Positions 1 to 64,000 of a DNA stretch of 64,000 nucleotides are shown one piece after another. This stretch comes from an uncultured Thermoleophilia bacterium (GTDB taxonomy: Bacteria; Actinomycetota; Thermoleophilia; UBA2241). The stretch spans positions 192,001-256,000 of the forward strand of contig CAVPCT010000006.1 in NCBI GenBank assembly GCA_963702475.1, read 5' to 3'. The notes below the pieces were generated by a model. That model saw only the letters and a list, made by a program, of their open reading frames with translations, had not been told where the DNA came from and searched no databases. Within the stretch, counting starts at the first letter, position 1. Each line of letters begins with the position of its first letter. Both the position numbers and the translations under genes were made by a program.

Positions 1-1150
1 GGTCGATGAGCACCACAGCCATGCTGGCGGTCGGACTCCCGGCGGCGGCCGCGACCCGCGCGCCGCACGGCACGATGGACGCGAACGTGGTGAAGGGGGA
101 CTGGATCACCCGCAGCCCCCGCGCGGTCAGCAGGCCGAGATGCTCGACGCCGTCCTTGCTGAAGAACGCGACGATGCCGCCATCCGGCAGGAAGCCGTAG
201 TCCTGCAGGCCGAAGACCCAGGCGGGACCGGCGAACTCGGCGGCGACGGGCGCCAGCGGCTCCGCCGCCGAGAGGTCCGGCGCCATCCGGTAGAGGTTCC
301 ACCAGCCGCTGCGGTCGCTGACGAAGTGCAGCCTGCCGTCTGGGCTCCAGGCGGGCTGCACCACGCTTTCGTCGGGGCCGCCGGCGACGAGCCGCTCCGC
401 GGCGAGCCCACCGGCGGCCGTCACGTCTGCCACTCGGAGCTCCGTGCCGTCCCACGGCATGCGCGGGTGGTCCCAGCTGAGCCACGCCAGCTGCGAGCCG
501 TCGGGGCTCAGCCGCGGCGCCGCGTAGAAGTCGTGCCCGCCGGCGATGATGCGCGGCTCCGCCGAGCCGTCCGCCGGCAGCATGACCAGCTCGTTGACCA
601 CGCCGTCCGCCTCGTGCCGCTCGCGCACGCAGACGAGCGCGCGGCCGTCGGGGCTCGCGGTGGCGTCGGCGTAGCGCACGCTGCGCGGCGCGGGGGGTTC
701 GGGCGTGATGGGCCGGGGCCGGCGCTCGCGCGCCCCGCCCGGCCCGCCGTCTGCCGGGCCGCCCGCTCCATCGCGGGCCGCGCCGCCCGGCAGGTCAATC
801 CGGTACAGCCGCTGGTCCTCGAACTCGCTGTAGACCACGGTGACGCCGTCGTCCGGCTGCTCGAAGACGACGTAGGCGCCGCCCCCGTATTCGTGCACCA
901 GGGTGCGCACGTTCGCGCCGGGTGGCGTGACGTCCTCGATGCTCTCGTCCGCGCTCCGCCGCACGAGCGCGCTGCGTCCGCCGTCCGCGGGGCGGAGCTC
1001 GAGCCAGAAGAGGTCGCCGCCGGCGCTCCGTACGGCGCCCAGCGTCACAGCCGACCGGGCGATGTCCTCGGCGGAGAGGGGCGACTCCCAGGAGCCGTAG
1101 GGGGCCACGGCGAGGCCGGTCGTCTCCTTCGGAGGTAGCGCGTCTGTCAT
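1..1150 (-). CDS. S9 family peptidase (dipeptidyl aminopeptidase/acylaminoacyl peptidase), N-terminal part; runs off left edge
   Basis: Manual translation from ATG at 1150 (GGAGG RBS upstream): MTDALPPKETTGLAVAPYGSWESPLSAEDI...VHEYGGGAY...DQRLYR...HDFYAAPRLSPDG...WDHPRMPWDGTEL...GWWNLY, typical of the S9 beta-propeller region. Confidence 0.85.
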   Translation of the reverse strand, partial: MTDALPPKETTGLAVAPYGSWESPLSAEDIARSAVTLGAVRSAGGDLFWLELRPADGGRSALVRRSADESIEDVTPPGANVRTLVHEYGGGAYVVFEQPDDGVTVVYSEFEDQRLYRIDLPGGAARDGAGGPADGGPGGARERRPRPITPEPPAPRSVRYADATASPDGRALVCVRERHEADGVVNELVMLPADGSAEPRIIAGGHDFYAAPRLSPDGSQLAWLSWDHPRMPWDGTELRVADVTAAGGLAAERLVAGGPDESVVQPAWSPDGRLHFVSDRSGWWNLYRMAPDLSAAEPLAPVAAEFAGPAWVFGLQDYGFLPDGGIVAFFSKDGVEHLGLLTARGLRVIQSPFTTFASIVPCGARVAAAAGSPTASMAVVLID

Positions 1151-1244
1151 GAGTGCCTCCCGGCGTCCTGCGCCTGTGGCGCGGTCTGCAGGGAGGTATA
1201 CCCGAGCTTGACCGCGCCGCTACGGGAGCACAGACGGCCATCGC

Positions 1245-1284
1245 CCGGGGGCGGCCGGGCTCCGCGGAGCCCGGCCGCCCCCGG
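1245..1284. terminator. Perfect 40-bp GC-rich palindrome downstream of the octaheme cytochrome gene; probable terminator hairpin
   Basis: ccgggggcggccgggctccg|cggagcccggccgcccccgg, 13 nt after the stop of the 1298..2821 gene. Confidence 0.6.
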
Positions 1285-1297
1285 CGGGTCTGCTCCG

Positions 1298-2821
1298 CTA
1301 CTTCCTCGTCACCTTCACCGTCAGCGTCGTGGTTCGCAGCCCCGAGGAAAGGAGTGGCTGCGCCGCGTCGTTGACGACGTCGGAGTCCGAACACGTCAGG
1401 CGCACCTTGTACGTGCCCGGCTTGGCGTAGACGTGGGTGGCCTTGGCATCGCCGGGCGCCGCGGTGACGGTGCCCTCGCTGGAGCCGTCGCCGAACCACC
1501 AGGCGAACGTGTTGGGCGACGCGTTGCCCCACTTGAGCAGCTTGGAGGCGTCGAAGCGCACCTTCTTGCCGGCCACCAGGTTCTTCACCGTGAAGCCGGC
1601 GTCGTACGGCTTCTCGAGCCCGCGCAGCTTGGACTCCTCACCGGCGATCAGGTCGCGGTCCACGTTCACGCGGGCCCAACCGAACCAGTGGCTGTAGTCC
1701 GGGTTGATGTGGTAGGCGCCCTTGAACGTGTTCACGTGGTCGTACTTGTAGGTGTTGAAGAACAGCTGCTCGATGGCCGACGTACCACCGTAGAGCTGCT
1801 GGCCGCCGAGCACGAGGTTCGGCCCGAAGACCGGGTTCGGCGCGCGGACGAGTGGCATCGGGTCGAGCAGGTCGTCCCACCACAGGCCGCGGATCCTCAT
1901 GACAGGGTCCCAGAGCAGCGTGTCGACGTCCATCTTGATCTGGTCGGCGCCCTCGAGGTTCTTCTTCACGAACGAGCCCGCGTGGCAGTCACCGCAGATG
2001 ACGGACATCTTGGCGCGCTTGGCGTCGAAGTCGGCCTGGGTGATCACGCGCATCGGGACGGGCAGCGCCACGCCCGGCAGCCGCGCGCCCTGCGCGACGG
2101 TCCCGATGGTGAGGTTGGTGGAGACGTCGTGCACCAGCGGCTTGCCGGCGCCGTTCTCGGACTCGGGCATGTGACAGGTGACGCAGGTGGGCGCGCGGTC
2201 GGGGTTCCCGTTCACGCGGTTCTTCTCGGTCACGTAGACCACGCCGTGCTTGCTCTTGGTCCACATGTCGATCTGCTCGTGGTCGGGGCCCATGTGGCAG
2301 GTGCCGCAGGCCTCGGGCTCCCTCGCCTCTTCGGCCGAAAAGGTGTGGCGCGTGTGGCAGGAGTCGCACTTGCCCACGCTGCCGTCGGCGTACACGTAGC
2401 CGATGTTGTGGCAGCGCTCGCACATCTCGTACCGCTCGGCCTCGGGCATGACCCTGTAGCGCGCCGCTGCCGTCATGCGCGTCCAGCCTATGGCGTGCTT
2501 GTTGGTGTAGTTGCCGGCCGCGTCCTTGTGCGCGAACTCGGCGTACTCGCCGGGGTGGCAGCCGGTCTGCGCGCAGGTGCTCGCCGGCACCTTGCCCTCG
2601 TTGGTCAGGATGACGCTGTGGTCAGCGCCGTGGCAGGTCGCGCAGGTGACGCCCTGCTTGGACATGGCGCCGTCCTTGTACTGCGTGACGATGCCCGGCG
2701 TGAGCGACGTGTGGCAGTCGACGCACTCTTGTGGCGTGTAGGTGGCCGCCGCGGCTGCTCCTGCGAGCAGCAGCGCCAGCACCACGGCAGCGACAAGGCA
2801 CAGCACGGTTCTTCGGATCAT
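1298..2821 (-). CDS. Secreted octaheme cytochrome c of the hydroxylamine oxidoreductase (HAO) family with C-terminal PKD domain
   Basis: Signal peptide; 7 CxxCH plus one CX4CH (CAQTGCH); HAO-like CDSCHTRHTFS, CGTCHMGPDH and HINPDYSHWFGW; C-terminal FDAS...WWFGDG...THVYAKPGTYKVRLT (PKD). Confidence 0.85.
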   Translation of the reverse strand: MIRRTVLCLVAAVVLALLLAGAAAAATYTPQECVDCHTSLTPGIVTQYKDGAMSKQGVTCATCHGADHSVILTNEGKVPASTCAQTGCHPGEYAEFAHKDAAGNYTNKHAIGWTRMTAAARYRVMPEAERYEMCERCHNIGYVYADGSVGKCDSCHTRHTFSAEEAREPEACGTCHMGPDHEQIDMWTKSKHGVVYVTEKNRVNGNPDRAPTCVTCHMPESENGAGKPLVHDVSTNLTIGTVAQGARLPGVALPVPMRVITQADFDAKRAKMSVICGDCHAGSFVKKNLEGADQIKMDVDTLLWDPVMRIRGLWWDDLLDPMPLVRAPNPVFGPNLVLGGQQLYGGTSAIEQLFFNTYKYDHVNTFKGAYHINPDYSHWFGWARVNVDRDLIAGEESKLRGLEKPYDAGFTVKNLVAGKKVRFDASKLLKWGNASPNTFAWWFGDGSSEGTVTAAPGDAKATHVYAKPGTYKVRLTCSDSDVVNDAAQPLLSSGLRTTTLTVKVTRK

Positions 2822-2840
2822 AGGCTCCCCCTCTCCCCTC

Positions 2841-2904
2841 TTGTGCGGATTCGCACAAGCTATCCCACAGGAAGGAGTCTGGTCCGGGCCTTGACTTCAG
2901 ACAA
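2841..2904 (-). promoter_or_regulatory. Octaheme gene promoter with Rex/CRP-like palindrome and Crp/Fnr-type TTGAC-N4 box
   Basis: TTGTGCGGATTCGCACAA at 2841-2858 and TTGACTTCAGACAA at 2891-2904; candidate -10 TAGCTT (minus strand) at 2857-2862. Confidence 0.5.
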
Positions 2905-2956
2905 GTACATGCGCCGTTCATGGTCTCAAGCGCATGTCGGGGGCCGTACCCGGCCG

Positions 2957-5551
2957 TCAGCGCGCGGTGTGCTCCAGACGGAAGACGTGGTGCCGGTTCG
3001 CCGCCCGCGTGCAGTCGAAGGGCAGCGTGGCGCGCGAGAGGTCGGTGACCGTGAGCCCGGTGAGCTCGTCGCGCTGCAGGTGGAAGCCCCTGCGGTTGGT
3101 GGCGAAGAGCAGGACTCCGCCGGGGGCGAGCAGCCGCCGCGCCGTCATGCGCAGCAGGTCGGGGTGGTCGCGCTGCACGTCGAACGTGACCGTGCCCATG
3201 CGCTTGGAGTTGGAGAACGTGGGCGGGTCCAGCCAGATGAGGTCGTACCGGCCTTCGGCCGTGGCCAGCCAGCGCAGGCAGTCGGCCTGGACCAGGTGAT
3301 GCGGGGAGGCCGCGGCCTGCGCAGCAGCCTTGCCGCGGCCGGCGTCGGCTCCGGCGCTCAGTTCAAGGGACGCGCTGAACCCGTTGGCCTCGAGGTTGCG
3401 GCGCGCCCACTCGAGGTACGTCCCCGAGAGGTCCACCGTGGTGGACGCCTGGGAGCCTCCGGCCAGGGCGTCCACGGTCATCGTGCCGGTGTACGCGAAG
3501 AGGTTGAGAAAGCGGCGGCCGCCGGCGAGCGTACGCACGAGCCGCCGTGTGAGGCGCTGGTCGACGAACAGGCCCGTGTCCAGGTAGTCGCGCAGGTTCA
3601 CGAGGTAGGTGAGGTCGTCCTCCGTGACCGGGAGGAACTCGCCGCCGCGTTCGCGGCGCTCGTACTGCGCCGCCCCGCGCTGCCGGCGGCGCTGCTTGAG
3701 CACCACGCGTTCCGGCGGCGCCTCCAGCACCGCGCCGATCACGGCGAGGGCGTCGTCCAGCCGGCGCGCCGTCTTGGCGGGGTCGATCTCGGGCGGCGCT
3801 GCGTACTCGGCCACGTGCACCCAGTCGCCGTACACGTCCACGACGAAGTTGTACTCGGGCAGGTCGGCGTCGTAGAGCCGGTAGCAGGTGATGCTCTCGC
3901 GACGCAGCTGCTTGCCGAGCCGGCGCAGGTTCTTGTGCAGACGGTTGGCGAGCTGCTCGGCGCCACCGCCCAGCATGCCGGGGCGGCGGGCCGGCGCGGC
4001 AGGCTGCGGCGAGTCGGGGCCGGCGTCCTCCGGCGCCACTTGCCGGGCCCGGTCGGGCGAGCCGTAGGAAGCCGCAGCGGCCGGCTGGTCCGGCTCTGCC
4101 GTGAGGCTCGTCCCTGACGAGGACGCGTGCGCCGGAGCTTCGCCGGCGTCGGTCGCGCGCGGACGCTTCGACGAGCGCACGGCGGCGCGGGCGTTGCGCT
4201 CGTCGGCCGGACGCGCGCCTGTATGCCCGTCCGCCGGGGCCACGTCGCAGAACGAGAGCGTGGCCTCCAGCGGGCCGTTGCGGAGCGTCGTCTCGCGGAG
4301 CACGCGGAGGCCCGCCGCCGCAGCCTGGTGTCTGCTCCCGGTGAGCAGGGCGGCGCGCCAGCCGGGGAACTCCAGGCGCAGACGCTCGCCGAGCTCCGCC
4401 GCGAGGGCCTCGGCGTCTTCGCGGCGTCCGAGGCGCTCCCCGTAGGGCAGGTTGGCCGCGACGATGCCGCCGGCCGCGGGCGGCCGCAGCTCGCGCACGT
4501 CGCCGCGGCCGATCGCCACGACGTCCGCCAGGCCGGCCTTCTTGACGCAGGCGCGCGCCACGTCCACCGAGCGGGCGTCGCGGTCGCTGCCGGAGACCGT
4601 CTGGCCGGGCGCCGCCGCTGCGAGGCGGCCCAGCCCGGCCGCGCGGCGCTCGCGCGCTTCGCCGACGAGCTCGTCCCAGGCGGCAGCGTCGTGGCCGAGC
4701 CAGCGGGTGAAGCCGAATCCGGGTGGGGCCGCCGGCTGCTCCTCGCGTGGGTCGCCACGCCGCGGCCGGTCGTGACGGCCTCTGTGCGGTGGCGTGCCCG
4801 GCCGTCCGGACCCGTGCGGGGCCGCGGCCGGCGGACGCCGCGCCACGGGCGCTCCCTCGCCTTCGGCGCGGAGCAGGCCGGGCGCCACGTCGGCCGCGAT
4901 CATGGCCGCTTCGATGGGCAGCGTGCCCGACCCGCAGAGCGGATCCAGCAGGCTGCCCCCCGCGGCGGCCTCCTGCGGCCACGCCGCGTACAGCAGCATG
5001 GCGGCGGCCAGGTTCTCCTTGAGCGGCGCCTCGACCTGCATCCTGTCGGTGCGATAGCCGCGCCGGTGCAGGCTGTCTCCGCTCAGGTCGAGCGAGATCG
5101 TCACTCGGTCGCGCCCGAGGTGGCCGTTGACGCGCAGGTCGGGACTGTGTGGGTCGACGGACGGACGCACTCCGTCATGCCGGGCGCGGAACTGGTCGAC
5201 GATGGCGTCCTTGATGCGCACGGTCCCGTACCGGGTGTCGCGGATCGCGTCGCTGGTGCCGGTGAAGTCGACGACCAGGGTGCCGTGCGTGTCCAGGTGG
5301 GCGTCCCAGTCCACGCGCAAGGCGGTAGCGTACAGCTCGTCGCCGTCGGCCGCCGGACCCGTGACGAGCGGCAGCAGCACGCGTCCCGCGAGGCGGGACC
5401 ACAGGCACACGAGATAGGCGGTCCGCAACTCTCCCTCGAACGACACGCCGGCGCGGGCCTGGCGCGCGTGCTCGATGCCCAGGCCGCGCAGCTCGCCGGC
5501 CAGGAGCGACTCCATGCCGCGGGGTACAGTGACGAAGAAGGGGTGTCTCAC
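2957..5551 (-). CDS. rlmKL: Bifunctional 23S rRNA m2G2445/m7G2069 methyltransferase RlmKL
   Basis: THUMP/RlmL part (SLHRRGYR, EAPLKENLAAA, DPLCGSGT) and RlmK part (YRLYDADLPEY, DYLDTGLFVDQR, FLNLFAYTG, DPPTFSNSK). Confidence 0.92.
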   Translation of the reverse strand: MRHPFFVTVPRGMESLLAGELRGLGIEHARQARAGVSFEGELRTAYLVCLWSRLAGRVLLPLVTGPAADGDELYATALRVDWDAHLDTHGTLVVDFTGTSDAIRDTRYGTVRIKDAIVDQFRARHDGVRPSVDPHSPDLRVNGHLGRDRVTISLDLSGDSLHRRGYRTDRMQVEAPLKENLAAAMLLYAAWPQEAAAGGSLLDPLCGSGTLPIEAAMIAADVAPGLLRAEGEGAPVARRPPAAAPHGSGRPGTPPHRGRHDRPRRGDPREEQPAAPPGFGFTRWLGHDAAAWDELVGEARERRAAGLGRLAAAAPGQTVSGSDRDARSVDVARACVKKAGLADVVAIGRGDVRELRPPAAGGIVAANLPYGERLGRREDAEALAAELGERLRLEFPGWRAALLTGSRHQAAAAGLRVLRETTLRNGPLEATLSFCDVAPADGHTGARPADERNARAAVRSSKRPRATDAGEAPAHASSSGTSLTAEPDQPAAAASYGSPDRARQVAPEDAGPDSPQPAAPARRPGMLGGGAEQLANRLHKNLRRLGKQLRRESITCYRLYDADLPEYNFVVDVYGDWVHVAEYAAPPEIDPAKTARRLDDALAVIGAVLEAPPERVVLKQRRRQRGAAQYERRERGGEFLPVTEDDLTYLVNLRDYLDTGLFVDQRLTRRLVRTLAGGRRFLNLFAYTGTMTVDALAGGSQASTTVDLSGTYLEWARRNLEANGFSASLELSAGADAGRGKAAAQAAASPHHLVQADCLRWLATAEGRYDLIWLDPPTFSNSKRMGTVTFDVQRDHPDLLRMTARRLLAPGGVLLFATNRRGFHLQRDELTGLTVTDLSRATLPFDCTRAANRHHVFRLEHTAR

Positions 5552-5755
5552 CCCGCAAGGCTACCACGGTGCCGTGACGGCTCCCGCCGTCGAGCCTCAC
5601 GCGGCGCGCCTGCGGCCCCTGCCTTTCGTCGCGGGACGGCCGCCGCGGCGTAGCCGCAGGCATTCAAGGCAGCCCCCCGAATTGACGAAACAGAAGAACG
5701 GATGCAACGCTTGTCGGGGCTTCGTCGTGAGGCCCGACCATACGAGGGACCACCC

Positions 5756-7127
5756 ATGCTTCGTCCACTGCTCATCGGCATCGCCGCCGTCGCGTTCTCC
5801 CTCCCCGGCGCCTACAGCATCGCGACCGCAGCGCTCGCGACCCCACGCTGAGCCGGCTCCCGTCGAGCTGCAGACGTTCCAGGGCAACGCCGGCGGCATC
5901 CTCTCGGCCGTCGCCCCTACCACCGTCCCGGGCGCCCCTGTGACCACCGTGAGCGGCAACGACGACCGCTGGCACAACACCGCCGTCACGCTGCAGCTCA
6001 CCGTCGCCGACACGGGCGCCGGCGTCGCGTTCACCACGTACCAGGTCGGCAGCGGCGCGTGGGAGAAGGGGACGAGCATCAGGGTCGCAGCGCCGAAGGA
6101 CCACTCCAACGACGGCGCCATCAAGGTCAGCTTCTACTCGGTCGGCGCCGACGGCGCCGTCGAACCCGAGACGTCCGTGACGGTGAAGATCGACACCACG
6201 CCGCCGGCGTTCAAATGGGCCGGTGTGTCTCCGTCGGTCATCGAGGGAACGCGCCCCGTCACGTTCAGCTTCGTCGTCCGCGACCTCACCCCGACGGTCG
6301 CGATCGACTGGCGCGCGACGGACCAGTACGGCAGCTTCGCGGCGGCCAAGAAGGGCCTCGAGCGCGAAGTGGGCTCGCGCTCGATCGAGGTCGTGCCGCG
6401 GTACAGGAACGGCAGGGCCTTCGAGCCAGGCCTGTACAGGGTGAGCCTCACGCTCACCGACGAGGCCGGCAACACGACCACGACCAGCGAGAAGGCCTTC
6501 CGCGACTATCGCGCCGCACCCGCCAAGGTCTGGCGGCGCGTGAGCGGGGCCGGCAAGCGCATCGCCCTCACGTTCGACGACGGCGGCGCCGGTCCGTGGC
6601 AGTCCATACTGAACACCTTCAAGCGCTACGGGATGCACGGCACCTTCTTCCCGCTCGGCCCGTACGTGGCGGCGAGCCCGTCGCTGGCGCGTCGCACCCT
6701 GGCCGAGGGGCACGCCATCGGCTCGCACGGCTGGACGCACACCGACATGACCCGCCAGAGCTTCGCTCAGGTGGTCAGTGAGCTGAGGCGCAGCGAGGCG
6801 CCGTGGTGGAGCTCCGCCCAGGCGACCCCGGTGCAGTACTTCCGCCCGCCCTACGGCTCGTACAACGGCACGACGCTCGCCGCAGCCAGGTCGACAGGCT
6901 TCAGCCGCGTGATGCTCTGGGACGTGGACCCGCGCGACTGGTCGGGCCCTGGATCGGGCTCGATCGCCTCGCACGTGCTCTCGCACGTGCACTCGGGGGC
7001 GATCGTCTGCATGCACCTCACGCCGCAGACCGCCGCGGCGCTGCCCACGATCCTAGCCGGCCTCAAGGTGCGCGGCTATAAGGCCGTGTCGCTGCCTGAG
7101 CTGTTCCAGGCGGCCGGGTACCGCTGA
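5756..7127 (+). CDS. Secreted polysaccharide deacetylase (NodB/CE4) with N-terminal Ig-like domains; frameshift near 5840
   Basis: ATG 5756 after GAGGG encodes signal peptide MLRPLLIGIAAVAFSLPGAYSIATAALA, then shifts into the 5475..7127 frame with ALTFDDG, GSHGWTH, YFRPPYG, WDVDPRDW, IVCMH. Confidence 0.85.
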
Positions 7128-7197
7128 TCCGGACCCGCTGCCCCGCCATGCCGAGCAGGCCTGCCCGGCCGCGGTGAACCCGGCGAGTCCGGCGACC

Positions 7198-7587
7198 ATG
7201 CGAGCTGACGTCTCCATGTGGGCAGCTGCCGCCGGCCTGGTCCTCGCTGTCGCGGCCGGCGTGTGGCTCGCCGTCGACCCGGGTCTCTACCAGGGTGTGT
7301 CAACGTCGGTCTCTTCCTCGGGGGTCGTGACGACCACGGCCGAGAGCGCCTCGCTGGTCGAGAAGAACGGCGTCTGGGTCGTCGGCCTGCTCTGCCTCCC
7401 TGTCGCGCTCGCCGGCTTCGGCCTGTACTGCGCCGTCCGCCGCCGCCGGGTGCTGCTGTGGGTGAGTGGCCTCCTGCTGATCGGCTTCGTCGTGGCCTCG
7501 GGGTTCGCCATCGGCCTGTGGTACGCGCCGGCGGCGCTGGCGCTGCTCGTCGCCTCGGGGCTGTGCCGGGGTCTGGGCCCGCCCTGA
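7198..7587 (+). CDS. Hypothetical membrane protein (about 4 TM segments)
   Basis: Hydrophobic ORF between two well-supported genes; start uncertain (7174/7198/7217). Confidence 0.65.
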   Translation: MRADVSMWAAAAGLVLAVAAGVWLAVDPGLYQGVSTSVSSSGVVTTTAESASLVEKNGVWVVGLLCLPVALAGFGLYCAVRRRRVLLWVSGLLLIGFVVASGFAIGLWYAPAALALLVASGLCRGLGPP

Positions 7588-7693
7588 GTCGCGAAGGCCG
7601 CGACCTCCTCTGGACTGCGTCGACCATCGACCCCCCCGCAGCCGGTGACGGCCTCGTTTGGACGCCCGACGATGGGGACAGCCGGAGGCGCCT

Positions 7694-9700
7694 CTAGACG
7701 AGCGTCGCGGGAGGCTCGGCGGCGATCTCGGCGAGGAAGTCCTCGCCGTACCGCTCCAGCTTGGTCGTGCCGACGCCGTTCACGGCGAGCAGTTCGTCGG
7801 CTGTGCGCGGTCTGCGCGCCGCCATCTCCGCGAGTGCGGCGTCGCTGAACACCACGTAGGCCGGGACGTGCTGCGCGTCTGCAAGGCGCTTGCGCAGCGC
7901 GCGTAGTCGCTCGAAGAGCTCCTCGTCGATCTCGAGCCCGGCGAGGCTCTCGGCGCGGGCGCGCCGGTCGGCCGCCTTGCGCACCTTGGCGCTGGGGACG
8001 CGCGTGCGTGGCTTGGCGAGCACCAGCGTCTCGTCGCCGCGCAGCAGCGGCCGCGCCGCCTCGGTGAGCCGCAGCGTGGAGTAGTGCGCGATGTCCTGCG
8101 AGAGGTAGCCGCGGTGGATGAGCTGGCGGATGAGGCTCTGCCAATGGTCGCGGCTCAGCGCGCCGCCGATGCCGAAGGTGCTGAGCTTGTCGTGGCCGCG
8201 CGCGAGGGTCTTTTCGTTCTCCTGGCCGCGCAGGACGTCGATGACGTAGCCGATGCCGTACCCGAACCCGCTGCGCTCCCACAGCCTGTACACGCAGCTC
8301 AGCGCCATCTGCGCCTGCTCGGTGGCGTCGAAGGTCTCGGGTGGGTCGAGGCAGATGTCGCAGTTGCCGCAAGGCGACGGGTAGGGCTCTCCGAAGTAGC
8401 CGAGGAGCGCCTCGCGGCGGCAGGTGAGGCCGTCCGCGTAGTCGACCATGGCGTTGAGCTTGTGGATCTCGATGCGCACGCGCTCCGGATCGCGCTCGTG
8501 CTCTTCGTCGCCGTTGCGGCCGCCGCCCTCCACCAGGCTGCGCACGACGGCCGCGTCGCCGAGGCCGAAGAGTAGCAGGGCCTCGGCCGGCAGGCTGTCG
8601 CGGCCGCCGCGCCCGGTCTCCTGGTAGTAGCTCTCGACCGACTTCGGCAGGTCGTGGTGCACCACGAAACGCACGTTGCTCTTGTCGATGCCCATGCCGA
8701 AGGCGACAGTCGCCACCACGACAAGGATGTCGTCGGCGGCGAACGCGTCCTGCACCCGCCGCCGCTCGTGCGGTGGCAGCCCGGCGTGGTACGCGGCCGC
8801 GCTCACGCCGTGTGCCCGCAGCTTCTCTGCGACCTCTTCCGTACGCCTGCGCGACAGGCAGTACACGATACCGGATTCGCCATGGTGCCCCGCGAGGAAC
8901 TTGAGCAGCTGGTGCAGGGGTTCCCGCTTGTCGACGACGGTGTAGCGGATGTTCGGACGGTCGAAGCCGGTGACGAAGACCGGGGCCTCCGCGAGCCCGA
9001 GTCTCGCGCGTACGTCGTCGCGCGTCTCGGGGTCGGCGGTGGCCGTGCACGCGAGGACGGGCACGCCGGGGAAGAGGCCGCGGAGCTGGCCGAGCTGCAC
9101 ATACTCGGGGCGGAAGTCGTGGCCCCACTGGCTCACGCAGTGCGCCTCGTCGATGGCGAACAGGGCGACGCCGGGCCGGTCGGCGGCGGCTGTTGCGGGA
9201 GCGCCGGACCCCTCTGCGGCGGCTGCGGGAGTGGCGGCCTGCGGGTCGCCCACGGCTGGGTCGCCGCCGCAGAGCCCCTGCAGTCGCTCCAGAAACGAAT
9301 CGGTCATGAGTGTCTCGGGCGCGACGTACAGCAGGTCCAGCCGCCCGCCGTGCAGGTCGCGCAAGACGTCACGGGCCTCGTCGGGCTCGAGCGACGAGTT
9401 GTAGGCGGCGGCGCGTACGCCGGCGGCCCGCAGCGCGTCGACCTGGTCCTTCATCAGCGAGATGAGCGGCGAGACGACGATGCCGGTGCCGGGGCGCACG
9501 AGCGCCGGCAACTGGTAGCAGAGGGACTTGCCGCCGCCGGTGGGCATGAGCACGAACCCGTCGCCTCCGGCGATGAGGTGCTCGACGATCTCCTCCTGGT
9601 GCGGGCGGTAGTCGGCGAACCCGAACACGTCGCGCAGAAGGGCGCGGGCCGGCGTCGGCGTATGCGGTGCGTGAGTGACGGATGCAGGGGCGAGGGTCAC
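7694..9700 (-). CDS. recQ: ATP-dependent DNA helicase RecQ
   Basis: [55 protein letters not shown], Zn-binding CRR...CGNCDIC, RQC and HRDC domains. Confidence 0.96.
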
Positions 9701-9898
9701 GGTCCGAGTCTAGCAAGGTTGACGGACGGCGGACCCGACGCAGGACCGGGGCCGCCGTCCGCGCGCGGGGCCGGGCACGGTCCGGCCGTGATCGCAAGTC
9801 CCGTCGGCGCCCGCGACCGGACGCCGTTCAGCGTGTGCGCGTACAATCCGGCACGCACGCGACGTTCGGCGGCGCTCAGCGCCGTGAGGAGGCTCGAG

Positions 9899-10342
9899 AT
9901 GAAGTACGCAGCGGCGTCCCTGGGCCGCGTCCTGGTGGTCAGGCTCGAGGACGGCGACGTGGTCCACGAGTGCATCGAGGAGGCGGCGCGAGCCGAAGGC
10001 ATCGCGCGCGCCGCCGTGATCCTGCTCGGCGGAGCAGCCGGCGGCAGCCGCCTCGTGGTGGGGCCCGAGGACGCGGCGGCGAGGCCGGTCGCCGCCATGC
10101 AGCGGGCGATGCACGACGTCCACGAGATGGTCGGCGCCGGCACCGTGTTCCCCGACGAGGCCGGGCGGCCCATCCTTCACCTGCACGCGTCGTTCGGGCG
10201 GGATGCCGACGTGACCACTGGCTGCATCCGCGCCGGCGTCACCACCTGGGTCGTCGCAGAGGCCATCGTCGTCGAGATCGTCGGGAGCGACGCGGTACGC
10301 CGCGTGGACCCTGCGAGCGGGTTCGAGCTCCTGGAGGTCTGA
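9899..10342 (+). CDS. PPC/DUF296 domain protein
   Basis: MKYAAASLGRVLVVRLEDGDVVHECI...HEMVGAGTVF...LHLHASFGR...CIRAGV; GAGGAGG RBS upstream. Confidence 0.85.
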   Translation: MKYAAASLGRVLVVRLEDGDVVHECIEEAARAEGIARAAVILLGGAAGGSRLVVGPEDAAARPVAAMQRAMHDVHEMVGAGTVFPDEAGRPILHLHASFGRDADVTTGCIRAGVTTWVVAEAIVVEIVGSDAVRRVDPASGFELLEV

Positions 10343-10419
10343 GGCGAGACGGAACAGGGGGAGTGTGACCTCGCTCCCACGTCCACGCCGGGAGGCGCGC
10401 GTGACGGCCTCGGGAGACG

Positions 10420-10452
10420 GCAAAGGCGGGGCTCGAGGAGCCCCGCCTTTGC
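10420..10452. terminator. Bidirectional intrinsic terminator-like hairpin
   Basis: gcaaaggcggggctc-gag-gagccccgcctttgc, with A/T flanks on both sides of the GC stem. Confidence 0.7.
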
Positions 10453-11028
10453 GTGCATCGTCCCCCGGAGTCGGTGTCCGGCGCCGGTGCATCCGCCCCT
10501 GAGTGCGGACAGCCTCGGGTCCGTCGCCGCGTCCGGGGCACAGGTGATGCCCCGTCCGGTTCGCGGGATTGTACACGTTCCGCGGATGAAGGCAATCGGA
10601 ATTGTCTCTCATGGGACCGAGATCCGAGCCGCGGGGTCCACCGACACGACGCAGGATGAGTGCCGGTGCGAGGACTCGAGACGCAGGCGGGCCGGATCCT
10701 GGACATGGCGGGGGAGCGATCGGCTGTCGGGGCGCCGGACACAAGACGGGGGCCGGCGCCTTTCGCCGTACCCCCGCCACACTCCCTACCGCCGGTGACC
10801 GGCGTCTACATCCACCTGCAGCGGAATCCCGAAGCCGCGACCGGTAGGGTGATCACTTCTACGGGGCGTCGTTCGCGCCCCGGCCCCGTTCTCCTGCACG
10901 GGCCGTCACCACGGCGTTTCTGTCGAAGGGCGGGGCTCCTCTGGACCGCGCTTCTCACGGGTGTCATCCTGCCTTGCGACGGCGCTCCGCGCCGGGCCGC
11001 GTCCCATGGAGGCTGAGGGGGAGTCCAG

Positions 11029-11388
11029 ATGGGCCTCGACACGTACCCGTCGCGATCTGCTCACGAGATCGCGCTCACGCTGGAGGATGAGCTGTCGCTG
11101 GCGGCACTCGACCTGCGCCTGTGCGAGTGGCTCGGCTATGGCGCGTTCCGGGGGAAGGTGTATCTGGACGTCGTCGACCGGGTCGCCGCCGTCTGCCTCA
11201 CCCAGGACTGGATCGCGCCCGAGGAGGTGGCCGAGATGGCGGCCGCGTTCGAGGCGTGCGATGTGGAGGAGGTCGTGCGCGCGTCCGCCCGCGACCACTA
11301 CCCAGTCACGGGCGAGGAGGTCAGGTCTCTGTCGAGGCTGTTCCGCACGTGCGCCGATCTCGGTCTCGGTCTCATCGGCGACTACTGA
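11029..11388 (+). CDS. Hypothetical protein
   Basis: 119-aa acidic ORF with GAGGGGGA RBS and a downstream hairpin. Confidence 0.7.
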   Translation: MGLDTYPSRSAHEIALTLEDELSLAALDLRLCEWLGYGAFRGKVYLDVVDRVAAVCLTQDWIAPEEVAEMAAAFEACDVEEVVRASARDHYPVTGEEVRSLSRLFRTCADLGLGLIGDY

Positions 11389-11399
11389 GCAGGAGCTGA

Positions 11400-11431
11400 G
11401 GGCGGGGAGTGCGACCGCACTCCCCGCCCTT
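11400..11431 (+). terminator. Terminator hairpin between convergent genes
   Basis: gggcggggagtgc-gacc-gcactccccgccc followed by tt. Confidence 0.6.
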
Positions 11432-11534
11432 GCCCGCCGGAGCTCCGACTCACTGGCCGGTGTGCCGGTTCCGCGACGGCTTCGCGGCCGGCGGTCCGCA
11501 GTGGCGCCGCCGGCCGGGTCTCACCTGTTCCGGG

Positions 11535-13401
11535 TCAGATGCCCAGCGCGGCGCGCTTCTCGGCGATGTGCGCGAGCATCGCAGCCACGGCCTCCTTGGC
11601 GTTCGTCTCCACGGCGAGCTTGCCGCCGGTCACGCTCGGCAGGTCCTGGGTCACGAGCTTCACCAGGTTCGGTGCGCCGGTGACGAACGGCACCGGGTTC
11701 ACGTGCGTGTACAGGCCGAAGGCCAGCGCGGCCATGGCGTCGATGGTGGCCTTCTGCTCCATGTACTCGGGGGCAGTGGCCACGACCGGCAGGTCGCAGG
11801 TGTCCACGCCGAGGGCGTCGGCGATGGCGCCGACGAGCAGCAGGATGCGGCCGGTGTCGGTGCAGGTGCCGAAGCTGAGCACCGGCGGGATGCCGAGCAG
11901 CTCGCAGACGGCCTTGAGGCCGGGGCCGGCGAGCTCCTTGGCCTCGGCGGCCTCGAGGCCCGCGACCTGCAGGCCGGCGTTGCCGCAGCCCATGGCCAGC
12001 ACGAGCACGTCGTTCTTGATGAGTTCCTTGGCGATGGACACGGTGTGGCTGTCCTGGTCGCAGTCGCGCAGGGTGGTGCAGCTCACGAGGCCGCAGACGC
12101 CCTTGAGCGTGCCGTTCTTGATGACGTCGAGCAGCGGGTCGAGGCTGCCGCCCAAGGCGCCGAGGATCGACTCGGTGCTGAAGCCGGCCACGGCGTCGCC
12201 GACCGGGAGCTTGGGCACGTAGGTGTTCTTGGCGCGGCGCGTCGGGAAGTTGGCGATCGCCATGTCCATGAGCTGCTGCGCCTGCTCGGCCGCCTTGGTC
12301 GGCCTCGAAGACCACGGGCGCCTCGGCGCCGTCGATGCCGACGAGGTCGCTGACCGGGACGAGCAGGGTGCCGTGGGCGGCGCACAGGGCGCCCAGGGTC
12401 GGCACGACGCAGTTCATGTCGGCGGCGAACACGTCGATGCCGCCGGTGGCCACGGCCAGCTCCTCCGTGAGCCAGTTGCCGGTGAGGCCGACGAAGACGT
12501 CGTCCACCTCGTAGCGCTGGATGAGCTCCTGGCCGGTCTCGATGGAGCCGACGATGCGCAGGCCCTTGGCCCCGGCCGCCTTGGCCTTCTCCTGTACGGC
12601 CGCGGCGTGCGCGGCCTCGATCAGCGTGGCGCCCACCATGGGCTCGTGGCCGTTGACGACGACGTTGACGTACTCGCCGTCGATGATGCCGAGGTCGACC
12701 TTGACGGCGTGCGGCTGCGGCGTGCCGAAGAGAGCGTCCTGGGCGAGCTCGAGCGGGATCTGCGCGCCGTAGGCGGTGGCGATGCCGAGGCGCAGGCCCT
12801 TGAGGGCGAGGGAGACGTAGTTGCCGTCCACGTTGGTGAGGCAGCTCGAGGTGGCGTACATGTTCTCGTGGAACACGCCGCCCGGCATGATGCCGAGTTC
12901 CTTCCACTTGGCCACGCGCTTGGCCGGCGCCAGCCTCTCGACCAGCGGCGACGGGCTCTGGTGGTCGCGGTTGAACTCCTGAAGCACGGCATCGGCCACG
13001 CGCTTCGGCAGCGTGTCGCGCGGCTCGACGGCCTCGTCGAGCACGCCCGCGAGCAGCTCGAGCTTGCTCCAGTCCTTGATCTGGAAGGTGCCGCCGTCCT
13101 GCGCCGTCCGGAGGGTCTTCATGACCTCGACGGCGTGGTACGTGTAGGTGGCGGTGCCCATGGTGTTCTGCAGCAGGAAGTTGCGCATCGCCATGCCGTC
13201 GGCGTCGATGCCGCAGACGCCGCGCGGCGCCTTCTCGGTGAGCCGGCACGGGCCCTGCGAGCACAGCGAGCAGCGGATGCCCTTCTCGCAGAAGCCGCAG
13301 CGGCTGCCCATGGCGTCCATGCGGTCGAACGACGTCTCCTTCTCGTCGTCCCGCGTCTGCTCGAGCATCGTGTGGACTGAAGCGTGGTAACTGTCGGCCA
13401 T
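11535..13401 (-). CDS. cooS: Ni,Fe-CODH/HCP superfamily protein, CooS-like with atypical C-cluster (CooS-V-like); frameshift near 12300
   Basis: CGFCEKGIRCSLCSQGPC...GVCG, NGHEP, ADMNC, GLVSC, MGCG, FGTCTD, MEQKA; joined from ORFs 11521..13401 and 11535..12269. Confidence 0.85.
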
Positions 13402-13514
13402 GGCTCCTCCTGGGAGGTTTGGAAGGTTCAGGCGCCGGCGGCGCCGACCGGACGAGACAACGACGGCGCCGGCCTCAGCCGGCGCCGTACGGGGTCAGGT
13501 GGGGAGGTGCGGCG

Positions 13515-13898
13515 TCAACCGTGGATGAGGGCGGGGAGGCACTTGACGCACACCCAGGTGCTCTCGCCCTTGGTGCGGCACGGGAACAGGATGGCGTCCA
13601 TCTCGCTGCGGCCGCAGTTGAAGCAGTGCTGGTTGAGTGCCACGGCGGCCGCGAGCTTGTCGGCGACGTTCTGCGCGGCGGCGTCTTCGTCGAAATCGGG
13701 GGCTTCGCGCTTCTCCACGGTGAGGGCTCCTTCCGGACAGACGGCGAGGCAGAAGCCGGCGCCGTCGCACAGCTCCTCCTTCATCACCGTGGCCTTGCCG
13801 TCGACGATCTCGATGGCGCCTTCGGCGCAGGGGGTGACGCAGTCGCCACACCCGGTGCAGAGGTCTTCGTCGATCTTGATGATGCTGCGGACCGGCAT
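13515..13898 (-). CDS. 2x[4Fe-4S] ferredoxin with C-terminal Cys4 domain
   Basis: MPVRSIIKIDEDLCTGCGDCVTPCAEGAI...CDGAGFCLAVCP; C-terminal CFNC...CVKC. Confidence 0.88.
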   Translation of the reverse strand: MPVRSIIKIDEDLCTGCGDCVTPCAEGAIEIVDGKATVMKEELCDGAGFCLAVCPEGALTVEKREAPDFDEDAAAQNVADKLAAAVALNQHCFNCGRSEMDAILFPCRTKGESTWVCVKCLPALIHG

Positions 13899-13988
13899 TC
13901 CTGCTCGCTTTCGTCTTCTGGTGATGGGAAGGCGCCGGTGGCGGCTTCGCGCGCCGGCGCCTCGATTGGCACTCTTCTGATGGTGTCT

Positions 13989-14031
13989 ACTGTACGCTTG
14001 TGCGCCGTTGCTCAACCTTGACCTGCGTCAA
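13989..14031 (-). promoter_or_regulatory. Class II Crp/Fnr-type promoter of the ferredoxin-cooS operon with overlapping Rex/CRP-like box
   Basis: TTGACCTGCGTCAA at 14018-14031, centred near -42 relative to -10 TACAGT (13989-13994, minus strand); TTGTGCGCCGTTGCTCAA at 13998-14015. Confidence 0.65.
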
Positions 14032-14124
14032 TGGTGAGGAACGGCAGCCCGGCGCCACGGCCGCGAGTGACGGGGCGCGACAGCGCAGGGGTAGGATTGA
14101 GCCCCGCCGTCGACGGCGGGTCTC

Positions 14125-15375
14125 ATGATCACGGCCGAGACAGACATCCGCATCATGTTCCTCTCCGCGCTGGCGCGAGCCTTGGCGCGCTTCGGAGAGG
14201 ACTCCGATTCCATTGAACGCGACCTCGTCGGGTGCGCGGCGCGTCTCGGCTTGCCGGGGCAGTTCTACGCGACCCCGACCATGGTGATGGCCTCGTTCGG
14301 CAGCGACGAACAACCGCGCACGATCCTCCTGAGGATCCACGAAGGCATGATCGACCTCGAGGCTCTCGACCGGGTCAACGCCGTGCGCAAGGGCGTGATG
14401 AGCGGCGAGAAGACGGCGCCTCAAGCACTCGCCGAGCTCAACCTGATCGCCGCCGCCCCCGCGCGCTTCCCCTGGGTCGTCCGCGTGCTCGCCTCCGGGC
14501 TGGGAGCCGGCTCGTTCGCCATCTTTCTCGGAGGTGAGTGGCCGGCGTTCCTCGCGGCGTTGCCCGTGGGCCTGGTGGTAGGGGCCGTCGTGCTCATCTC
14601 GCAGCGGTACGCTCGCCTGCACCCGCTCGCAGCACTGCTCGGCGCCTTCGCCGCAGCCGTCACGACGCTCGCGGTGGGACACGTGATCCGCCACTTCAGC
14701 CTGCCGACCGTGGCGCTGGCCGGGCTCATTCTCCTTTTGCCCGGCCTGGCCATCACGACAGGTGTGGCGGAGCTGGCGGCGCGGCAACTCACCTCCGGTA
14801 CGGCGCGGCTCGCCGGCGCCACCGTCACACTGGTCAACCTCGGGGTCGGCAGCTTCCTGGGGTTCGCCGTCGTGACCCGCCTGGACTGGGTGCCGCGCAC
14901 GCTGGCCATCGCCTCTCACCCGTCGGCCGTGGCCGTGCTCGTGGCGCTGGTCGCCACGGCCCTGTCTCTGCACGTGTCCGCCAACGCCCGCACGCGCGAC
15001 TGGCCGCTCACTCTCGGGGCCGTCATCGTGGCGCTCGCCGGGGCGCGCTTCGGCGCCTGGCTCTTCGGGGCGACGCTCGGTGTGGTGGTCGCGTCGTTCG
15101 CGCTGGGCCTCTGTGCGAACGGCTACGCGCGGCTGAGCCGGCGCCCGGCCGCGCTGGTGCTGATCCCCGGGCTGGCCGTCCTGGTGCCCGGGGCCCTCGG
15201 CCTGCGCGGCGTCAGCGAGTTCCTGCGCACGGCAGCCGGAGGCGTCAACGTGCTCATCGGCGTCGTCATCATCGCCGCGGGCCTCGTGGTGGGACTGCTC
15301 GTGGCCGACGCCCTCCTGCCGGCGCGTCCATCGGACGAGGGCGACGGCGTGCCGGGCGAAGGAGCGGCGGAGTAG
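14125..15375 (+). CDS. ThrE-family threonine/serine exporter
   Basis: N-terminal soluble domain then about 10 TM segments with LILLLPGLAITTGVAEL and LIPGLAVLVPG repeats. Confidence 0.85.
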   Translation: MITAETDIRIMFLSALARALARFGEDSDSIERDLVGCAARLGLPGQFYATPTMVMASFGSDEQPRTILLRIHEGMIDLEALDRVNAVRKGVMSGEKTAPQALAELNLIAAAPARFPWVVRVLASGLGAGSFAIFLGGEWPAFLAALPVGLVVGAVVLISQRYARLHPLAALLGAFAAAVTTLAVGHVIRHFSLPTVALAGLILLLPGLAITTGVAELAARQLTSGTARLAGATVTLVNLGVGSFLGFAVVTRLDWVPRTLAIASHPSAVAVLVALVATALSLHVSANARTRDWPLTLGAVIVALAGARFGAWLFGATLGVVVASFALGLCANGYARLSRRPAALVLIPGLAVLVPGALGLRGVSEFLRTAAGGVNVLIGVVIIAAGLVVGLLVADALLPARPSDEGDGVPGEGAAE

Positions 15376-15392
15376 TCGGGCGCCCGCCGCCG

Positions 15393-16040
15393 TCACGCTT
15401 GCCCGAGGTCACCGGCTGAGGCGGGCGTCACGACCTTGAAGAACAGCCGTCTGCCCATCCCCTGCCCATAGGCCAGCGAGCCCCACAGCGCCGCGAGGCT
15501 GTCGATCAAGCCGACCTTGTCGAGGTCGCCCACGTACACTGGCCGGAGACCGGTGCTCGCAATGAGCTTCTCAGCCTCTGCGCGCCGGGCGGCGGGTCCG
15601 GCGAAGAGCAGGTCGGCCTGCACACCGCCGATCACGGGGTCCGCGAAGTTCTCCCAGCCGAGGGAGTTGAAGGCACGGTACACGGCCGCCGTCGGCGCCG
15701 CTGCGGCGATGACGGCGACGCTGTTCATCTCTCCCTGCTCGCTGAGCGACCCACCGGTGCGGTTCGACGCGTCCATCACGATCTTGCCCTCCAACGACGC
15801 GCCGTGGTTCGCGATGAGATCGTCCATGGCGCCGCCGGGGACGGCGAGGACGGCGGCCTCTGCCCCACCGAGGGCTTCGGCGATACCCGACACCGGAAGG
15901 TCGCCGAGCTCGGCGCGTGCCGCGGCCGCTGAGGCCCCCTCGGGGTCGCGGGTGCCGACCACGACGTCGTGCCCTGCGGCCGCCAGGTTCTTCGCGAGGG
16001 CCGGCCCCACGTGGCCGGCGCCGATGATGGCGATGCGCAT
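15393..16040 (-). CDS. NADPH-dependent F420 reductase-like dinucleotide-binding oxidoreductase
   Basis: MRIAIIGAGHVG, GTRDP, LAVP, DASN, RAFNSLG, GLRPVYVG; GGAGGAG RBS. Confidence 0.85.
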   Translation of the reverse strand: MRIAIIGAGHVGPALAKNLAAAGHDVVVGTRDPEGASAAAARAELGDLPVSGIAEALGGAEAAVLAVPGGAMDDLIANHGASLEGKIVMDASNRTGGSLSEQGEMNSVAVIAAAAPTAAVYRAFNSLGWENFADPVIGGVQADLLFAGPAARRAEAEKLIASTGLRPVYVGDLDKVGLIDSLAALWGSLAYGQGMGRRLFFKVVTPASAGDLGQA

Positions 16041-16096
16041 GTCTCCTCCGTTCATCTGCCGCGGCCGGGGCTTGCTCCCGGCCCTCCGTGGGAATA

Positions 16097-16125
16097 GTTT
16101 GTTACCAAACAGTTTGATAGCAAAC
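16097..16125. promoter_or_regulatory. Tandem palindromic operators, probably bound by the adjacent MarR
   Basis: GTTTG-TTAC-CAAAC (16097-16110) and GTTTG-ATAG-CAAAC (16112-16125) in an AT-rich divergent intergenic region. Confidence 0.7.
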
Positions 16126-16144
16126 ATCTTCGGCGGTGGACCCG

Positions 16145-16735
16145 ATGAGCGGCACACACGAGCACGGAGGTACGAAGAGGCGGGACGGAGGAGGACTGGA
16201 CACGCCGGCCCGGGCGGCGGGGGCACGGCAGGGCGACGGCGACGCCGTGGACGCCATCATCGCCGCCTGGAACCGGGAGCGGCCGGAGCTGGACGTGACG
16301 AGCGTCGGGGTGGTCTCGCGCGTCACCCGGCTCTCGGCGCGGTTCACGCAGGCGCTGGAGGCCAACTTCGCCCGGCACCGGTTGACCAAGGCTTCGTTCG
16401 AGGCGCTGGCCGCCCTGCGTCGCAGCGGAGCGCCGTACCGCCTGTCGCAGACTGCGCTCATGCGTGAGCTCTCGCTGACGCCCGGCACCGTGAGCGTACG
16501 CATCCGCCGCCTGGTGGACGACGGGCTCGCCCTGCGACGGGACGACCCCGGCGACAGGCGCGGCGTGATCGTCGAGCTGACGGAGGCGGGCCTCGACGCG
16601 TTCGAGGACGTCGTGGCCGACCACCTGGCGACCGAGCGGCGCCTGCTTGCGGCCCTGGACGCCGGCGAGCAGGAGCTGCTCGCCGGCCTGTTGCGCCGTC
16701 TGCTGCTCCACGTCCCCGCCGGTGGCGAGCCGTGA
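16145..16735 (+). CDS. MarR family transcriptional regulator
   Basis: DAVDAIIAAWNRERPELD, FEALAALRRSGAPYRL, DPGDRRGVIVELT. Confidence 0.9.
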   Translation: MSGTHEHGGTKRRDGGGLDTPARAAGARQGDGDAVDAIIAAWNRERPELDVTSVGVVSRVTRLSARFTQALEANFARHRLTKASFEALAALRRSGAPYRLSQTALMRELSLTPGTVSVRIRRLVDDGLALRRDDPGDRRGVIVELTEAGLDAFEDVVADHLATERRLLAALDAGEQELLAGLLRRLLLHVPAGGEP

Positions 16736-17929
16736 GCGCCGTCGAGCAGTCGCACGGCGACGGCCCCCGTCGCGTGCTGCCCGTGCTGCTGCGCGACGCC
16801 GGCGAGGAGCGTCACCCGTCGTGGCTCGAGCTCTTCTTCGACCTGTGCTTCGTGGCCGCCGTCGCCGCGTTGGCGTCCGGTCTCTACCACCACCCCGACC
16901 TGCGGGGCGTGCTCGTGTTCGCGGGACTGTTCGTGCCGGTGTGGTGGGCGTGGATGGGGTACACGTGGTACGCATCCGCCTTCGACAACGACGACGTGGT
17001 GTTCCGCATCGCCTGGCTGGGCGCCATGCTGCTCGTCATCGCGCTGGCGTCGCAGGTGGGGGCGGTGACCGAGGGGCGCGGCGCGGGCTTCGCGCTCGTG
17101 TACGGGCTGCTGCAGGCCCTGATCGCGCTGCTGTTCCTCAGGGCGCGGCGTCACGAGACGGCCGCCAGGGCGTTCGCCACCCGGTACGCCGCGGGGGATG
17201 CCGCTGGCGCCGCCGTGTGGCTGGCGTCGGCCGTCGTGCCGGCGCCGGCGCAGTACGCCCTCTGGGCGCTGGGCATGGTCGTGCTCATGGCGACGCCGCC
17301 CGTGGCCGTGATGGCGTACCACGGCAAGGCCTTCAACGCGGCCCACATCGCGGAGAGGTACGGCCTGTTCACGTTGATCGTGCTCGGCGAGTCGGTGGTG
17401 GCGGTGGCCGCCGCGCTCGGCGGCGAGGCGGGGCTGCGCGGCGGCGTCACGGCGGCGCTCGGCTTCGGCGCCGCCGCCTGCCTCTGGTGGGTGTACTTCG
17501 GCTCCGTGCGCTGGTCTTCGCTCACGCCGCGACAGCCTGCTGCGCTCCTTCACCTGGGGGTACGGCCACCTGTTCGTGTTCGCCGGTGTGGCGGCGACGG
17601 CCGTCGGCGTGCACCTCGCGGCGGACGTGGCGGCCGGACACGTGGGCATGACCACTGCGGCGCGCTGGATCTACGCCGGCGGCCTCGCCGCGGTCCTCCT
17701 GGCGCTGGTGGCGGTCCACTTCGTGACGGTGATGCGCTGGGACGCACTCGCCGCCGTGCGCACCGGCGCCGCCGCGGCGCTCGCCGTGCTGGCGGCGAGT
17801 GCAGGCGCGGTCGGCCCCGTGTGGTTCAGCGCACTCGCGTTCTCCGTCCTGCTGGTCCTGGCGGTCGCGGAGGCCCGCATCCTCGGCCTCGCCGCCCCGG
17901 GAGAGTCCTCCCCCCGGATCGGAGGGTAG
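16732..17929 (+). CDS. Low temperature requirement protein A (LtrA) family membrane protein; frameshift near 17540
   Basis: WLELFFDLCFVAAV, WWAW, HIAERYGLFTLIVLGESV, LWWVYF; continues in the 17576..17929 frame. Confidence 0.85.
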
Positions 17930-18133
17930 CGCCCGGCTCACGCAACGCGGCGGCTTCAGCCGCGCGGCCTCGTCTTCGCCCGCTCGACCGTCTGCTCTAT
18001 GCGGCGCGCCCGGGTGACCGGTCGGCGCGCCTCCAGGATCCGGCCGACGTACTCGCGCCGGTGCGGGATCGGCAGTGCGGCGATCGCCGTCGCCCTGGCG
18101 GCGGCCGTCTTCGCGGTCCTGTACCATGTCCCT

Positions 18134-19849
18134 ATGGACTCGTTCTCGGTACTCATCGGGGGCCGCGCCGGCGACGGCATCACCGAGGCCGGTACGATGA
18201 TCGCGCACCTGCTCAACGAGTGCGGCTACCGGCTGTACCGGCACGTCGACTCGCCGTCGCTCATCCGCGGGGGGCACAACTGGGTGATGGTGCGAGCGCA
18301 CCGGCAGCGCATCGGTGCCATGCGGGACCACGTGAACGTCATCATCGCCTTGACCGAGGAGACGCTGGACAGGCACGAGTGGCGGCTCAAGCAGCGTCCC
18401 ATCACCGTGTACGACAACCAGTCGATCGCCGACGCGCGTCTGCCGTCCATGGCGCACCCGTTCCGCACCGGCATCCCGGTGAAGACGATCCTGGAGCAGG
18501 TCCAGGCGCCGCCGGTGATGCGCAACACGGCCATCCTGGGGGCGTTCTGCAAGGCCATCTCGATCCCGTGGGAGGTGCTCGAGGACGTCATCCGGCGGTA
18601 CCAGCCCAAACAGACCGAGCTGAACCTGCGGGTGGCGCGGCTGGGGTACGACCTCGCCACCGAGAAGCTGCTCGTGGACCTGCCCGGCGGCGGGCCGTTG
18701 CCGGTGATGACCGGCCTCGAGGCCGTCGGGCTGGGGCTCGTCCGCGGCGGCCTCAAGGCGTACGCCGGCTACCCCATGACCCCGGCCAGCGGCCTGCTGC
18801 ACTTCCTCGCGAAGCAGGCGCCGCGCTTCGCGCTCAAGGTGGTGCAGCCGGAGGGCGAGATCGCCGCCATGATGATGGCGCTCGGGCACGCTTACGCAGG
18901 GGAGCGTGCCGCCGTCGGTACCTCTGGCGGCGGCTTCTGCCTCATGACCGAAGGCCTCAGCCAGGCCGGCCAGGCCGAGCTCCCCGTCGTCGTCGTGCTC
19001 GGCCAGCGCACGGGGCCGAGCACCGGCCTGCCGACGTACACCGCGCAGGCCGACCTCGAGTTCGCGCTCACCGCCGGCCACGGCGAGTTCCCGCGTGTGG
19101 TGCTCGCCCCGGCCGACGTCGAGCAGGCCTACGCGTGGAGCACGCTCGCGCTGGACCTGGCGTGGGCCTACCAGCTCCCCGTCATCGTGCTCACCGACCG
19201 CTCGCTCAACGACGACTCGCAGAGCTTCGTGACGGGTGAGGTGCCCGCGCTGCCGCGGCTGGAGGCCGCGGAGTGGCGGCCGGGCAGAAAGGCACAGAGG
19301 GCGGCCGCGGCGGGCTCACAGGATGCGTACCTTCGCTACCTGCTGACTGAGAGCGGCGTCAGCCCCATGGCCTATCCGGGGCAGGCGGGAGCGACGGTCA
19401 AGGTCAACTCCTACACGCACGACGAAGCCGGGCTCACGACGGAGGACCCCGCCACGACCGTGGCGATGCAGGACAAGTGGGAGCGCAAGGGCTGGGGTGC
19501 CGCCGGCGCGCTGGAGCGGCTGCCGCTGGTCAACGTGTACGGCGACGTGCGCGCCGAGCAGACGGTGGTGACGTGGGGCTCGCCGACAGGCGCGGTGCGC
19601 GAGGTCGGCGAGCTGGAGGGCTACCGTGTCGTCCAGCCGGTGGCCCTGCACCCGTTCCCGGCCAGACAGCTGGCCGACGCCCTGCGGGGCAGCGAGCGCG
19701 TGGCGGTGCTCGAGATGAACGCCACCGGCCAGCTCGCAGGCCTCATGGAGCGGCACGGCCTCGCGAGCGACCACTCGATCCTGCGCTACGACGGCAGGCC
19801 GTGGGGCGTCGGGGAGCTGCGCCGTGAGATCGAGAAGGTGTTCTCGTGA
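18134..19849 (+). CDS. korA: 2-oxoacid:ferredoxin oxidoreductase alpha subunit
   Basis: MDSFSVLIGGRAGDGI, SLIRGGHN, AGYPMTPAS, EGEIAA, TSGGGFCLMTEG, QRTGPSTGLPT. Confidence 0.9.
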   Translation: MDSFSVLIGGRAGDGITEAGTMIAHLLNECGYRLYRHVDSPSLIRGGHNWVMVRAHRQRIGAMRDHVNVIIALTEETLDRHEWRLKQRPITVYDNQSIADARLPSMAHPFRTGIPVKTILEQVQAPPVMRNTAILGAFCKAISIPWEVLEDVIRRYQPKQTELNLRVARLGYDLATEKLLVDLPGGGPLPVMTGLEAVGLGLVRGGLKAYAGYPMTPASGLLHFLAKQAPRFALKVVQPEGEIAAMMMALGHAYAGERAAVGTSGGGFCLMTEGLSQAGQAELPVVVVLGQRTGPSTGLPTYTAQADLEFALTAGHGEFPRVVLAPADVEQAYAWSTLALDLAWAYQLPVIVLTDRSLNDDSQSFVTGEVPALPRLEAAEWRPGRKAQRAAAAGSQDAYLRYLLTESGVSPMAYPGQAGATVKVNSYTHDEAGLTTEDPATTVAMQDKWERKGWGAAGALERLPLVNVYGDVRAEQTVVTWGSPTGAVREVGELEGYRVVQPVALHPFPARQLADALRGSERVAVLEMNATGQLAGLMERHGLASDHSILRYDGRPWGVGELRREIEKVFS

Positions 19850-20742
19850 CGTCCCGCAAGCGCACCTCTGCCTCCCGGCCGGCATCCGCCGGGCAGCCGC
19901 TCGACCTGAAGACCGGGGCCACGAACACGTGGTGCCCCGGGTGCGGCAACTTCGCCGTGCTCAACGCCCTCCGCGCCACGCTGCAGGGGTTGATCGGGGA
20001 GGGCATCCCTCGCGAGGACATCGTGGTGGTCGCCGACATCGGCTGCCACGGCAAGATCATGGACTACATCGGCGTGAACAGCTTCAACGCGCTGCACGGC
20101 CGCTCCGTCGCCTCGGCGGTCGGCATCGCCCTGGCGAACCCGCGTCTCAAGGTCATCGTGCACCAGGGAGACGGAGGAGCGTTCGCGGAGGGTCTCGAGC
20201 ACACCCTGTCCGCGGCCAGGCGCAACGTCGACGTCACCCTGATCGTCCACGACAATGGCGTGTACGGCCTCACCATCGGCCAGGCCGGCCCGGAGACGCC
20301 GCCCGGGTATCGTGGCCGATCGACGCCGTACGGGAGCGTGGAGGAGCCCTTCAATCCGCTGGAGCTGCTGCACGCCGCGGGGGCCACGTACCTCGCCCGC
20401 GGCTACACGCACGGCATCCCGCTGCTCAAGCGCCTCTACCGCGAGGCCATCCTGCACCGCGGCTTCAGCGTGGTCGACACGCTGCAGGTGTGCGTGACGT
20501 TCCGCAACATGTACGAGGCCTACAACGCCCGGGTCTACGAGCTCGACGAGCACGACCCCCGGGACGAGGAGCAGGCCCGGGCGAAGATCGGGGAGTGGGA
20601 TTACCGCTCGGAGGCGCCGATTGCGCTCGGCACGCTCTGCGTGCGCGAGCGGACGGTGTTCGGCGAGCAGTTCCAGGCCTTGGGTCGCGAGCCGCTCGAC
20701 CTTGAAGCCCGGCTGGCGGAGGCGTTCCAGAGCCTGACCTGA
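19846..20742 (+). CDS. korB: 2-oxoacid:ferredoxin oxidoreductase beta subunit
   Basis: TWCPGCGNF, DIGCHG, LHGR, GDGGAFAEG, DNGVYGLTIGQ; GTGA overlap with the alpha subunit. Confidence 0.9.
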   Translation: MTSRKRTSASRPASAGQPLDLKTGATNTWCPGCGNFAVLNALRATLQGLIGEGIPREDIVVVADIGCHGKIMDYIGVNSFNALHGRSVASAVGIALANPRLKVIVHQGDGGAFAEGLEHTLSAARRNVDVTLIVHDNGVYGLTIGQAGPETPPGYRGRSTPYGSVEEPFNPLELLHAAGATYLARGYTHGIPLLKRLYREAILHRGFSVVDTLQVCVTFRNMYEAYNARVYELDEHDPRDEEQARAKIGEWDYRSEAPIALGTLCVRERTVFGEQFQALGREPLDLEARLAEAFQSLT

Positions 20743-20812
20743 GCGGGGCGCTCTGCACGGTCAGCCGCGCCGTGTGCGGTGTGCCTGCGGCCCCCCTCGG
20801 ACCCTCTTCCGG

Positions 20813-21577
20813 TCAGTCTTGCGCCAGGCGGTGGAGCTTGTCGAAGCTGAGGATCTCGATGAGCTCGTGATCGCTGCTCATGCGGATGACCTCGGCGCGT
20901 TTGAGCCTGTCGAAGGTGCGGCTGAGCGTTTCCGGGACCGTGCCGAGCCGGGCGGCCAGCTCGCGCTTGCTCGTCGGCAGCTTGACCACGCGAGGGTGGT
21001 CGGGCTGGAGCGCCGGCCTGTGCCCGCCTGGTCCGGTCTGGCCCTCGGCCGCGTCGGCCGTCTCTCTCGGCAGGTCGAGTTGCTCGTCGGCGAGCGCCAG
21101 CAGGTAGCGCGCGAGCCGCGCCGGTACGGGCAGCAGGAGCTCCTCCACGCGGCGGTTGAGCAGTCCCAGCAGGTATGCCATGGAGGCGATCATGTTGACG
21201 GCGAACTGGGGCTGCGCCGCCAGAAGCGCGAGCACGTCATCGGTCTCGAACCGGTACAGCTTGCAGTCGGTCATGGTCTCGGTGCTCGCGGGGTACTCGT
21301 CGTGGAAGAGCGCCGCCTCGGCGAAGGTCTGGCCGGCGTTCACGTGCCGCACGGTGGCGGTGCGACCGTCACGGAGGAGCTTGAAGACCTTCACGCGGCC
21401 CTTCGACAGCAGGAAGAGGGCGCGCGCGTGGTCACCCTGCAGGAAGAGCGTGCTCTCGGCCGGAAGGTCGAACGGCCGGGCGATCTGCGCCAGCGAGCGC
21501 AGCTGCTCGTCGTCGAGGCGCGCGAACGTGGCCGCAACGCGCAGGTCGGCGACGATCTCGTCGAGGGTCGGTGCCAT
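20813..21577 (-). CDS. Crp/Fnr family transcriptional regulator (DNR/HcpR-like)
   Basis: cNMP-binding fold (LFLQGD...GRVKVFK...GQTFAEAALF...YPAS) and HTH LAARLGTVPETLSR; no FNR Cys cluster. Confidence 0.9.
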   Translation of the reverse strand: MAPTLDEIVADLRVAATFARLDDEQLRSLAQIARPFDLPAESTLFLQGDHARALFLLSKGRVKVFKLLRDGRTATVRHVNAGQTFAEAALFHDEYPASTETMTDCKLYRFETDDVLALLAAQPQFAVNMIASMAYLLGLLNRRVEELLLPVPARLARYLLALADEQLDLPRETADAAEGQTGPGGHRPALQPDHPRVVKLPTSKRELAARLGTVPETLSRTFDRLKRAEVIRMSSDHELIEILSFDKLHRLAQD

Positions 21578-21611
21578 GCTGAAAGTATACCGAGGCCGTG
21601 CTCGGCGGCGC

Positions 21612-23321
21612 TCAGGCGCGGCGCGAGGCGCCGTCGCCCCGGCGCCCCAGTGTGCCTCCTTGCGCGAAGGCCGGATCGGCCGGCATGACGATGATGGCCG
21701 CCGGCCCCTCGAGCGGACACTTGTACTCGCAGATCCCGCAGCCGATGCAGCGGTCGGCGAGGACACGGGGCCGCTGCACGTAGTCCTGGCGGCCGTCCGG
21801 CTGAGTCGCCACCCGGCGCTCGTCCAGCACCACGGCCTTGGGCGCCACGGGGCACATCTCCTGGCAGACGATGCAGGGCTTGTCCTGGGCCCACGGCAGG
21901 CAGCGGTCCGTGTCGATGACAGCTACACCGAGCACCTGTTTCCGCTTCGCCTCCAGCGGCAGTCTGGGGATCGCCCCCGATGGACACACGTTGCCGCAGG
22001 CGGTGCACGAGTAGTCGCAGTAGCCCAGGCGGGAGGCCAGCACGGGGGTCCACAGGCCTTCCAGGCCCGCCTCCAGAAGAGCCGGTTGAAGACCGGAGGT
22101 GGGGCAGACCTTCATGCACTCGCTGCAGCGCAGGCAGTGGGAGAGGAATGCGCTCTCGTTCTGCGCGCCCGGCGGGCGGATCAGGCGCGCGCTCGTGGTG
22201 CCGCGCCAGACGCCGGTGCCCAGGAGGGCGACGGCGCCGACGCCGGCCGCCGCGGCCGTGAGGAACTCACGGCGGCCGGGGTCGTACTCCTGCCACGGGG
22301 CGGGCCGGTAGGCGGCGCCCAGCGTCATCGCGTCCTTCTCCGGACAGGCGACGAAGCAGTCGAGGCACAGGGTGCACTCGGAGGTGACGACGGCGGGACG
22401 GGTGGGCGCGGAGGCCGCGGGGCCGTCCGCGGCCGCGCCGGCGGAGCCGGCCTCCGCCGCGGGTCCACGGCCACCCGCCGGCTCGATCGCGTCGAGCCGG
22501 CACGACCGCACGCACGCGCCGCAGTCGGTGCATCCGTGACCCACCAGCGGGCGGAGCACCTGGACCTTGGCCAGGAGGCCGAGCAGCGCCCCGAGCGGGC
22601 ACAGGTAACGGCACCAGAAGCGGTCGGCCAGGGCGTTGAGCAGCACGACGGCGACGAAGAGCAGGAAGAGGGCGACGCCTTGAGCGAAGTGCGGCTGGTA
22701 GAAGGGGAGCACCTTGCCGCGCAGGGCGGACTCGACCCAGTCGACGAGCCCTCCGCCCACGCCCCAGCCGACGAGGGTCCGCTCGACGGAGTCGACCGCG
22801 TACACGAAGGCGGGCAAGAGCGACGTGGTGGCCGTGCGCGTGAGCAGCGAGATCGGGTCGAGGACCATCAGCGTGAGGCCGCCGAAGGTCGCCATCACGG
22901 CGATGACGCCGAGGAGCACGTACTTCGCGCTCTTGAGGCGCGGCGGCAGGCGCGGGCCCAGCCGCCGCGCCGTCTTGAAGCGCGACCACTCGAGGACCGT
23001 GCCGAGGGGGCAGATCCAGCCGCACCACACGCGGCCGAGGACGAGGGCCGCCACGACGGTGACGACGGCAGGCGCCAGGCGTGGCATCCACTCGCGGGCC
23101 GCGAGCATCGTGCCGAAGGCGGCGAGCGGGTCGAAGCGGAAGAAGAGGTCGACCCAGGACGCCGCCTCACGCCGCTGCAACGCCGCGAACAGCAGCGCGA
23201 CGAAGAGGACGAGCGTTACGACCTGCACGGCGCGGCGCGCCCAACGGGCGGCCTTCCAGCCGCCCGTCCGGCGCCGCGCCCCGGCGTCTTCGCCCGTGCG
23301 CGGCGGCGCATCCAGTCTCAT
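21612..23321 (-). CDS. Membrane polyferredoxin (NapH-like plus MauM/NapG-like 4Fe-4S domains)
   Basis: GRVWCGWICPLG, RFWCRYLCPLG, multiple CxxCxxCxxxCP motifs, RPPGA...FLSHCLRCSECMKVCP. Confidence 0.88.
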   Translation of the reverse strand: MRLDAPPRTGEDAGARRRTGGWKAARWARRAVQVVTLVLFVALLFAALQRREAASWVDLFFRFDPLAAFGTMLAAREWMPRLAPAVVTVVAALVLGRVWCGWICPLGTVLEWSRFKTARRLGPRLPPRLKSAKYVLLGVIAVMATFGGLTLMVLDPISLLTRTATTSLLPAFVYAVDSVERTLVGWGVGGGLVDWVESALRGKVLPFYQPHFAQGVALFLLFVAVVLLNALADRFWCRYLCPLGALLGLLAKVQVLRPLVGHGCTDCGACVRSCRLDAIEPAGGRGPAAEAGSAGAAADGPAASAPTRPAVVTSECTLCLDCFVACPEKDAMTLGAAYRPAPWQEYDPGRREFLTAAAAGVGAVALLGTGVWRGTTSARLIRPPGAQNESAFLSHCLRCSECMKVCPTSGLQPALLEAGLEGLWTPVLASRLGYCDYSCTACGNVCPSGAIPRLPLEAKRKQVLGVAVIDTDRCLPWAQDKPCIVCQEMCPVAPKAVVLDERRVATQPDGRQDYVQRPRVLADRCIGCGICEYKCPLEGPAAIIVMPADPAFAQGGTLGRRGDGASRRA

Positions 23322-23383
23322 CCAGGTACCTCCGCGCCGCGCTCAGCCTGCGGCACGATGGTACTCCCGTGCGCCGCGCCGAC

Positions 23384-24979
23384 CTACTTGAAGCTCCAGC
23401 CGCCGACGAGCACGATCAGCGGGACCTCCACCATGGCGTCGCACCACGCCGCCGGCATCTGGACCACCATCGGCAGGAAGATCCGGCCGGTGGCGCGCGG
23501 GATCAGCGGCACATCGGTGTCCTTCTGCACCGTGAGCCTCAGGTCGTCCTGGTTCGCGAAGAAGAAGTCGTGGAAGGCGGTACGGTCGGACGACGTCACG
23601 TCCGGCAGGTAGTCGATGAGCGTGGCGGCTGTGGGGTCGACCGGGATCCAGCCATAGTCCGGCAGGTAGAACTCGGCCCAGAAGTGGCTGGACGGCGTGC
23701 CCGTGAAGACCTGGAAGCCGCCGGGCGTGCGCGCCGGGATGCCCACTGCGCGGCAGAGCGCCGAGAAGTAGATGCTCTGGGCGCCGCAGTCGCCGTACTT
23801 GTGCTCGTGCACGTAGACGGACTCTGCCTCGCCACGCGGGTAGAGGGCCAGGTGCGGCACGTAGCTGTACTTCACCGTCCGCACCACGTAGTCGTAGAGG
23901 AGCTTGGCGGCAAGGAACGGGTTCTTCTCGTCGCCCACGACCCGGTGCGCCGTGCGGCTGATCGAGGGCGTGATGCGCGTGTTCGCGTGCGAGGCCGTGT
24001 ACTGTCGGTACAGGGCACTGCCCGTGTCGTAGCGGCCCACGCGGGCCGGGTCGACCTTGAAGTACTGGGCCGCGTGACTGAAGGAGACGCCGAAGCTGAC
24101 GCCCAGGTCACCGTTGAGTGCCTGCAGCGGGATCCTCATGGCCAGCAGGCCGATGTCCGCGGCGGTGCTGGGTGGGTTGCGGATGAAGGCGGCCGGGGTC
24201 GGGTCGGTGATCCGCACGTCCGTCTGCGGCCCACCCTCGATGGGCAACGGGAACCAGAGGTCGAGATCGCCCTCGGCGGGGAGGTCGCCGCGCGGCGTAC
24301 CGAGGCTCTGTGTGAAGGCGTAGGCCTTGGGCGCGCCGTACTGCTGCCAGGCCGGGGTCGCGGCGCCGACGGCCAGGTAGGGCGTGAGCGTGTGGCAGAT
24401 CTCCCGGTACTTGGCGACCAGCGCGGTCTGGGTCTGGAAGAGTGCGACGTCCCGGAACGCGAGGTTCGTGGGGACTTCCTCGTAGTAGTGCGTGACGCCG
24501 TCCCAGCGCAGCGACTCGGTGCTCGGCAGGTCGAGCCAGGCGGCGCGCTGGGCCGCGGAGGAGTCGGGGTACCGGGTCGCCAGCAGGTCGAGCATCTGGC
24601 TCCTCGTGTAGCGGTAGCACAGACCGATCAGCTCCATGTCCTGCATCGCCACGAGACAGGCACGAGCTCGCCCGCTGTCGCCGTCGGCGAGGTAGAGCTT
24701 GCGGGCGCGGTCGTAGAGCGCGGTGGCCCGCGTGAACAGGTGGGCGCGCCGGAGGGAACGCGCCTGCTCGCGCAGCGCATCGGCGCGGGCGGTGGGGCCG
24801 GCGTGCAGGGCGGCGAGGTCTGCCGCCGGGCTGCGGCCGAGCGCGCCGGCCGGAGCGCCGGTGACCGCCAGCAGCGCCAGGACCGCGAGCAGCGCCGCGG
24901 CCGTCACCAGCGCGAGCCGGCGCGGGTCGACTCGTCGCGCGACGACGACTGCCGGTCGCTCAACCTTGCGGATGCTCAT
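23384..24979 (-). CDS. Secreted transglutaminase-like domain protein
   Basis: Signal/TM segment; GDCGAQSIYFSALCRAVGIPAR, HFWAEFYLPDYGWIPVDPT (Cys-His-Asp triad). Confidence 0.85.
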   Translation of the reverse strand: MSIRKVERPAVVVARRVDPRRLALVTAAALLAVLALLAVTGAPAGALGRSPAADLAALHAGPTARADALREQARSLRRAHLFTRATALYDRARKLYLADGDSGRARACLVAMQDMELIGLCYRYTRSQMLDLLATRYPDSSAAQRAAWLDLPSTESLRWDGVTHYYEEVPTNLAFRDVALFQTQTALVAKYREICHTLTPYLAVGAATPAWQQYGAPKAYAFTQSLGTPRGDLPAEGDLDLWFPLPIEGGPQTDVRITDPTPAAFIRNPPSTAADIGLLAMRIPLQALNGDLGVSFGVSFSHAAQYFKVDPARVGRYDTGSALYRQYTASHANTRITPSISRTAHRVVGDEKNPFLAAKLLYDYVVRTVKYSYVPHLALYPRGEAESVYVHEHKYGDCGAQSIYFSALCRAVGIPARTPGGFQVFTGTPSSHFWAEFYLPDYGWIPVDPTAATLIDYLPDVTSSDRTAFHDFFFANQDDLRLTVQKDTDVPLIPRATGRIFLPMVVQMPAAWCDAMVEVPLIVLVGGWSFK

Positions 24980-25059
24980 GGCGTGCTCCCTCGTCGCCGG
25001 TGTACCCCCTGCGGTGTGTCGGCGGTTTCGAAGGGCGCCTTGAGCGTGTGAGGCGCCGC

Positions 25060-25089
25060 TTGACGGCCGTGCCGCCGCTCGTCTACCAT
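25060..25089 (+). promoter_or_regulatory. Sigma70-type promoter of riboswitch 1
   Basis: TTGACG (25060-25065), 18 nt spacer, TACCAT (25084-25089). Confidence 0.6.
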
Positions 25090-25094
25090 CCGCG

Positions 25095-25259
25095 GCGCTT
25101 GGAGATGCCCGCGAGGGCCTCGAGGGAAGCCGGTGAGATTCCGGCGCGGACCCGCCGCTGTGACCGGGGACGACGGCTGCACGAAGCCACTGTCAGCTCG
25201 CTGACGGGAAGGCGTAGCCGAAGGACGATCCGGGAGCCAGAAGACCTGTGTCCAAGTGC
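25095..25259 (+). ncRNA. Cobalamin riboswitch 1
   Basis: AGGGAAGCCGGTGAGATTCCGGCGCGGACCCGCCGCTGTGA, GCCACTG, GGGAAGGCG, B12 box GAGCCAGAAGACCTG; P1 gcgcttgga/tccaagtgc. Confidence 0.93.
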
Positions 25260-25324
25260 GCTGTCGACGCTCTGCGTGGTGAACGGAGCGGCGGTGGCGC
25301 GTGCCGTGGCTCCGAAAACGGGGG

Positions 25325-25361
25325 GCCCGGGCCCGACGAAGTGTCGGCCCGGGCTTTTGTT
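25325..25361 (+). terminator. Intrinsic terminator, likely the expression platform of riboswitch 1
   Basis: gcccgggcccgac-gaagt-gtcggcccgggc followed by ttttgtt. Confidence 0.75.
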
Positions 25362-25531
25362 GTTGGTGGAGCGAAAGGCGGTGCGATGAATGCGATCAGG
25401 GTGCCGGCGAGCCCTCACTGTGAGGGCGGATCAGGGGCGTGTGAGCGGCGCCACGGCCTCACAGCGGCCGGACTGCGCGTGCGCGCGCTCACGGCCGCGG
25501 TCTTGCAGTCGTTGCGGGCGGGGACGACGAG

Positions 25532-26659
25532 GTGACGGCCGAGGATCTCGCCGCCAACGGTGTGAGGCCGGCGGTCGGCACGATGCAGGCCGTCCTCGTC
25601 ACGGCGGTCGGAGCGTACTCGGTCGGCGAGCTGCCGGTGCCCTTGCCCGGACCGGGCGAAGTCCTCGTCCGGGTGGGCGTGACCGGCCTCTGCCGCACCG
25701 ACCTCAAGATCATCCGGCATGGGCACCGCGACCTGGTGCTGCCCCGCGTGCCCGGCGAGGAGGTCGTCGGGGAGATCGTGGCGCTGGGGGAGGAGGCGCC
25801 GGCGGCCGCAGGCCCTTCCGGCGCGTCCGCCTCGGAGCGCGCCTTCGCCGTCGGCGATCGCGTGTACGTGTACCCCGGCGTGTGGTGCGGTGAGTGCCCG
25901 AGCTGCCGGCGCGGCGCCGAAAACCTGTGTCGCGCCATGCGCATCATGGGCTTCCACCGCGACGGCGGCTTCGCCGAGTACGTCGCGGTCCCGCTGCAGA
26001 GCCTGATCCCGGTACCTGACGGCCTGCGCGACGAGGAGGCCGTGTTCGCGGAGCCGCTGAGCTGCTGCCTGAACGCCCTCGAGCTGGGACGTGTGGGCGA
26101 CGGCGACGCGCTGGGCATCTGGGGGGCCGGCCCGGCCGGCACGCTCCTCTGCCGGGCCGGCGCCCTGCTCGGGGCCGTCCCGTCCGTCGTCGAGCCCGAT
26201 CGGCGCCGGAGCGACTACGTCGTCGGCGCCCCCGGCACGCCGCCCGCGGCGACGTTCTCGCCCGAGCCGCCGGCCCAGGTCGACGTCGCCATCGTGGCCG
26301 TCGGCGACCCGGCGGCGTACGAGCAGGCTCTCGCCGCTCTGGCGCCTCGCGGCCGGATCGTCGTCTTCTCCGGCCTGCTGCCGGCCGCTGGACGACGCCT
26401 TCCACGTGAGCCTCAACAGCGTGCACTACCACGAGCACACACTGGTCGGCGCCTACGGCTGCTGCTTCCGTCACGGCGAGGACGCGCTCGCCCTGCTCGC
26501 CGGCGGCCGCCTGCGCGTCGGACGATCTCATCAGCCACCGCCTGCCGCTTGCCGACCTGAAGGCCGGCCTCGACGCCGTCGCCGGCCGCGCCGGCATGAA
26601 GGTCCACCTGTACCCGGGCGCCGTGCCCGCCGACCTGCCACCCCGAGGAGACCACATGA
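25532..26659 (+). CDS. Zn-dependent medium-chain dehydrogenase (Tdh/sorbitol DH-like); frameshifts near 26385 and 26520, 3' end uncertain
   Basis: GLCRTDLK, PGEEVVG, CGECPSCRRGAENLC, GGFAEY, EPLSC, GAGPAG, LVGAYGC, ISHRLPL...MKVHLYP. Confidence 0.85.
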
Positions 26660-27792
26660 CCAGCGAGACCGACCTGCGCACCTTCGGGGCCGACGTCCAG
26701 CGGCTCATCGAAGGGCACGACCTCTCCCGCCGTCGCACCTACGAGCTGTTCCGTGACGTGCTGCTGGGCGAACAGCCCGAACTTCAGCAGGGGGCGTTGC
26801 TGGCGGCGCTCGTCGCCAAGGGAGAGACGCCGGAGGAGATCGCCGGCGCGTGGCAGGCTATCGTCGAGTTCGACACGGTGCCGGCAGCCGTTGACGCCTC
26901 CGGCGCTCTCGTCGAGAACTCCGGCACCGGCATGGATACGCTCAAGACGTTCAACGTAAGCTCGGCGGCCGGGGTGATCGCCGCCGCGGCCGGAGCGCGG
27001 GTGGCGCGTCACGGTGCCCGCGCCCTCACCAGCCGCTGCGGGGCCGTGGACATCCTCGAGGCCGTCGGCGTCGACGTGGACTGCGACGGTCCCACTGTGG
27101 AGCGCAGCATCCGTGAGGCCGGCATCGGCATCTTCAACGGCATGAGCCCGGCGGTGCACCCGGGCGGTCTCGGCCGCATCCTCAGCCAGATCCGCTTCGG
27201 CTCGACCCTCAACATCGCCGCCTCGCTGGCGAACCCGGTGCGGCCGACACGCGGCGTGCGCGGGGTCTACAGCGACGCCATGGTCGGACCGGTCGGCGAG
27301 GTGATGCTGGAGATCGGCTACGAGCACGCGCTCGTGGTCCACGGCTTCGGAGAGCGGCGTGAAGGCGGCGGCATGGACGAGCTCTCCGTGCTCGGCCCGA
27401 GCCTGGTCGCGGAGCTGCGCGCCGACGGGCGCCGCGACTCCTTCACCGTCGAGCCGGAGGACCTGGGGATCGAACGGGCGCTGCACGCCGACATAGCGCC
27501 GCTTGAAGATCTGCGGGCCGAGGCCCTCAGGTTCCTGCAGGTGATCGCCGGCCGCGGCGCGCAGGCGTGTCAGGACGCCGCCTGCCTGAACGCCGCCGCG
27601 GTGCTGTACGTCGCGGGCCAAGCCCCCGATTTGGCCGACGGCCTGGCTCTGGCGCGTGAGGCCGCCGGCAGCGGCGCCGCCCTCCGCAAGCTTGAGGAGT
27701 GGGTGGCGGCGCAGGCCGGCGGGGCCGAGCGTCGCGCCGCCGGCGAGGCCCGCCTCGCCGCTCTCCTCGAGGAGGCCGGCCTGGGACTGTGA
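26656..27792 (+). CDS. Anthranilate phosphoribosyltransferase (TrpD)-like protein with divergent motifs
   Basis: GALLAALVAKGETPEEIAG, ENSGTGMDTLKTFNVSS, ARHGARA, DILEAVG, LANP, GMDELS, LNAAAVL; GAGGAG RBS before ATG 26656. Confidence 0.85.
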   Translation: MTSETDLRTFGADVQRLIEGHDLSRRRTYELFRDVLLGEQPELQQGALLAALVAKGETPEEIAGAWQAIVEFDTVPAAVDASGALVENSGTGMDTLKTFNVSSAAGVIAAAAGARVARHGARALTSRCGAVDILEAVGVDVDCDGPTVERSIREAGIGIFNGMSPAVHPGGLGRILSQIRFGSTLNIAASLANPVRPTRGVRGVYSDAMVGPVGEVMLEIGYEHALVVHGFGERREGGGMDELSVLGPSLVAELRADGRRDSFTVEPEDLGIERALHADIAPLEDLRAEALRFLQVIAGRGAQACQDAACLNAAAVLYVAGQAPDLADGLALAREAAGSGAALRKLEEWVAAQAGGAERRAAGEARLAALLEEAGLGL

Positions 27793-27883
27793 GGCGGCCG
27801 GACGAAGGGCCTGCGCAGTCGCGGTGGAGCAGGACGTCGAGCCTGCCGGGGAAATGGAGGTGAGACATTTTCTCAGATTCGGT

Positions 27884-27912
27884 TTGACGGCCCCTTGACG
27901 CGGGGGTAGCCT
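27884..27912 (+). promoter_or_regulatory. Sigma70-type promoter of the cob operon
   Basis: TTGACG (27884-27889), 17 nt spacer, TAGCCT (27907-27912). Confidence 0.65.
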
Positions 27913-27921
27913 TCTTCCGCT

Positions 27922-28068
27922 GTCTCTCGACTGCAGGGAAGCCGGTGCAAGGCCGGCGCTGCCCCGCAACTGTGAGCGCTGACGAAAGCCGCAGAGTGCC
28001 ACTGCCCTCGGGCGGGAAGGCGCGGCCGGTAGGACGAAGCGCGAGCCAGGACATCTGGGCCGGGAGAC
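27922..28068 (+). ncRNA. Cobalamin riboswitch 2
   Basis: AGGGAAGCCGGTGCAAGGCCGGCGCTGCCCCGCAACTGTGA, GCCACTG, GGGAAGGCG, GAGCCAGGACATCTG; P1 gtctctcg/cgggagac. Confidence 0.9.
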
Positions 28069-28100
28069 CATCGCGACGAAGGCCTCGAGGGAGGGCTGCG

Positions 28101-28793
28101 GTGCAACTGATACCACCTCACGGACGTCTCATCCTCGTCACCGGCGGCGCGCGCAGCGGCAAGAGCTCGTACGCCGAGCGGCTCGCGGCGCAGCTGGCCG
28201 AGCCGGGCGACGGCACGGTCACGTACATCGCCACCTCCCAGGCCTACGATGAGGAGATGGAGCAGCGCGTGGCCGCTCATCAGGCGGCCCGGCCAGAAGG
28301 CTGGACGACGGTGGAGTGCTCGCTGCACGTGCCGGCCGCCGTACTCGCGGCCGCAGATGCTGCGGCTGGGGACGGCGCCGGATCGCCCGGCTCCGCCGGC
28401 CCCCCCGTCGTCCTCCTCGACTGCGTCACCCTGTGGGTGACGAACCTGCTCTTCAGCGGCGGCGCCTTCGGCGGCAGCGCGCCGCCTGACGACGGTTACA
28501 ACTGGGACAAGGACCTGCTGCCGCCGGCCGAGGAACGGGCGGCGGCCGAGCGCGTGACGGCCGCCGTCGAGGAGCTGCTCGGCGTCGTCGCTCGCGCCGG
28601 CGTCACCCTCGTCGCCGTGACCAACGAGGTGGGGCTCGGCGTCGTGCCCGAGTATCCCCTCGCCCGCTTGTACCGGGACCAGCTCGGCTGGGCCAATCAG
28701 CGCCTCGCGCGCGCCGCGGACAAGGTGTATCTCCTCGTCTCCGGCTTCCCCCTGGACGTGAAGGCCCTGGCCGTGCCGGACCCCATCCGCTGA
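28101..28793 (+). CDS. cobU: Adenosylcobinamide kinase/adenosylcobinamide-phosphate guanylyltransferase
   Basis: LILVTGGARSGKSSYAE, YIATS, DEEMEQRVAAHQAARP, LLDCVTLWVTN, VTNEVGLGVVP, YRDQLGWANQ. Confidence 0.95.
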   Translation: MQLIPPHGRLILVTGGARSGKSSYAERLAAQLAEPGDGTVTYIATSQAYDEEMEQRVAAHQAARPEGWTTVECSLHVPAAVLAAADAAAGDGAGSPGSAGPPVVLLDCVTLWVTNLLFSGGAFGGSAPPDDGYNWDKDLLPPAEERAAAERVTAAVEELLGVVARAGVTLVAVTNEVGLGVVPEYPLARLYRDQLGWANQRLARAADKVYLLVSGFPLDVKALAVPDPIR

Positions 28794-28819
28794 CGATCGG
28801 CTTCATCAAGGAGCTCACC

Positions 28820-29905
28820 ATGACCGACCTTCTCGACGCCACTCTCGCCGCCATCCAGCCGCTCGACGCCGCCGCGATGCGCGCGGCCGAAGAGCGCCAG
28901 CTGCACCTCACCAAGCCGCCCAAGGCGCTCGGCCGCCTGGAGACCATCTCCATCCAGCTCGCGGGGATCCAGGGCAAGGACCAGCCGCGGATCGAGCACA
29001 AGGCCATCGCCGTGATGGCCGCCGACCACGGCGTGACCGCCGAGGGCGTGAGCGCGTTCCCGGCCGAGGTTACGCCTGCCATGGTCTTCAACATGGCCGC
29101 CGGCGGGGCCGGCATCAACGTCATCGGGCGGCACGTGGGCGCCCGCGTCGTCGTCACCGATGTCGGCGTGAACGCCGACCTCAGCGCCGCGCCGGGCGTT
29201 CGCCAGGAGAAGGTCCGCATGGGCACGGCCAACATGGCGCACGGCCCGGCCATGACCCGCGACGAGGCCGTCCGCGCCATCGAGATCGGCGTCCGCGTGG
29301 TCGAGGACGAATTGAAGAACGGCCTGGACGTGATCGCCACAGGCGAGGTGGGCATCGGCAACACGACCGCCGCATCGGCGGTGATCGCCGCCCTGACCGG
29401 CGAGCCGCCGACCACCGTCACCGGCCGCGGCACCGGCATCACCAAGGACGCGCTGCCGCGCAAGGTCGCGACCATCGAGAAGGCGCTCGTCACCAACAAG
29501 CCCGACCCGTCGGACCCCATCGACGTGCTGGCCAAGGTCGGCGGCCTCGACATCGCCGCGATGACCGGCGTGTTTCTGGGCGGCGCGGCGCATCGCGTCC
29601 CCGTGGTGATGGACGGATTCATCAGCGCGGCCGCCGCGCTCGCCGCCGCGCGCCTTTGCCCCGAGTGCGTCAACTACATCCTGCCAAGCCACGTGAGCAT
29701 CGAGATCGGCCACCAGGTCGTCCTGAACGAGCTGGGACTCACGCCGCTGTTCGACCTCGAGATGCGCCTGGGCGAGGGGACCGGGGCGGCGCTGTCGATG
29801 AGCATCATCGAGGCCGCCGCCCGCATCCTCAGCGAGATGGCGACGTTCGAGAGCGCCGGCGTGGCCGGCGACCCCGCCGAAGCCGACGCCGACCTGACCA
29901 GGTGA
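28820..29905 (+). CDS. cobT: Nicotinate-nucleotide:lower-ligand base phosphoribosyltransferase
   Basis: LTKPPKALGRLE, ADHGV, GEVGIGNTT, GRGTG, VGGLDIAAM, DGFI, MRLGEGTGA. Confidence 0.96.
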   Translation: MTDLLDATLAAIQPLDAAAMRAAEERQLHLTKPPKALGRLETISIQLAGIQGKDQPRIEHKAIAVMAADHGVTAEGVSAFPAEVTPAMVFNMAAGGAGINVIGRHVGARVVVTDVGVNADLSAAPGVRQEKVRMGTANMAHGPAMTRDEAVRAIEIGVRVVEDELKNGLDVIATGEVGIGNTTAASAVIAALTGEPPTTVTGRGTGITKDALPRKVATIEKALVTNKPDPSDPIDVLAKVGGLDIAAMTGVFLGGAAHRVPVVMDGFISAAAALAAARLCPECVNYILPSHVSIEIGHQVVLNELGLTPLFDLEMRLGEGTGAALSMSIIEAAARILSEMATFESAGVAGDPAEADADLTR

Positions 29906-29958
29906 CGGGGAGGGACCGGACCCTGTGACGACAGCAGCGACGAGGAGAGGGCGGCGCA

Positions 29959-30957
29959 GTGAGCGATCGCGGTGACTGGTTCGATGACGCCGGCGCCGGT
30001 CTTGGCGAGGTGTCCGCGGATGCCGAGGGACGCGACGGGCGCCGCCGCGAGACGGAGCGGCCGAAGGCCATGCCTGCGGCCGAGGAGCTCGCGGCGCTGG
30101 CCGCCGCGCGCGAGCAGCGCGGCGCGCCCGACGAGGCGGTCGAGGAGGTCCCCGGCCCGGCGGCATCCGGCGGCCCGGTCCGGCAGCTGACGCTCGCCGT
30201 CACCTTCCTCACCGGCATCCCGCTCAAGGTCGAGGGCGTCGTCTCGCCGCGCGACCTGTGGCGCAGCATGGGCTGGTACCCGCTCGTCGGGCTCGTTATC
30301 GGCGCGGTGGCGTGGGCGGTGTATGCCGGGCTGACCTACGTGCTGCCCGGCCTTGTCGCCGCGATCCTCGTCGTCATCCTGTTGGAGCTGCTCACGCGCG
30401 GCTTGCACATGGACGGCGTGATGGACACCGCCGACGGCATCCTCAGCGGAGCCCCCCGCGAGCGCGCGCTGGTGATCATGAAGGACCACAACGTCGGCGC
30501 GATGGGCGTCGTTGCGGCGGTCCTGCTGCTGCTCCTGAAGGTGGCGGCCCTGGGGGCGCTGGCGCGTCCCGAGGCGGCCGCCCCGCTGCTCGCCGGGTGG
30601 GCGGCCGCGCGCGCCCTGCCGGCGCTCGACGTGTACCTGTGGCCGTACGCGCGTCCCGCCGGCACCGGCGAAGCATTCACACGCGAGCGCAGCCTCGGGC
30701 CCGTGGGGCTGGCGCTCGGGTTCCTGGCGGCCGCCGTGGTCGTGGCCGGGGTCGCCGGTCTGACGCTCGACGCGCTCGGTTCGTGGTACGCCGGCCTGGT
30801 GGCCGCCGCCGCGTCGATGGCCGTCGCGCTGGGCGTCCAGGCGCTTGTGGCGCGTAAGCTGGGCGGCCTCACCGGCGACGTGTACGGCATGGGCATCGAG
30901 CTGGCCGAGGCCACCGCGCTCGTCACCGGCTGCGTCGTCGTGGGGGTGCTGCTGTGA
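29959..30957 (+). CDS. cobS: Adenosylcobinamide-GDP ribazoletransferase (cobamide synthase)
   Basis: FLTGIP, YPLVG, LTRGLHMDGVMDTADG, IMKDHNVGAMG, GGLTGDVYG; long acidic N-terminal extension. Confidence 0.93.
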   Translation: MSDRGDWFDDAGAGLGEVSADAEGRDGRRRETERPKAMPAAEELAALAAAREQRGAPDEAVEEVPGPAASGGPVRQLTLAVTFLTGIPLKVEGVVSPRDLWRSMGWYPLVGLVIGAVAWAVYAGLTYVLPGLVAAILVVILLELLTRGLHMDGVMDTADGILSGAPRERALVIMKDHNVGAMGVVAAVLLLLLKVAALGALARPEAAAPLLAGWAAARALPALDVYLWPYARPAGTGEAFTRERSLGPVGLALGFLAAAVVVAGVAGLTLDALGSWYAGLVAAAASMAVALGVQALVARKLGGLTGDVYGMGIELAEATALVTGCVVVGVLL

Positions 30958-31794
30958 AGCTGTACCTGGTCAGACACGGCCAGTCGACGGGCAACGTCGG
31001 AGAGCAGCTGATGGGGCAGAGCGACCATCCGCTCACGCCGCTCGGCGAGACCCAGGCGGCGGCGGCCGCCCAGCGGCTGGCGCCGTTCGGCCCGATGCCC
31101 GTGTACCACAGCGACCTGCCGCGCGCCGTGGCTACGGCGCGGTCCATCGCCGAGGCCTGGCGCGCGGACGCGGCGGCGCGCCGGGGGCAGCGGCCGGGGC
31201 GGCGCGGCCGGCGAAGCCGCACCGGCTCCTTCCACGCCGCTCCTGTTCTCGGATCCCCGCCTGCGCGAGATCAGCCTCGGCGAGTACGAGGGTGCCTCGT
31301 GGGAGCGGTTCGAGGCCGACGCGGAGCTCATGGCGGCGTTCGAACGGGACCCCTACGGCACGGCCGTGCCCGGCGGTGAGTCTCTCGCGCACCTCGTCGA
31401 CCGCGTCATCGCCGCGGTGCGCGACATCCTCTCCGCGCACGGCGTGACCGACGACCACGCGCTGTCCACCGAGGCCGTGGCCACGTCGGACGCGAGCGCG
31501 CTCGCCACCGGCTTCCACCTGCCGCCGCAGGGTGAGGCCGCCTGCATCGTCGCCCACGACGGGCCCATCCGCGCCATACTGAACCACTACCTCGGGGTGC
31601 CGCCGGAGAAGTGGTGGACCTTGTCCACCACCCACGGCGGCGTCTCTCTGCTCGAGTTCAGTGGCGGCTGGGTCAACGTACGCTACGTGAACGCCGCAGA
31701 ACACCTCGCCGGCCTGGAGCCGGACGTCTACGTGCCCACTATGGACGACCCCGGCGTCGACGCCGGCGGCGACACTGCTCCACGGCCCGGCTGA
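30954..31794 (+). CDS. cobC: Histidine phosphatase, probable alpha-ribazole-5'-phosphate phosphatase; frameshifted near 31190-31250
   Basis: MKLYLVRHGQS, SDLPRAVATA, PRLREISLGEYEG, PGGES, VAHDGPIR; located after cobS. Confidence 0.8.
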
Positions 31795-31805
31795 CGCCTC
31801 GTCAC

Positions 31806-32759
31806 ATGACCGCGAGACCCCTGCACGACGACTGGCGCTTCGCCCTCTGCACCGTCCTTCTGGCCGGCGTCATGGACGTCGCCCTCGGTGAGCCGCCGGC
31901 CCGCGTGCACCCCGTGGTGTGGATGGGCCGGCTGATCGGCGCGCTGGAGCGGCGCCGCCCACAGGACCGACCGGTCGCGGAGCTCGCCTACGGCGTGCTC
32001 ATCGTCGGCGTCACCGCCGGAACGGCTGCCGGCGCCGGCGTCGCCCTCAGCCGCGGCCTGCGCCGGCTGCCCTGGTGGCTCGCCCTGCCGGCCGGCGCCT
32101 ACGCCCTCAAGACGACCTTCTCGCTACGCGGCCTCGTGCGCGCCGGCCGGGACGTGCAGGACGCCCTCGGCGAAGACACTGGTGCGGCCCGGGAGCGGCT
32201 CGCGGCACTGGTCAGCCGCTCGCCCGACCTCGACCCTCCGCTCATCGTCTCCGCCACGGTCGAGTCGCTCGCCGAGAACCTCACCGACAGCGTCGTCTCT
32301 CCGCTGCTCGCGTTCTCGCTCTTCGGACTGCCGGGCGCGCTGGCGTATCGGTCGGTGAACACCATGGACGCCATGCTCGGCTACCGCGACCACCGTGAGT
32401 ACGTCGGCAAGGCGGCGGCCCGCAGCGACGACGCCGCCAACTGGCTCCCCACCCGTCTCACCGGGTTGCTGCTCGTCGGCATCGCGGCGCTCAAAGGGAG
32501 GGCCGGGCGCGCGTGGTGGGCGTTCCGCACGCAGCACCGGCCTGAGCATGGTCCCAACAAGACGCTGGCCATCGCGACCATGGCCGGCGCCCTTGGCGTG
32601 CAGCTGCAGAAGCCGGGGGCCTACGCGCTCGGCGAGGCCGAGCGCCCGCTGACGCCGGCGGTGATCGACGACGCCGCGAAGATGGTGTGGGCGGCCGGCG
32701 GTGTCGCGGTGGCCGCCACTGCGGGGCTCGCCGCACTCGTGCGGGCGGTGACGCGATGA
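31806..32759 (+). CDS. cbiB: Adenosylcobinamide-phosphate synthase
   Basis: GEPPARVHPVVWMG, ATVESLAENLTDSVVSPL, YRSVNTMDAMLGY, DDAANWLPTRL. Confidence 0.93.
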   Translation: MTARPLHDDWRFALCTVLLAGVMDVALGEPPARVHPVVWMGRLIGALERRRPQDRPVAELAYGVLIVGVTAGTAAGAGVALSRGLRRLPWWLALPAGAYALKTTFSLRGLVRAGRDVQDALGEDTGAARERLAALVSRSPDLDPPLIVSATVESLAENLTDSVVSPLLAFSLFGLPGALAYRSVNTMDAMLGYRDHREYVGKAAARSDDAANWLPTRLTGLLLVGIAALKGRAGRAWWAFRTQHRPEHGPNKTLAIATMAGALGVQLQKPGAYALGEAERPLTPAVIDDAAKMVWAAGGVAVAATAGLAALVRAVTR

Positions 32760-33910
32760 ACCGGCCGCTGCCCGAGCTGCTCGCAGTGCCCGGCGCCCCG
32801 GCGCCCGCGTACAGCGCCGGCCTTCTCCGCCGGGTGGCCCGGTCGGCTCACGGTGCGGTCGACCCCACGGCGCTGCGCGCCGAGGGCGTCGACCCGGGAG
32901 CGATCGTCGACTTCAGCTCGAACCAGTCGCCGCTCGGCGCCGCCCCCGGCGTGGCCGCAGCGGTCGCCGGCGCCGTTGTGGACGCCTACCCGGACCCGCA
33001 CGTTGCGGAGCTCGGTGAGCGCCTCGCCTCGCGGCACGGCGTCGACCCCGCGCAGGTGGTCTGCGGCAACGGCAGTACCGAGCTGATCCGGCTGGTCGCC
33101 CAACTGGCGCTCGGCCCGACGGAAACGGCGCTGGCGCTGGCGCCGGTGTTCGGCGAGTGCGAGGTGGCCACGGCGCTCGCCGGCGCGCGTCTGGAGCAGG
33201 TCATGCTGGCGCACGACGCTCCCGGCTCGGGCTTCGCCTGCGACGACCAGGCGCTGCGCTGCGCGCTTGCGCGTCTGCGGCCGCGGCTGTGTTGGCTCTG
33301 CTCGCCGAACAATCCGACCGGAGCGTCGCTGTCCCCCGCCTTGATCGCTGCGCTGGTCGCTGGTCACCCGGAGACCCTGTTCGTCCTCGACGAGGCGTAC
33401 TGCGACCTGCTGGCCGAATCGCAGTGGGAGCGCGCCGCACTGGCCGGCGGCAATCTCGTCGTGCTGCACTCGATGACCAAGTATTGGGGGTTGGCCGGAC
33501 TCCGTCTTGGCTTCGCCGTCGCGGCTCTACAGACGGCCGCGGCGCTGCGCGCCGCGGCACCACCCTGGAGCGTGAACGCCTGCGCCCAGAAGGCCGGCCT
33601 GGCCGCGCTCGCCGACCTCGGTCACCACCGCAGGTCCGTCGAGCTGCTCACCCGCGAGCGCGACCGCCTTGCGGCCGGCCTGCACGCGAGCGGCTGGACG
33701 ACCGAGCCGACGACGGCCGGCTTCTTCCTCGTCTACGCCGGCGACGCGGCAGCGCTTCGCCGCGCCCTGCTCACGCGCGGCTGCCTGGTCCGCGACTGCG
33801 CGTCGTTCGGGCTGCCCGGGCACGTGCGCGTCAGCCCCCGACACCCGGAGCAGAACGACCTGCTGCTGGCCGCGTTCGCCGCGCTCGGGCCGCCGGAGGC
33901 GGCAGCATGA
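32756..33910 (+). CDS. cobD: Threonine-phosphate decarboxylase (PLP class I/II)
   Basis: HG...DFSSNQSPLG, YPDP, GNGSTELI, SPNNPTG, DEAY, SMTKYWGLAGLRLG, LVRDCASFG. Confidence 0.88.
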   Translation: MNRPLPELLAVPGAPAPAYSAGLLRRVARSAHGAVDPTALRAEGVDPGAIVDFSSNQSPLGAAPGVAAAVAGAVVDAYPDPHVAELGERLASRHGVDPAQVVCGNGSTELIRLVAQLALGPTETALALAPVFGECEVATALAGARLEQVMLAHDAPGSGFACDDQALRCALARLRPRLCWLCSPNNPTGASLSPALIAALVAGHPETLFVLDEAYCDLLAESQWERAALAGGNLVVLHSMTKYWGLAGLRLGFAVAALQTAAALRAAAPPWSVNACAQKAGLAALADLGHHRRSVELLTRERDRLAAGLHASGWTTEPTTAGFFLVYAGDAAALRRALLTRGCLVRDCASFGLPGHVRVSPRHPEQNDLLLAAFAALGPPEAAA

Positions 33911-35355
33911 GCGCCGTGAGCGCCGCCGCCCTCCGTCGCTCGCCGGCCGTGTTCGCGCCGCGCATCGTCGTCGCCGCGCCGCGCAGCGGCGAGGGCAAGA
34001 CCACGGTAGCCCTCGGCCTTATGGCGGCTCTGCGCCGTCGCGGTCTTCGCGTCCAGGGGTACAAGGTCGGCCCGGACTACCTGGACACGGGCTACCAGCG
34101 GTACGCTGCCGGTGCGGCCGGGCGGAACCTGGACCTGTTCATGATGGGCGAAGACGCGGTGCTCGGCGCGCTCGCCGGCGCGGACGCCGACGTCGCCGTG
34201 ATCGAGGGCGTGATGGGCTTGTTCGACGGCCATCGCGACGGCGTGACGCCGACCAGCACGGGTGACGTGGCGGCGCGCCTGCGGGCCCCGGTCGTCCTCG
34301 TGCTCGACGCGGCGCGCATGGCCGCGAGCGCCGGGGCCGTCGCGCTCGGCTTCAAGAGCTTCGACCCGTCGGTGGACGTCGCCGGCGTGCTCCTCAACCG
34401 CTGGAACCCGAGCCGCTCCAAGGTCGCGGTGGAGGCCGCGCTCGACCGCGCCGGCGTCCCGGCGCTCGGGTATCTGCCGGTGGCCGGCGACCTCGAGCTG
34501 CCCTCGCGACACCTCGGCCTCGTGGTCGCGGACGAGCTCGGCGCCGAGATCGCCGGGGTGATGGACCGCCTCGGCGACTGGGTCGAGCAGCACGCCGATG
34601 TCGGCAGGCTGCTGGAGCTCGCGCGGTCTACGCCGGAAGTGCCGGTGGAGCGAGCCGCCGTGTGGCCCGCGCCTTCCGGGCCCGGGCCGCGCATCGCCAT
34701 CGCCTGGGACGCCGCCTTCGCCTTCTACTACGCGGACAACCTCGAGCTGCTGCGCGCCCGCGGCGCCGAGCTCGTCTTCTTCAGCCCGCTGGAGGCCGCC
34801 GAGCTGCCCGTCTGCGATGGTCTCTACCTCGGCGGCGGCTACCCCGAGCTGCACGCGGCCGGTCTGTCGGCCAACGAGCCTCTCCGCCATGCTCTCGCCG
34901 CAGCCATCCGGGACGGTCTGCCGACCTACGCCGAGTGCGGCGGCCTGCTGTATCTGTGCGAGTCGCTCGTCGACCTCGAAGGCCGACCCTGGCCGCTCGT
35001 TGGCGCGGTGCCTGGCCGTGCCGCCATGCACGGCCGGCTGCAGGGCATGGGCTACCGTGAAGGCGTCCTTGCCTCGGATTCGCTCCTCGGCGCCTTCGGC
35101 ACGGCAGTCCGCGGTCACGAGTTCCACTACTCGTCCTGCCGGATCGACCGCACCGGCGCACACGGCACCGGCCCGCATGTCGCCGGTCACCCTGCCTATC
35201 TCGTCGACGGAGCGCCGGAGGGCTACGCCGCCGGCGACCTCTTCGCGTCCTACGTCCACCTGCACTTCGCCGGCTACCCCGCGCTGCTCGACAGCTGGCT
35301 CGAGCGCTGCCGGGCGTCCGCCCGCCCTGCCCCCTCAGGAGGTCCATCAGTATGA
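33907..35355 (+). CDS. cbiA: Cobyrinate a,c-diamide synthase
   Basis: SGEGKTT, KVGPDYLD, EGVMGLFDG, PSRHLGL, AFAFYY, GGGYPE, YAECGG, GHEFHYS. Confidence 0.95.
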   Translation: MSAVSAAALRRSPAVFAPRIVVAAPRSGEGKTTVALGLMAALRRRGLRVQGYKVGPDYLDTGYQRYAAGAAGRNLDLFMMGEDAVLGALAGADADVAVIEGVMGLFDGHRDGVTPTSTGDVAARLRAPVVLVLDAARMAASAGAVALGFKSFDPSVDVAGVLLNRWNPSRSKVAVEAALDRAGVPALGYLPVAGDLELPSRHLGLVVADELGAEIAGVMDRLGDWVEQHADVGRLLELARSTPEVPVERAAVWPAPSGPGPRIAIAWDAAFAFYYADNLELLRARGAELVFFSPLEAAELPVCDGLYLGGGYPELHAAGLSANEPLRHALAAAIRDGLPTYAECGGLLYLCESLVDLEGRPWPLVGAVPGRAAMHGRLQGMGYREGVLASDSLLGAFGTAVRGHEFHYSSCRIDRTGAHGTGPHVAGHPAYLVDGAPEGYAAGDLFASYVHLHFAGYPALLDSWLERCRASARPAPSGGPSV

Positions 35356-35720
35356 GTGCTCTCATCGTGCTCGGTCACGGCAGTCGCAACGCCGCGGCCA
35401 CCGAGCAGTTCCACGTGGTCGTCGAGCAGCTGCGCGTGCGCCGGGACGACCCGGTGTACGCCGCCTTCATGGAGCTCGCCGAGCCCACGCTGGGCGACGC
35501 GGTCGCGGAGGCCGTCGGCGCCGGCGCCGCCGAGGTCGTGGTGCAGCCATGCTTCCTGTTCGACGGCAACCACATCCGCCGCGACGTCCCCGAGCTCCTC
35601 AGCGGGCTCGCCGCCCGGTATCCGGACGTCTCGTTCAGGTTCGGACGTCCCATCGGACCCGATCCGCGTGTCGCCGACATCCTGCTCGAACGTGCCGGGG
35701 AGGCCGCATGTCTGGCCTGA
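35352..35720 (+). CDS. cbiX: Short-form sirohydrochlorin cobaltochelatase (CbiXS type)
   Basis: LGHGSR, AFMELAEP, PCFLFDGNHIRRDVP; 122 aa. Confidence 0.88.
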   Translation: MSALIVLGHGSRNAAATEQFHVVVEQLRVRRDDPVYAAFMELAEPTLGDAVAEAVGAGAAEVVVQPCFLFDGNHIRRDVPELLSGLAARYPDVSFRFGRPIGPDPRVADILLERAGEAACLA

Positions 35721-36331
35721 AGCCGCACGAGATCGAGGTCCGCAGCATGGAGATCATCGACGGCCTCCTGCCCGCGGGCGACTGGGATGCGGGCGAGCGC
35801 ACGGTGGTCAAGCGTCTCGTGCACACGAGCGGCGATCCCTCGCTGGCCGGGGAGGTGCGGTTCTCCGCCGGCGCCGTTGCGGCCGGCGTGGCGGCGCTGC
35901 GCGCGGGCGTGCCCGTGTTCACCGACACCCACATGGTGCGGATGGGCATCAACCGGGACCGCGTCGCCGCGCTGGGCGGGACGGTGGAGTGCCTGATCTC
36001 GGACGAGGCCGTGGCGGCCGAGGCGAAGCGGACCGGCCGCACGCGTGCGGCGACGGCCATGCGCACGCTGGGCGCCCGGCTCGATGGTGCGGTGGTCGCG
36101 CTGGGGAACGCGCCGACCGCGCTGCGCGAGGTGCTGGTGATGGCGACGGAAGGCGTGGCGCGTCCGGCGCTGGTCATCGGCATGCCGGTCGGGTTCGTCG
36201 ACGCGGCCGAGTCCAAGGATGCACTCATCGACTCCGACCTGGCGTTCGTCGCGGTCCACGGCACGCGCGGCGGCAGCCCGCTCGCCGCGGCGACCGTCAA
36301 CGCCCTGCTGCGCGTGCTCGCCGAGGAGTGA
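35708..36331 (+). CDS. cbiC: Cobalt-precorrin-8 methylmutase
   Basis: PHEIEVRSMEII, RLVHTSGD, GNAPTAL, GMPVGFVDAAESK, RGGSPLAAATVNAL. Confidence 0.95.
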   Translation: MSGLKPHEIEVRSMEIIDGLLPAGDWDAGERTVVKRLVHTSGDPSLAGEVRFSAGAVAAGVAALRAGVPVFTDTHMVRMGINRDRVAALGGTVECLISDEAVAAEAKRTGRTRAATAMRTLGARLDGAVVALGNAPTALREVLVMATEGVARPALVIGMPVGFVDAAESKDALIDSDLAFVAVHGTRGGSPLAAATVNALLRVLAEE

Positions 36332-36369
36332 GCGGGACGGACGTGGACGGGACGGCCGGAAGGGAAGCG

Positions 36370-38200
36370 ATGACGACGGAGCGGACACGGGGTCGGGATA
36401 CCGCGGCGGAGGCGGAGCCGCGCAGCGGCCTGACGACGGGCACGTGCGCCGCCGCCGCCACGAAGGCGGCGGCCCTGGCGCTCGCCGGCGCGCCTTGCGC
36501 CGCGGTGGACGTCGAGCTGCCCGGCGGTGACGTCGTGACCCTGGCGGTCGAGTGGACCGAGCGCCCGCGACCCGGCTGCGCCCGCGCGGCCGTCGTGAAG
36601 GACGCGGGCGACGACCCGGACGTGACCGACGGCATGACGGTGGTCGCCGAGGTCGAGGTGCTCGACACGCTTGAGGCGGCCGGGTCCGGCGGCGCCCCGC
36701 CGGCCGAGCCCGACGGCGTGACCTTCGCTGCCGGCCCGGGCGTCGGCACGGTCACCCGGGCCGGGCTGCAGGTGCCGCCCGGCGAGCCGGCCATCAACCC
36801 CGTGCCGCGCCGCATGATCACGGAGGCCGTGCGCCAGGTGTTGCCCGAGGGCGCGCTGCGCGTCACCGTGAGCATCCCCGGCGGCGAGGAGACGGCGCGG
36901 CGCACGTTCAATCCGCGGCTCGGCATCGAAGGCGGGCTGTCGGTGCTGGGTACGTCGGGCCGCGTGATACCGAAGTCGGAGGACGCCTGGCTGCGCTCGC
37001 TGCTGCCCGCAGGTCGACATGGCGCTGGCCGAGGGTCACTCGAAGCTGTACCTTGCGCCCGGCGGCTTCGGTGAGCGCGCCGCGCGCGAGCAGCTGGGCG
37101 CGCCCGAGGCAGCGATCGTGCAGTGCTCCAACTTCGCCGGCGACCTGCTCGACCACTGCGCCGACAGGGGAGTCGAGCAGGTCGTGTTCGTCGGCCACGC
37201 CGGCAAGCTCGTCAAGCTCGCGGCCGGCATCTGGAACACGCACAGCCGGTACGGCGATGCGCGCCTTGAGACGCTCGCCGCGCTGGCGGCCGCCGCAGGC
37301 GCGCCGCCCACGGTCGTGACGAAGCTGCTCGACCTGCCGACCGCCGAGGCGGCGGCGGCGCTGCTCGCCGAGGCCGGTCTGGACGATGTCTGGGACGACG
37401 TGGCGGACCGCGTCGTGTGGCGCGCCGCCGAGCGCGTCGCGAAGCGCGCCGCGGAACTGCCGTGCTGTGATTGTGCCGTGGTGGCGTACGACGGCGAGGT
37501 ACTGGGCCGCTCGGCGGCGCTGCGCGCCGCGCCGGCGTCTGCACCGCCCTCGGGACCGCCCGCAGCCTCACCCGCGTTCGAGCTGACGGTCGTCGGGGTC
37601 GGCCCTGGCGCCGACGAGTGGCTCACGCCTGCCGCGTGGCGTGCGGTGCGCCACGCCGACGTGGTCGTCGGCGGCCACCGCCAGCTCGAGCGGTTCGCCC
37701 CTGCCGGGGCTGAGAGGGTGGTCGTGGGAGCCAGGATGGAGGACGTCGCGGCGGCACTGCGTCGCTGCGCCGGGCGTCGCGTGACCGTGCTGGCCAGCGG
37801 CGACCCCGGCTTCTACGGCATCCCCGTCGCCTTGCGCCGCCTGCTGCCGGACGCTCACGTAGTCACGCTGCCCGGCATCAGCTCGGTGCAGCTGGCGGCA
37901 GCGCGGCTGGGTCGCCCCTGGCACGATGTCTGCTTCGCGAGCGCGCATGGCCTCGAGACCGCCGGCGTGGTCGAGGCCGTGCGGGCCCACCCGCGGGTCT
38001 TCGCCCTGAGCGACGCGGCACACGCGCCGCAGACTCTGGCGGCCGCGCTTGTCGCCGCGGGCATCGCCGCTCTCGTCACGGTGCTGGAGCGACTCGGGGA
38101 GCCCGACGAGCGTCTCACCGCGGGCGACGCGGCCGTCATCGCCGAAGGCGAGTTCGACGGCCTCGCCGTGACCTTCATCGAACGAGAGGAGCAGGCATGA
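36370..38200 (+). CDS. cbiD: CbiD-CbiE fusion (C1-methyltransferase plus C5-methyltransferase); frameshift near 37010
   Basis: GLTTGTCAAAA, KDAGDDPDVT, GPGVGTVT, PAINPVPR, TFNPRLGI, GHAGKLVKLAAGIWNTHS, then in frame VVGVGPG...LASGDPGFYG...PGISSVQLAAARL. Confidence 0.88.
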
Positions 38201-38836
38201 GTGCCTCCGCATGCGAGGGCGGACGAGTGTGTGGCGCCGTCCCTCCAGGCCTCCCCGACGGACTCTTTCAGCGTGGCGACGCGCCCATGACCAAGGCTGA
38301 GGTGCGCGCCGTGACCATGTCGTTCGCGCGCCTCCGCAGTGACGACCGCGTACTCGATATCGGCGCCGGCACCGGCAGCATGACGGTCGAGGCGACGTTG
38401 TTGTGCCCGCACGGCGAGGTCGTCGCTGTGGAGCGCGACCCGGCGGCGCTCGAGGTACTGCGTCGCAACCTCGAGCGCTTCGGGCTGACGAACGTCGCCG
38501 TGGTCGAGGGGCACGCGCCCGACGTCTTCGCCGACGTGGTCGCGTTCGCAGAGGCGTCGTTCGACTGCGTCCTCGTCGGCGGCAGCGGCGGCAAGCTCGC
38601 CGGAGATCATCGAGGGGGCTGCTGGACTACTTGTTCCGTCTGGACGGATCGTCTGCAACACCATCTGCCTCGAGACGACGGCGACGGTGGCGGCGGTGCT
38701 GCGCCGGCCGCCATGGACCGGCTTCTCTTGCAGCCAGGTGAGCGTCGCGCGCGGCGTCCCGGCCGGCCCGCTGCTCCGTTTCGAGGCTCTGAACCCGGTG
38801 TGGGTGACGACCGCCGTGCTGGGAGGAACCGAGTGA
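38197..38836 (+). CDS. cbiT: Cobalt-precorrin-6B C15-methyltransferase (decarboxylating); frameshift near 38600
   Basis: PMTKAEVRA, DIGAGTGSMTVE, GHAPD, VGGSGG, then IVCNTICLET...EALNPVWV. Confidence 0.88.
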
Positions 38837-39555
38837 CGGCGCCGCGCGCCTCGGGCGAAGCCGCGGTCTACGGTGTCGGCGTCGGTCCCGGAGACCCGGG
38901 CCTGCTCACCGTGCGCGCCGTCGAGGTGCTGCAGCGCGTGACGGCGGTGATGACGCCTGCGCCCAAGCGGGGCGGAGAGAGCCTCGCCCTCGAGATCGCG
39001 CGCATCCACCTGCCGGCCGGCTGCGAGGTGGTCTCCGGCCACTTTCCCATGACGGAGGACCGCGGGACCCTGCAGGCGGCGTGGGACGAGGCGGCGGCGA
39101 CGCTGCTGCGCCTCGCCGCCGTCTCCCCGCCCGTCGCTTTCATCACGCTCGGCGACGCCATGCTCTACAGCACCTGGAGTTATCTGCTGGCGGCCCTCCG
39201 GCGCCTCGCGCCCGGCCTTGCCGTCGAGACCGTGCCCGGCGTGACGGCCATGGCGGCCTGCGCGGCCGCGGTCGGCCGGCCGCTGGCGGAGGGCCGCGAA
39301 CCACTGCTCGTGTGGCCCGACGAACCGCCGGCCGACGCCGCCGGCCTGCTGGAGGTGGCGCCCAACCTGGTCTTCATGAAGGCAGGACGACACCTGGACG
39401 CGCTCGCCGACCTGGCCGACGCGTCCGGCGCGCAGGCCGTCGCCGTGCGCCGCGCCTCCCAGGAGCAGGGCGCCTTCACGGGCGACCTGCGCGCTTGGGC
39501 CGGCGGGCGCGAGTACTTCACCACCGTCCTCATGCACCGGGAGGAGAGCGAATGA
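38833..39555 (+). CDS. cbiL: Cobalt-precorrin-2 C20-methyltransferase
   Basis: YGVGVGPGDPGLLTVRA, SLALEIA, FPMT, FITLGDAMLYST, VPGVTA, VFMK. Confidence 0.92.
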   Translation: MTAPRASGEAAVYGVGVGPGDPGLLTVRAVEVLQRVTAVMTPAPKRGGESLALEIARIHLPAGCEVVSGHFPMTEDRGTLQAAWDEAAATLLRLAAVSPPVAFITLGDAMLYSTWSYLLAALRRLAPGLAVETVPGVTAMAACAAAVGRPLAEGREPLLVWPDEPPADAAGLLEVAPNLVFMKAGRHLDALADLADASGAQAVAVRRASQEQGAFTGDLRAWAGGREYFTTVLMHREESE

Positions 39556-40379
39556 TCTGGTTCGTCGGCGCGGGCCCGGGCGACCCCGAGCTCATCACCG
39601 TCAAAGGCCGCCGCCTTCTCGAGGAGGCGGACGTGGTCGTGTACGCGGGCTCGCTGGTTCCCAAGGCCGTGCTCACCTGGACGCGCGAGGGCTGCGAGCT
39701 GCACGACAGCGCCGCGATGACGCTCGGCGAGCAGGTCGAGGTCATGGCGGCAGGCGAGGCGGCGGGCAGGAAGGTGGTCCGCCTGCACACCGGCGATCCG
39801 AGCATCTACGGCGCCATCGGCGAGCAGATGAGGGCCCTCGACGCACACGGCGTGAGCTATCAGGTCGTGCCGGGCGTGAGCTCGTTCGTGGCCGCCGCCG
39901 CGGCCCTGCCGGTGGAGCTGACGTCCCCCGGCATCTCGCAGGCCGTGATCATCACTCGGCAGGCAGGGCGCACGCCGGTGCCCGACGGCCAGGACATCGC
40001 CGGGCTGGCGGCACACGGCGCGACCATGGCCATCTTCCTCTCGGCCGGCGACCTCGACGGGACGGTCGCGGACCTCTGCCGGCACTACCCGAGGGACACG
40101 GCCACGGCCATCGTGCAACGCGCCTCGTGGCCGGAGCAGGTGGTCCTGCGCGGCACGCTGGCGACGATCGCCCGGCAGGCGCGGGAGGCCGGCGTCGACC
40201 GCACGGCGATGATCCTCGTGGGCAACGCGCTGCGCAACGAGGGCGACCCGTCGCTGCTGTACGACGCCGGGTTCACGCACGGGTACCGGGTGGCCGAGGA
40301 GCCGGGCGTCACTGCCGCCGGCCCCGGCCCCGACTGCCCCGCCGCGCCGCCCGCGGACTCCGCCGGAGCCGCCGAGTGA
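39552..40379 (+). CDS. cbiF: Cobalt-precorrin-4 C11-methyltransferase
   Basis: MIWFVGAGPGDPELITVKG, YAGSLV, RLHTGDPSIYGAIGEQ, GRTPVP, SLLYDAGFTHGYR. Confidence 0.95.
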   Translation: MIWFVGAGPGDPELITVKGRRLLEEADVVVYAGSLVPKAVLTWTREGCELHDSAAMTLGEQVEVMAAGEAAGRKVVRLHTGDPSIYGAIGEQMRALDAHGVSYQVVPGVSSFVAAAAALPVELTSPGISQAVIITRQAGRTPVPDGQDIAGLAAHGATMAIFLSAGDLDGTVADLCRHYPRDTATAIVQRASWPEQVVLRGTLATIARQAREAGVDRTAMILVGNALRNEGDPSLLYDAGFTHGYRVAEEPGVTAAGPGPDCPAAPPADSAGAAE

Positions 40380-41212
40380 CCATCCGCTTCGACAGGCCCG
40401 GTCCCATCGCGCTCGTCGCCGTGTCCGAGGAGGGCGCGCGGCTCGGGCTCGGACTGCGCGAGCGGTTCGCCGAGCCCGGGCGTGTCACGTTGTGGGCGGC
40501 CAGGAAGTACATCCCCGAGGTGCGCGTGTACGAGGGCGGCATGCAGGCGTTCACCGGCGCACTGTGGCCGGACCACGCCGCCATCGTCGGCATCATGGCC
40601 AGCGGCATCATGGTCCGCGCCATCGCGCCGCACGTGGCCAGCAAGTACGAGGACCCGGCGGTCATCGTGGTCGACGACGCCGGGCGGTACGTCATCAGCC
40701 TGCTGTCCGGGCACGAGGGCGGCGCCAACCGGCTGGCCGAGCAGATCGCCGGCGAGACCAACGGACTGCCCATCGTGACGACCGGCAGCGAGGCGCGGCG
40801 GCGCATCGTGCTCGGCATCGGCGCGCGCAGAGGCGTGAGCGAAGAGCAGGTGCTGGCGGCGGTGGACGAAGCGCTTGCCGCCGCCGGCATGACCCGCGAC
40901 GACGTGCGCGCCGTCGCGACCATCGACCTCAAGAAGGACGAAGCGGGCATCCTGGCCGCAGCCGAGCGGCTGGGCGTGCCCGTGCAGATCATCGGCCGGG
41001 AGCGCATCCGCGCCTTGCAGGACGTGCTGCGCGAACCGGGATTCGTGGAACAGATCACAGGAGTGGCCGCGGTATGCGAACCGGCAGCGATGCTGGCCGG
41101 CGCCCAGACGGAGCTCCTCTCGCGCCGGACGGCGCGGGACGGGGTGACGGTGGCGCTGGCGCAGGACATCTGTGGCTCGTCGGCCTGGGACCAGGCGGAC
41201 GAGAGCATTTGA
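40376..41212 (+). CDS. cbiG: Cobalt-precorrin-5A hydrolase
   Basis: MASGIMVRAIAP, DPAVIVVDD, ISLLSGHEGGANRLA, LGIGARRG, TIDLKKDEAG, VCEPAA. Confidence 0.92.
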   Translation: MTIRFDRPGPIALVAVSEEGARLGLGLRERFAEPGRVTLWAARKYIPEVRVYEGGMQAFTGALWPDHAAIVGIMASGIMVRAIAPHVASKYEDPAVIVVDDAGRYVISLLSGHEGGANRLAEQIAGETNGLPIVTTGSEARRRIVLGIGARRGVSEEQVLAAVDEALAAAGMTRDDVRAVATIDLKKDEAGILAAAERLGVPVQIIGRERIRALQDVLREPGFVEQITGVAAVCEPAAMLAGAQTELLSRRTARDGVTVALAQDICGSSAWDQADESI

Positions 41213-41890
41213 CGGCGGCGGCGGTCGCGGCGCTCACCGCCGCGGACGTCGTGGTCGGCTACAAGCCGTACCTCGAGCTGGTCGCCGACCTGGCGGCCGG
41301 CAAGCGCACTGTCGCCAGCGGCATGCGCCAGGAGACGGCGCGGGCCGAGGCGGCCGTCGCCGAGGCGACGGCCGGCGCCCGCGTGGCCGTCATCAGCACC
41401 GGCGACGCCGGCGTGTACGGCATGGCCGGTCTCGTGCTGGAACTGCTGCCCGTGGGGTCGCCGGTCACCGTGGAGGTCGTGCCCGGCGTGACCGCGGCCA
41501 GCGCCGCGGCCGCCTGCCTGGGCGCTCCGCTGATGAACGACTTCGCCGTGGTCAGCCTCAGCGACCTGCTCACCCCGCTGGAGGTCATCGAGCGACGCCT
41601 CGCGGCGGCCGCCGACGGCGACTTCGTCCTCGCGCTCTACAACCCGCGCAGCACGAAACGGCACGTGCCGCTGCGCCGTGCGCTGGCGATCCTGCGCGAG
41701 CGGCGCGCAGCCGGGCACGCCGGTGGGCATGGTCCGCAACGCCCTGCGCGACGGGCAGGAGACCCGCGTGACGACGCTCGGCGAGCTGCGCGAGGAGGAC
41801 GTCGACATGCTCACCATCCTCATCGTCGGCAACAGCACGACCGTCATTCGCGACGGACGTATCGTGACCCCTCGGGGGTACCGCACGTGA
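41074..41890 (+). CDS. cbiH: Cobalt-factor III/precorrin-3 C17-methyltransferase; overlaps cbiG 3' end, frameshift near 41712, start uncertain
   Basis: LWLVGLGPGG, VGYKPYL, STGDAGVYGMAG, LGAPLMNDF, SLSDLLTP, YNPRS, VDMLT, TPRGY. Confidence 0.9.
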
Positions 41891-43255
41891 TCCTCCTGCT
41901 CGGAGGGACGGGCGACGCGCGCGAGCTGGCGGCCAAGCTGCGGCGCGCCGGTCACGACGTGCTGCGTGAGCACCGTGAGCGAGTACGGCGCCCGCCTGGC
42001 GGCGGGCGCCGGCGCCGAGGTCCGCAGCGGCGCTCTGGACGAGGCCGAGCTGGACGGGCTCGTCGGTGAGGCGGTCGCCGTCGTGGACGCGACACACCCG
42101 TTCGCCGCGGCGATCTCCGCGGCGGCGGAGGCGGCCTGCGAACGGCGCGGCCGGCCGTACCTGAGGTTCGCGCGGCCGGCTCGCGAGCTCGGCGACGGCG
42201 TCGTGCGCGCGACGGACGCCGCGAAGGCCGCGCGCCTGGCGGTGGTCGCGGCGCTCGCCGGGGCGCGCGATGAGGCGGCCGGCGGTGCGCCGCCGGCGAT
42301 CCTGCTCACCGTCGGCAGCAAGACGGTGGACGTGTACGCGCGTGCGGCCCGCGAAGCCGGTGTGCGCGTGGTCGCCCGCGTGCTCCCGGTCCCTGAGTCG
42401 TTGGCGGCCTGTGCCGCTGCCGGCCTGGAGCCGCGCGACATCGTGGCCATGCAGGGGCCGACGACGGCGGAGGTGGACGCCGCGCTGCTCCGTCACCTGG
42501 GCGCGAGCGTCCTGGTGACGAAGGACAGCGGCGACGCCGGCGGTCTGGGCGAGAAGCTGCGCGCCGCCGAGCTGGCCGGCGCAACGGCCGTCGTCGTCGC
42601 GCGACCCGGATCGGCCGCCGCCGGCGAGGCTGCGCCGGCCGGCGCTGAAGCCTCGGACGTCACCGCCGTGCTCGCCTGGCTCGCGGGGATCGGCAGGCGA
42701 TCCGAGGGCACGCCGAAGGCCGGCGCGGACCGGAGCCTCTCGCGCGGCCTCCTGCAGGTCTACACCGGTGACGGCAAGGGCAAGACCACCGCCGCCGCCG
42801 GCCTGGCGCTGCGCGCCCGCGGCGCCGGCCTGCAGGTCGTCTTCGTCCAGTTCGTCAAAGGCGGAACAGAGAGTTCGGAGCTGGCGCCGCTGCGCGCCTC
42901 CGGAGTGCGTGTCGAGCGCCCTGCGGTCGCGCGCAGCGGCCTGCTCCGAGGAGAAGTGACGCCTGAAGACCGGGCCGCCGCCGCCGCGGCCTGGGCCGCG
43001 GCCCGGGCGGCCCTGACCGACGGGTCCTGCGACCTCGTGGTGCTCGACGAGCTGCACGCCGCCCTGCGGCACGAGCTCGTCGAGCTGGACGAGGTCCTCG
43101 CTGCGCTCGAGGCTCGTCCGGCGCACCAGGAGGTCGTGACCACCGGCCGCGGCGCGCCGCAGGCGCTGCTCGACGCGGCCGGTCTGATCACCGAGATGAC
43201 CGTCATGCGCCACCCGTATCCCGACGTCCCCGCCCGCAGAGGAATCGAGCTGTGA
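41887..43255 (+). CDS. cbiJ: CbiJ (precorrin-6A reductase)-BtuR/CobO (corrinoid adenosyltransferase) fusion; frameshift near 41964
   Basis: MILLLGGTGDAREL, VVDATHPFA, YLRFARP, AMQGP, VTKDSGDAGG, then in frame GLLQVYTGDGKGKTTAA, QFVKG, LDEL, TTGRGAP, RRGIEL. Confidence 0.88.
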
Positions 43256-44876
43256 ACCCTTCGCCGTCGCCCGCCACGCCCGCCCGTCCGGCCCCCAGCA
43301 CCGCATCAGTCACCGGCTCCCGACAGTCCGGCGCCCGCGCCGTCATGTGCGTCGGCACCGGCTCGCACGCCGGCAAGAGTGTGCTGGCAGCCGCCCTCTG
43401 CCGCATCTACGCACGCCGCGGCTACCGCGTCGCGCCGTTCAAGTCCCAGAACATGGCCCTCAACTCGTTCGTCACGCCGGAGGGCGGCGAGCTCGGCCGC
43501 GCGCAGGCGTACCAGGCGCGCGCGGCTGGGGTCGAGCCGCACGTGGACATGAATCCGGTGCTGCTCAAACCGAGCTCTCAGACCGGCAGCCAGGTCATCG
43601 TCCTCGGCCGTCCCGTGCGCCACATGTCGGTGCGCGAGTACCACGCGTACCAAGCCGAGGCGTGGCCGATCGTCACCGCCGCCTACGAGCGCCTGCGCGC
43701 CGTCAACGACCTCATCGTCATCGAGGGTGCCGGCAGCCCGGCCGAGATCAACCTCCGCGGCCAGGACATCGTCAACATGAAGGTCGCGCTCTACGCCCAG
43801 TGCCCCGTGTTGCTCATCGGCGACATCGACCGCGGCGGTGTGTTCGCCAGTCTGGTAGGCCACATGGAGCTGTTCACGCCGGAGGAGCGCGAGCGCGTCG
43901 CAGCGTTCGTCATCAACAAGTTCCGCGGGGACGCGAGCCTGCTGGACTCCGGCATCGAGTTCCTGCAGGAGCGGACCGGCGTGCCGACCCTGGGCGTCGT
44001 GCCCATGCTCACCGATTGGCGCGGGGACGAGGAAGACTCGCTCGGCATCGAGGACCGGCGGCGCCGGGCGAAGCCGGATGCGCCGCTGCAGGTCGCCGTC
44101 GTGCGCCTGCCGTTCATCAGCAACTACACGGACTTCGACGCCCTTGCCGACGAGCCGGACGTGAACGTGCGGTACGCGACGACGCCGGCAGAGCTGGACG
44201 GTGCGGCCGCGGTCGTGCTGCCCGGCACCAAGAGCACGATCGCCGACCTGCGAGTGGCTGCGAGACGAGCGGCATGGCGGCGGCGGTGCTGGCGCGGGCC
44301 GCCGCCGGCACGCCTGTGCTCGGCGTGTGCGGCGGCTACCAGATGCTCGGCCGCCGCATCCACGACCCCGAGCATGTCGAGTCCGACGCCGGCAGCGTCG
44401 ACGGCCTCGGCCTGCTCGACGTCGAGACGACGTTCGCCGGCGACAAGCGCACCGTGCGTGTGGAGGGCGAGTTGCTCGGCGCCGGGGACGGCACGCCGTC
44501 GGCCCTCGGCCCGGCCGGCACGCCGTTGCACGGCTACGAGATCCACATGGGCCGGACCACGCTCGGCTCCGGCGCCGCGCCGCTGCTGCGGCTGCGCGGC
44601 GCCGACGGCTCGGTGCACGACGACGGCGCCGTCTCGGCCGCCCCGGCTTCGCCCGCCGCCCCCACGGCCGTCTGCGGCAGCTACGTGCACGGCATCTTCG
44701 ACCATCCGGCTTTGGGCGGCGCGTTCCTCGACGGGCTCCGCGCCGCCCGCGGCCTGCCGCTCCGCGGCGCGACCGCGACCCCGCCCGACGACGACATCGA
44801 CCGCCTCGCCGACCACGTCGAGGCCCATCTGGACGCCGAGCTCCTCGAACGCATCGTCGGCTTGGAGGCACGATGA
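43252..44876 (+). CDS. cbiP: Cobyric acid synthase; frameshift near 44250
   Basis: GTGSHAGKS, APFKSQNMALNS, MNPVLLKP, IEGAGSPAEIN, DIDRGG, ISNYTDF, GVCGGYQMLG, GYEIHMG, SYVHGIFD. Confidence 0.93.
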
Positions 44877-46445
44877 CCGACCACATCGCCACTGCGATCG
44901 TCACCCCGGAGGGTGACCTGGCGTCTGACGTCACCCCCGAGGGTGACGTTCCTGAGGGCGTCGTTCCCGGCACCGTCTACCTCGTCGGCGCCGGCCCCGG
45001 CGACCCCGGGCTGCTGACCCGTCATGGCGCCGACGCCCTCTCCCGCGCCGACGTCGTCGTCTACGACCGTCTCGCGGACAACTCGATGCTTTCCCTCGCG
45101 CCGGCCGACGCCGAGCTGATCTACGTGGGCAAGCAGGCCGCCGTGCACGCCGTGCCGCAGAAGCGCATCAACGAGTTGCTGGCCGAGCACGCGCTGCAGG
45201 GCAAGTGCGTCGTGCGCCTCAAAGGCGGCGACCCGTTCGTGTTCGGTCGCGGCGGCGAGGAGGCCACGCATCTGCGTGAGCGCGGCGTGCCGTTCATCGT
45301 CGTCCCCGGGGTGAGCTCGTCCATCGCCGCCCCAGCCTACGCGGGCATCCCAGTCACCGACCGCCGGTACGCCAGCAGCTTCGCCGTCATCACCGGGCAC
45401 GAGGACCCGACCAAGCCGTGCTCGCGGGTCGACTGGGCCGGCGTCGCCAAGGGCGCCGACACCCTGGTGTTCCTCATGGCACTGACCAATCTGAAGGCAG
45501 TGGCAGAGCGGCTGATCGTCGAGGGCCGCCCGGCGGAGACCCCTGCGGCCGTCATCGAACGCGGCACCACGCCTGGCCAGCGCGTCGTCACCGGCACCCT
45601 GGCCGACATCGAGGCGCGTGTGCGGAGCGCCGGCCTGCACCCTCCGGCGCTCATCGTCGTCGGCGAGGTCGTGAAGCTGCGCGACGTGCTCGCCTGGCAC
45701 GACACGCAGCCGCTGGCCGGGCGCCGCATCCTGGTGCCCCGCGTGCGGCGGCGTCCCAGCGAGATCGTGCGGCTGCTCAAGGCCGCCGGCGCCGACACCG
45801 CCGAGGTGCCGGTGCTGCGCTCCGACACCCTGCCGGCGGCGCCGGACCTGGTGCAGCGTCTGCACGCGGCGGCATGGCTCGTGTTCACCTCGCCGGGCGG
45901 CCTGGATGCGTTGCTCGAGCAGCTTGCGGAGCTGGGCCTCGACGTGCGCGCCCTCGGCGCCGCGCGGGTCGCGGCCGTCGGTCCCGCCACTGCCGCGCAC
46001 CTGCGCCGTCACGGCCTGCGCGTCGATCACGACGCCGGAGACCCCGGCGAGCTTCGTGCCGGCCTGCCGGACGTGCGCGGAGCGACCCTGCTGCTGATCG
46101 GCGAGGCCCGCGGGGAGACGACCACGTGGCCCGCGGCCTCGACGCCCTCGCCGCCCAGGTCATCGTCACGCCGGTGTTCCGCATCGCCGTCGATGACCGC
46201 GCCCCGCTGCCCCCGGTGGACGAGTTCGACGCCGTGGCGTTCGCCAGCTCGAACACGGCACGGCGCTTTCTGGAGGCCTACCCGGACGGGCCGGCCGACG
46301 GGCAGTACCTGGTGAGCATCGGGCCTTCCACGACGGCGACGGCCCGGTCGTTGGGACTCCGGGTGGACGACGAGGCGGCAGAGTCGTCGCCTGCGGCCGT
46401 GGTACGGCTGATCATCGAGAGGCTCGGCCCGGCGGCGCGTCGTGA
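44873..46445 (+). CDS. cobA: Uroporphyrinogen-III C-methyltransferase/uroporphyrinogen-III synthase fusion (CobA-HemD); frameshift near 46118, 3' end uncertain
   Basis: YLVGAGPGDPGLLT, VYDRL, RLKGGDPFVFGRGGEE, VPGVSS, TGHEDP, then PLAGRRILV, VFTSPGG, AAVGPATA, FASS, SIGPSTT. Confidence 0.88.
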
Positions 46446-46489
46446 CGCACGGGTCCTTCGATCAGCCGCGACTGCCGCGGCTCCGCGGG

Positions 46490-47210
46490 TCAGGACTCCG
46501 GGCTGGCCTCGGCCAGCACGCGCACGAGCACGGCGCGCGCCTGTACCTCGGCCTCAGCGGCCTGCCGGCAGCCGCCAACAGCCGCGCCAGCGGCAGGTCG
46601 AGCACCTCGTGCCAGGCCGCGCGCCGCGCGGCCGGCGGGACGCCGGCCGCGATCGCGCGCGGCTCCCACTCGGCCCTGAGGCGTCCGAGCAGCTCAGTGA
46701 GCGCGCCCCACTCGGGGCCGAACTCGGCGTCCAGCCGTTCGCGGATGCGGCGCGCGAGCGCGGGGCTCGCGCCGCCGGTCGAGACCGCGATGCGCAGCGC
46801 GCCGCGGCGCACGACGGCCGGCAGCACCACGTCGCCTTCGTCCGGCTCGTCCACGACGTTCACCCATACGCCGCGCTCGCGCGCGAGCCGCGCGACGCGG
46901 GCGTTGAGCTCGCGGTCGTCGCTGGCCGCCACCGAGAGCGTGACGCCGTCGAGGTCGTCGTCGCGGAACGGTCGCAGCGTGACCGTCACGCCGCCGGGCA
47001 TCGCCAGGCACTGGGGAGCAACCACCGTGACGGCGCGCCCGCCTCGGCCAGGCCCTCCGCCTTGCGCTGCGCCACGACACCGCCGCCCACCACGAGGCAG
47101 GGACGCCCGCGCAGGTCGAGCCCGGCCTGGTACAGGCGCCGGGGCTCGTGGCCGCCGGCGGCCCCGGCACCCGTCCTCGCGTCGTCAGGCTCTGGTGCTT
47201 GCTCGCTCAC
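46490..47210 (-). CDS. Precorrin-2 dehydrogenase/ferrochelatase (SirC/CysG N-terminal/Met8-like), antisense to the cob operon; frameshifts near 47040 and 46560
   Basis: LDLRGRPCLVVGGGVVAQRKAEGL, VVAP, VNVVDEP, PAVVRRGALRIAVSTGGASPALARRIR. Confidence 0.88.
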
Positions 47211-47263
47211 GCCGCACAGGATACACGCCGCTCGTGCGGCCTTGTCGCCGGGGGGAGCTGACC

Positions 47264-48997
47264 GTGCACATCATGGAGGGCTACCTGCCGCCGCTGTACG
47301 CCGCCGTCTGGACGGTCGCCTCGGCGCCGGCCGTGGTGCAGAGCGTGCGCAGCACGGCGCGCATCGTCAACGAGAAGCGCTCGTCGCTGCTTCTCCTCGG
47401 CGCGGCCGGCGGCTTCTGCTTCGTGCTCTCGGCCCTCAAGCTCCCGTCGGTCACCGGCAGCTCATCGCACCCCACGGGGGTAGGCCTGGGGGCGATCCTG
47501 TTCGGACCCTGGGTGATGGTCCTCGTGGGGACCATCGTGCTCGCCTTCCAGGCGCTTCTGCTCGGTCACGGCGGCATCACGACCCTGGGAGCCAATGTCT
47601 TCTCCATGGCCATAGTGGGCTCGTTCGTCGCGTACTTCACGTGGCGCCTCGCCCGGCGTAGAGGTCTCTCGATGCCGGTGTCCGCGTTCCTCGCCGCCAT
47701 GTTCAGCGACCTTGCGACCTACCTGACCACGTCTGTGCAGTTGGCCTGGGCGTTTCCCGACCCAGCCGGGGGCTTCATCGGATCCCTGGCCAAGTTCGCC
47801 GGGGTGTTCGCGTTCACGCAGCTGCCCCTCGCGGTCGTGGAGGGTGTCCTGACCATGCTCGTGGTCCAGACGCTCCTCGCCCACGGGCGCGCCGACCTGG
47901 CCGCCACCGGCTTGCTCGAAGACGACAAGACCCCGGCCGTGGCCTTTCGCAAGGTCGCTGTGGCCGGCGGCCTCGCCGTGCTTGTCGTCGTGGCCGCCGC
48001 CGCTCTCGTATCGTTCGGTGTGCTGGATCTCGGTGGTTCGGACGACAAGGCGCAGGCCGCCGTCGACGCGCTCCGGCCGGGCTACACGCCGTGGTTCCGG
48101 ACGCTCTGGGAACCGGGGAGCTCGGGTCTGGAGAGCGCTCTCTTCGCGCTGCAGGCGGCGATCGGCGTAGCCGCCATCAGCCTCTACGTGCGGCACGTGC
48201 GCCGCCGCCGCCGCGACATGTCGCGACGCGAGCAGGGCGGCGGCCTGAACCTCATCGACAGCGCCGCCCACGGCAACCGCATCGCCCGTGCGAGTGCGGT
48301 GGAGAAGATGACCTTCACGGCAGGGATGCTGCTGCTCGCCCTGGTCCTGCCGCCGATACCCGGGGACCTGTTCGTCATCGCCGCGGCCGTGATCGCGACG
48401 CTCGCCGTGGCGCGTATCCCGTTGCGCGTCTACGCCAAGGTCATGGCGATCCCGCTCGTCTTCCTGCTCATCGGCGTGGTGCCTCTGCTCTTCAGTCTCA
48501 CGCTCGGCGGCCCTGGGCTCCTGCGTCTTTCGGCGGCCCCGGACGGACCGCAGCTCGCGCTGCGCGTGGCGCTGCGCGCGGCCGCCGGCCTCACCAGTCT
48601 CATCTTCCTGGCTCTCTCCACCCCCCTGCCGCAGATCCTGCTGGCCCTGCGCCGCATGGGCATGCCGGCGGTGGTCGTCGAGGTCGCGGCGCTCGTCTAC
48701 CGCTCCATCTGGACCTTCGTCGAGACGGTCGCGGCCACCCGCCGCGCCCAGGCGGCGCGGCTGGGGTATCGCTCGTTCCGCAGCTCGTACCGCTCGTTGG
48801 GCATGCTGACCGCCTCGTTCTTCGGCCGCTCCCTGCAGCGCGCCCGTGCCCTGGAGAACGGCCTCGCGGCGCGCAACTGGCACGGTGAGCTCCGCGTGCT
48901 CGACGAGGAGGCGGCGGTGTGCGTCAAGCACGTGACGCTGATCATCGGCCTGCAGGCCGTCATCGTCCTGCTTACGCTGCTCTGGGTGCTGCAGTGA
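47264..48997 (+). CDS. cbiM: Cobalt ECF transporter CbiM-CbiN-CbiQ triple fusion
   Basis: Starts M-H-I-MEGYLP; SALKLPSVTGSSSHPTG, HGGITTLGAN (CbiM); GGSDD...PGYTPWF...ESALFALQAAIG (CbiN); IDSAAHGNR...STP...YRSI...AQAARLGY...GLAAR (CbiQ), all in one frame. Confidence 0.88.
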   Translation: MHIMEGYLPPLYAAVWTVASAPAVVQSVRSTARIVNEKRSSLLLLGAAGGFCFVLSALKLPSVTGSSSHPTGVGLGAILFGPWVMVLVGTIVLAFQALLLGHGGITTLGANVFSMAIVGSFVAYFTWRLARRRGLSMPVSAFLAAMFSDLATYLTTSVQLAWAFPDPAGGFIGSLAKFAGVFAFTQLPLAVVEGVLTMLVVQTLLAHGRADLAATGLLEDDKTPAVAFRKVAVAGGLAVLVVVAAAALVSFGVLDLGGSDDKAQAAVDALRPGYTPWFRTLWEPGSSGLESALFALQAAIGVAAISLYVRHVRRRRRDMSRREQGGGLNLIDSAAHGNRIARASAVEKMTFTAGMLLLALVLPPIPGDLFVIAAAVIATLAVARIPLRVYAKVMAIPLVFLLIGVVPLLFSLTLGGPGLLRLSAAPDGPQLALRVALRAAAGLTSLIFLALSTPLPQILLALRRMGMPAVVVEVAALVYRSIWTFVETVAATRRAQAARLGYRSFRSSYRSLGMLTASFFGRSLQRARALENGLAARNWHGELRVLDEEAAVCVKHVTLIIGLQAVIVLLTLLWVLQ

Positions 48998-49866
48998 GCG
49001 TACAGACTCCGCCCGCCCTCGCCGCCCGCGAGCTCACCTACCGCTACGGCGACGTGGTGGGCGTCAACGGGCTGTCGCTCGACGTGAGCGAGGGCCGGCG
49101 CCTGGCCATCGTCGGCGCGAACGGCGCCGGCAAGACGACGCTGCTCCTGCACCTGAACGGGACCCATCGTCCGCTTTCCGGAGAGGTGCTGCTGCGGGGG
49201 GCGCCGATCGCTTACGACCGCCAGGGGCTCACGGCGCTGCGCACCGCGGTGGGACTGGTCTTCCAGAACCCCGACGACCAGCTGTTCGCCGGCAGCGTGT
49301 TCCAGGACGTGTCGTTCGGACCGCTCAATATCGGCCTCTCGGAGGCTGCGGCACGCGAGCGCGTGGAGGACGCTCTGGATGCGCTGGAGATCGCGCATCT
49401 GCGCGACCGGCCCACGCACATGTTGAGCTACGGCCAGAAGAAGCGCGCCGCCATCGCCGGCGCTGTGGCCATGCGGCCGGACGTGCTGATCCTGGACGAG
49501 CCCATGGCCGGCCTCGACCCGAGCGGGTCGTGGCACCTCATGGGCCTGCTCACGCGGTTGCACGAGACGGGCACGACGCTCGTTGTCGCCACCCACGACA
49601 TGAGCCTCGCGTACGAGTGGGCCGACGAGGTCGCGGTGCTCCGCGCCGGCGCGATCGTGGCGCACGGCAAGCCCCAGGACGTGATGCACGACCCGGCAGA
49701 GCTCGCACACTGCGGCCTGCGCGTGCCGTGGGTCGCCGACGTCGCGCAGACCCTGCGTGCGTGCGGCGTGCTGCCGGCCGATGTGCCGCCGCCGCGCACG
49801 CGAGACGAGCTCAAGGAGCTCATCGCCGTGCGCTGCGGCCTGGGCCGGCCGGCGGAAGGGCGATAG
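48994..49866 (+). CDS. cbiO: Cobalt ECF transporter ATPase
   Basis: GANGAGKTT, VFQNPDDQLF, LSYGQKKR, ILDEP, ATHD. Confidence 0.93.
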   Translation: MSVQTPPALAARELTYRYGDVVGVNGLSLDVSEGRRLAIVGANGAGKTTLLLHLNGTHRPLSGEVLLRGAPIAYDRQGLTALRTAVGLVFQNPDDQLFAGSVFQDVSFGPLNIGLSEAAARERVEDALDALEIAHLRDRPTHMLSYGQKKRAAIAGAVAMRPDVLILDEPMAGLDPSGSWHLMGLLTRLHETGTTLVVATHDMSLAYEWADEVAVLRAGAIVAHGKPQDVMHDPAELAHCGLRVPWVADVAQTLRACGVLPADVPPPRTRDELKELIAVRCGLGRPAEGR

Positions 49867-49869
49867 GAG

Positions 49870-50691
49870 ATGCGCATGAGCAAAGGCGAACGGCTCGTCG
49901 CGGCTCTTGACCTTACGGAGCCGCTTCGTCGAGCAGCGATGCATGAGGCGGCCGCGGCGTTCGCCCCGGCGGCAGGCAGCCACGGCCTCGACGTCGGCTG
50001 CGGCACCGGCAGCCAGGCGCTGCTGCTGGCCGGGCTAGCCGGGTCCGGCGGACGCGTCACCGGCGTGGACATCTCCGGTGAGGTACTGGCGCGGGCCGCA
50101 GAGCATGCGGTTGCTGCCGGCCTCGCGGGCCACGTGGACTTCGTCGCCGGCGACATGGCCCGACTGCCCTTCGCCGATGACACCTTCGACTGGCTGTGGA
50201 GCGCCGACTGCGTCGGGTATCCCTGCGGCGACCCGCTGCCGGCCCTCCGCGAGGCGGTCCGCGTGGTCAGGCCGGGCGGCCGCGTCGCTGTCGTGGCGTG
50301 GACCTCGCAGGTGCTGCTGCCCGGCCACGCCATGCTGGAGGCGCGGCTCAACGCGACCTGCTCGGCCTACGCGCCGTACCTGCAGGCGGCGCCCGGCGAG
50401 ACACAGTTCCTCCGGGCGCCGGCGTGGTTCGCGGCGGCCGGTCTGACGGGCGCCGCCGTGCGCACCTTCGTCGGCGAGGTGCGCGAGCCTCTGGACGAGG
50501 ACGTCCGGGCGGCGCTGGCCGCCCTGTTCGAGATGCTGTGGGGCGCGCCGCAGCCGGGCGTCGCAGAGGCCGACGTGGCCGAGTTCCGGCGGCTGTGCCG
50601 CCCCGACTCGGCCGCGTTCATCGGCGACCTGCCCGGCTACTACGGCTTCTTCACGTACACCATGGTCGTCGGGACGGTGCTGTCCGCCTGA
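49870..50691 (+). CDS. Class I SAM-dependent methyltransferase, last gene of the cob operon
   Basis: LDVGCGTG, VTGVDIS, GDMARLPFADDTFD, VRPGG; begins 3 nt after the cbiO stop. Confidence 0.85.
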   Translation: MRMSKGERLVAALDLTEPLRRAAMHEAAAAFAPAAGSHGLDVGCGTGSQALLLAGLAGSGGRVTGVDISGEVLARAAEHAVAAGLAGHVDFVAGDMARLPFADDTFDWLWSADCVGYPCGDPLPALREAVRVVRPGGRVAVVAWTSQVLLPGHAMLEARLNATCSAYAPYLQAAPGETQFLRAPAWFAAAGLTGAAVRTFVGEVREPLDEDVRAALAALFEMLWGAPQPGVAEADVAEFRRLCRPDSAAFIGDLPGYYGFFTYTMVVGTVLSA

Positions 50692-50760
50692 GCGGTCCGC
50701 GGAGCCGGCCGTGACGAGTGGATACGCGGTCCGGCCGGGCCGGTGGCGGCCGCCTGCAGC

Positions 50761-52248
50761 TCAGCCCGCGAACGTCACCCCGTCGCGGCGGCACATGGCT
50801 CTGACGGCCTTGTGCCCCGACTGGGCGGCCGTGGTGATGCCGCCCCAGCTCTCCACCCACTGCCCGGCCATCCAGAAGCCGTCCAGGCCGGGGTGGTCGT
50901 ACCGCGGGCCGCCTCGGAGCAGCGCCCTCATCACGCCGGCGTCGGGACGCCGCGCCTGCATGGCGCCCATGCGGTTTCCGGTGTAGCGCTCTCTCGTCAG
51001 CGGTGTGGACACGTCCACGACCTCGACCCTCGCGGCGAAGCCCGGCCGGCGCTTGTCGATCTCCTCCACGACGAGTTCCGCGCACCTGCGCTTCTCGGCC
51101 TCGTAGGCCGGGCGGTCCGCGGCGAGATCCCGCCAGAAAGGGTAGCCGGACTCGAGGAAGACGGTCAGCGCGCTCTTGCCGGGCGGCGCGGCCTGCTTGT
51201 CGTGGTGCTTGTGGTGGACGGTGATGCGTGACTGCCGCCGGCCTCCGGCGCTCGGCTGGGCCGGCAAGAGGTACGTGCGTGCCGGCCCCTCCCACACCTC
51301 GTCCACGCCGAGGTTCACCTGCACCGGCTGGTCCGAGAGTCGGCCGAGGTCGAAGCGTCCGTCGTCCGGCTCCCCGAGCAGCGAGGTACGCGTGAACTGT
51401 CCGTCGACGGCCGAGAGTGAACGGTCGGCGCCGACGATCTCGCCGCAGTCGAGCACCACGCCAGTCACGGCCCCTGCAGACGTCCGTAGGCCCGTCACCT
51501 TCGTCCGGTAGCGGATCTCGCCACCCAGGTCGAGGAAGCGCCGCTCGATGGCGCGGGCGAAGTCCAGCCAGCCGTGCCGCGGGATCCCCGTCAGCCGTCG
51601 ATGGGCGTAGGCGAGCGGGAGCAGCACCGTGAGCAGGGGGACGTCGGGCCCACCGAAGTGGACGAGGTTGTTGAAGACCTGGTAGCAGAACGGGTCCCTG
51701 ATCCGGCGGTCGAACTCGCGCAGGGTCAGACGGCCGTAGCGTACGACTGCCGGGAGGCTGAGGAGTTGCGCGGCTGTGTCGCGGGCGCGCCGGCCTGCCC
51801 TGCCGCGGCCGTCTCCGGAGGGAAAGGGGATGTCCAGACGGGCGCAGGCGCGAAGCGCCTTCGTGAAGTCACACACCTGGCCGGCGTCGAGCGGGAACTC
51901 GTCGAGGAAGTGCGCCTCGAGGCGGTCGATGTCGGTGTAGACCGTGACGCTCCGGCCGGAGGGATCGACGACGCTGCCGAAGTCCTCGGGGTCGTACAGG
52001 GGGCAGCCGTCGATGACGCCGAGGTCCTGCCAGAGACGGTAGATGGGCGCCGACGGCCCGGTACCGGCCAGCCCGGCTACGCTGCCATCGAAGAGGTAGC
52101 CCTTGCGGCGCCACGAAGTGCAGAGGCCGCCGGGCAGATCGTGCATCTCGAGGATCGTCACGCGGTAGCCGCTGCGGGCGGCGTAGATGCCGGCCGAGAG
52201 GCCGGCCACGCCGCCGCCGATGACGACGAGGCGATGCGCCGGGCTCAC
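50761..52248 (-). CDS. FAD-dependent oxidoreductase, phytoene dehydrogenase family
   Basis: IGGGVAGLSAG, PGGLCTSWRRKGYLFDG, DVSTPLTRERYTGN, GQWVESWGG. Confidence 0.88.
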   Translation of the reverse strand: MSPAHRLVVIGGGVAGLSAGIYAARSGYRVTILEMHDLPGGLCTSWRRKGYLFDGSVAGLAGTGPSAPIYRLWQDLGVIDGCPLYDPEDFGSVVDPSGRSVTVYTDIDRLEAHFLDEFPLDAGQVCDFTKALRACARLDIPFPSGDGRGRAGRRARDTAAQLLSLPAVVRYGRLTLREFDRRIRDPFCYQVFNNLVHFGGPDVPLLTVLLPLAYAHRRLTGIPRHGWLDFARAIERRFLDLGGEIRYRTKVTGLRTSAGAVTGVVLDCGEIVGADRSLSAVDGQFTRTSLLGEPDDGRFDLGRLSDQPVQVNLGVDEVWEGPARTYLLPAQPSAGGRRQSRITVHHKHHDKQAAPPGKSALTVFLESGYPFWRDLAADRPAYEAEKRRCAELVVEEIDKRRPGFAARVEVVDVSTPLTRERYTGNRMGAMQARRPDAGVMRALLRGGPRYDHPGLDGFWMAGQWVESWGGITTAAQSGHKAVRAMCRRDGVTFAG

Positions 52249-52841
52249 GGCTCGACCTCCTGCGACTCGGCGGAAGGAACCGCGAGGGCGCAGAGCCGCG
52301 CCAGAAGCGCGTCCCGCTGCGCCTTGTCGCTCACGTCAGCGCCGAGCCACTCGGCGCACCCCTGCGGACGCAGGACGAACTGGTGGATCACGGCCGTCAT
52401 CGCCCACACGCGGAAGCGGACCTCGGCGTCCGGCAGCCGTCGGTCCGCGTGCCGGACGAGACCGGCGAAGGCCTCCATGGTCTCGCGCGTGAGGCTCGGG
52501 CCGGCCCCGCCCACGTCCAGCTCGCTGCGCAGCGCGAGCGTCGCCGCGACGGGTTCGTCGAAGAGGAAGTCGCACACGCGCACCAGGTTGGCGAGCAGCC
52601 CGGGGCCGGTGGACCCGGGCGCCATGTCTCGCGCGGCGAAGTAGTCGCCGATGATCGTTCTCACCGCCTCGCGCACGAGGCTCTCCTTGGCGCCGAAGTG
52701 GTAATTGACCGCGTTCAGGTTGGCGCCGGCCCTGTCGACCACCCTTCGGATGGTGACCTGCTCCGGCGCCCGCGCCTCCCTGATGAGATCGACGGTCGCG
52801 TCGAGGATGGCGGTCCGCGTGGTTCGTGGCTCCTCGTTCAT
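52245..52841 (-). CDS. TetR/AcrR family regulator
   Basis: TRTAILDAT...TIRRVVDRAGANLNAVNYHFGAKESL; overlaps the downstream oxidoreductase start. Confidence 0.88.
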   Translation of the reverse strand: MNEEPRTTRTAILDATVDLIREARAPEQVTIRRVVDRAGANLNAVNYHFGAKESLVREAVRTIIGDYFAARDMAPGSTGPGLLANLVRVCDFLFDEPVAATLALRSELDVGGAGPSLTRETMEAFAGLVRHADRRLPDAEVRFRVWAMTAVIHQFVLRPQGCAEWLGADVSDKAQRDALLARLCALAVPSAESQEVEP

Positions 52842-52862
52842 ACAACGTTTTATACAATGTAT
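52840..52862. promoter_or_regulatory. AT-rich imperfect palindromes at the TetR start; probable autoregulatory operator
   Basis: ATACAACGTTTTAT followed by overlapping ATACAATGTAT. Confidence 0.5.
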
Positions 52863-52897
52863 CAGCGTCGCGCGTCAAGGCCTGATACCCTCGGCCC

Positions 52898-53575
52898 ATG
52901 GGCGGACACACGCCTCACGACGACGATCTGGCCGACCTCTTCCATCGCAACAGGGCCTGGGCCGCCAGGTGCGTCGCCGCCGACCCCGGGTTCTTCGCGC
53001 GCCTGCGGAGCATCCAGCGACCCGACCTGCTGTGGATCGGCTGCTCAGACAGCCGTGTTCCCGCCAACGAGATCGTCGGTCTGGCGCCCGGGGAGCTCTT
53101 CGTCCACCGCAACGTGGCCAACCTCGTCCCGGTCACCGACGTCAACGCCATGGCCGTCATCGAGTACGCCGTCTCGGCGCTCGGCGTGCGGCACATCATC
53201 GTCTGCGGGCACTACGGGTGCGGCGGCGTGCGTGCTGCCCTTGAGGGCCACCAGCCGGGCGCCGTTGCTCTCTGGCTCCAGCCGCTGCGCAACCTGGCCG
53301 ACGAGCGCCGCGACGAGCTGGACGGCCTGCCGTCCGATCAGGCCCGCTGGGACCGGCTGTGCGAGCTCAACGTAGCGGCGCAGGTGCACGCCGTGGCGCG
53401 GTCGGAGGTCGTCGAGTCAGCGCTGGAGCGAGGTGTGCCGCTCGCGGTGCACGGCTGGATCTATGATCTCGGGGACGGCCTCTTGCGCGACCTCGAGGTC
53501 ACCGTTGGACTCGCCGCGGGAAGTGGGCACCAGGCTGGCCCGGCGGCACCCGCTCCTGGCTCGGGAGGGCACTGA
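52898..53575 (+). CDS. can: Beta-class carbonic anhydrase
   Basis: WIGCSDSRVP, GELFVHRNVAN, HIIVCGHYGCGGV, CELNV, HGWIY. Confidence 0.95.
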   Translation: MGGHTPHDDDLADLFHRNRAWAARCVAADPGFFARLRSIQRPDLLWIGCSDSRVPANEIVGLAPGELFVHRNVANLVPVTDVNAMAVIEYAVSALGVRHIIVCGHYGCGGVRAALEGHQPGAVALWLQPLRNLADERRDELDGLPSDQARWDRLCELNVAAQVHAVARSEVVESALERGVPLAVHGWIYDLGDGLLRDLEVTVGLAAGSGHQAGPAAPAPGSGGH

Positions 53576-53576
53576 G

Positions 53577-53729
53577 GTGTTCCACGACATCCCCGCACCG
53601 GTCGAGGCCCGCATGGACGAGCTCCACCGGCTCAACGTGCGGCAGCGCGCCGAAGGCATGCCGCGCCTTCGGGGGAACGGCCCGGTGCCGGTGAGCGGAG
53701 AACGGCCGGGGCGCCTGAGGCGCGCCTGA
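53577..53729 (+). pseudogene. Possible truncated 5' remnant of an O-methyltransferase-like gene
   Basis: GGAGGG RBS; MFHDIPAPVEARMDELHRLNVRQRAEGMPR resembles, from memory, N-termini of an O-methyltransferase family, then ends abruptly next to the convergent TetR. Confidence 0.35.
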
Positions 53730-53755
53730 GGGACTGACTCGCCCCCGGCGTTCAG

Positions 53756-54418
53756 TCAGGGCGGAGCGAGCAGGCCGCGGGCCAGCGCCCTGATCCCGTA
53801 CTCGAAGTCGGCTCCAAGGAAGTCCTCCGCGCGCACCGGCGCGCTGCGGAGGTGGGGGGACCCATCCTCCGGGCACGCCGCTTCCTGCTCCGCGGGCTGC
53901 CCGGCGGCGTTCTCCCGGCCGTCGCACTCCACCGCCAGGCCGACGAGCCCTCTCACGACCGCCGCGACCGCGTTCATGCCGGCCATGGCGCGGGATGGCG
54001 GCAGGCCGGCGTCCGAGAGGATACCGAGCAGTACCTCGACGGGTCGCATCGCCGTGGCGGTGGCCGGGCTGCGGGTGAGCACGATGGGCAGCGCTCGCGC
54101 GTGCGCGAGCAGGGCGTCGCGGTAGGACAAGGCGGCTCGCAGTATGCGTTCTTCGGCGGGCGCCGACCGGTCGTCATCGTCCAGGGCGATCTCTGCCATC
54201 ACTGCCTCGACGATGGCGTCGAGCAGGGCGTCCTTGTTCGGCAGGTGGTAGTACACGGCCATCGGATCGACGCCGAGATCGGCGCCGAGACGGCGCATGG
54301 AGAGGGCCTCGGGGCCGTCACTGTCCACGAGATCGAGCGCCGTGGCCACGATTCGTTCGCGCGTGAGGGGTGTGTCCGGCGCTTTCTTGCGTGCGCCCGC
54401 GGCGCTGCTGTCGCTCAT
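53756..54418 (-). CDS. TetR family regulator with TetR_C-like domain
   Basis: LTRERIVATALDLVDSDGPEALSMRRLGADLGVDPMAVYYHLPNKDALLD...FEYGI. Confidence 0.92.
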   Translation of the reverse strand: MSDSSAAGARKKAPDTPLTRERIVATALDLVDSDGPEALSMRRLGADLGVDPMAVYYHLPNKDALLDAIVEAVMAEIALDDDDRSAPAEERILRAALSYRDALLAHARALPIVLTRSPATATAMRPVEVLLGILSDAGLPPSRAMAGMNAVAAVVRGLVGLAVECDGRENAAGQPAEQEAACPEDGSPHLRSAPVRAEDFLGADFEYGIRALARGLLAPP

Positions 54419-54441
54419 GCGCGGCTGCCTTTCGCCAGTGG

Positions 54442-54497
54442 TTGACACCCGTATTCTACACCGTAGAATGAGCACGTCATGTTCTACACCGTAGAAC
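54442..54497 (+). promoter_or_regulatory. Sigma70 promoter with two TetR operator palindromes
   Basis: TTGACA (54442-54447), 16 nt spacer, TAGAAT (54464-54469); ATTCTAC-ACC-GTAGAAT (54453-54469) and GTTCTAC-ACC-GTAGAAC (54481-54497). Confidence 0.85.
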
Positions 54498-54507
54498 CGA
54501 GGAGCGG

Positions 54508-55605
54508 ATGAGTGGTGTGACGAGCAAGGGATCCCTGGCACTCGAGACGCGTCTCGAAGGGATCCTCGCGAAGTACGAGGCGCGTTCCGACACCGGGGCC
54601 GTGCGCTTCGCCCTCGCCTCGCCTTCTCGCGGCTGGAGCTGGGAGCGGACTCTCGATGCAGCCTCCGGCAGGGGCCAGTACTTCATCGCCAGCGCCACCA
54701 AGCTGTACGTGACGGCCCTCGCGATGCAGTTGAGGCACGAGGGCCTGCTCGATCTCTCGGCTCCTGCGGCGGCCTACCTCGATGCGCCGGTCATCGCCGG
54801 TATCCACGTGCTCGACGGCGTCGACTCCAGCGCTCGCGTCACGGTCGCCGAGCTGCTCTCCCACACCTCGGGCATCGCCGACTACTTCGAGCAACGCCGG
54901 CACGACGGGACCACGACCATCGGCAGGGCGCTCGATGAGGACTTCTCCTGGAGCCTGGACGAGGTGCTGCGCATCACCAGGGAGGACCTCACGCCGCGAT
55001 TCCCGCCGTCGTCTCCCGGCAGGGCGTTCTACTCGGATACCAACTACCAGCTGCTCGGGGCAGTCGTCGAGGCCGTCACCGGGACCTCGTACGAGGAGGC
55101 CCTGCGCTCGCGGATCCTGGAGCCTCTGCGTCTCGTGGACACCTACCCCTTCACGCGCGAGACGCTCGACAAGTACGTCACTGTGGACGACATGCTCCAC
55201 GGCGCACGGCGCATCTCGATACCGTGCGCGATGGCCTCGGTGCGCGCAGACGGTGGGATCGTCTCGACGGTCGGCGACGGTGTCGCCTTTCTGGAGGCGT
55301 TCATGACTGGTGGGCTGTTCCCGGAGGAGTACCTCGCCGAGCTGCAACGCCGCTGGACGCCCATCTTCCGTCCCCTCGAGTACGGCGTCGGCATCATGAG
55401 GTTGTCGCTCCCGCGCTACTACACGATGTTCACGAGCGTCCCGCCGATGGTCGGTCACTCCGGCGCATCCGGCGCAGTGCTGTTCTTCGTGCCCGATCTG
55501 GACCTGTATGTGTCGGGGACGGTCAACCAGGTGAAGAAACGCAGCCTGTCGTACAACGTGATGGTGCGCCTCGTGACGGCGTGCCGGGCCGCATGGAGGC
55601 GCTGA
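54508..55605 (+). CDS. Serine hydrolase, beta-lactamase/transpeptidase-like family
   Basis: FIASATK (SxxK), LLSHTSGI, FYSDTNYQLLG, ADGGIVST, GHSG. Confidence 0.88.
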   Translation: MSGVTSKGSLALETRLEGILAKYEARSDTGAVRFALASPSRGWSWERTLDAASGRGQYFIASATKLYVTALAMQLRHEGLLDLSAPAAAYLDAPVIAGIHVLDGVDSSARVTVAELLSHTSGIADYFEQRRHDGTTTIGRALDEDFSWSLDEVLRITREDLTPRFPPSSPGRAFYSDTNYQLLGAVVEAVTGTSYEEALRSRILEPLRLVDTYPFTRETLDKYVTVDDMLHGARRISIPCAMASVRADGGIVSTVGDGVAFLEAFMTGGLFPEEYLAELQRRWTPIFRPLEYGVGIMRLSLPRYYTMFTSVPPMVGHSGASGAVLFFVPDLDLYVSGTVNQVKKRSLSYNVMVRLVTACRAAWRR

Positions 55606-55606
55606 G

Positions 55607-56692
55607 ATGACGGTGCCCGGTGTCGAGCAAGACTCCATCCTGCTGGTCGGCGGGACAGGCGTGGTCGGCCGCCAGATAGCCGAGGCGGTACGCAGGCGGC
55701 ACCCCGAGCTGTCGCTCGTCCTCGCCAGCCGGGACTCCGCGAGGGCGGCCGCCGTCGCGGCCGAATCGGGCGCCGCGGCCGGCGTCGCCGTCGACGTGAG
55801 CCGTCCGGCGCCGCTCGCCATCGCGCCCGCCGCCGTGATCTCGGCGGTCAACGACCCGGGCGACCATCTGCTCGCCGACGCCCTTCGCCTGGGTGTACCG
55901 TTCCTCGATATCGCGCGCTGGACGGACCGCGTCAGGTCGGCGTCGGCGCTCGTTCGAGCCGGAGACCCCAAGGCGCCCGTGCTTCTCTCCTCCGGCTGGA
56001 TGGGCGGGATCTGCGCGACGCTCGCGGCCGGGGTGGCTGCGGAGATGAGCGCGGTTGACAGCATCGATATCAGCGTCCTTTATGCCCTCAAGGACAAGGC
56101 GGGCCCCGACTCGGCCGAGTACATGGACCGCCTGGCCACGCCCTTCGTGGTGACGATCAACGGTGACATCCGGGTGGTGAAGCCGTTGAGCGACGGGCGC
56201 CGCGTCAGCTTCCCCGGCGGCGGACGCTCCAAGGTCTATCGCTTCGACACGCCGGACCAGCTCACGCTGCCGGCGACGACAGGCGCCGGTACTGTTGCGG
56301 CGCGCATCGGCTTCGACGACGCCTTCACGACGTCGCTCCTCGTGGGGCTCGTGAGGTCGGGCCTCTGGAGGCTGATCAGCGGCGAGCGTTTCACCGGCCT
56401 GCGTCGCCGGGTGCTGTACAACCCCGGCGAGGGGGCCGGCCATCATGTGCTCGTCGACGTGCGTGGCCGGGAAGCCGGCGGGCGGGAGGTGCGTCGGCGC
56501 GTCGCCATCGGCGATCCGCTCGGCCAGACGCACCTCACGGCCGTGGCCGCGCTCGTTCAGCTCGAACGCCTGCTGGGCCTCGACGGCGCGCCGCCGCCCG
56601 AGCCCGGGCTGGTGTACCCGGACACGGCGCCCCGGCTCGAGGCGGCGCTTCAGACGCTCGGGGAGTCCGGCGTCTCCGTCACCGTGCGCTGA
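55607..56692 (+). CDS. Saccharopine dehydrogenase-like NAD(P)-binding oxidoreductase
   Basis: LLVGGTGVVG, VNDPGD, LDIARW, SGWMGG, GQTHLTA. Confidence 0.8.
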   Translation: MTVPGVEQDSILLVGGTGVVGRQIAEAVRRRHPELSLVLASRDSARAAAVAAESGAAAGVAVDVSRPAPLAIAPAAVISAVNDPGDHLLADALRLGVPFLDIARWTDRVRSASALVRAGDPKAPVLLSSGWMGGICATLAAGVAAEMSAVDSIDISVLYALKDKAGPDSAEYMDRLATPFVVTINGDIRVVKPLSDGRRVSFPGGGRSKVYRFDTPDQLTLPATTGAGTVAARIGFDDAFTTSLLVGLVRSGLWRLISGERFTGLRRRVLYNPGEGAGHHVLVDVRGREAGGREVRRRVAIGDPLGQTHLTAVAALVQLERLLGLDGAPPPEPGLVYPDTAPRLEAALQTLGESGVSVTVR

Positions 56693-56742
56693 TGTACCAC
56701 GTTGTCTGACGGCCGCGGTCCCCACGCCCTCAGGAGGTGACC

Positions 56743-57567
56743 ATGGCCCGCAGCGAGACCCGTATCCTCACCGGAAGGGCGCTCGTCGGCGCCCTCGCGA
56801 CGTCGCTGGCGCTGCTCGTCGCCGTGGCCCCGGCCGGCCTCGTCCCAGACGCGTCCGCGGCCGCGACTGCTCTGAAGGGCAAGGTGTGGACCGCCACGTA
56901 CGTCCGGGGTATCGGGGAGGTCCCGCCGTCTGCATCGTTCACGTCGACGGCGGAGTTCGGCTCCAGGACCGTGCGGGGCCGTGGCGCGGTGAACTCGTAT
57001 CGGGCCCGGTACATCGCGCGGGGCGACGGCACCATCCGCATCTTCGACCCCGTGTCGACGCTGACGGCAGGGACGCCCGAGGCCGACGCGCAGGAGCGCG
57101 CGTTCTTCAAGGCGCTGAGCAGGTCGGCCACCTTCCGGATCTCGGGCGATGTCCTCAAGCTGCGAGGCAGGCACGGTGGGCTGGTGATCGCCTTCGTCGC
57201 CAGTCCCGCGGGCCTGCTCGCCGGCACGTCATGGAAGGCGGTCGAGGTCACCGGCGCCGAAGGCGGGCTCAGACCGCTCATCGCCGGCAGCGAGATCACC
57301 GCCGTGTTCGGCACCGACGGCCGCTTGGGCGGCCGCGCGAGCATCAATCTCTACGGCACGACGTACGAGGAGAGGGACGGCGGGGCGCTCACCATCGACC
57401 CGCGCATCATCAGCACCCTGATCGCGGGTCCCGAAGAGCCCATGGCGCAGGAGCAGGCCTATCTCGCCGCTCTGCCGCGCGTGATCGCGTACGAGATCGT
57501 CGGCGACGGACTGTGGCTGCGCGACGCCCGTGGTGCGCCGCTCGCACACTTCGCCGCGGGGCACTAG
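56743..57567 (+). CDS. Secreted protein with two META (HslJ-like) domains
   Basis: Signal peptide; two copies of W...TA.F...G...N.Y...STL.AG...QE..(F/Y)..AL; CAGGAGG RBS. Confidence 0.8.
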   Translation: MARSETRILTGRALVGALATSLALLVAVAPAGLVPDASAAATALKGKVWTATYVRGIGEVPPSASFTSTAEFGSRTVRGRGAVNSYRARYIARGDGTIRIFDPVSTLTAGTPEADAQERAFFKALSRSATFRISGDVLKLRGRHGGLVIAFVASPAGLLAGTSWKAVEVTGAEGGLRPLIAGSEITAVFGTDGRLGGRASINLYGTTYEERDGGALTIDPRIISTLIAGPEEPMAQEQAYLAALPRVIAYEIVGDGLWLRDARGAPLAHFAAGH

Positions 57568-57689
57568 GCGCACGCCGGCGGTCCGGCGCCGCGGCGGACG
57601 TGGCCCGGGGGCGCAGGCGTGCGAACCCGGCAGCCGCAAGCGGGAGTCTCTCTCCCGACACGACACCCCTGCGGCCTCAGGAGGTCGCC

Positions 57690-58516
57690 ATGACACGCAC
57701 CCTGGCCGGATCGCCGGCGCACACGCTCCTCACCGTCGCCGCCGGCGTGCTGCTGGTCGCCGGCCTGCCGCTGCTGGCCGTCGCCTGCGGCGCATCCGGC
57801 TCCTCGTCCGGTGCGACGGCGGCGCTCGAAGACAAGCTCTGGACCGCGACGCAGATCGACGGCGTCGAGGAGCTCCCGCCCGCCGACGAGTCCGCCTCGA
57901 CGGCCAGGTTCGTGGACGGCACGGTCGGTGGCTCCGGCGGCGTGAACAGCTACAGCGCCTCGTACGTGGCCACAGACGACGGGACTCTCGACATCCAGCG
58001 ACCGGTCTCCACGCTGATGGCGGGACCGCCCGCGGCGAACCAGCAGGAGACGGCCTTCTTCGCGGCGCTGATCGCGGCCGAGACCTTCGCGGTCGACGGC
58101 GACACCCTCAAGCTGTTCGGGCCGCAGGACAAGCTTCTCGTCACCTTCGCCTTCACGCCTCCCACGGAGTTGACCGGCACCACCTGGAGCGCTCTGGCCT
58201 ACAACAACGGCAGGGGAGGGCTCCAGTCGCTCGCCGCCGGCAGCCAGATCACCGCGGTGTACGGGGACGACGAGAGCCTGACCGGTGGGGCGAGCGTCAA
58301 CACTTACTCCACGACGTACGTCGCCGAGGCGGACGGAGGGATGACCATCAGTCCGCAGATCGTCGTGACCGAGATGGCGGGCCCGGAGGAGCTCATGGAG
58401 CAGGAGCAGGCCTACCTCGCGGCGCTGCCGCGCACCGCCACCTACAGCATCGAGGGCGATGAGCTGTGGCTGCGCGATGCCGACGGGGCAGCGCTCGCGC
58501 ACTACGTGGCAAGTGA
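57690..58516 (+). CDS. Lipoprotein with two META domains; probable stop at 58514-58516 masked by an indel (ORF track extends to 58637)
   Basis: Lipobox LLAVAC; GGSGGVNSY, STLMAGP...QETAFFAAL, ITAVYG...VNTY...EQEQAYLAALP. Confidence 0.8.
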
Positions 58517-58700
58517 GGCGCTGAGACAGGGTGGCCGCCCGGCGCGCTTCTCCAGTCGCGCAGGGCGGCGACTCTGCTGCGTGTGCGCATGGGCCGCACG
58601 GTGCAGGCCGGTCCGCAGTCTGCCGATAGGGGGGTGACGGGCCGCGCGGTCTTCGACCGTCCGCCGCGCGCAGTGTCCGCACCACGGCCGGGAGGGCGAC

Positions 58701-60368
58701 GTGTCCGACAGGTACACCGTGTCCAGCTATCTCATCGACCGCCTGTTGGACGTCGGCGTGAGGCACGCGTTCGGCGTTCCCGGCGACTACGTGCTGGACT
58801 TCCTGGACCACGTGGTCGCCAGTGACCTTGAGTGGGTCGGCACCTGCAACGAGCTGAACGCCGGCTATGCGGCGGATGGGTACGCGCGGCTCAACGGGGC
58901 CGGAGCCGCCGTGGTCACCTACGGCGTCGGCGGCCTGAGCATCATGAACGCTCTGGCCGGCGCCTACGCAGAGCAGGTGCCGCTGATCCTGGTCAGCGGC
59001 GCCCCGCCCGCCCGGCGACGGGAAGCGGGCGCCATGGTCCACCACCTGATCTCGAGTTACTACCTGCAGCTCGACATCTGCACGAAGATGACGGCCGACG
59101 CGGCCATCCTCACCGACCCCGCGGCGGCTCCGGACCAGATCGACCGCGTGCTCGCCGCCTGCGTGGCACGCAAGCTGCCCGTGTACCTCGAGTTGCCGGC
59201 CGACGTGGCGCTGGCGCCGTGCCGGCGGCCGGGCGCGCTCGCCGATGAGCCGCCGGCGGTCTCGGACGAGGAGAGCCTCGCTGAGTGCATGGCCGAGGTC
59301 GCGGCGCTGGTCGACGCCGCCGAGCATCCGCTCGTGCTGGCGGGCGTCGACCTTCTGCGCTTCGGCCTCGGCGATGAGGCGCTCGCGCTGGTGGAGACCA
59401 CCGAGATCCCGTTCGCCACCATGCTCAGCAGCAAGTCGCTACTGCCCGAGCTGCACCCGCAGTTCGTAGGCATCTACCAGGGCGGCTGGAGCCGCGTTTC
59501 GGTGCGTGATGAGGTCGAGGCCGCCGACTGCGTACTCTCGCTCGGCGTGCGCCAGACCGACCTGGACACCGGGCTCTTCAGCGCTGTGCTCGACGGGCCC
59601 CGCGTGATCAGCGCCGGTGGCGGCGAGGTGCGCATCGGACATCACTACTACCGCCAGGTCGAGCTGGGCGACCTCATGCGCGGCCTCACGGCTGCGCTCC
59701 GGCCGCGCACCTACCTGTGCTCGCACCCGGCGAGCGGCTACCGTTTCGCGAAGCCCTTCGCCCCCGAGCCAGACCGGCCGCTTACCGCCGTCAGGCTGTA
59801 CGAGGCGCTCGACTTCTTCCTGGACGACGACATGATCCTGCTTGCGGAGCCGGGGGACGCATTCTGCGCGGCCCCGGAGTTCCACATCGAGGAGGCCGAG
59901 AACTTCATCGTGCAGGTGTACTACAGCTCCATCGGCTACTGCACGCCCGCCGCGCTCGGCGTGGCGCTGGCGCGGCCCGCCAAGCGCCCCGTCGTGCTGA
60001 CGGGCGACGGGGCCTTCCAGATGACCGCCCAGGAGGTCTCCACCCTGGTGCGCAGGCGTCTGCCCGCCCTCATCGTCGTCATCAACAACGACGGCTACCT
60101 GGTGGAACGGAAGCTCCACGAGGACGGCGTCTACAACGACATCCAGATGTGGGACTACAGGCGCCTGCCGGAGGTGTTCGGCGACGAGTCGTTCGTGGCA
60201 GGCTACCGCGCCGAGACCGAGGAGGAGCTCGATGCGGCGCTCGAGGGCGCCACCGCGAACCGTGACAAGCTGGTGCTCGTCGAGGCCTGCATCCCGGGCC
60301 GCGACTGCTCGGACGGCCTTGAGCGGCTCGGGCGGTCGTTCCGCGCGGCGCCCGCGCCGGGGAAGTGA
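58701..60368 (+). CDS. ThDP-dependent 2-keto-acid decarboxylase (pyruvate/indolepyruvate decarboxylase family)
   Basis: FGVPGDY, CNELNAGYAADGYAR, TYGVGGLS, VHH, SIGY, GDGAFQMTAQE, INNDGYLVE. Confidence 0.92.
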   Translation: MSDRYTVSSYLIDRLLDVGVRHAFGVPGDYVLDFLDHVVASDLEWVGTCNELNAGYAADGYARLNGAGAAVVTYGVGGLSIMNALAGAYAEQVPLILVSGAPPARRREAGAMVHHLISSYYLQLDICTKMTADAAILTDPAAAPDQIDRVLAACVARKLPVYLELPADVALAPCRRPGALADEPPAVSDEESLAECMAEVAALVDAAEHPLVLAGVDLLRFGLGDEALALVETTEIPFATMLSSKSLLPELHPQFVGIYQGGWSRVSVRDEVEAADCVLSLGVRQTDLDTGLFSAVLDGPRVISAGGGEVRIGHHYYRQVELGDLMRGLTAALRPRTYLCSHPASGYRFAKPFAPEPDRPLTAVRLYEALDFFLDDDMILLAEPGDAFCAAPEFHIEEAENFIVQVYYSSIGYCTPAALGVALARPAKRPVVLTGDGAFQMTAQEVSTLVRRRLPALIVVINNDGYLVERKLHEDGVYNDIQMWDYRRLPEVFGDESFVAGYRAETEEELDAALEGATANRDKLVLVEACIPGRDCSDGLERLGRSFRAAPAPGK

Positions 60369-60411
60369 GCGGCGGGCTGCCTGTGCTGATGTGGGCGGCC
60401 GCCCGCTCCGC

Positions 60412-60858
60412 TCAGCCGCCCCAGCGCCCCCAGTCTTCGCGCTCCTCGCGCCCGCGGCGCCAGTGGAAGCGCGCGACGATGGGGGCGTCGCGGAGCTCGG
60501 GATGCGCCGCCGACAGGGCTGAGTCGCCGCTCTTGAGCGCGTCGAGGACGAGGTCGCGGTAGCGGTGGAAGATGCCCACGCGCATCCGCGCCGTGCCGAA
60601 CACCGGCAGGCCGCCCTGGGCGGCCATGTGCAGCTCCAGGCGAGGCCCGTCGTCCACGACCCACTCGCCCAGGACCTCGTCCCGCTCCAGCCGCACCTGG
60701 AGGGTGCGGAGCGCCGCCGCATCGTAGTCCGCGCCGATGCTCAAGAAGAGGTGGCCGGTCCGGTCCGAGTGCGTGAGCGTGTAACGGCGCGGTGTGAGCG
60801 GGCTGTCGCGCCCGGTGCCGGGCAGGAACGTCACGTGGAGGCGAGCGGTATCGAGCAC
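60412..60858 (-). CDS. Staygreen (SGR)-family protein
   Basis: LHVTF...PRRYTLTHSDRTGHLFLSIG...RDEVLGEW...IFHR...GD...HPEL. Confidence 0.85.
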   Translation of the reverse strand: MLDTARLHVTFLPGTGRDSPLTPRRYTLTHSDRTGHLFLSIGADYDAAALRTLQVRLERDEVLGEWVVDDGPRLELHMAAQGGLPVFGTARMRVGIFHRYRDLVLDALKSGDSALSAAHPELRDAPIVARFHWRRGREEREDWGRWGG

Positions 60859-61031
60859 TTCAGGCGGGGAGTCGCTGGGGCGTCATGTGCGGCGGTGCCT
60901 CCCGGGGCGTCATCGGCGTCCGCGTAGGGTATACCGGGGTGGCGGTCGCGGCGGCAAGTCGCGAACGTCCCTGTGCGTGGTCGCGGGCAGCGGGCCACGC
61001 GCCCGGGTAGACTGCCCTGGAGGTGCCCGCC

Positions 61032-61910
61032 GTGGAGAAGCCCGACAGAACCGCGCTCGTGACCCTGCCGGTGACGGTGCTCGTCGCCGTGGGCGTGGCC
61101 GTGGCCGGGAGTCAGGGCGGGGCGACTTTGGGCGGCGTGCCCGTCTTCGCCCTCTGCATCGCCCTCGCGTTCGTGGCGCAGTGGGCGGTGTTCGTCCCAG
61201 CGTATCTTCGGCAGACCGAGCGGTTCTACGACATCACGGGCAGTGTCACGTACATCACCGTCACCGCGGTCGCCGTGCTGCTCTCGCCGGCTGCGGACGC
61301 GCGTTCCCTCCTCCTTCTGGCCCTGGTGGTGGTCTGGGCCGTGCGTCTCGGGGCGTACCTCTCGTTGCGCATCCGCAGGTCGGGCAAGGACGAGCGCTTC
61401 GATGCCATCAAATCGTCGTTCCCGCGCTTCCTGAGCGCGTGGACGCTGCAGGGGCTGTGGGTGAGCCTGACTCTCTCGGCCGCTCTCGCCGCGATCACCG
61501 CGGACGCGCGGGAGGATCTCGGCGTGGTCTCGTACGTCGGTCTCGCGTTGTGGGTGCTCGGGTTCACGGTCGAGGCCGTGGCCGACCTCCAGAAGAGCCG
61601 TTTCCGCGCCGATCCGGCCAACCGTGGACGGTTCATCAGCGGCGGGTTGTGGGCCTGGTCCCGGCACCCGAACTACTTCGGCGAGATCGTCCTCTGGATC
61701 GGCGTGTTCGTGATCGCCGCACCGGTCCTGAGCGGCTGGCTGTGGATCGGTGTTCTCTCACCCGTGTTCGTGACGCTGCTGCTGACGCGCGTGAGCGGCA
61801 TACCGCTGCTGGAGAAGCGCGCCGACCGCACATGGGGTGGGCAGTCGGAGTACGAGGCCTACAAGGCGAGCACGCCGGTTCTGGTGCCGCGCCCGCCGAG
61901 GAGAAGGTGA
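61032..61910 (+). CDS. DUF1295 (steroid 5-alpha reductase-like) membrane protein
   Basis: ERFYDITGS, WAVRLG, KDERF, EAVADLQK, GLWAWSRHPNYFGE, SGIPLLEK. Confidence 0.9.
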   Translation: MEKPDRTALVTLPVTVLVAVGVAVAGSQGGATLGGVPVFALCIALAFVAQWAVFVPAYLRQTERFYDITGSVTYITVTAVAVLLSPAADARSLLLLALVVVWAVRLGAYLSLRIRRSGKDERFDAIKSSFPRFLSAWTLQGLWVSLTLSAALAAITADAREDLGVVSYVGLALWVLGFTVEAVADLQKSRFRADPANRGRFISGGLWAWSRHPNYFGEIVLWIGVFVIAAPVLSGWLWIGVLSPVFVTLLLTRVSGIPLLEKRADRTWGGQSEYEAYKASTPVLVPRPPRRR

Positions 61911-62605
61911 GCGAGGGCCGGCCGGCGGAAGCGGGGCCGGCCGTGCGGGCACTCATCCTCGACATGGACGGCCTGATCTTCGACTCCGAGCGGCTCGCGC
62001 GCGAGGCCTGGCGTGCCGCCCTGCTCGCGCGAGGCTACCGGCTCACGGACGAGGTGTACCTGCGGGCCGTCGGGCGCACGGCCGCGGAGGCACGGGACGT
62101 CTTCGTGAAGGCCTTCGGCGCCGGGCTGCCGATCGACGAGGTCGAGGAGGACAAGACCCGACGACTGCGTGTGCTGCTCGGCGAGGCGCCGACGGTGAAG
62201 CCCGGCCTCGATGCACTGCTGGACGAGGCCGGCCGGCTGGAACTTCCGGCCGCCGTGGCGAGCGCGACGGCGGCGGCCGAAGTTCGGCGCCGGCTCGCCG
62301 CCGCCGGACTGGAGCGCCGGATCGCCGTCGTAGCCGGCGGTGACGAGGTGAGCGCCGGCAAGCCGGCGCCCGACCTGTTTCTGCGGGCGGCCGAGCTGCT
62401 GGCCGTCCCGCCCGCCGCCTGCCTGGTACTCGAGGACGCGGAGGCCGGCGTCCGCGCCGCGGCAGCGGCCGGCATGCCGGCGATCATGGTCCCCGACCTC
62501 GCCCAGCCGTCGGCGGCGTGCCGGGCGCTCTGCGTCGCCGTGGTGGACTCGCTGGCGGCGGCCGTGCCGGTGCTGCGCTCGCTGGCCGCCTCTCCGCGCA
62601 CATGA
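61907..62605 (+). CDS. HAD-family phosphatase (beta-PGM-like)
   Basis: LDMDGLIFDSE, VKPG, AVASA, GKPAPDLF, LEDAEAG. Confidence 0.9.
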   Translation: MSEGRPAEAGPAVRALILDMDGLIFDSERLAREAWRAALLARGYRLTDEVYLRAVGRTAAEARDVFVKAFGAGLPIDEVEEDKTRRLRVLLGEAPTVKPGLDALLDEAGRLELPAAVASATAAAEVRRRLAAAGLERRIAVVAGGDEVSAGKPAPDLFLRAAELLAVPPAACLVLEDAEAGVRAAAAAGMPAIMVPDLAQPSAACRALCVAVVDSLAAAVPVLRSLAASPRT

Positions 62606-62880
62606 AGCAGCGCCTGCTCCGTCCGTTCGCGTCACCGGATGAGTACTTCGATGAGGTCCGCACGCTCGTCGCCGACCTGGCGCACTCCGGTCACGCCGCG
62701 GCGGCAGCGGACCTCCGAGGGGGCTTCGGCTGCCTCAACGGCCTCACAGACGGCTGGGCGCTCTTCCTCGAGGCAGTCGAGGCCGTCGCCGGCCGCTACG
62801 GGCCGGATCTCTCCGGCGAACAGCGGCGTCGGCTCGACGGTGTCCGCTGCGTCGCCGACCGTGTGACGCACCGCCACTGA
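62602..62880 (+). CDS. Hypothetical protein
   Basis: ATGA overlap with the HAD gene; 92 aa containing CLNGLTDGW. Confidence 0.6.
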   Translation: MKQRLLRPFASPDEYFDEVRTLVADLAHSGHAAAAADLRGGFGCLNGLTDGWALFLEAVEAVAGRYGPDLSGEQRRRLDGVRCVADRVTHRH

Positions 62881-63015
62881 CCGCGTCGCGCGCCGCCGCC
62901 GGCCACCTCTTCTTCGATGGGATCCGCAGGCCGGTCGGCAGCCGGCCTCGGTCTCCGCTCGCGGCGTTCGCCGGGGATAGACTGGACCCACCGGGGTCGA
63001 TGTGAGGTGGTGCCG

Positions 63016-64000
63016 ATGAGCGGATTCGCGGAGTACCGGGAGTACGACGGGCTGGGCCTGGCCGAGCTGGTGAGGACGAAACAGGTCTCGGCCGCCGACC
63101 TCGTCGAGGAGGCGGTCGCACGCATCGAGGCGCGCAATCCCGCCGTCAACGCGGTGATCAGGCCGCTGTTCGCTGAGGCGCGGGCGGCGGCCCAGGAGCC
63201 GCTCCCGGAAGGGTCGTTCGCCGGCGTGCCGCTGCTGCTCAAGGATCTGATCTGCGCCGCGGAGGGGGTGCCGACCAGCTGCGGCACGCGGATCCTTCGA
63301 GACGTGCCGCAGCAGCGGGACAGCGAGATGGTGCGGCGCTTCCGCGCCGCGGGGTTCGTCATCGTCGGCAAGACCAACCTGCCCGAGTTCGGCCTGCTCC
63401 CGTACACCGAGCCGGAGGCCTTCGGCCCCACCAACAATCCGTGGAGTCTGGAGCGCACGGCCGGCGGCTCCAGCGGCGGCTCCGCCGCCTCCGTGGCCGT
63501 CGGCATGGTGCCCATCGCCTCGGGCGGAGACGGCGGCGGCTCCATCCGCATCCCCGCCTCCTGCTGCGGGCTCTTCGGCCTCAAGCCGAGCCGCGCGCGC
63601 ACGCCTACGGGTCCCGACTTCGGTGAGCTCTGGCGCGGCTTCGTCCAGGAGCATGTGCTCACACGCTCTGTGCGCGACAGCGCTGCCGTCCTGGACGCGG
63701 TCGCCGGACCGGACGTGGGCGCGCCGTACTGGGCTCCGCCCGCGGCGCGCCCCTTCCTCGACGAGGTCACCGCGGAGCCCGGGCGGCTGCGCATCGCCTT
63801 CACGGCGAAGCCGCTCATGGGCCACGACGTGCACCCGGACTGCCTCGCGGGCCTGGACGCCACGGTGAGCCTGCTGGAGGAACTCGGTCACGAGGTCGTG
63901 GAGGCGGCGCCGCCGATGGAGCGTGAGTCTTTCGCGGTGTCGTACATCCTGGTGCTGGCCGGAGAGACAAGGGACGCGGTGGCCGCGGCCGCGCGCGCCG
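63016..64000 (+). CDS. Amidase signature family protein; runs off right edge
   Basis: MSGFAEYREYDGLGLAELV, GVPLLLKDL, GKTNLPEFG, NPW, GGSSGGSAA, DGGGSIRIPASCCGLFGLKPSR. Confidence 0.93.
   Translation, partial: MSGFAEYREYDGLGLAELVRTKQVSAADLVEEAVARIEARNPAVNAVIRPLFAEARAAAQEPLPEGSFAGVPLLLKDLICAAEGVPTSCGTRILRDVPQQRDSEMVRRFRAAGFVIVGKTNLPEFGLLPYTEPEAFGPTNNPWSLERTAGGSSGGSAASVAVGMVPIASGGDGGGSIRIPASCCGLFGLKPSRARTPTGPDFGELWRGFVQEHVLTRSVRDSAAVLDAVAGPDVGAPYWAPPAARPFLDEVTAEPGRLRIAFTAKPLMGHDVHPDCLAGLDATVSLLEELGHEVVEAAPPMERESFAVSYILVLAGETRDAVAAAARA

Follow-up and report, generated by a model that had tools for sequence, protein, structure and literature searches.

The locus raises the question of why a Zn-dependent MDR dehydrogenase (hereafter MDR) and a TrpD-like phosphoribosyltransferase (TrpDL) should sit under a cobalamin riboswitch beside the genes that assemble the nucleotide loop of cobamides. 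We analysed it within a stretch of 64,000 nucleotides from an uncultured Thermoleophilia bacterium (the window). To our knowledge, benzimidazole bases are made by two known routes only, BluB and Bza, and most predicted cobamide producers encode neither. The reading that we favour, to which we give an even chance, is that the riboswitch, MDR and TrpDL form an optional, cobamide-repressed "make" module that supplies CobT with a lower-ligand base.

The earlier note on this DNA described a unit of B12 riboswitch, MDR and TrpD-like gene upstream of a second riboswitch and cobU-cobT-cobS-cobC. This layout was recovered, with two RF00174 matches and domain matches to both enzymes, and the nucleotide-loop genes were found to run on into cbiB and cobD (Table 1). 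The homology of cobU to its relatives begins at 28122; the relatives of the cobC-like gene, a protein of 259-263 aa, align to 30954-31148 in frame 3 and to 31237-31767 in frame 1. Beyond cobD lie CobQ, CbiD, corrin methylases, CbiG, CbiJ-CobA, CbiA, CysG/HemD and CbiMNQO. A dedicated promoter and a terminator had also been claimed. The promoter stands as a consensus match, the scan giving one site against 0.1 expected from shuffles. The hairpin at 25322-25357 is likewise present, directly followed on its 3' side by the U-rich tail TTTTGTTGTT, and the region 25268-25380 folds at -62.2 kcal/mol (z -3.5); a strict terminator scan did not call this hairpin and returned zero terminators. Its placement between aptamer 1 and the ORF indicates a riboswitch expression platform, not the operon-end terminator.

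Table 1. Features of the riboswitch-MDR-TrpDL locus and the adjoining cob genes (positions in the window)
Feature	Position	Strand	Basis
Sigma-70-like promoter match (TTGACG, 18 nt spacer, TACCAT)	25060..25089	+	Consensus match only
Cobalamin riboswitch aptamer 1	25086..25267	+	RF00174 101.7 bits (gathering 31.5), full model 1-189
GC-rich hairpin (25322-25357) plus U-rich tail	25322..25367	+	Fold and sequence; likely riboswitch expression-platform terminator
MDR gene, Zn-dependent, group A	25583..26655	+	ADH_N, family alignment; three frames in assembly
TrpDL, TrpD-like phosphoribosyltransferase, 378 aa	26656..27792	+	PF02885, PF00591, TIGR01245, clade motifs
Cobalamin riboswitch aptamer 2, heads cobU operon	27873..28076	+	RF00174 88.1 bits
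cobU, adenosylcobinamide kinase/guanylyltransferase	28122..28793	+	PF02283 182.9 bits; NF004469 186 bits (cut-off 161)
cobT, NaMN:base phosphoribosyltransferase	28820..29905	+	PF02277 455.6 bits; TIGR03160 446.8 (cut-off 319)
cobS, cobamide-5'-phosphate synthase	30124..30957	+	PF02654 165 bits; TIGR00317 126.7 (cut-off 110)
cobC-like gene, frameshifted (frames 3 and 1)	30954..31767	+	Named from position between cobS and cbiB
cbiB, adenosylcobinamide-phosphate synthase	31830..32759	+	TIGR00380 208.7 bits (cut-off 165.9)
cobD-type class I/II aminotransferase (threonine-phosphate decarboxylase family)	32822..33910	+	PF00155 160 bits; syntenic with relatives' CobD matches

The MDR gene is present, but the ORF previously assigned to it (25532-26560) is not intact in the assembly, being broken by two frame shifts. 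These correspond to insertions of one nucleotide near 26390 and another near 26520, judged against five relatives. The first extra base was absent from relatives' short-read contigs of four runs and the second was absent in two of the four, these contigs being 90-99% alike to the window and not from its own strain. Since the cobC-like gene is also frameshifted, an assembly error is the likely cause of the frameshifts in the window. When read through the insertions, MDR and TrpDL form a single frame of 735 aa, with the tail of MDR in frame with TrpDL, and from this reconstructed sequence the two are probably one fused protein in the host genome; the MDR part probably starts at ATG 25583 and the TrpDL part at ATG 26656. 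An independent natural MDR-TrpDL fusion of 732 aa exists. Three other long TrpDL fusions (peptidase C11, ABC ATPase) look like merged neighbours and were rejected.

MDR matches ADH_N (GroES-like) with 95.8 bits and shares with L-threonine 3-dehydrogenase and the polyol dehydrogenases the structural Cys4 zinc site (C-x2-C-x2-C-x7-C), an invariant catalytic Cys (GLCRTD), the catalytic Glu and GxGxxG, here GAGPAG. Polyol and threonine dehydrogenases are also its best equivalog families, all far under their cut-offs (threonine dehydrogenase TIGR00692, 106.1 bits against 458.35; NF003808, 97 against 380). Among solved structures, an uncharacterised Zn-dehydrogenase (4ej6, 242 bits) comes first, followed by L-threonine 3-dehydrogenases (206 bits). 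Unlike these enzymes, the window MDR has Glu in place of a zinc-binding His: in the family alignment, group A MDRs, to which it belongs, carry (G/A)EE (GEE in the window) instead of GHE, the motif with the catalytic-zinc His of Zn-MDRs, and their Rossmann domain is shortened. Group B MDRs, from archaea, Dehalococcoidales, Aquificota, Peptococcaceae and one Actinomycetota MAG, keep GHE.

TrpDL has the two-domain GT-3 fold of TrpD (PF02885, 56.7 bits; PF00591, 167.4 bits), and its best solved relatives are TrpDs (9ucw, 227 bits). It also retains the N-x-S-S/T phosphate-binding stretch (TFNVSS) and the acidic Mg2+/PRPP pair DE of GMDELS, which is invariant in its clade. Its TIGR01245 score of 243.2 bits exceeds the cut-off (199.05), and the source databases, which hold a 100% identical protein of 378 aa (P0003), label it anthranilate phosphoribosyltransferase. 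A check for a separate canonical trpD, proposed in the earlier note, found one on another contig of the host genome, where it adjoins trpG and trpF and scores 391 bits; TrpDL is thus not the genome's trpD, and a canonical trpD also occurs in 8/8 TrpDL carriers of the phylum sample. Whereas TrpDL is about 33% identical to the host TrpD, identities within its own clade reach 50-60% across phyla, and TrpDL bit scores are bimodal (at least 432, with one truncated copy at 304.5, against 247 or less). All 18 aligned clade members carry GTGMD, (R/K)H(G/A)A and A(A/G)SLA(N/G/S)P at the places where the host TrpD has GTGGD, KHGN and GPLTNP; GTGGD, KHGN and GPLxNP are the TrpD signature and anthranilate-site motifs. 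The window protein thus has GTGMD for GTGGD, RHGA for KHGN and an entirely rebuilt acceptor segment, and its setting also differs from that of TrpD: it lies among cob genes, between two aptamers, under a B12 riboswitch and paired with MDR. The database name is probably wrong for this clade. TrpDL contains no DBI_PRT (CobT) domain, CobT being encoded separately, both in the window and by 44 of 50 carriers, and neither MDR nor TrpDL matches the BluB or ThiC/Bza families.

A minimum of 530 species carry TrpDL (of the 598 pattern matches listed, 530 were confirmed), and the pair is spread over many anaerobic phyla and archaea, with MDR and TrpDL adjoining and co-directional in 78 of the 80 loci kept. 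In Rfam scans over batches of loci at the gathering score threshold, 39 of the 53 related loci had RF00174 upstream of the operon and in its orientation; the remaining 14 comprise one archaeal locus, three cut by contig ends, six amid cob genes and four without any such link. The commonest neighbour is CobT (26/80 loci), and the non-homologous archaeal CobT lies near the pair in two of five archaeal loci, overlapping the MDR start in a Methanothrix locus (TIGR00303, 313 bits) and 1.6 kb away in the other. Neighbouring cbiB was seen in 23/80 loci and cobD in 17/80. These associations bear out the proposed tie of the homologues to cob genes and B12 riboswitches and support the conclusion that the pair is a member of the cobamide regulon, tied to the nucleotide-loop and lower-ligand stage. 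Unsupervised neighbour clustering of the 80 loci revealed no further conserved partner beyond cob genes. Fer4 and transglutaminase-like genes were dropped as candidate parts of the system because they accompany the pair in Thermoleophilia only and are absent in other phyla. A plasmid search with the Trichlorobacter TrpDL gave zero matches, and our literature searches found the MDR-TrpDL pair nowhere described.

Some of these loci bear on the likeliest of the alternatives, that of base liberation or remodelling, an option of the earlier note which we nevertheless consider unlikely. Here, TrpDL would work in the (pyro)phosphorylase direction and split a base off a common beta-nucleotide, or off a fragment set free in cobamide remodelling, MDR would remove or alter the sugar product, and CobT would rebuild the alpha-ribotide. 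In four Geobacter-type loci, the pair operon runs on into cbiZ-btuBFCD, and in one Aquificota locus the pair is co-operonic with btuFCD; variable regions of Chlorobium are also listed, in the legend to Fig. 4 of one paper, with trpD and a dehydrogenase alongside cbiZ and btu genes (PMC8620254). Base liberation would be compatible with co-occurring Bza or BluB, and the fold family of TrpD is shared with nucleoside and AMP phosphorylases (weak matches). However, cbiZ is absent from 76 of the 80 loci, the phosphorylase-family scores of TrpDL are far under cut-off while its PRPP/Mg motifs are TrpD-like, the dehydrogenase would have no obvious role, and a dedicated supply under B12 control is not known to be needed for free purine bases.

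The genus of the host provided a comparison at a single slot. Among 41 congeners, CobT was found in 38, and the position upstream of cobU-cobT was occupied by the pair in 15, by a ThiY-like ABC importer in 10 and by neither in 16; the importer binding protein and TrpDL shared zero genomes, although these are related genomes compared at one locus and the counts are hence not independent. Congeners lacking the pair are syntenic at the cob locus, and in two of them the slot is filled by riboswitch 1 plus the importer. The pair is thus replaced in place by a putative base-type importer. This cassette, directly upstream of cobU-cobT, consists of a ThiY-like binding protein, a BPD_transp_1 permease and an ATPase, as in ThiXYZ-type (NitT/TauT family) importers, but its riboswitch is of the cobalamin and not the TPP class. 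The nearest match of the binding protein is the formylaminopyrimidine binder ThiY (PDB 3ix1), at 111.8 bits; the taurine binder scores 38 bits. At one further locus (L019), an ABC importer and the pair lie within one riboswitch-controlled operon, so the two could cooperate and not substitute for each other.

The dispensability of the pair among congeners weighs against three further alternatives. TrpDL might recycle the nicotinate released by CobT into NaMN or another ribosyl donor for that enzyme; the adjacency to CobT, the presence of nadB upstream in one cob operon (L086) and conserved Arg residues in the rebuilt acceptor region of TrpDL, which could bind a carboxylate, all fit. We find this improbable, since NaMN is needed by all cobamide makers and for NAD, yet 26 of the 41 congeners lack the pair, and because it gives the dehydrogenase no role and offers no obvious match to the ThiY-like importer. 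Slightly less probable still is linker supply, an option named in the earlier note; here, a threonine-dehydrogenase-like MDR with TrpDL would give (R)-1-amino-2-propanol or its phosphate to CbiB, replacing the L-threonine kinase missing from most genomes. It is favoured by the solved relatives of MDR and by the cbiB and cobD neighbours. However, the linker is obligatory, yet congeners sharing this cob operon can dispense with the pair; a CobD-type decarboxylase is kept (best match at least 240 bits in about 41/50 carriers); MDR falls far short of the threonine dehydrogenase equivalog; the synthesis of a phospho-amino-alcohol leaves a PRPP transferase without a function; and the importer binder is far nearer to the pyrimidine binder than to the taurine binder. 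The dispensability of the pair in congeners also disfavours the option, likewise raised earlier, of a B12-independent bypass that stands in for a cobamide-dependent reaction when B12 is scarce, as metE and nrd isozymes do. Riboswitch repression alone would fit such a bypass, and many Desulfobacterota-type loci have the pair by itself, distant from cob genes; but the recurrent adjacency to cobT/U/S, cbiB, cobD, cbiZ and btu genes in several phyla and archaea makes it very improbable, and no reaction dependent on cobamides is known to us for which a phosphoribosyltransferase and a dehydrogenase could offer a bypass. An ordinary second anthranilate phosphoribosyltransferase for tryptophan beside an unrelated dehydrogenase, as the TIGR01245 score and the database name would have it, is scarcely credible given the canonical trpD genes, the replaced acceptor-site motifs, the riboswitch control and the consistent pairing with MDR.

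Under the lower-ligand supply that we favour, the pair would be a self-contained, two-enzyme module at the lower-ligand branch of nucleotide-loop assembly. Its product, we infer, would be an N-heteroaromatic base or an immediate precursor, made inside the cell and then activated by CobT. TrpDL, with the PRPP/Mg2+ machinery of TrpD and a rebuilt acceptor pocket, would transfer 5-phosphoribosyl from PRPP to the amino or ring nitrogen of an aromatic amine. MDR, as an NAD(P)-dependent enzyme resembling threonine and polyol dehydrogenases, could then oxidise the beta-hydroxy-amine motif of the labile ribosylamine, and cyclisation or fragmentation would yield the free base. No aromatic-amine precursor pathway linked to the pair was seen among the conserved neighbours of the 80 loci.

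Such a module would serve the same end as BluB, a base for CobT, with which it has no sequence kinship. O2 and FMNH2 are required by BluB, whereas carriers of the pair are anaerobes and its predicted cosubstrates are PRPP and NAD(P). In the BluB reaction, C2 of the base derives from C1' of the ribityl chain, an origin that the proposed ribosylamine route would mimic. With BzaAB and BzaF, radical-SAM 5-hydroxybenzimidazole synthases homologous to ThiC, the pair would share anaerobic lower-ligand supply, often by cobT and under cobalamin riboswitches, but it belongs to unrelated families. The absence of bluB and bza, first remarked for the island, extends to the whole host genome (93.8% complete; best BluB score 63.7 against a cut-off of 150, zero ThiC-family matches) and to the congeners (BluB and ThiC family each 0/41). 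The predicted anticorrelation with bza or bluB, by contrast, did not appear: two or more ThiC-family genes, an imperfect proxy for Bza, were present in 3/8 carriers and 29/193 non-carriers of the phylum sample. Among the 50 carriers, seven had two or more such genes, two of these having a bzaAB-like tandem over cut-off beside cobT; two more had a single ThiC-like gene beside cobT, which may be BzaF, and BluB was over cut-off in one. Since Bza and the pair coexist in some carriers, the pair does not simply stand in for Bza. Methanothrix and certain members of the Desulfobacterales may be producers of 5-methylbenzimidazolyl cobamides, which offers a lead. More tentatively than for base supply as such, we suggest that MDR-TrpDL may add to BluB and Bza a third way of making lower ligands of the benzimidazole or another non-purine type, working without O2 or radical-SAM chemistry from an aromatic amine and PRPP ribose in at least 530 anaerobic bacterial and archaeal species, and that the ThiY-like ABC system of the congeners may be the first transporter dedicated to the uptake of free lower-ligand bases.

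We know of no established origin for benzimidazole and 5-methylbenzimidazole bases, nor of any free-base importer, and a riboswitch-controlled, CobT-linked pair offers concrete candidate genes for both questions. The lower ligand sets which organisms can use a given cobamide, and it thereby shapes cofactor sharing in anaerobic communities, among them sediments, digesters, organohalide-respiring consortia and methanogenic systems. In the genus studied here, the slot upstream of cobU-cobT offers a natural polymorphism of make, take or none.

The window (C6:192001-256000) belongs to a 4.3-Mb genome of 70% GC in 9 contigs (completeness 93.8%), and all the elements described in the earlier note are present in it: a promoter-like site, riboswitch 1, a hairpin, a Zn-type medium-chain dehydrogenase gene (MDR), a TrpD-like phosphoribosyltransferase gene (TrpDL), riboswitch 2 and cobU-cobT-cobS-cobC. 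The terminator of that description exists as a hairpin with a U-rich tail, but it separates aptamer 1 from the first ORF and is best read as belonging to riboswitch 1 itself. A whole-genome scan (150 of 228 candidates scored) revealed no cobalamin riboswitch beyond these two. MDR and then TrpDL lie 3' of riboswitch 1, and the cobU, cobT, cobS and cobC-like genes, cbiB and cobD lie 3' of aptamer 2, followed by a corrin island of anaerobic type (cobQ, cbiD, methylases, cbiG, cbiJ-cobA, cbiA, cysG/hemD and cbiMNQO). Upstream of riboswitch 1 are a transglutaminase-like gene, a polyferredoxin gene and a Crp-type regulator on the opposite strand, and a 2-oxoacid:ferredoxin oxidoreductase on the plus strand. 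The polyferredoxin-like and transglutaminase-like genes also occur in two Thermoleophilia carriers of TrpDL (L015 and L017) but were not detected in four non-carrier loci; they do not travel with the MDR-TrpDL pair in other phyla.

Coordinates of features in the window and in loci of other genomes (L numbers)
Feature	Locus	Position	Strand	Remark
Polyferredoxin-like gene (Fer4_5, other Fer4 domains) and transglutaminase-like gene	window	21612-24979	-	between Crp and riboswitch 1
Sigma-70-like promoter match	window	25060-25089		sequence-motif scan
Cobalamin riboswitch aptamer 1	window	25086-25267	+	Rfam, 101.7 bits
Strong hairpin with U-rich tail	window	25322-25367		between aptamer 1 and first ORF
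MDR-TrpDL frame, indels read through	window	25583-27792		735 aa
Cobalamin riboswitch aptamer 2	window	27873-28076	+	Rfam, 88.1 bits
cobC-like gene	window	30954-31767		broken between frames 3 and 1
CbiD, first part	window	35356-37074		CbiD model positions 2-179
CbiD, second part	window	36968-38200		positions 181-254 and methylase domain
CbiM-CbiN-CbiQ ORF	window	46442-48997		851 aa
Tandem cobalamin riboswitch aptamers	L109	10151-10349 and 10583-10764	-	~230 nt apart, upstream of cobU
Riboswitch-controlled NitT/TauT-type ABC importer	L110	10240-13760	-	ThiY-like binding protein
Riboswitch-controlled NitT/TauT-type ABC importer	L111	12900-16130	-	ThiY-like binding protein
Riboswitch-controlled NitT/TauT-type ABC importer	L019	1892-4910	+	ThiY-like binding protein
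Clostripain-like protein	L016	11166-13748		
Clostripain-like protein	L017	~11150-13586		
Clostripain-like protein	L023	1939-4731		
Clostripain-like protein	L111	10335-12782	-	
SAM riboswitch	L070	4183-4278	-	
SAM riboswitch	L072	8371-8466	-	
CobD-CobQ fusion	L078	4984-7575	-	863 aa

The MDR frame shifts twice in the window, which compared with five relatives has one base too many near 26390 and another near 26520. The base at 26388-26393 was missing from short-read contigs of relatives in four runs, and that at 26520 in two of those four. Because the cobC-like gene also changes frame, assembly indels are the likelier cause. CbiD is also apparently split, and the breaks in these two genes suggest indel errors across the contig; the single CbiM-CbiN-CbiQ ORF is either a true fusion or an artefact of a GC-rich open frame or of indels. 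With the indels read through, MDR and TrpDL form one continuous frame. The relatives have two genes, frequently with an ATGA overlap, and a 732-aa fusion was found in a different lineage.

Homologues of TrpDL that are 57-62% identical range from Thermoleophilia through Desulfobacterota, Kiritimatiellia and others, and a scan in which each species was represented by a single genome placed TrpDL in at least 530 species (530 of 598 pattern matches confirmed). The best 80 loci of these matches, used for locus analysis, comprised bacteria (Thermoleophilia, Syntrophobacteraceae, Desulfobacterales, Electrothrix, Smithella, Geobacter/Trichlorobacter, Kiritimatiellia, Victivallales, Dehalococcoidales, Nitrospirota, Calditrichales, Aquificota, Omnitrophota and Peptococcaceae) and archaea (Methanomassiliicoccales and Methanothrix). 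All but two of the 80 (78) had an MDR gene adjoining TrpDL in the same orientation, the exceptions being one locus at a contig end and one without the gene; the gene order was inverted in both Aquificota loci. Unsupervised clustering of all neighbouring ORFs revealed no conserved partner other than cob genes.

TrpDL exceeds the TrpD model cut-off and its nearest solved structures are TrpDs, but the clade is distinct. In 201 genomes from the phylum of Trichlorobacter, clade-profile scores were bimodal (at least 432 in 7 genomes, 304.5 for a truncated copy, at most 247 for canonical TrpD), and all 8 carriers also had a canonical TrpD-level match. The host likewise has the separate canonical trpD for which the earlier note had proposed a check (391 bits, adjoining trpG and trpF). 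All aligned clade members have GTGMD, (R/K)H(G/A)A and an A(A/G)SLA(N/G/S)P segment, whereas the host's own TrpD has GTGGD, KHGN and GPLTNP at these positions; like TrpD, TrpDL retains the N-x-S-S/T stretch and the DE pair. Taking the meaning of these motifs from the TrpD literature, as we do here, we read TrpDL as a putative PRPP-dependent transferase with an acceptor other than that of TrpD, and the name 'anthranilate phosphoribosyltransferase' of the window copy is probably a misnomer. In MDR the structural zinc site is present, as are the catalytic Cys and GxGxxG. The nearest solved structure is 4ej6, a Zn-dehydrogenase that is itself uncharacterised, and archaeal threonine dehydrogenases come next; no equivalog model came near its cut-off. 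GEE replaces GHE and the Rossmann domain is shortened in one MDR subgroup, which includes the window copy; the other subgroup has GHE.

The predicted association of the homologues with cob genes and B12 riboswitches was borne out. The cobalamin riboswitch RF00174 heads the operon of the pair in 39 of 53 loci scanned, among them 13 of 15 loci picked for having no cob gene nearby. The 14 loci without it comprise one archaeon, three cut by contig ends, six amid cob genes and four with no detectable cobamide link (L028, L067, L068 and L070). Among the best 80 loci, 34 have cob or btu genes within the fetched flanks, CobT being the commonest neighbour (26), followed by CobU (23), CbiB (23), CobS (20), CobD (17), CobQ (9), BtuF/C (9) and CbiZ (4). 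Arrangements include cobD-cbiB-MDR-TrpDL-cobT (L086), TrpDL-cobT (L036 and L032) and, in Geobacter/Trichlorobacter, riboswitch-MDR-TrpDL-cbiZ-btuB-btuF-btuC-btuD. In Methanothrix, an archaeal-type CobT, which is non-homologous to bacterial CobT, overlaps the start of MDR, and in a second archaeon it lies 1.6 kb from the pair. Of 50 carriers, 44 have a CobT (the other six being four archaea and two MAGs), and therefore the pair is no substitute for CobT; a CobD-type decarboxylase is retained in approximately 41 of the 50. The legend of one figure in a Chlorobium population study names trpD and a dehydrogenase among the genes of variable regions of that organism, and these regions also contain cbiZ and btu genes (PMC8620254).

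Two further features were observed near the pair. A SAM riboswitch lies on the opposite strand just upstream of the leader region in two Desulfobacterales loci, and in one Geobacter MAG a gene divergent from the pair encodes a fusion of CobD (threonine-phosphate decarboxylase) with CobQ; CobD matches in several further carriers lie in open frames of 867-940 aa, suggesting that this fusion is common.

TrpDL was detected in 7 of 151 genomes of a class-level sample, all 7 from the host genus, and among 41 genomes of the genus CobT occurs in 38 and TrpDL in 15. Four non-carrier loci are syntenic (Crp ... cobU-T-S-C-cbiB-cobD), with different contents in place of riboswitch 1-MDR-TrpDL. L108 has one riboswitch; L109 has two in tandem with no gene between, either a remnant of a lost cassette or a genuine tandem switch. 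In L110 and L111, genes for an ABC importer (BPD_transp_1 permease, NMT1/THI5-like binding protein and ATPase) come after riboswitch 1 and before riboswitch 2-cobU. The binding protein best matches ThiY (3ix1, 111.8 bits, versus 38 bits for a taurine binder), the formylaminopyrimidine-binding protein. The system is a candidate for the import of free lower-ligand bases. Ten of the 41 genomes have it, all of them without TrpDL, and 16 have neither; the zero overlap (P = 0.005, simple hypergeometric) is an illustration rather than a test, the genomes being kin and the cassettes sharing one locus. In L019, from a species outside this sample, importer and pair lie within one riboswitch-controlled operon. 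Some Thermoleophilia, carriers and one non-carrier, encode a large BNR-repeat protein of clostripain-like type (peptidase C11) between the cassette position and riboswitch 2; the window lacks it.

The earlier note had stated that bluB and bzaA-F are lacking from the island; in the whole host genome (93.8% complete), neither BluB above cut-off nor a ThiC-family gene was found, and neither was found in any of the 41 genomes of the genus. Given the lack of the ThiC family, this lineage may salvage thiamine pyrimidine or use another route. The anticorrelation with bza/bluB predicted in that note did not hold: in the 201-genome sample, at least two ThiC-family genes occurred in 3 of 8 carriers versus 29 of 193 non-carriers. 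Among 50 carriers, 17 had no ThiC-family gene, 26 had one and 7 had at least two; a bzaAB-like tandem above cut-off lay beside cobT in 2 of these 7, a single ThiC-like gene adjoined cobT in 2 further carriers, and BluB was present in 1. The searched genomes are mostly MAGs, and absence from an incomplete genome is no proof.

The pair is a real and conserved B12-regulon module, which almost certainly belongs to the cobamide regulon. A full-text search returned no published description; subscription journals and supplementary files were outside its scope, so an earlier mention is possible, but the pair is apparently undescribed. The product of the cassette is dispensable to congeners sharing the same cob operon, apparently importable by a base-type binding protein, needed only at low cobamide and tied to both bacterial and archaeal CobT. 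To our knowledge, the lower ligand is the sole optional, exchangeable and scavengeable input to cobamide synthesis. Because the product is dispensable, apparently importable and CobT-linked, whereas the synthesis cannot do without the aminopropanol-phosphate linker or NaMN, a lower-ligand base is favoured.

In the chemistry proposed for such a base, an aromatic amine would be phosphoribosylated first, MDR would then oxidise the labile ribosylamine, and cyclisation or fragmentation would yield the base. BluB provides a precedent, and so does dimethylphenylenediamine, which reacts with ribose 5-phosphate without an enzyme. No pathway for an aromatic-amine precursor was found linked to the pair; a labile intermediate would be in keeping with the tight coupling of the two genes, seen in the ATGA overlaps and in two independent fusions. 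The best-supported reading, in which our confidence is evenly balanced, is that the pair would be an endogenous source of the base substrate for CobT.
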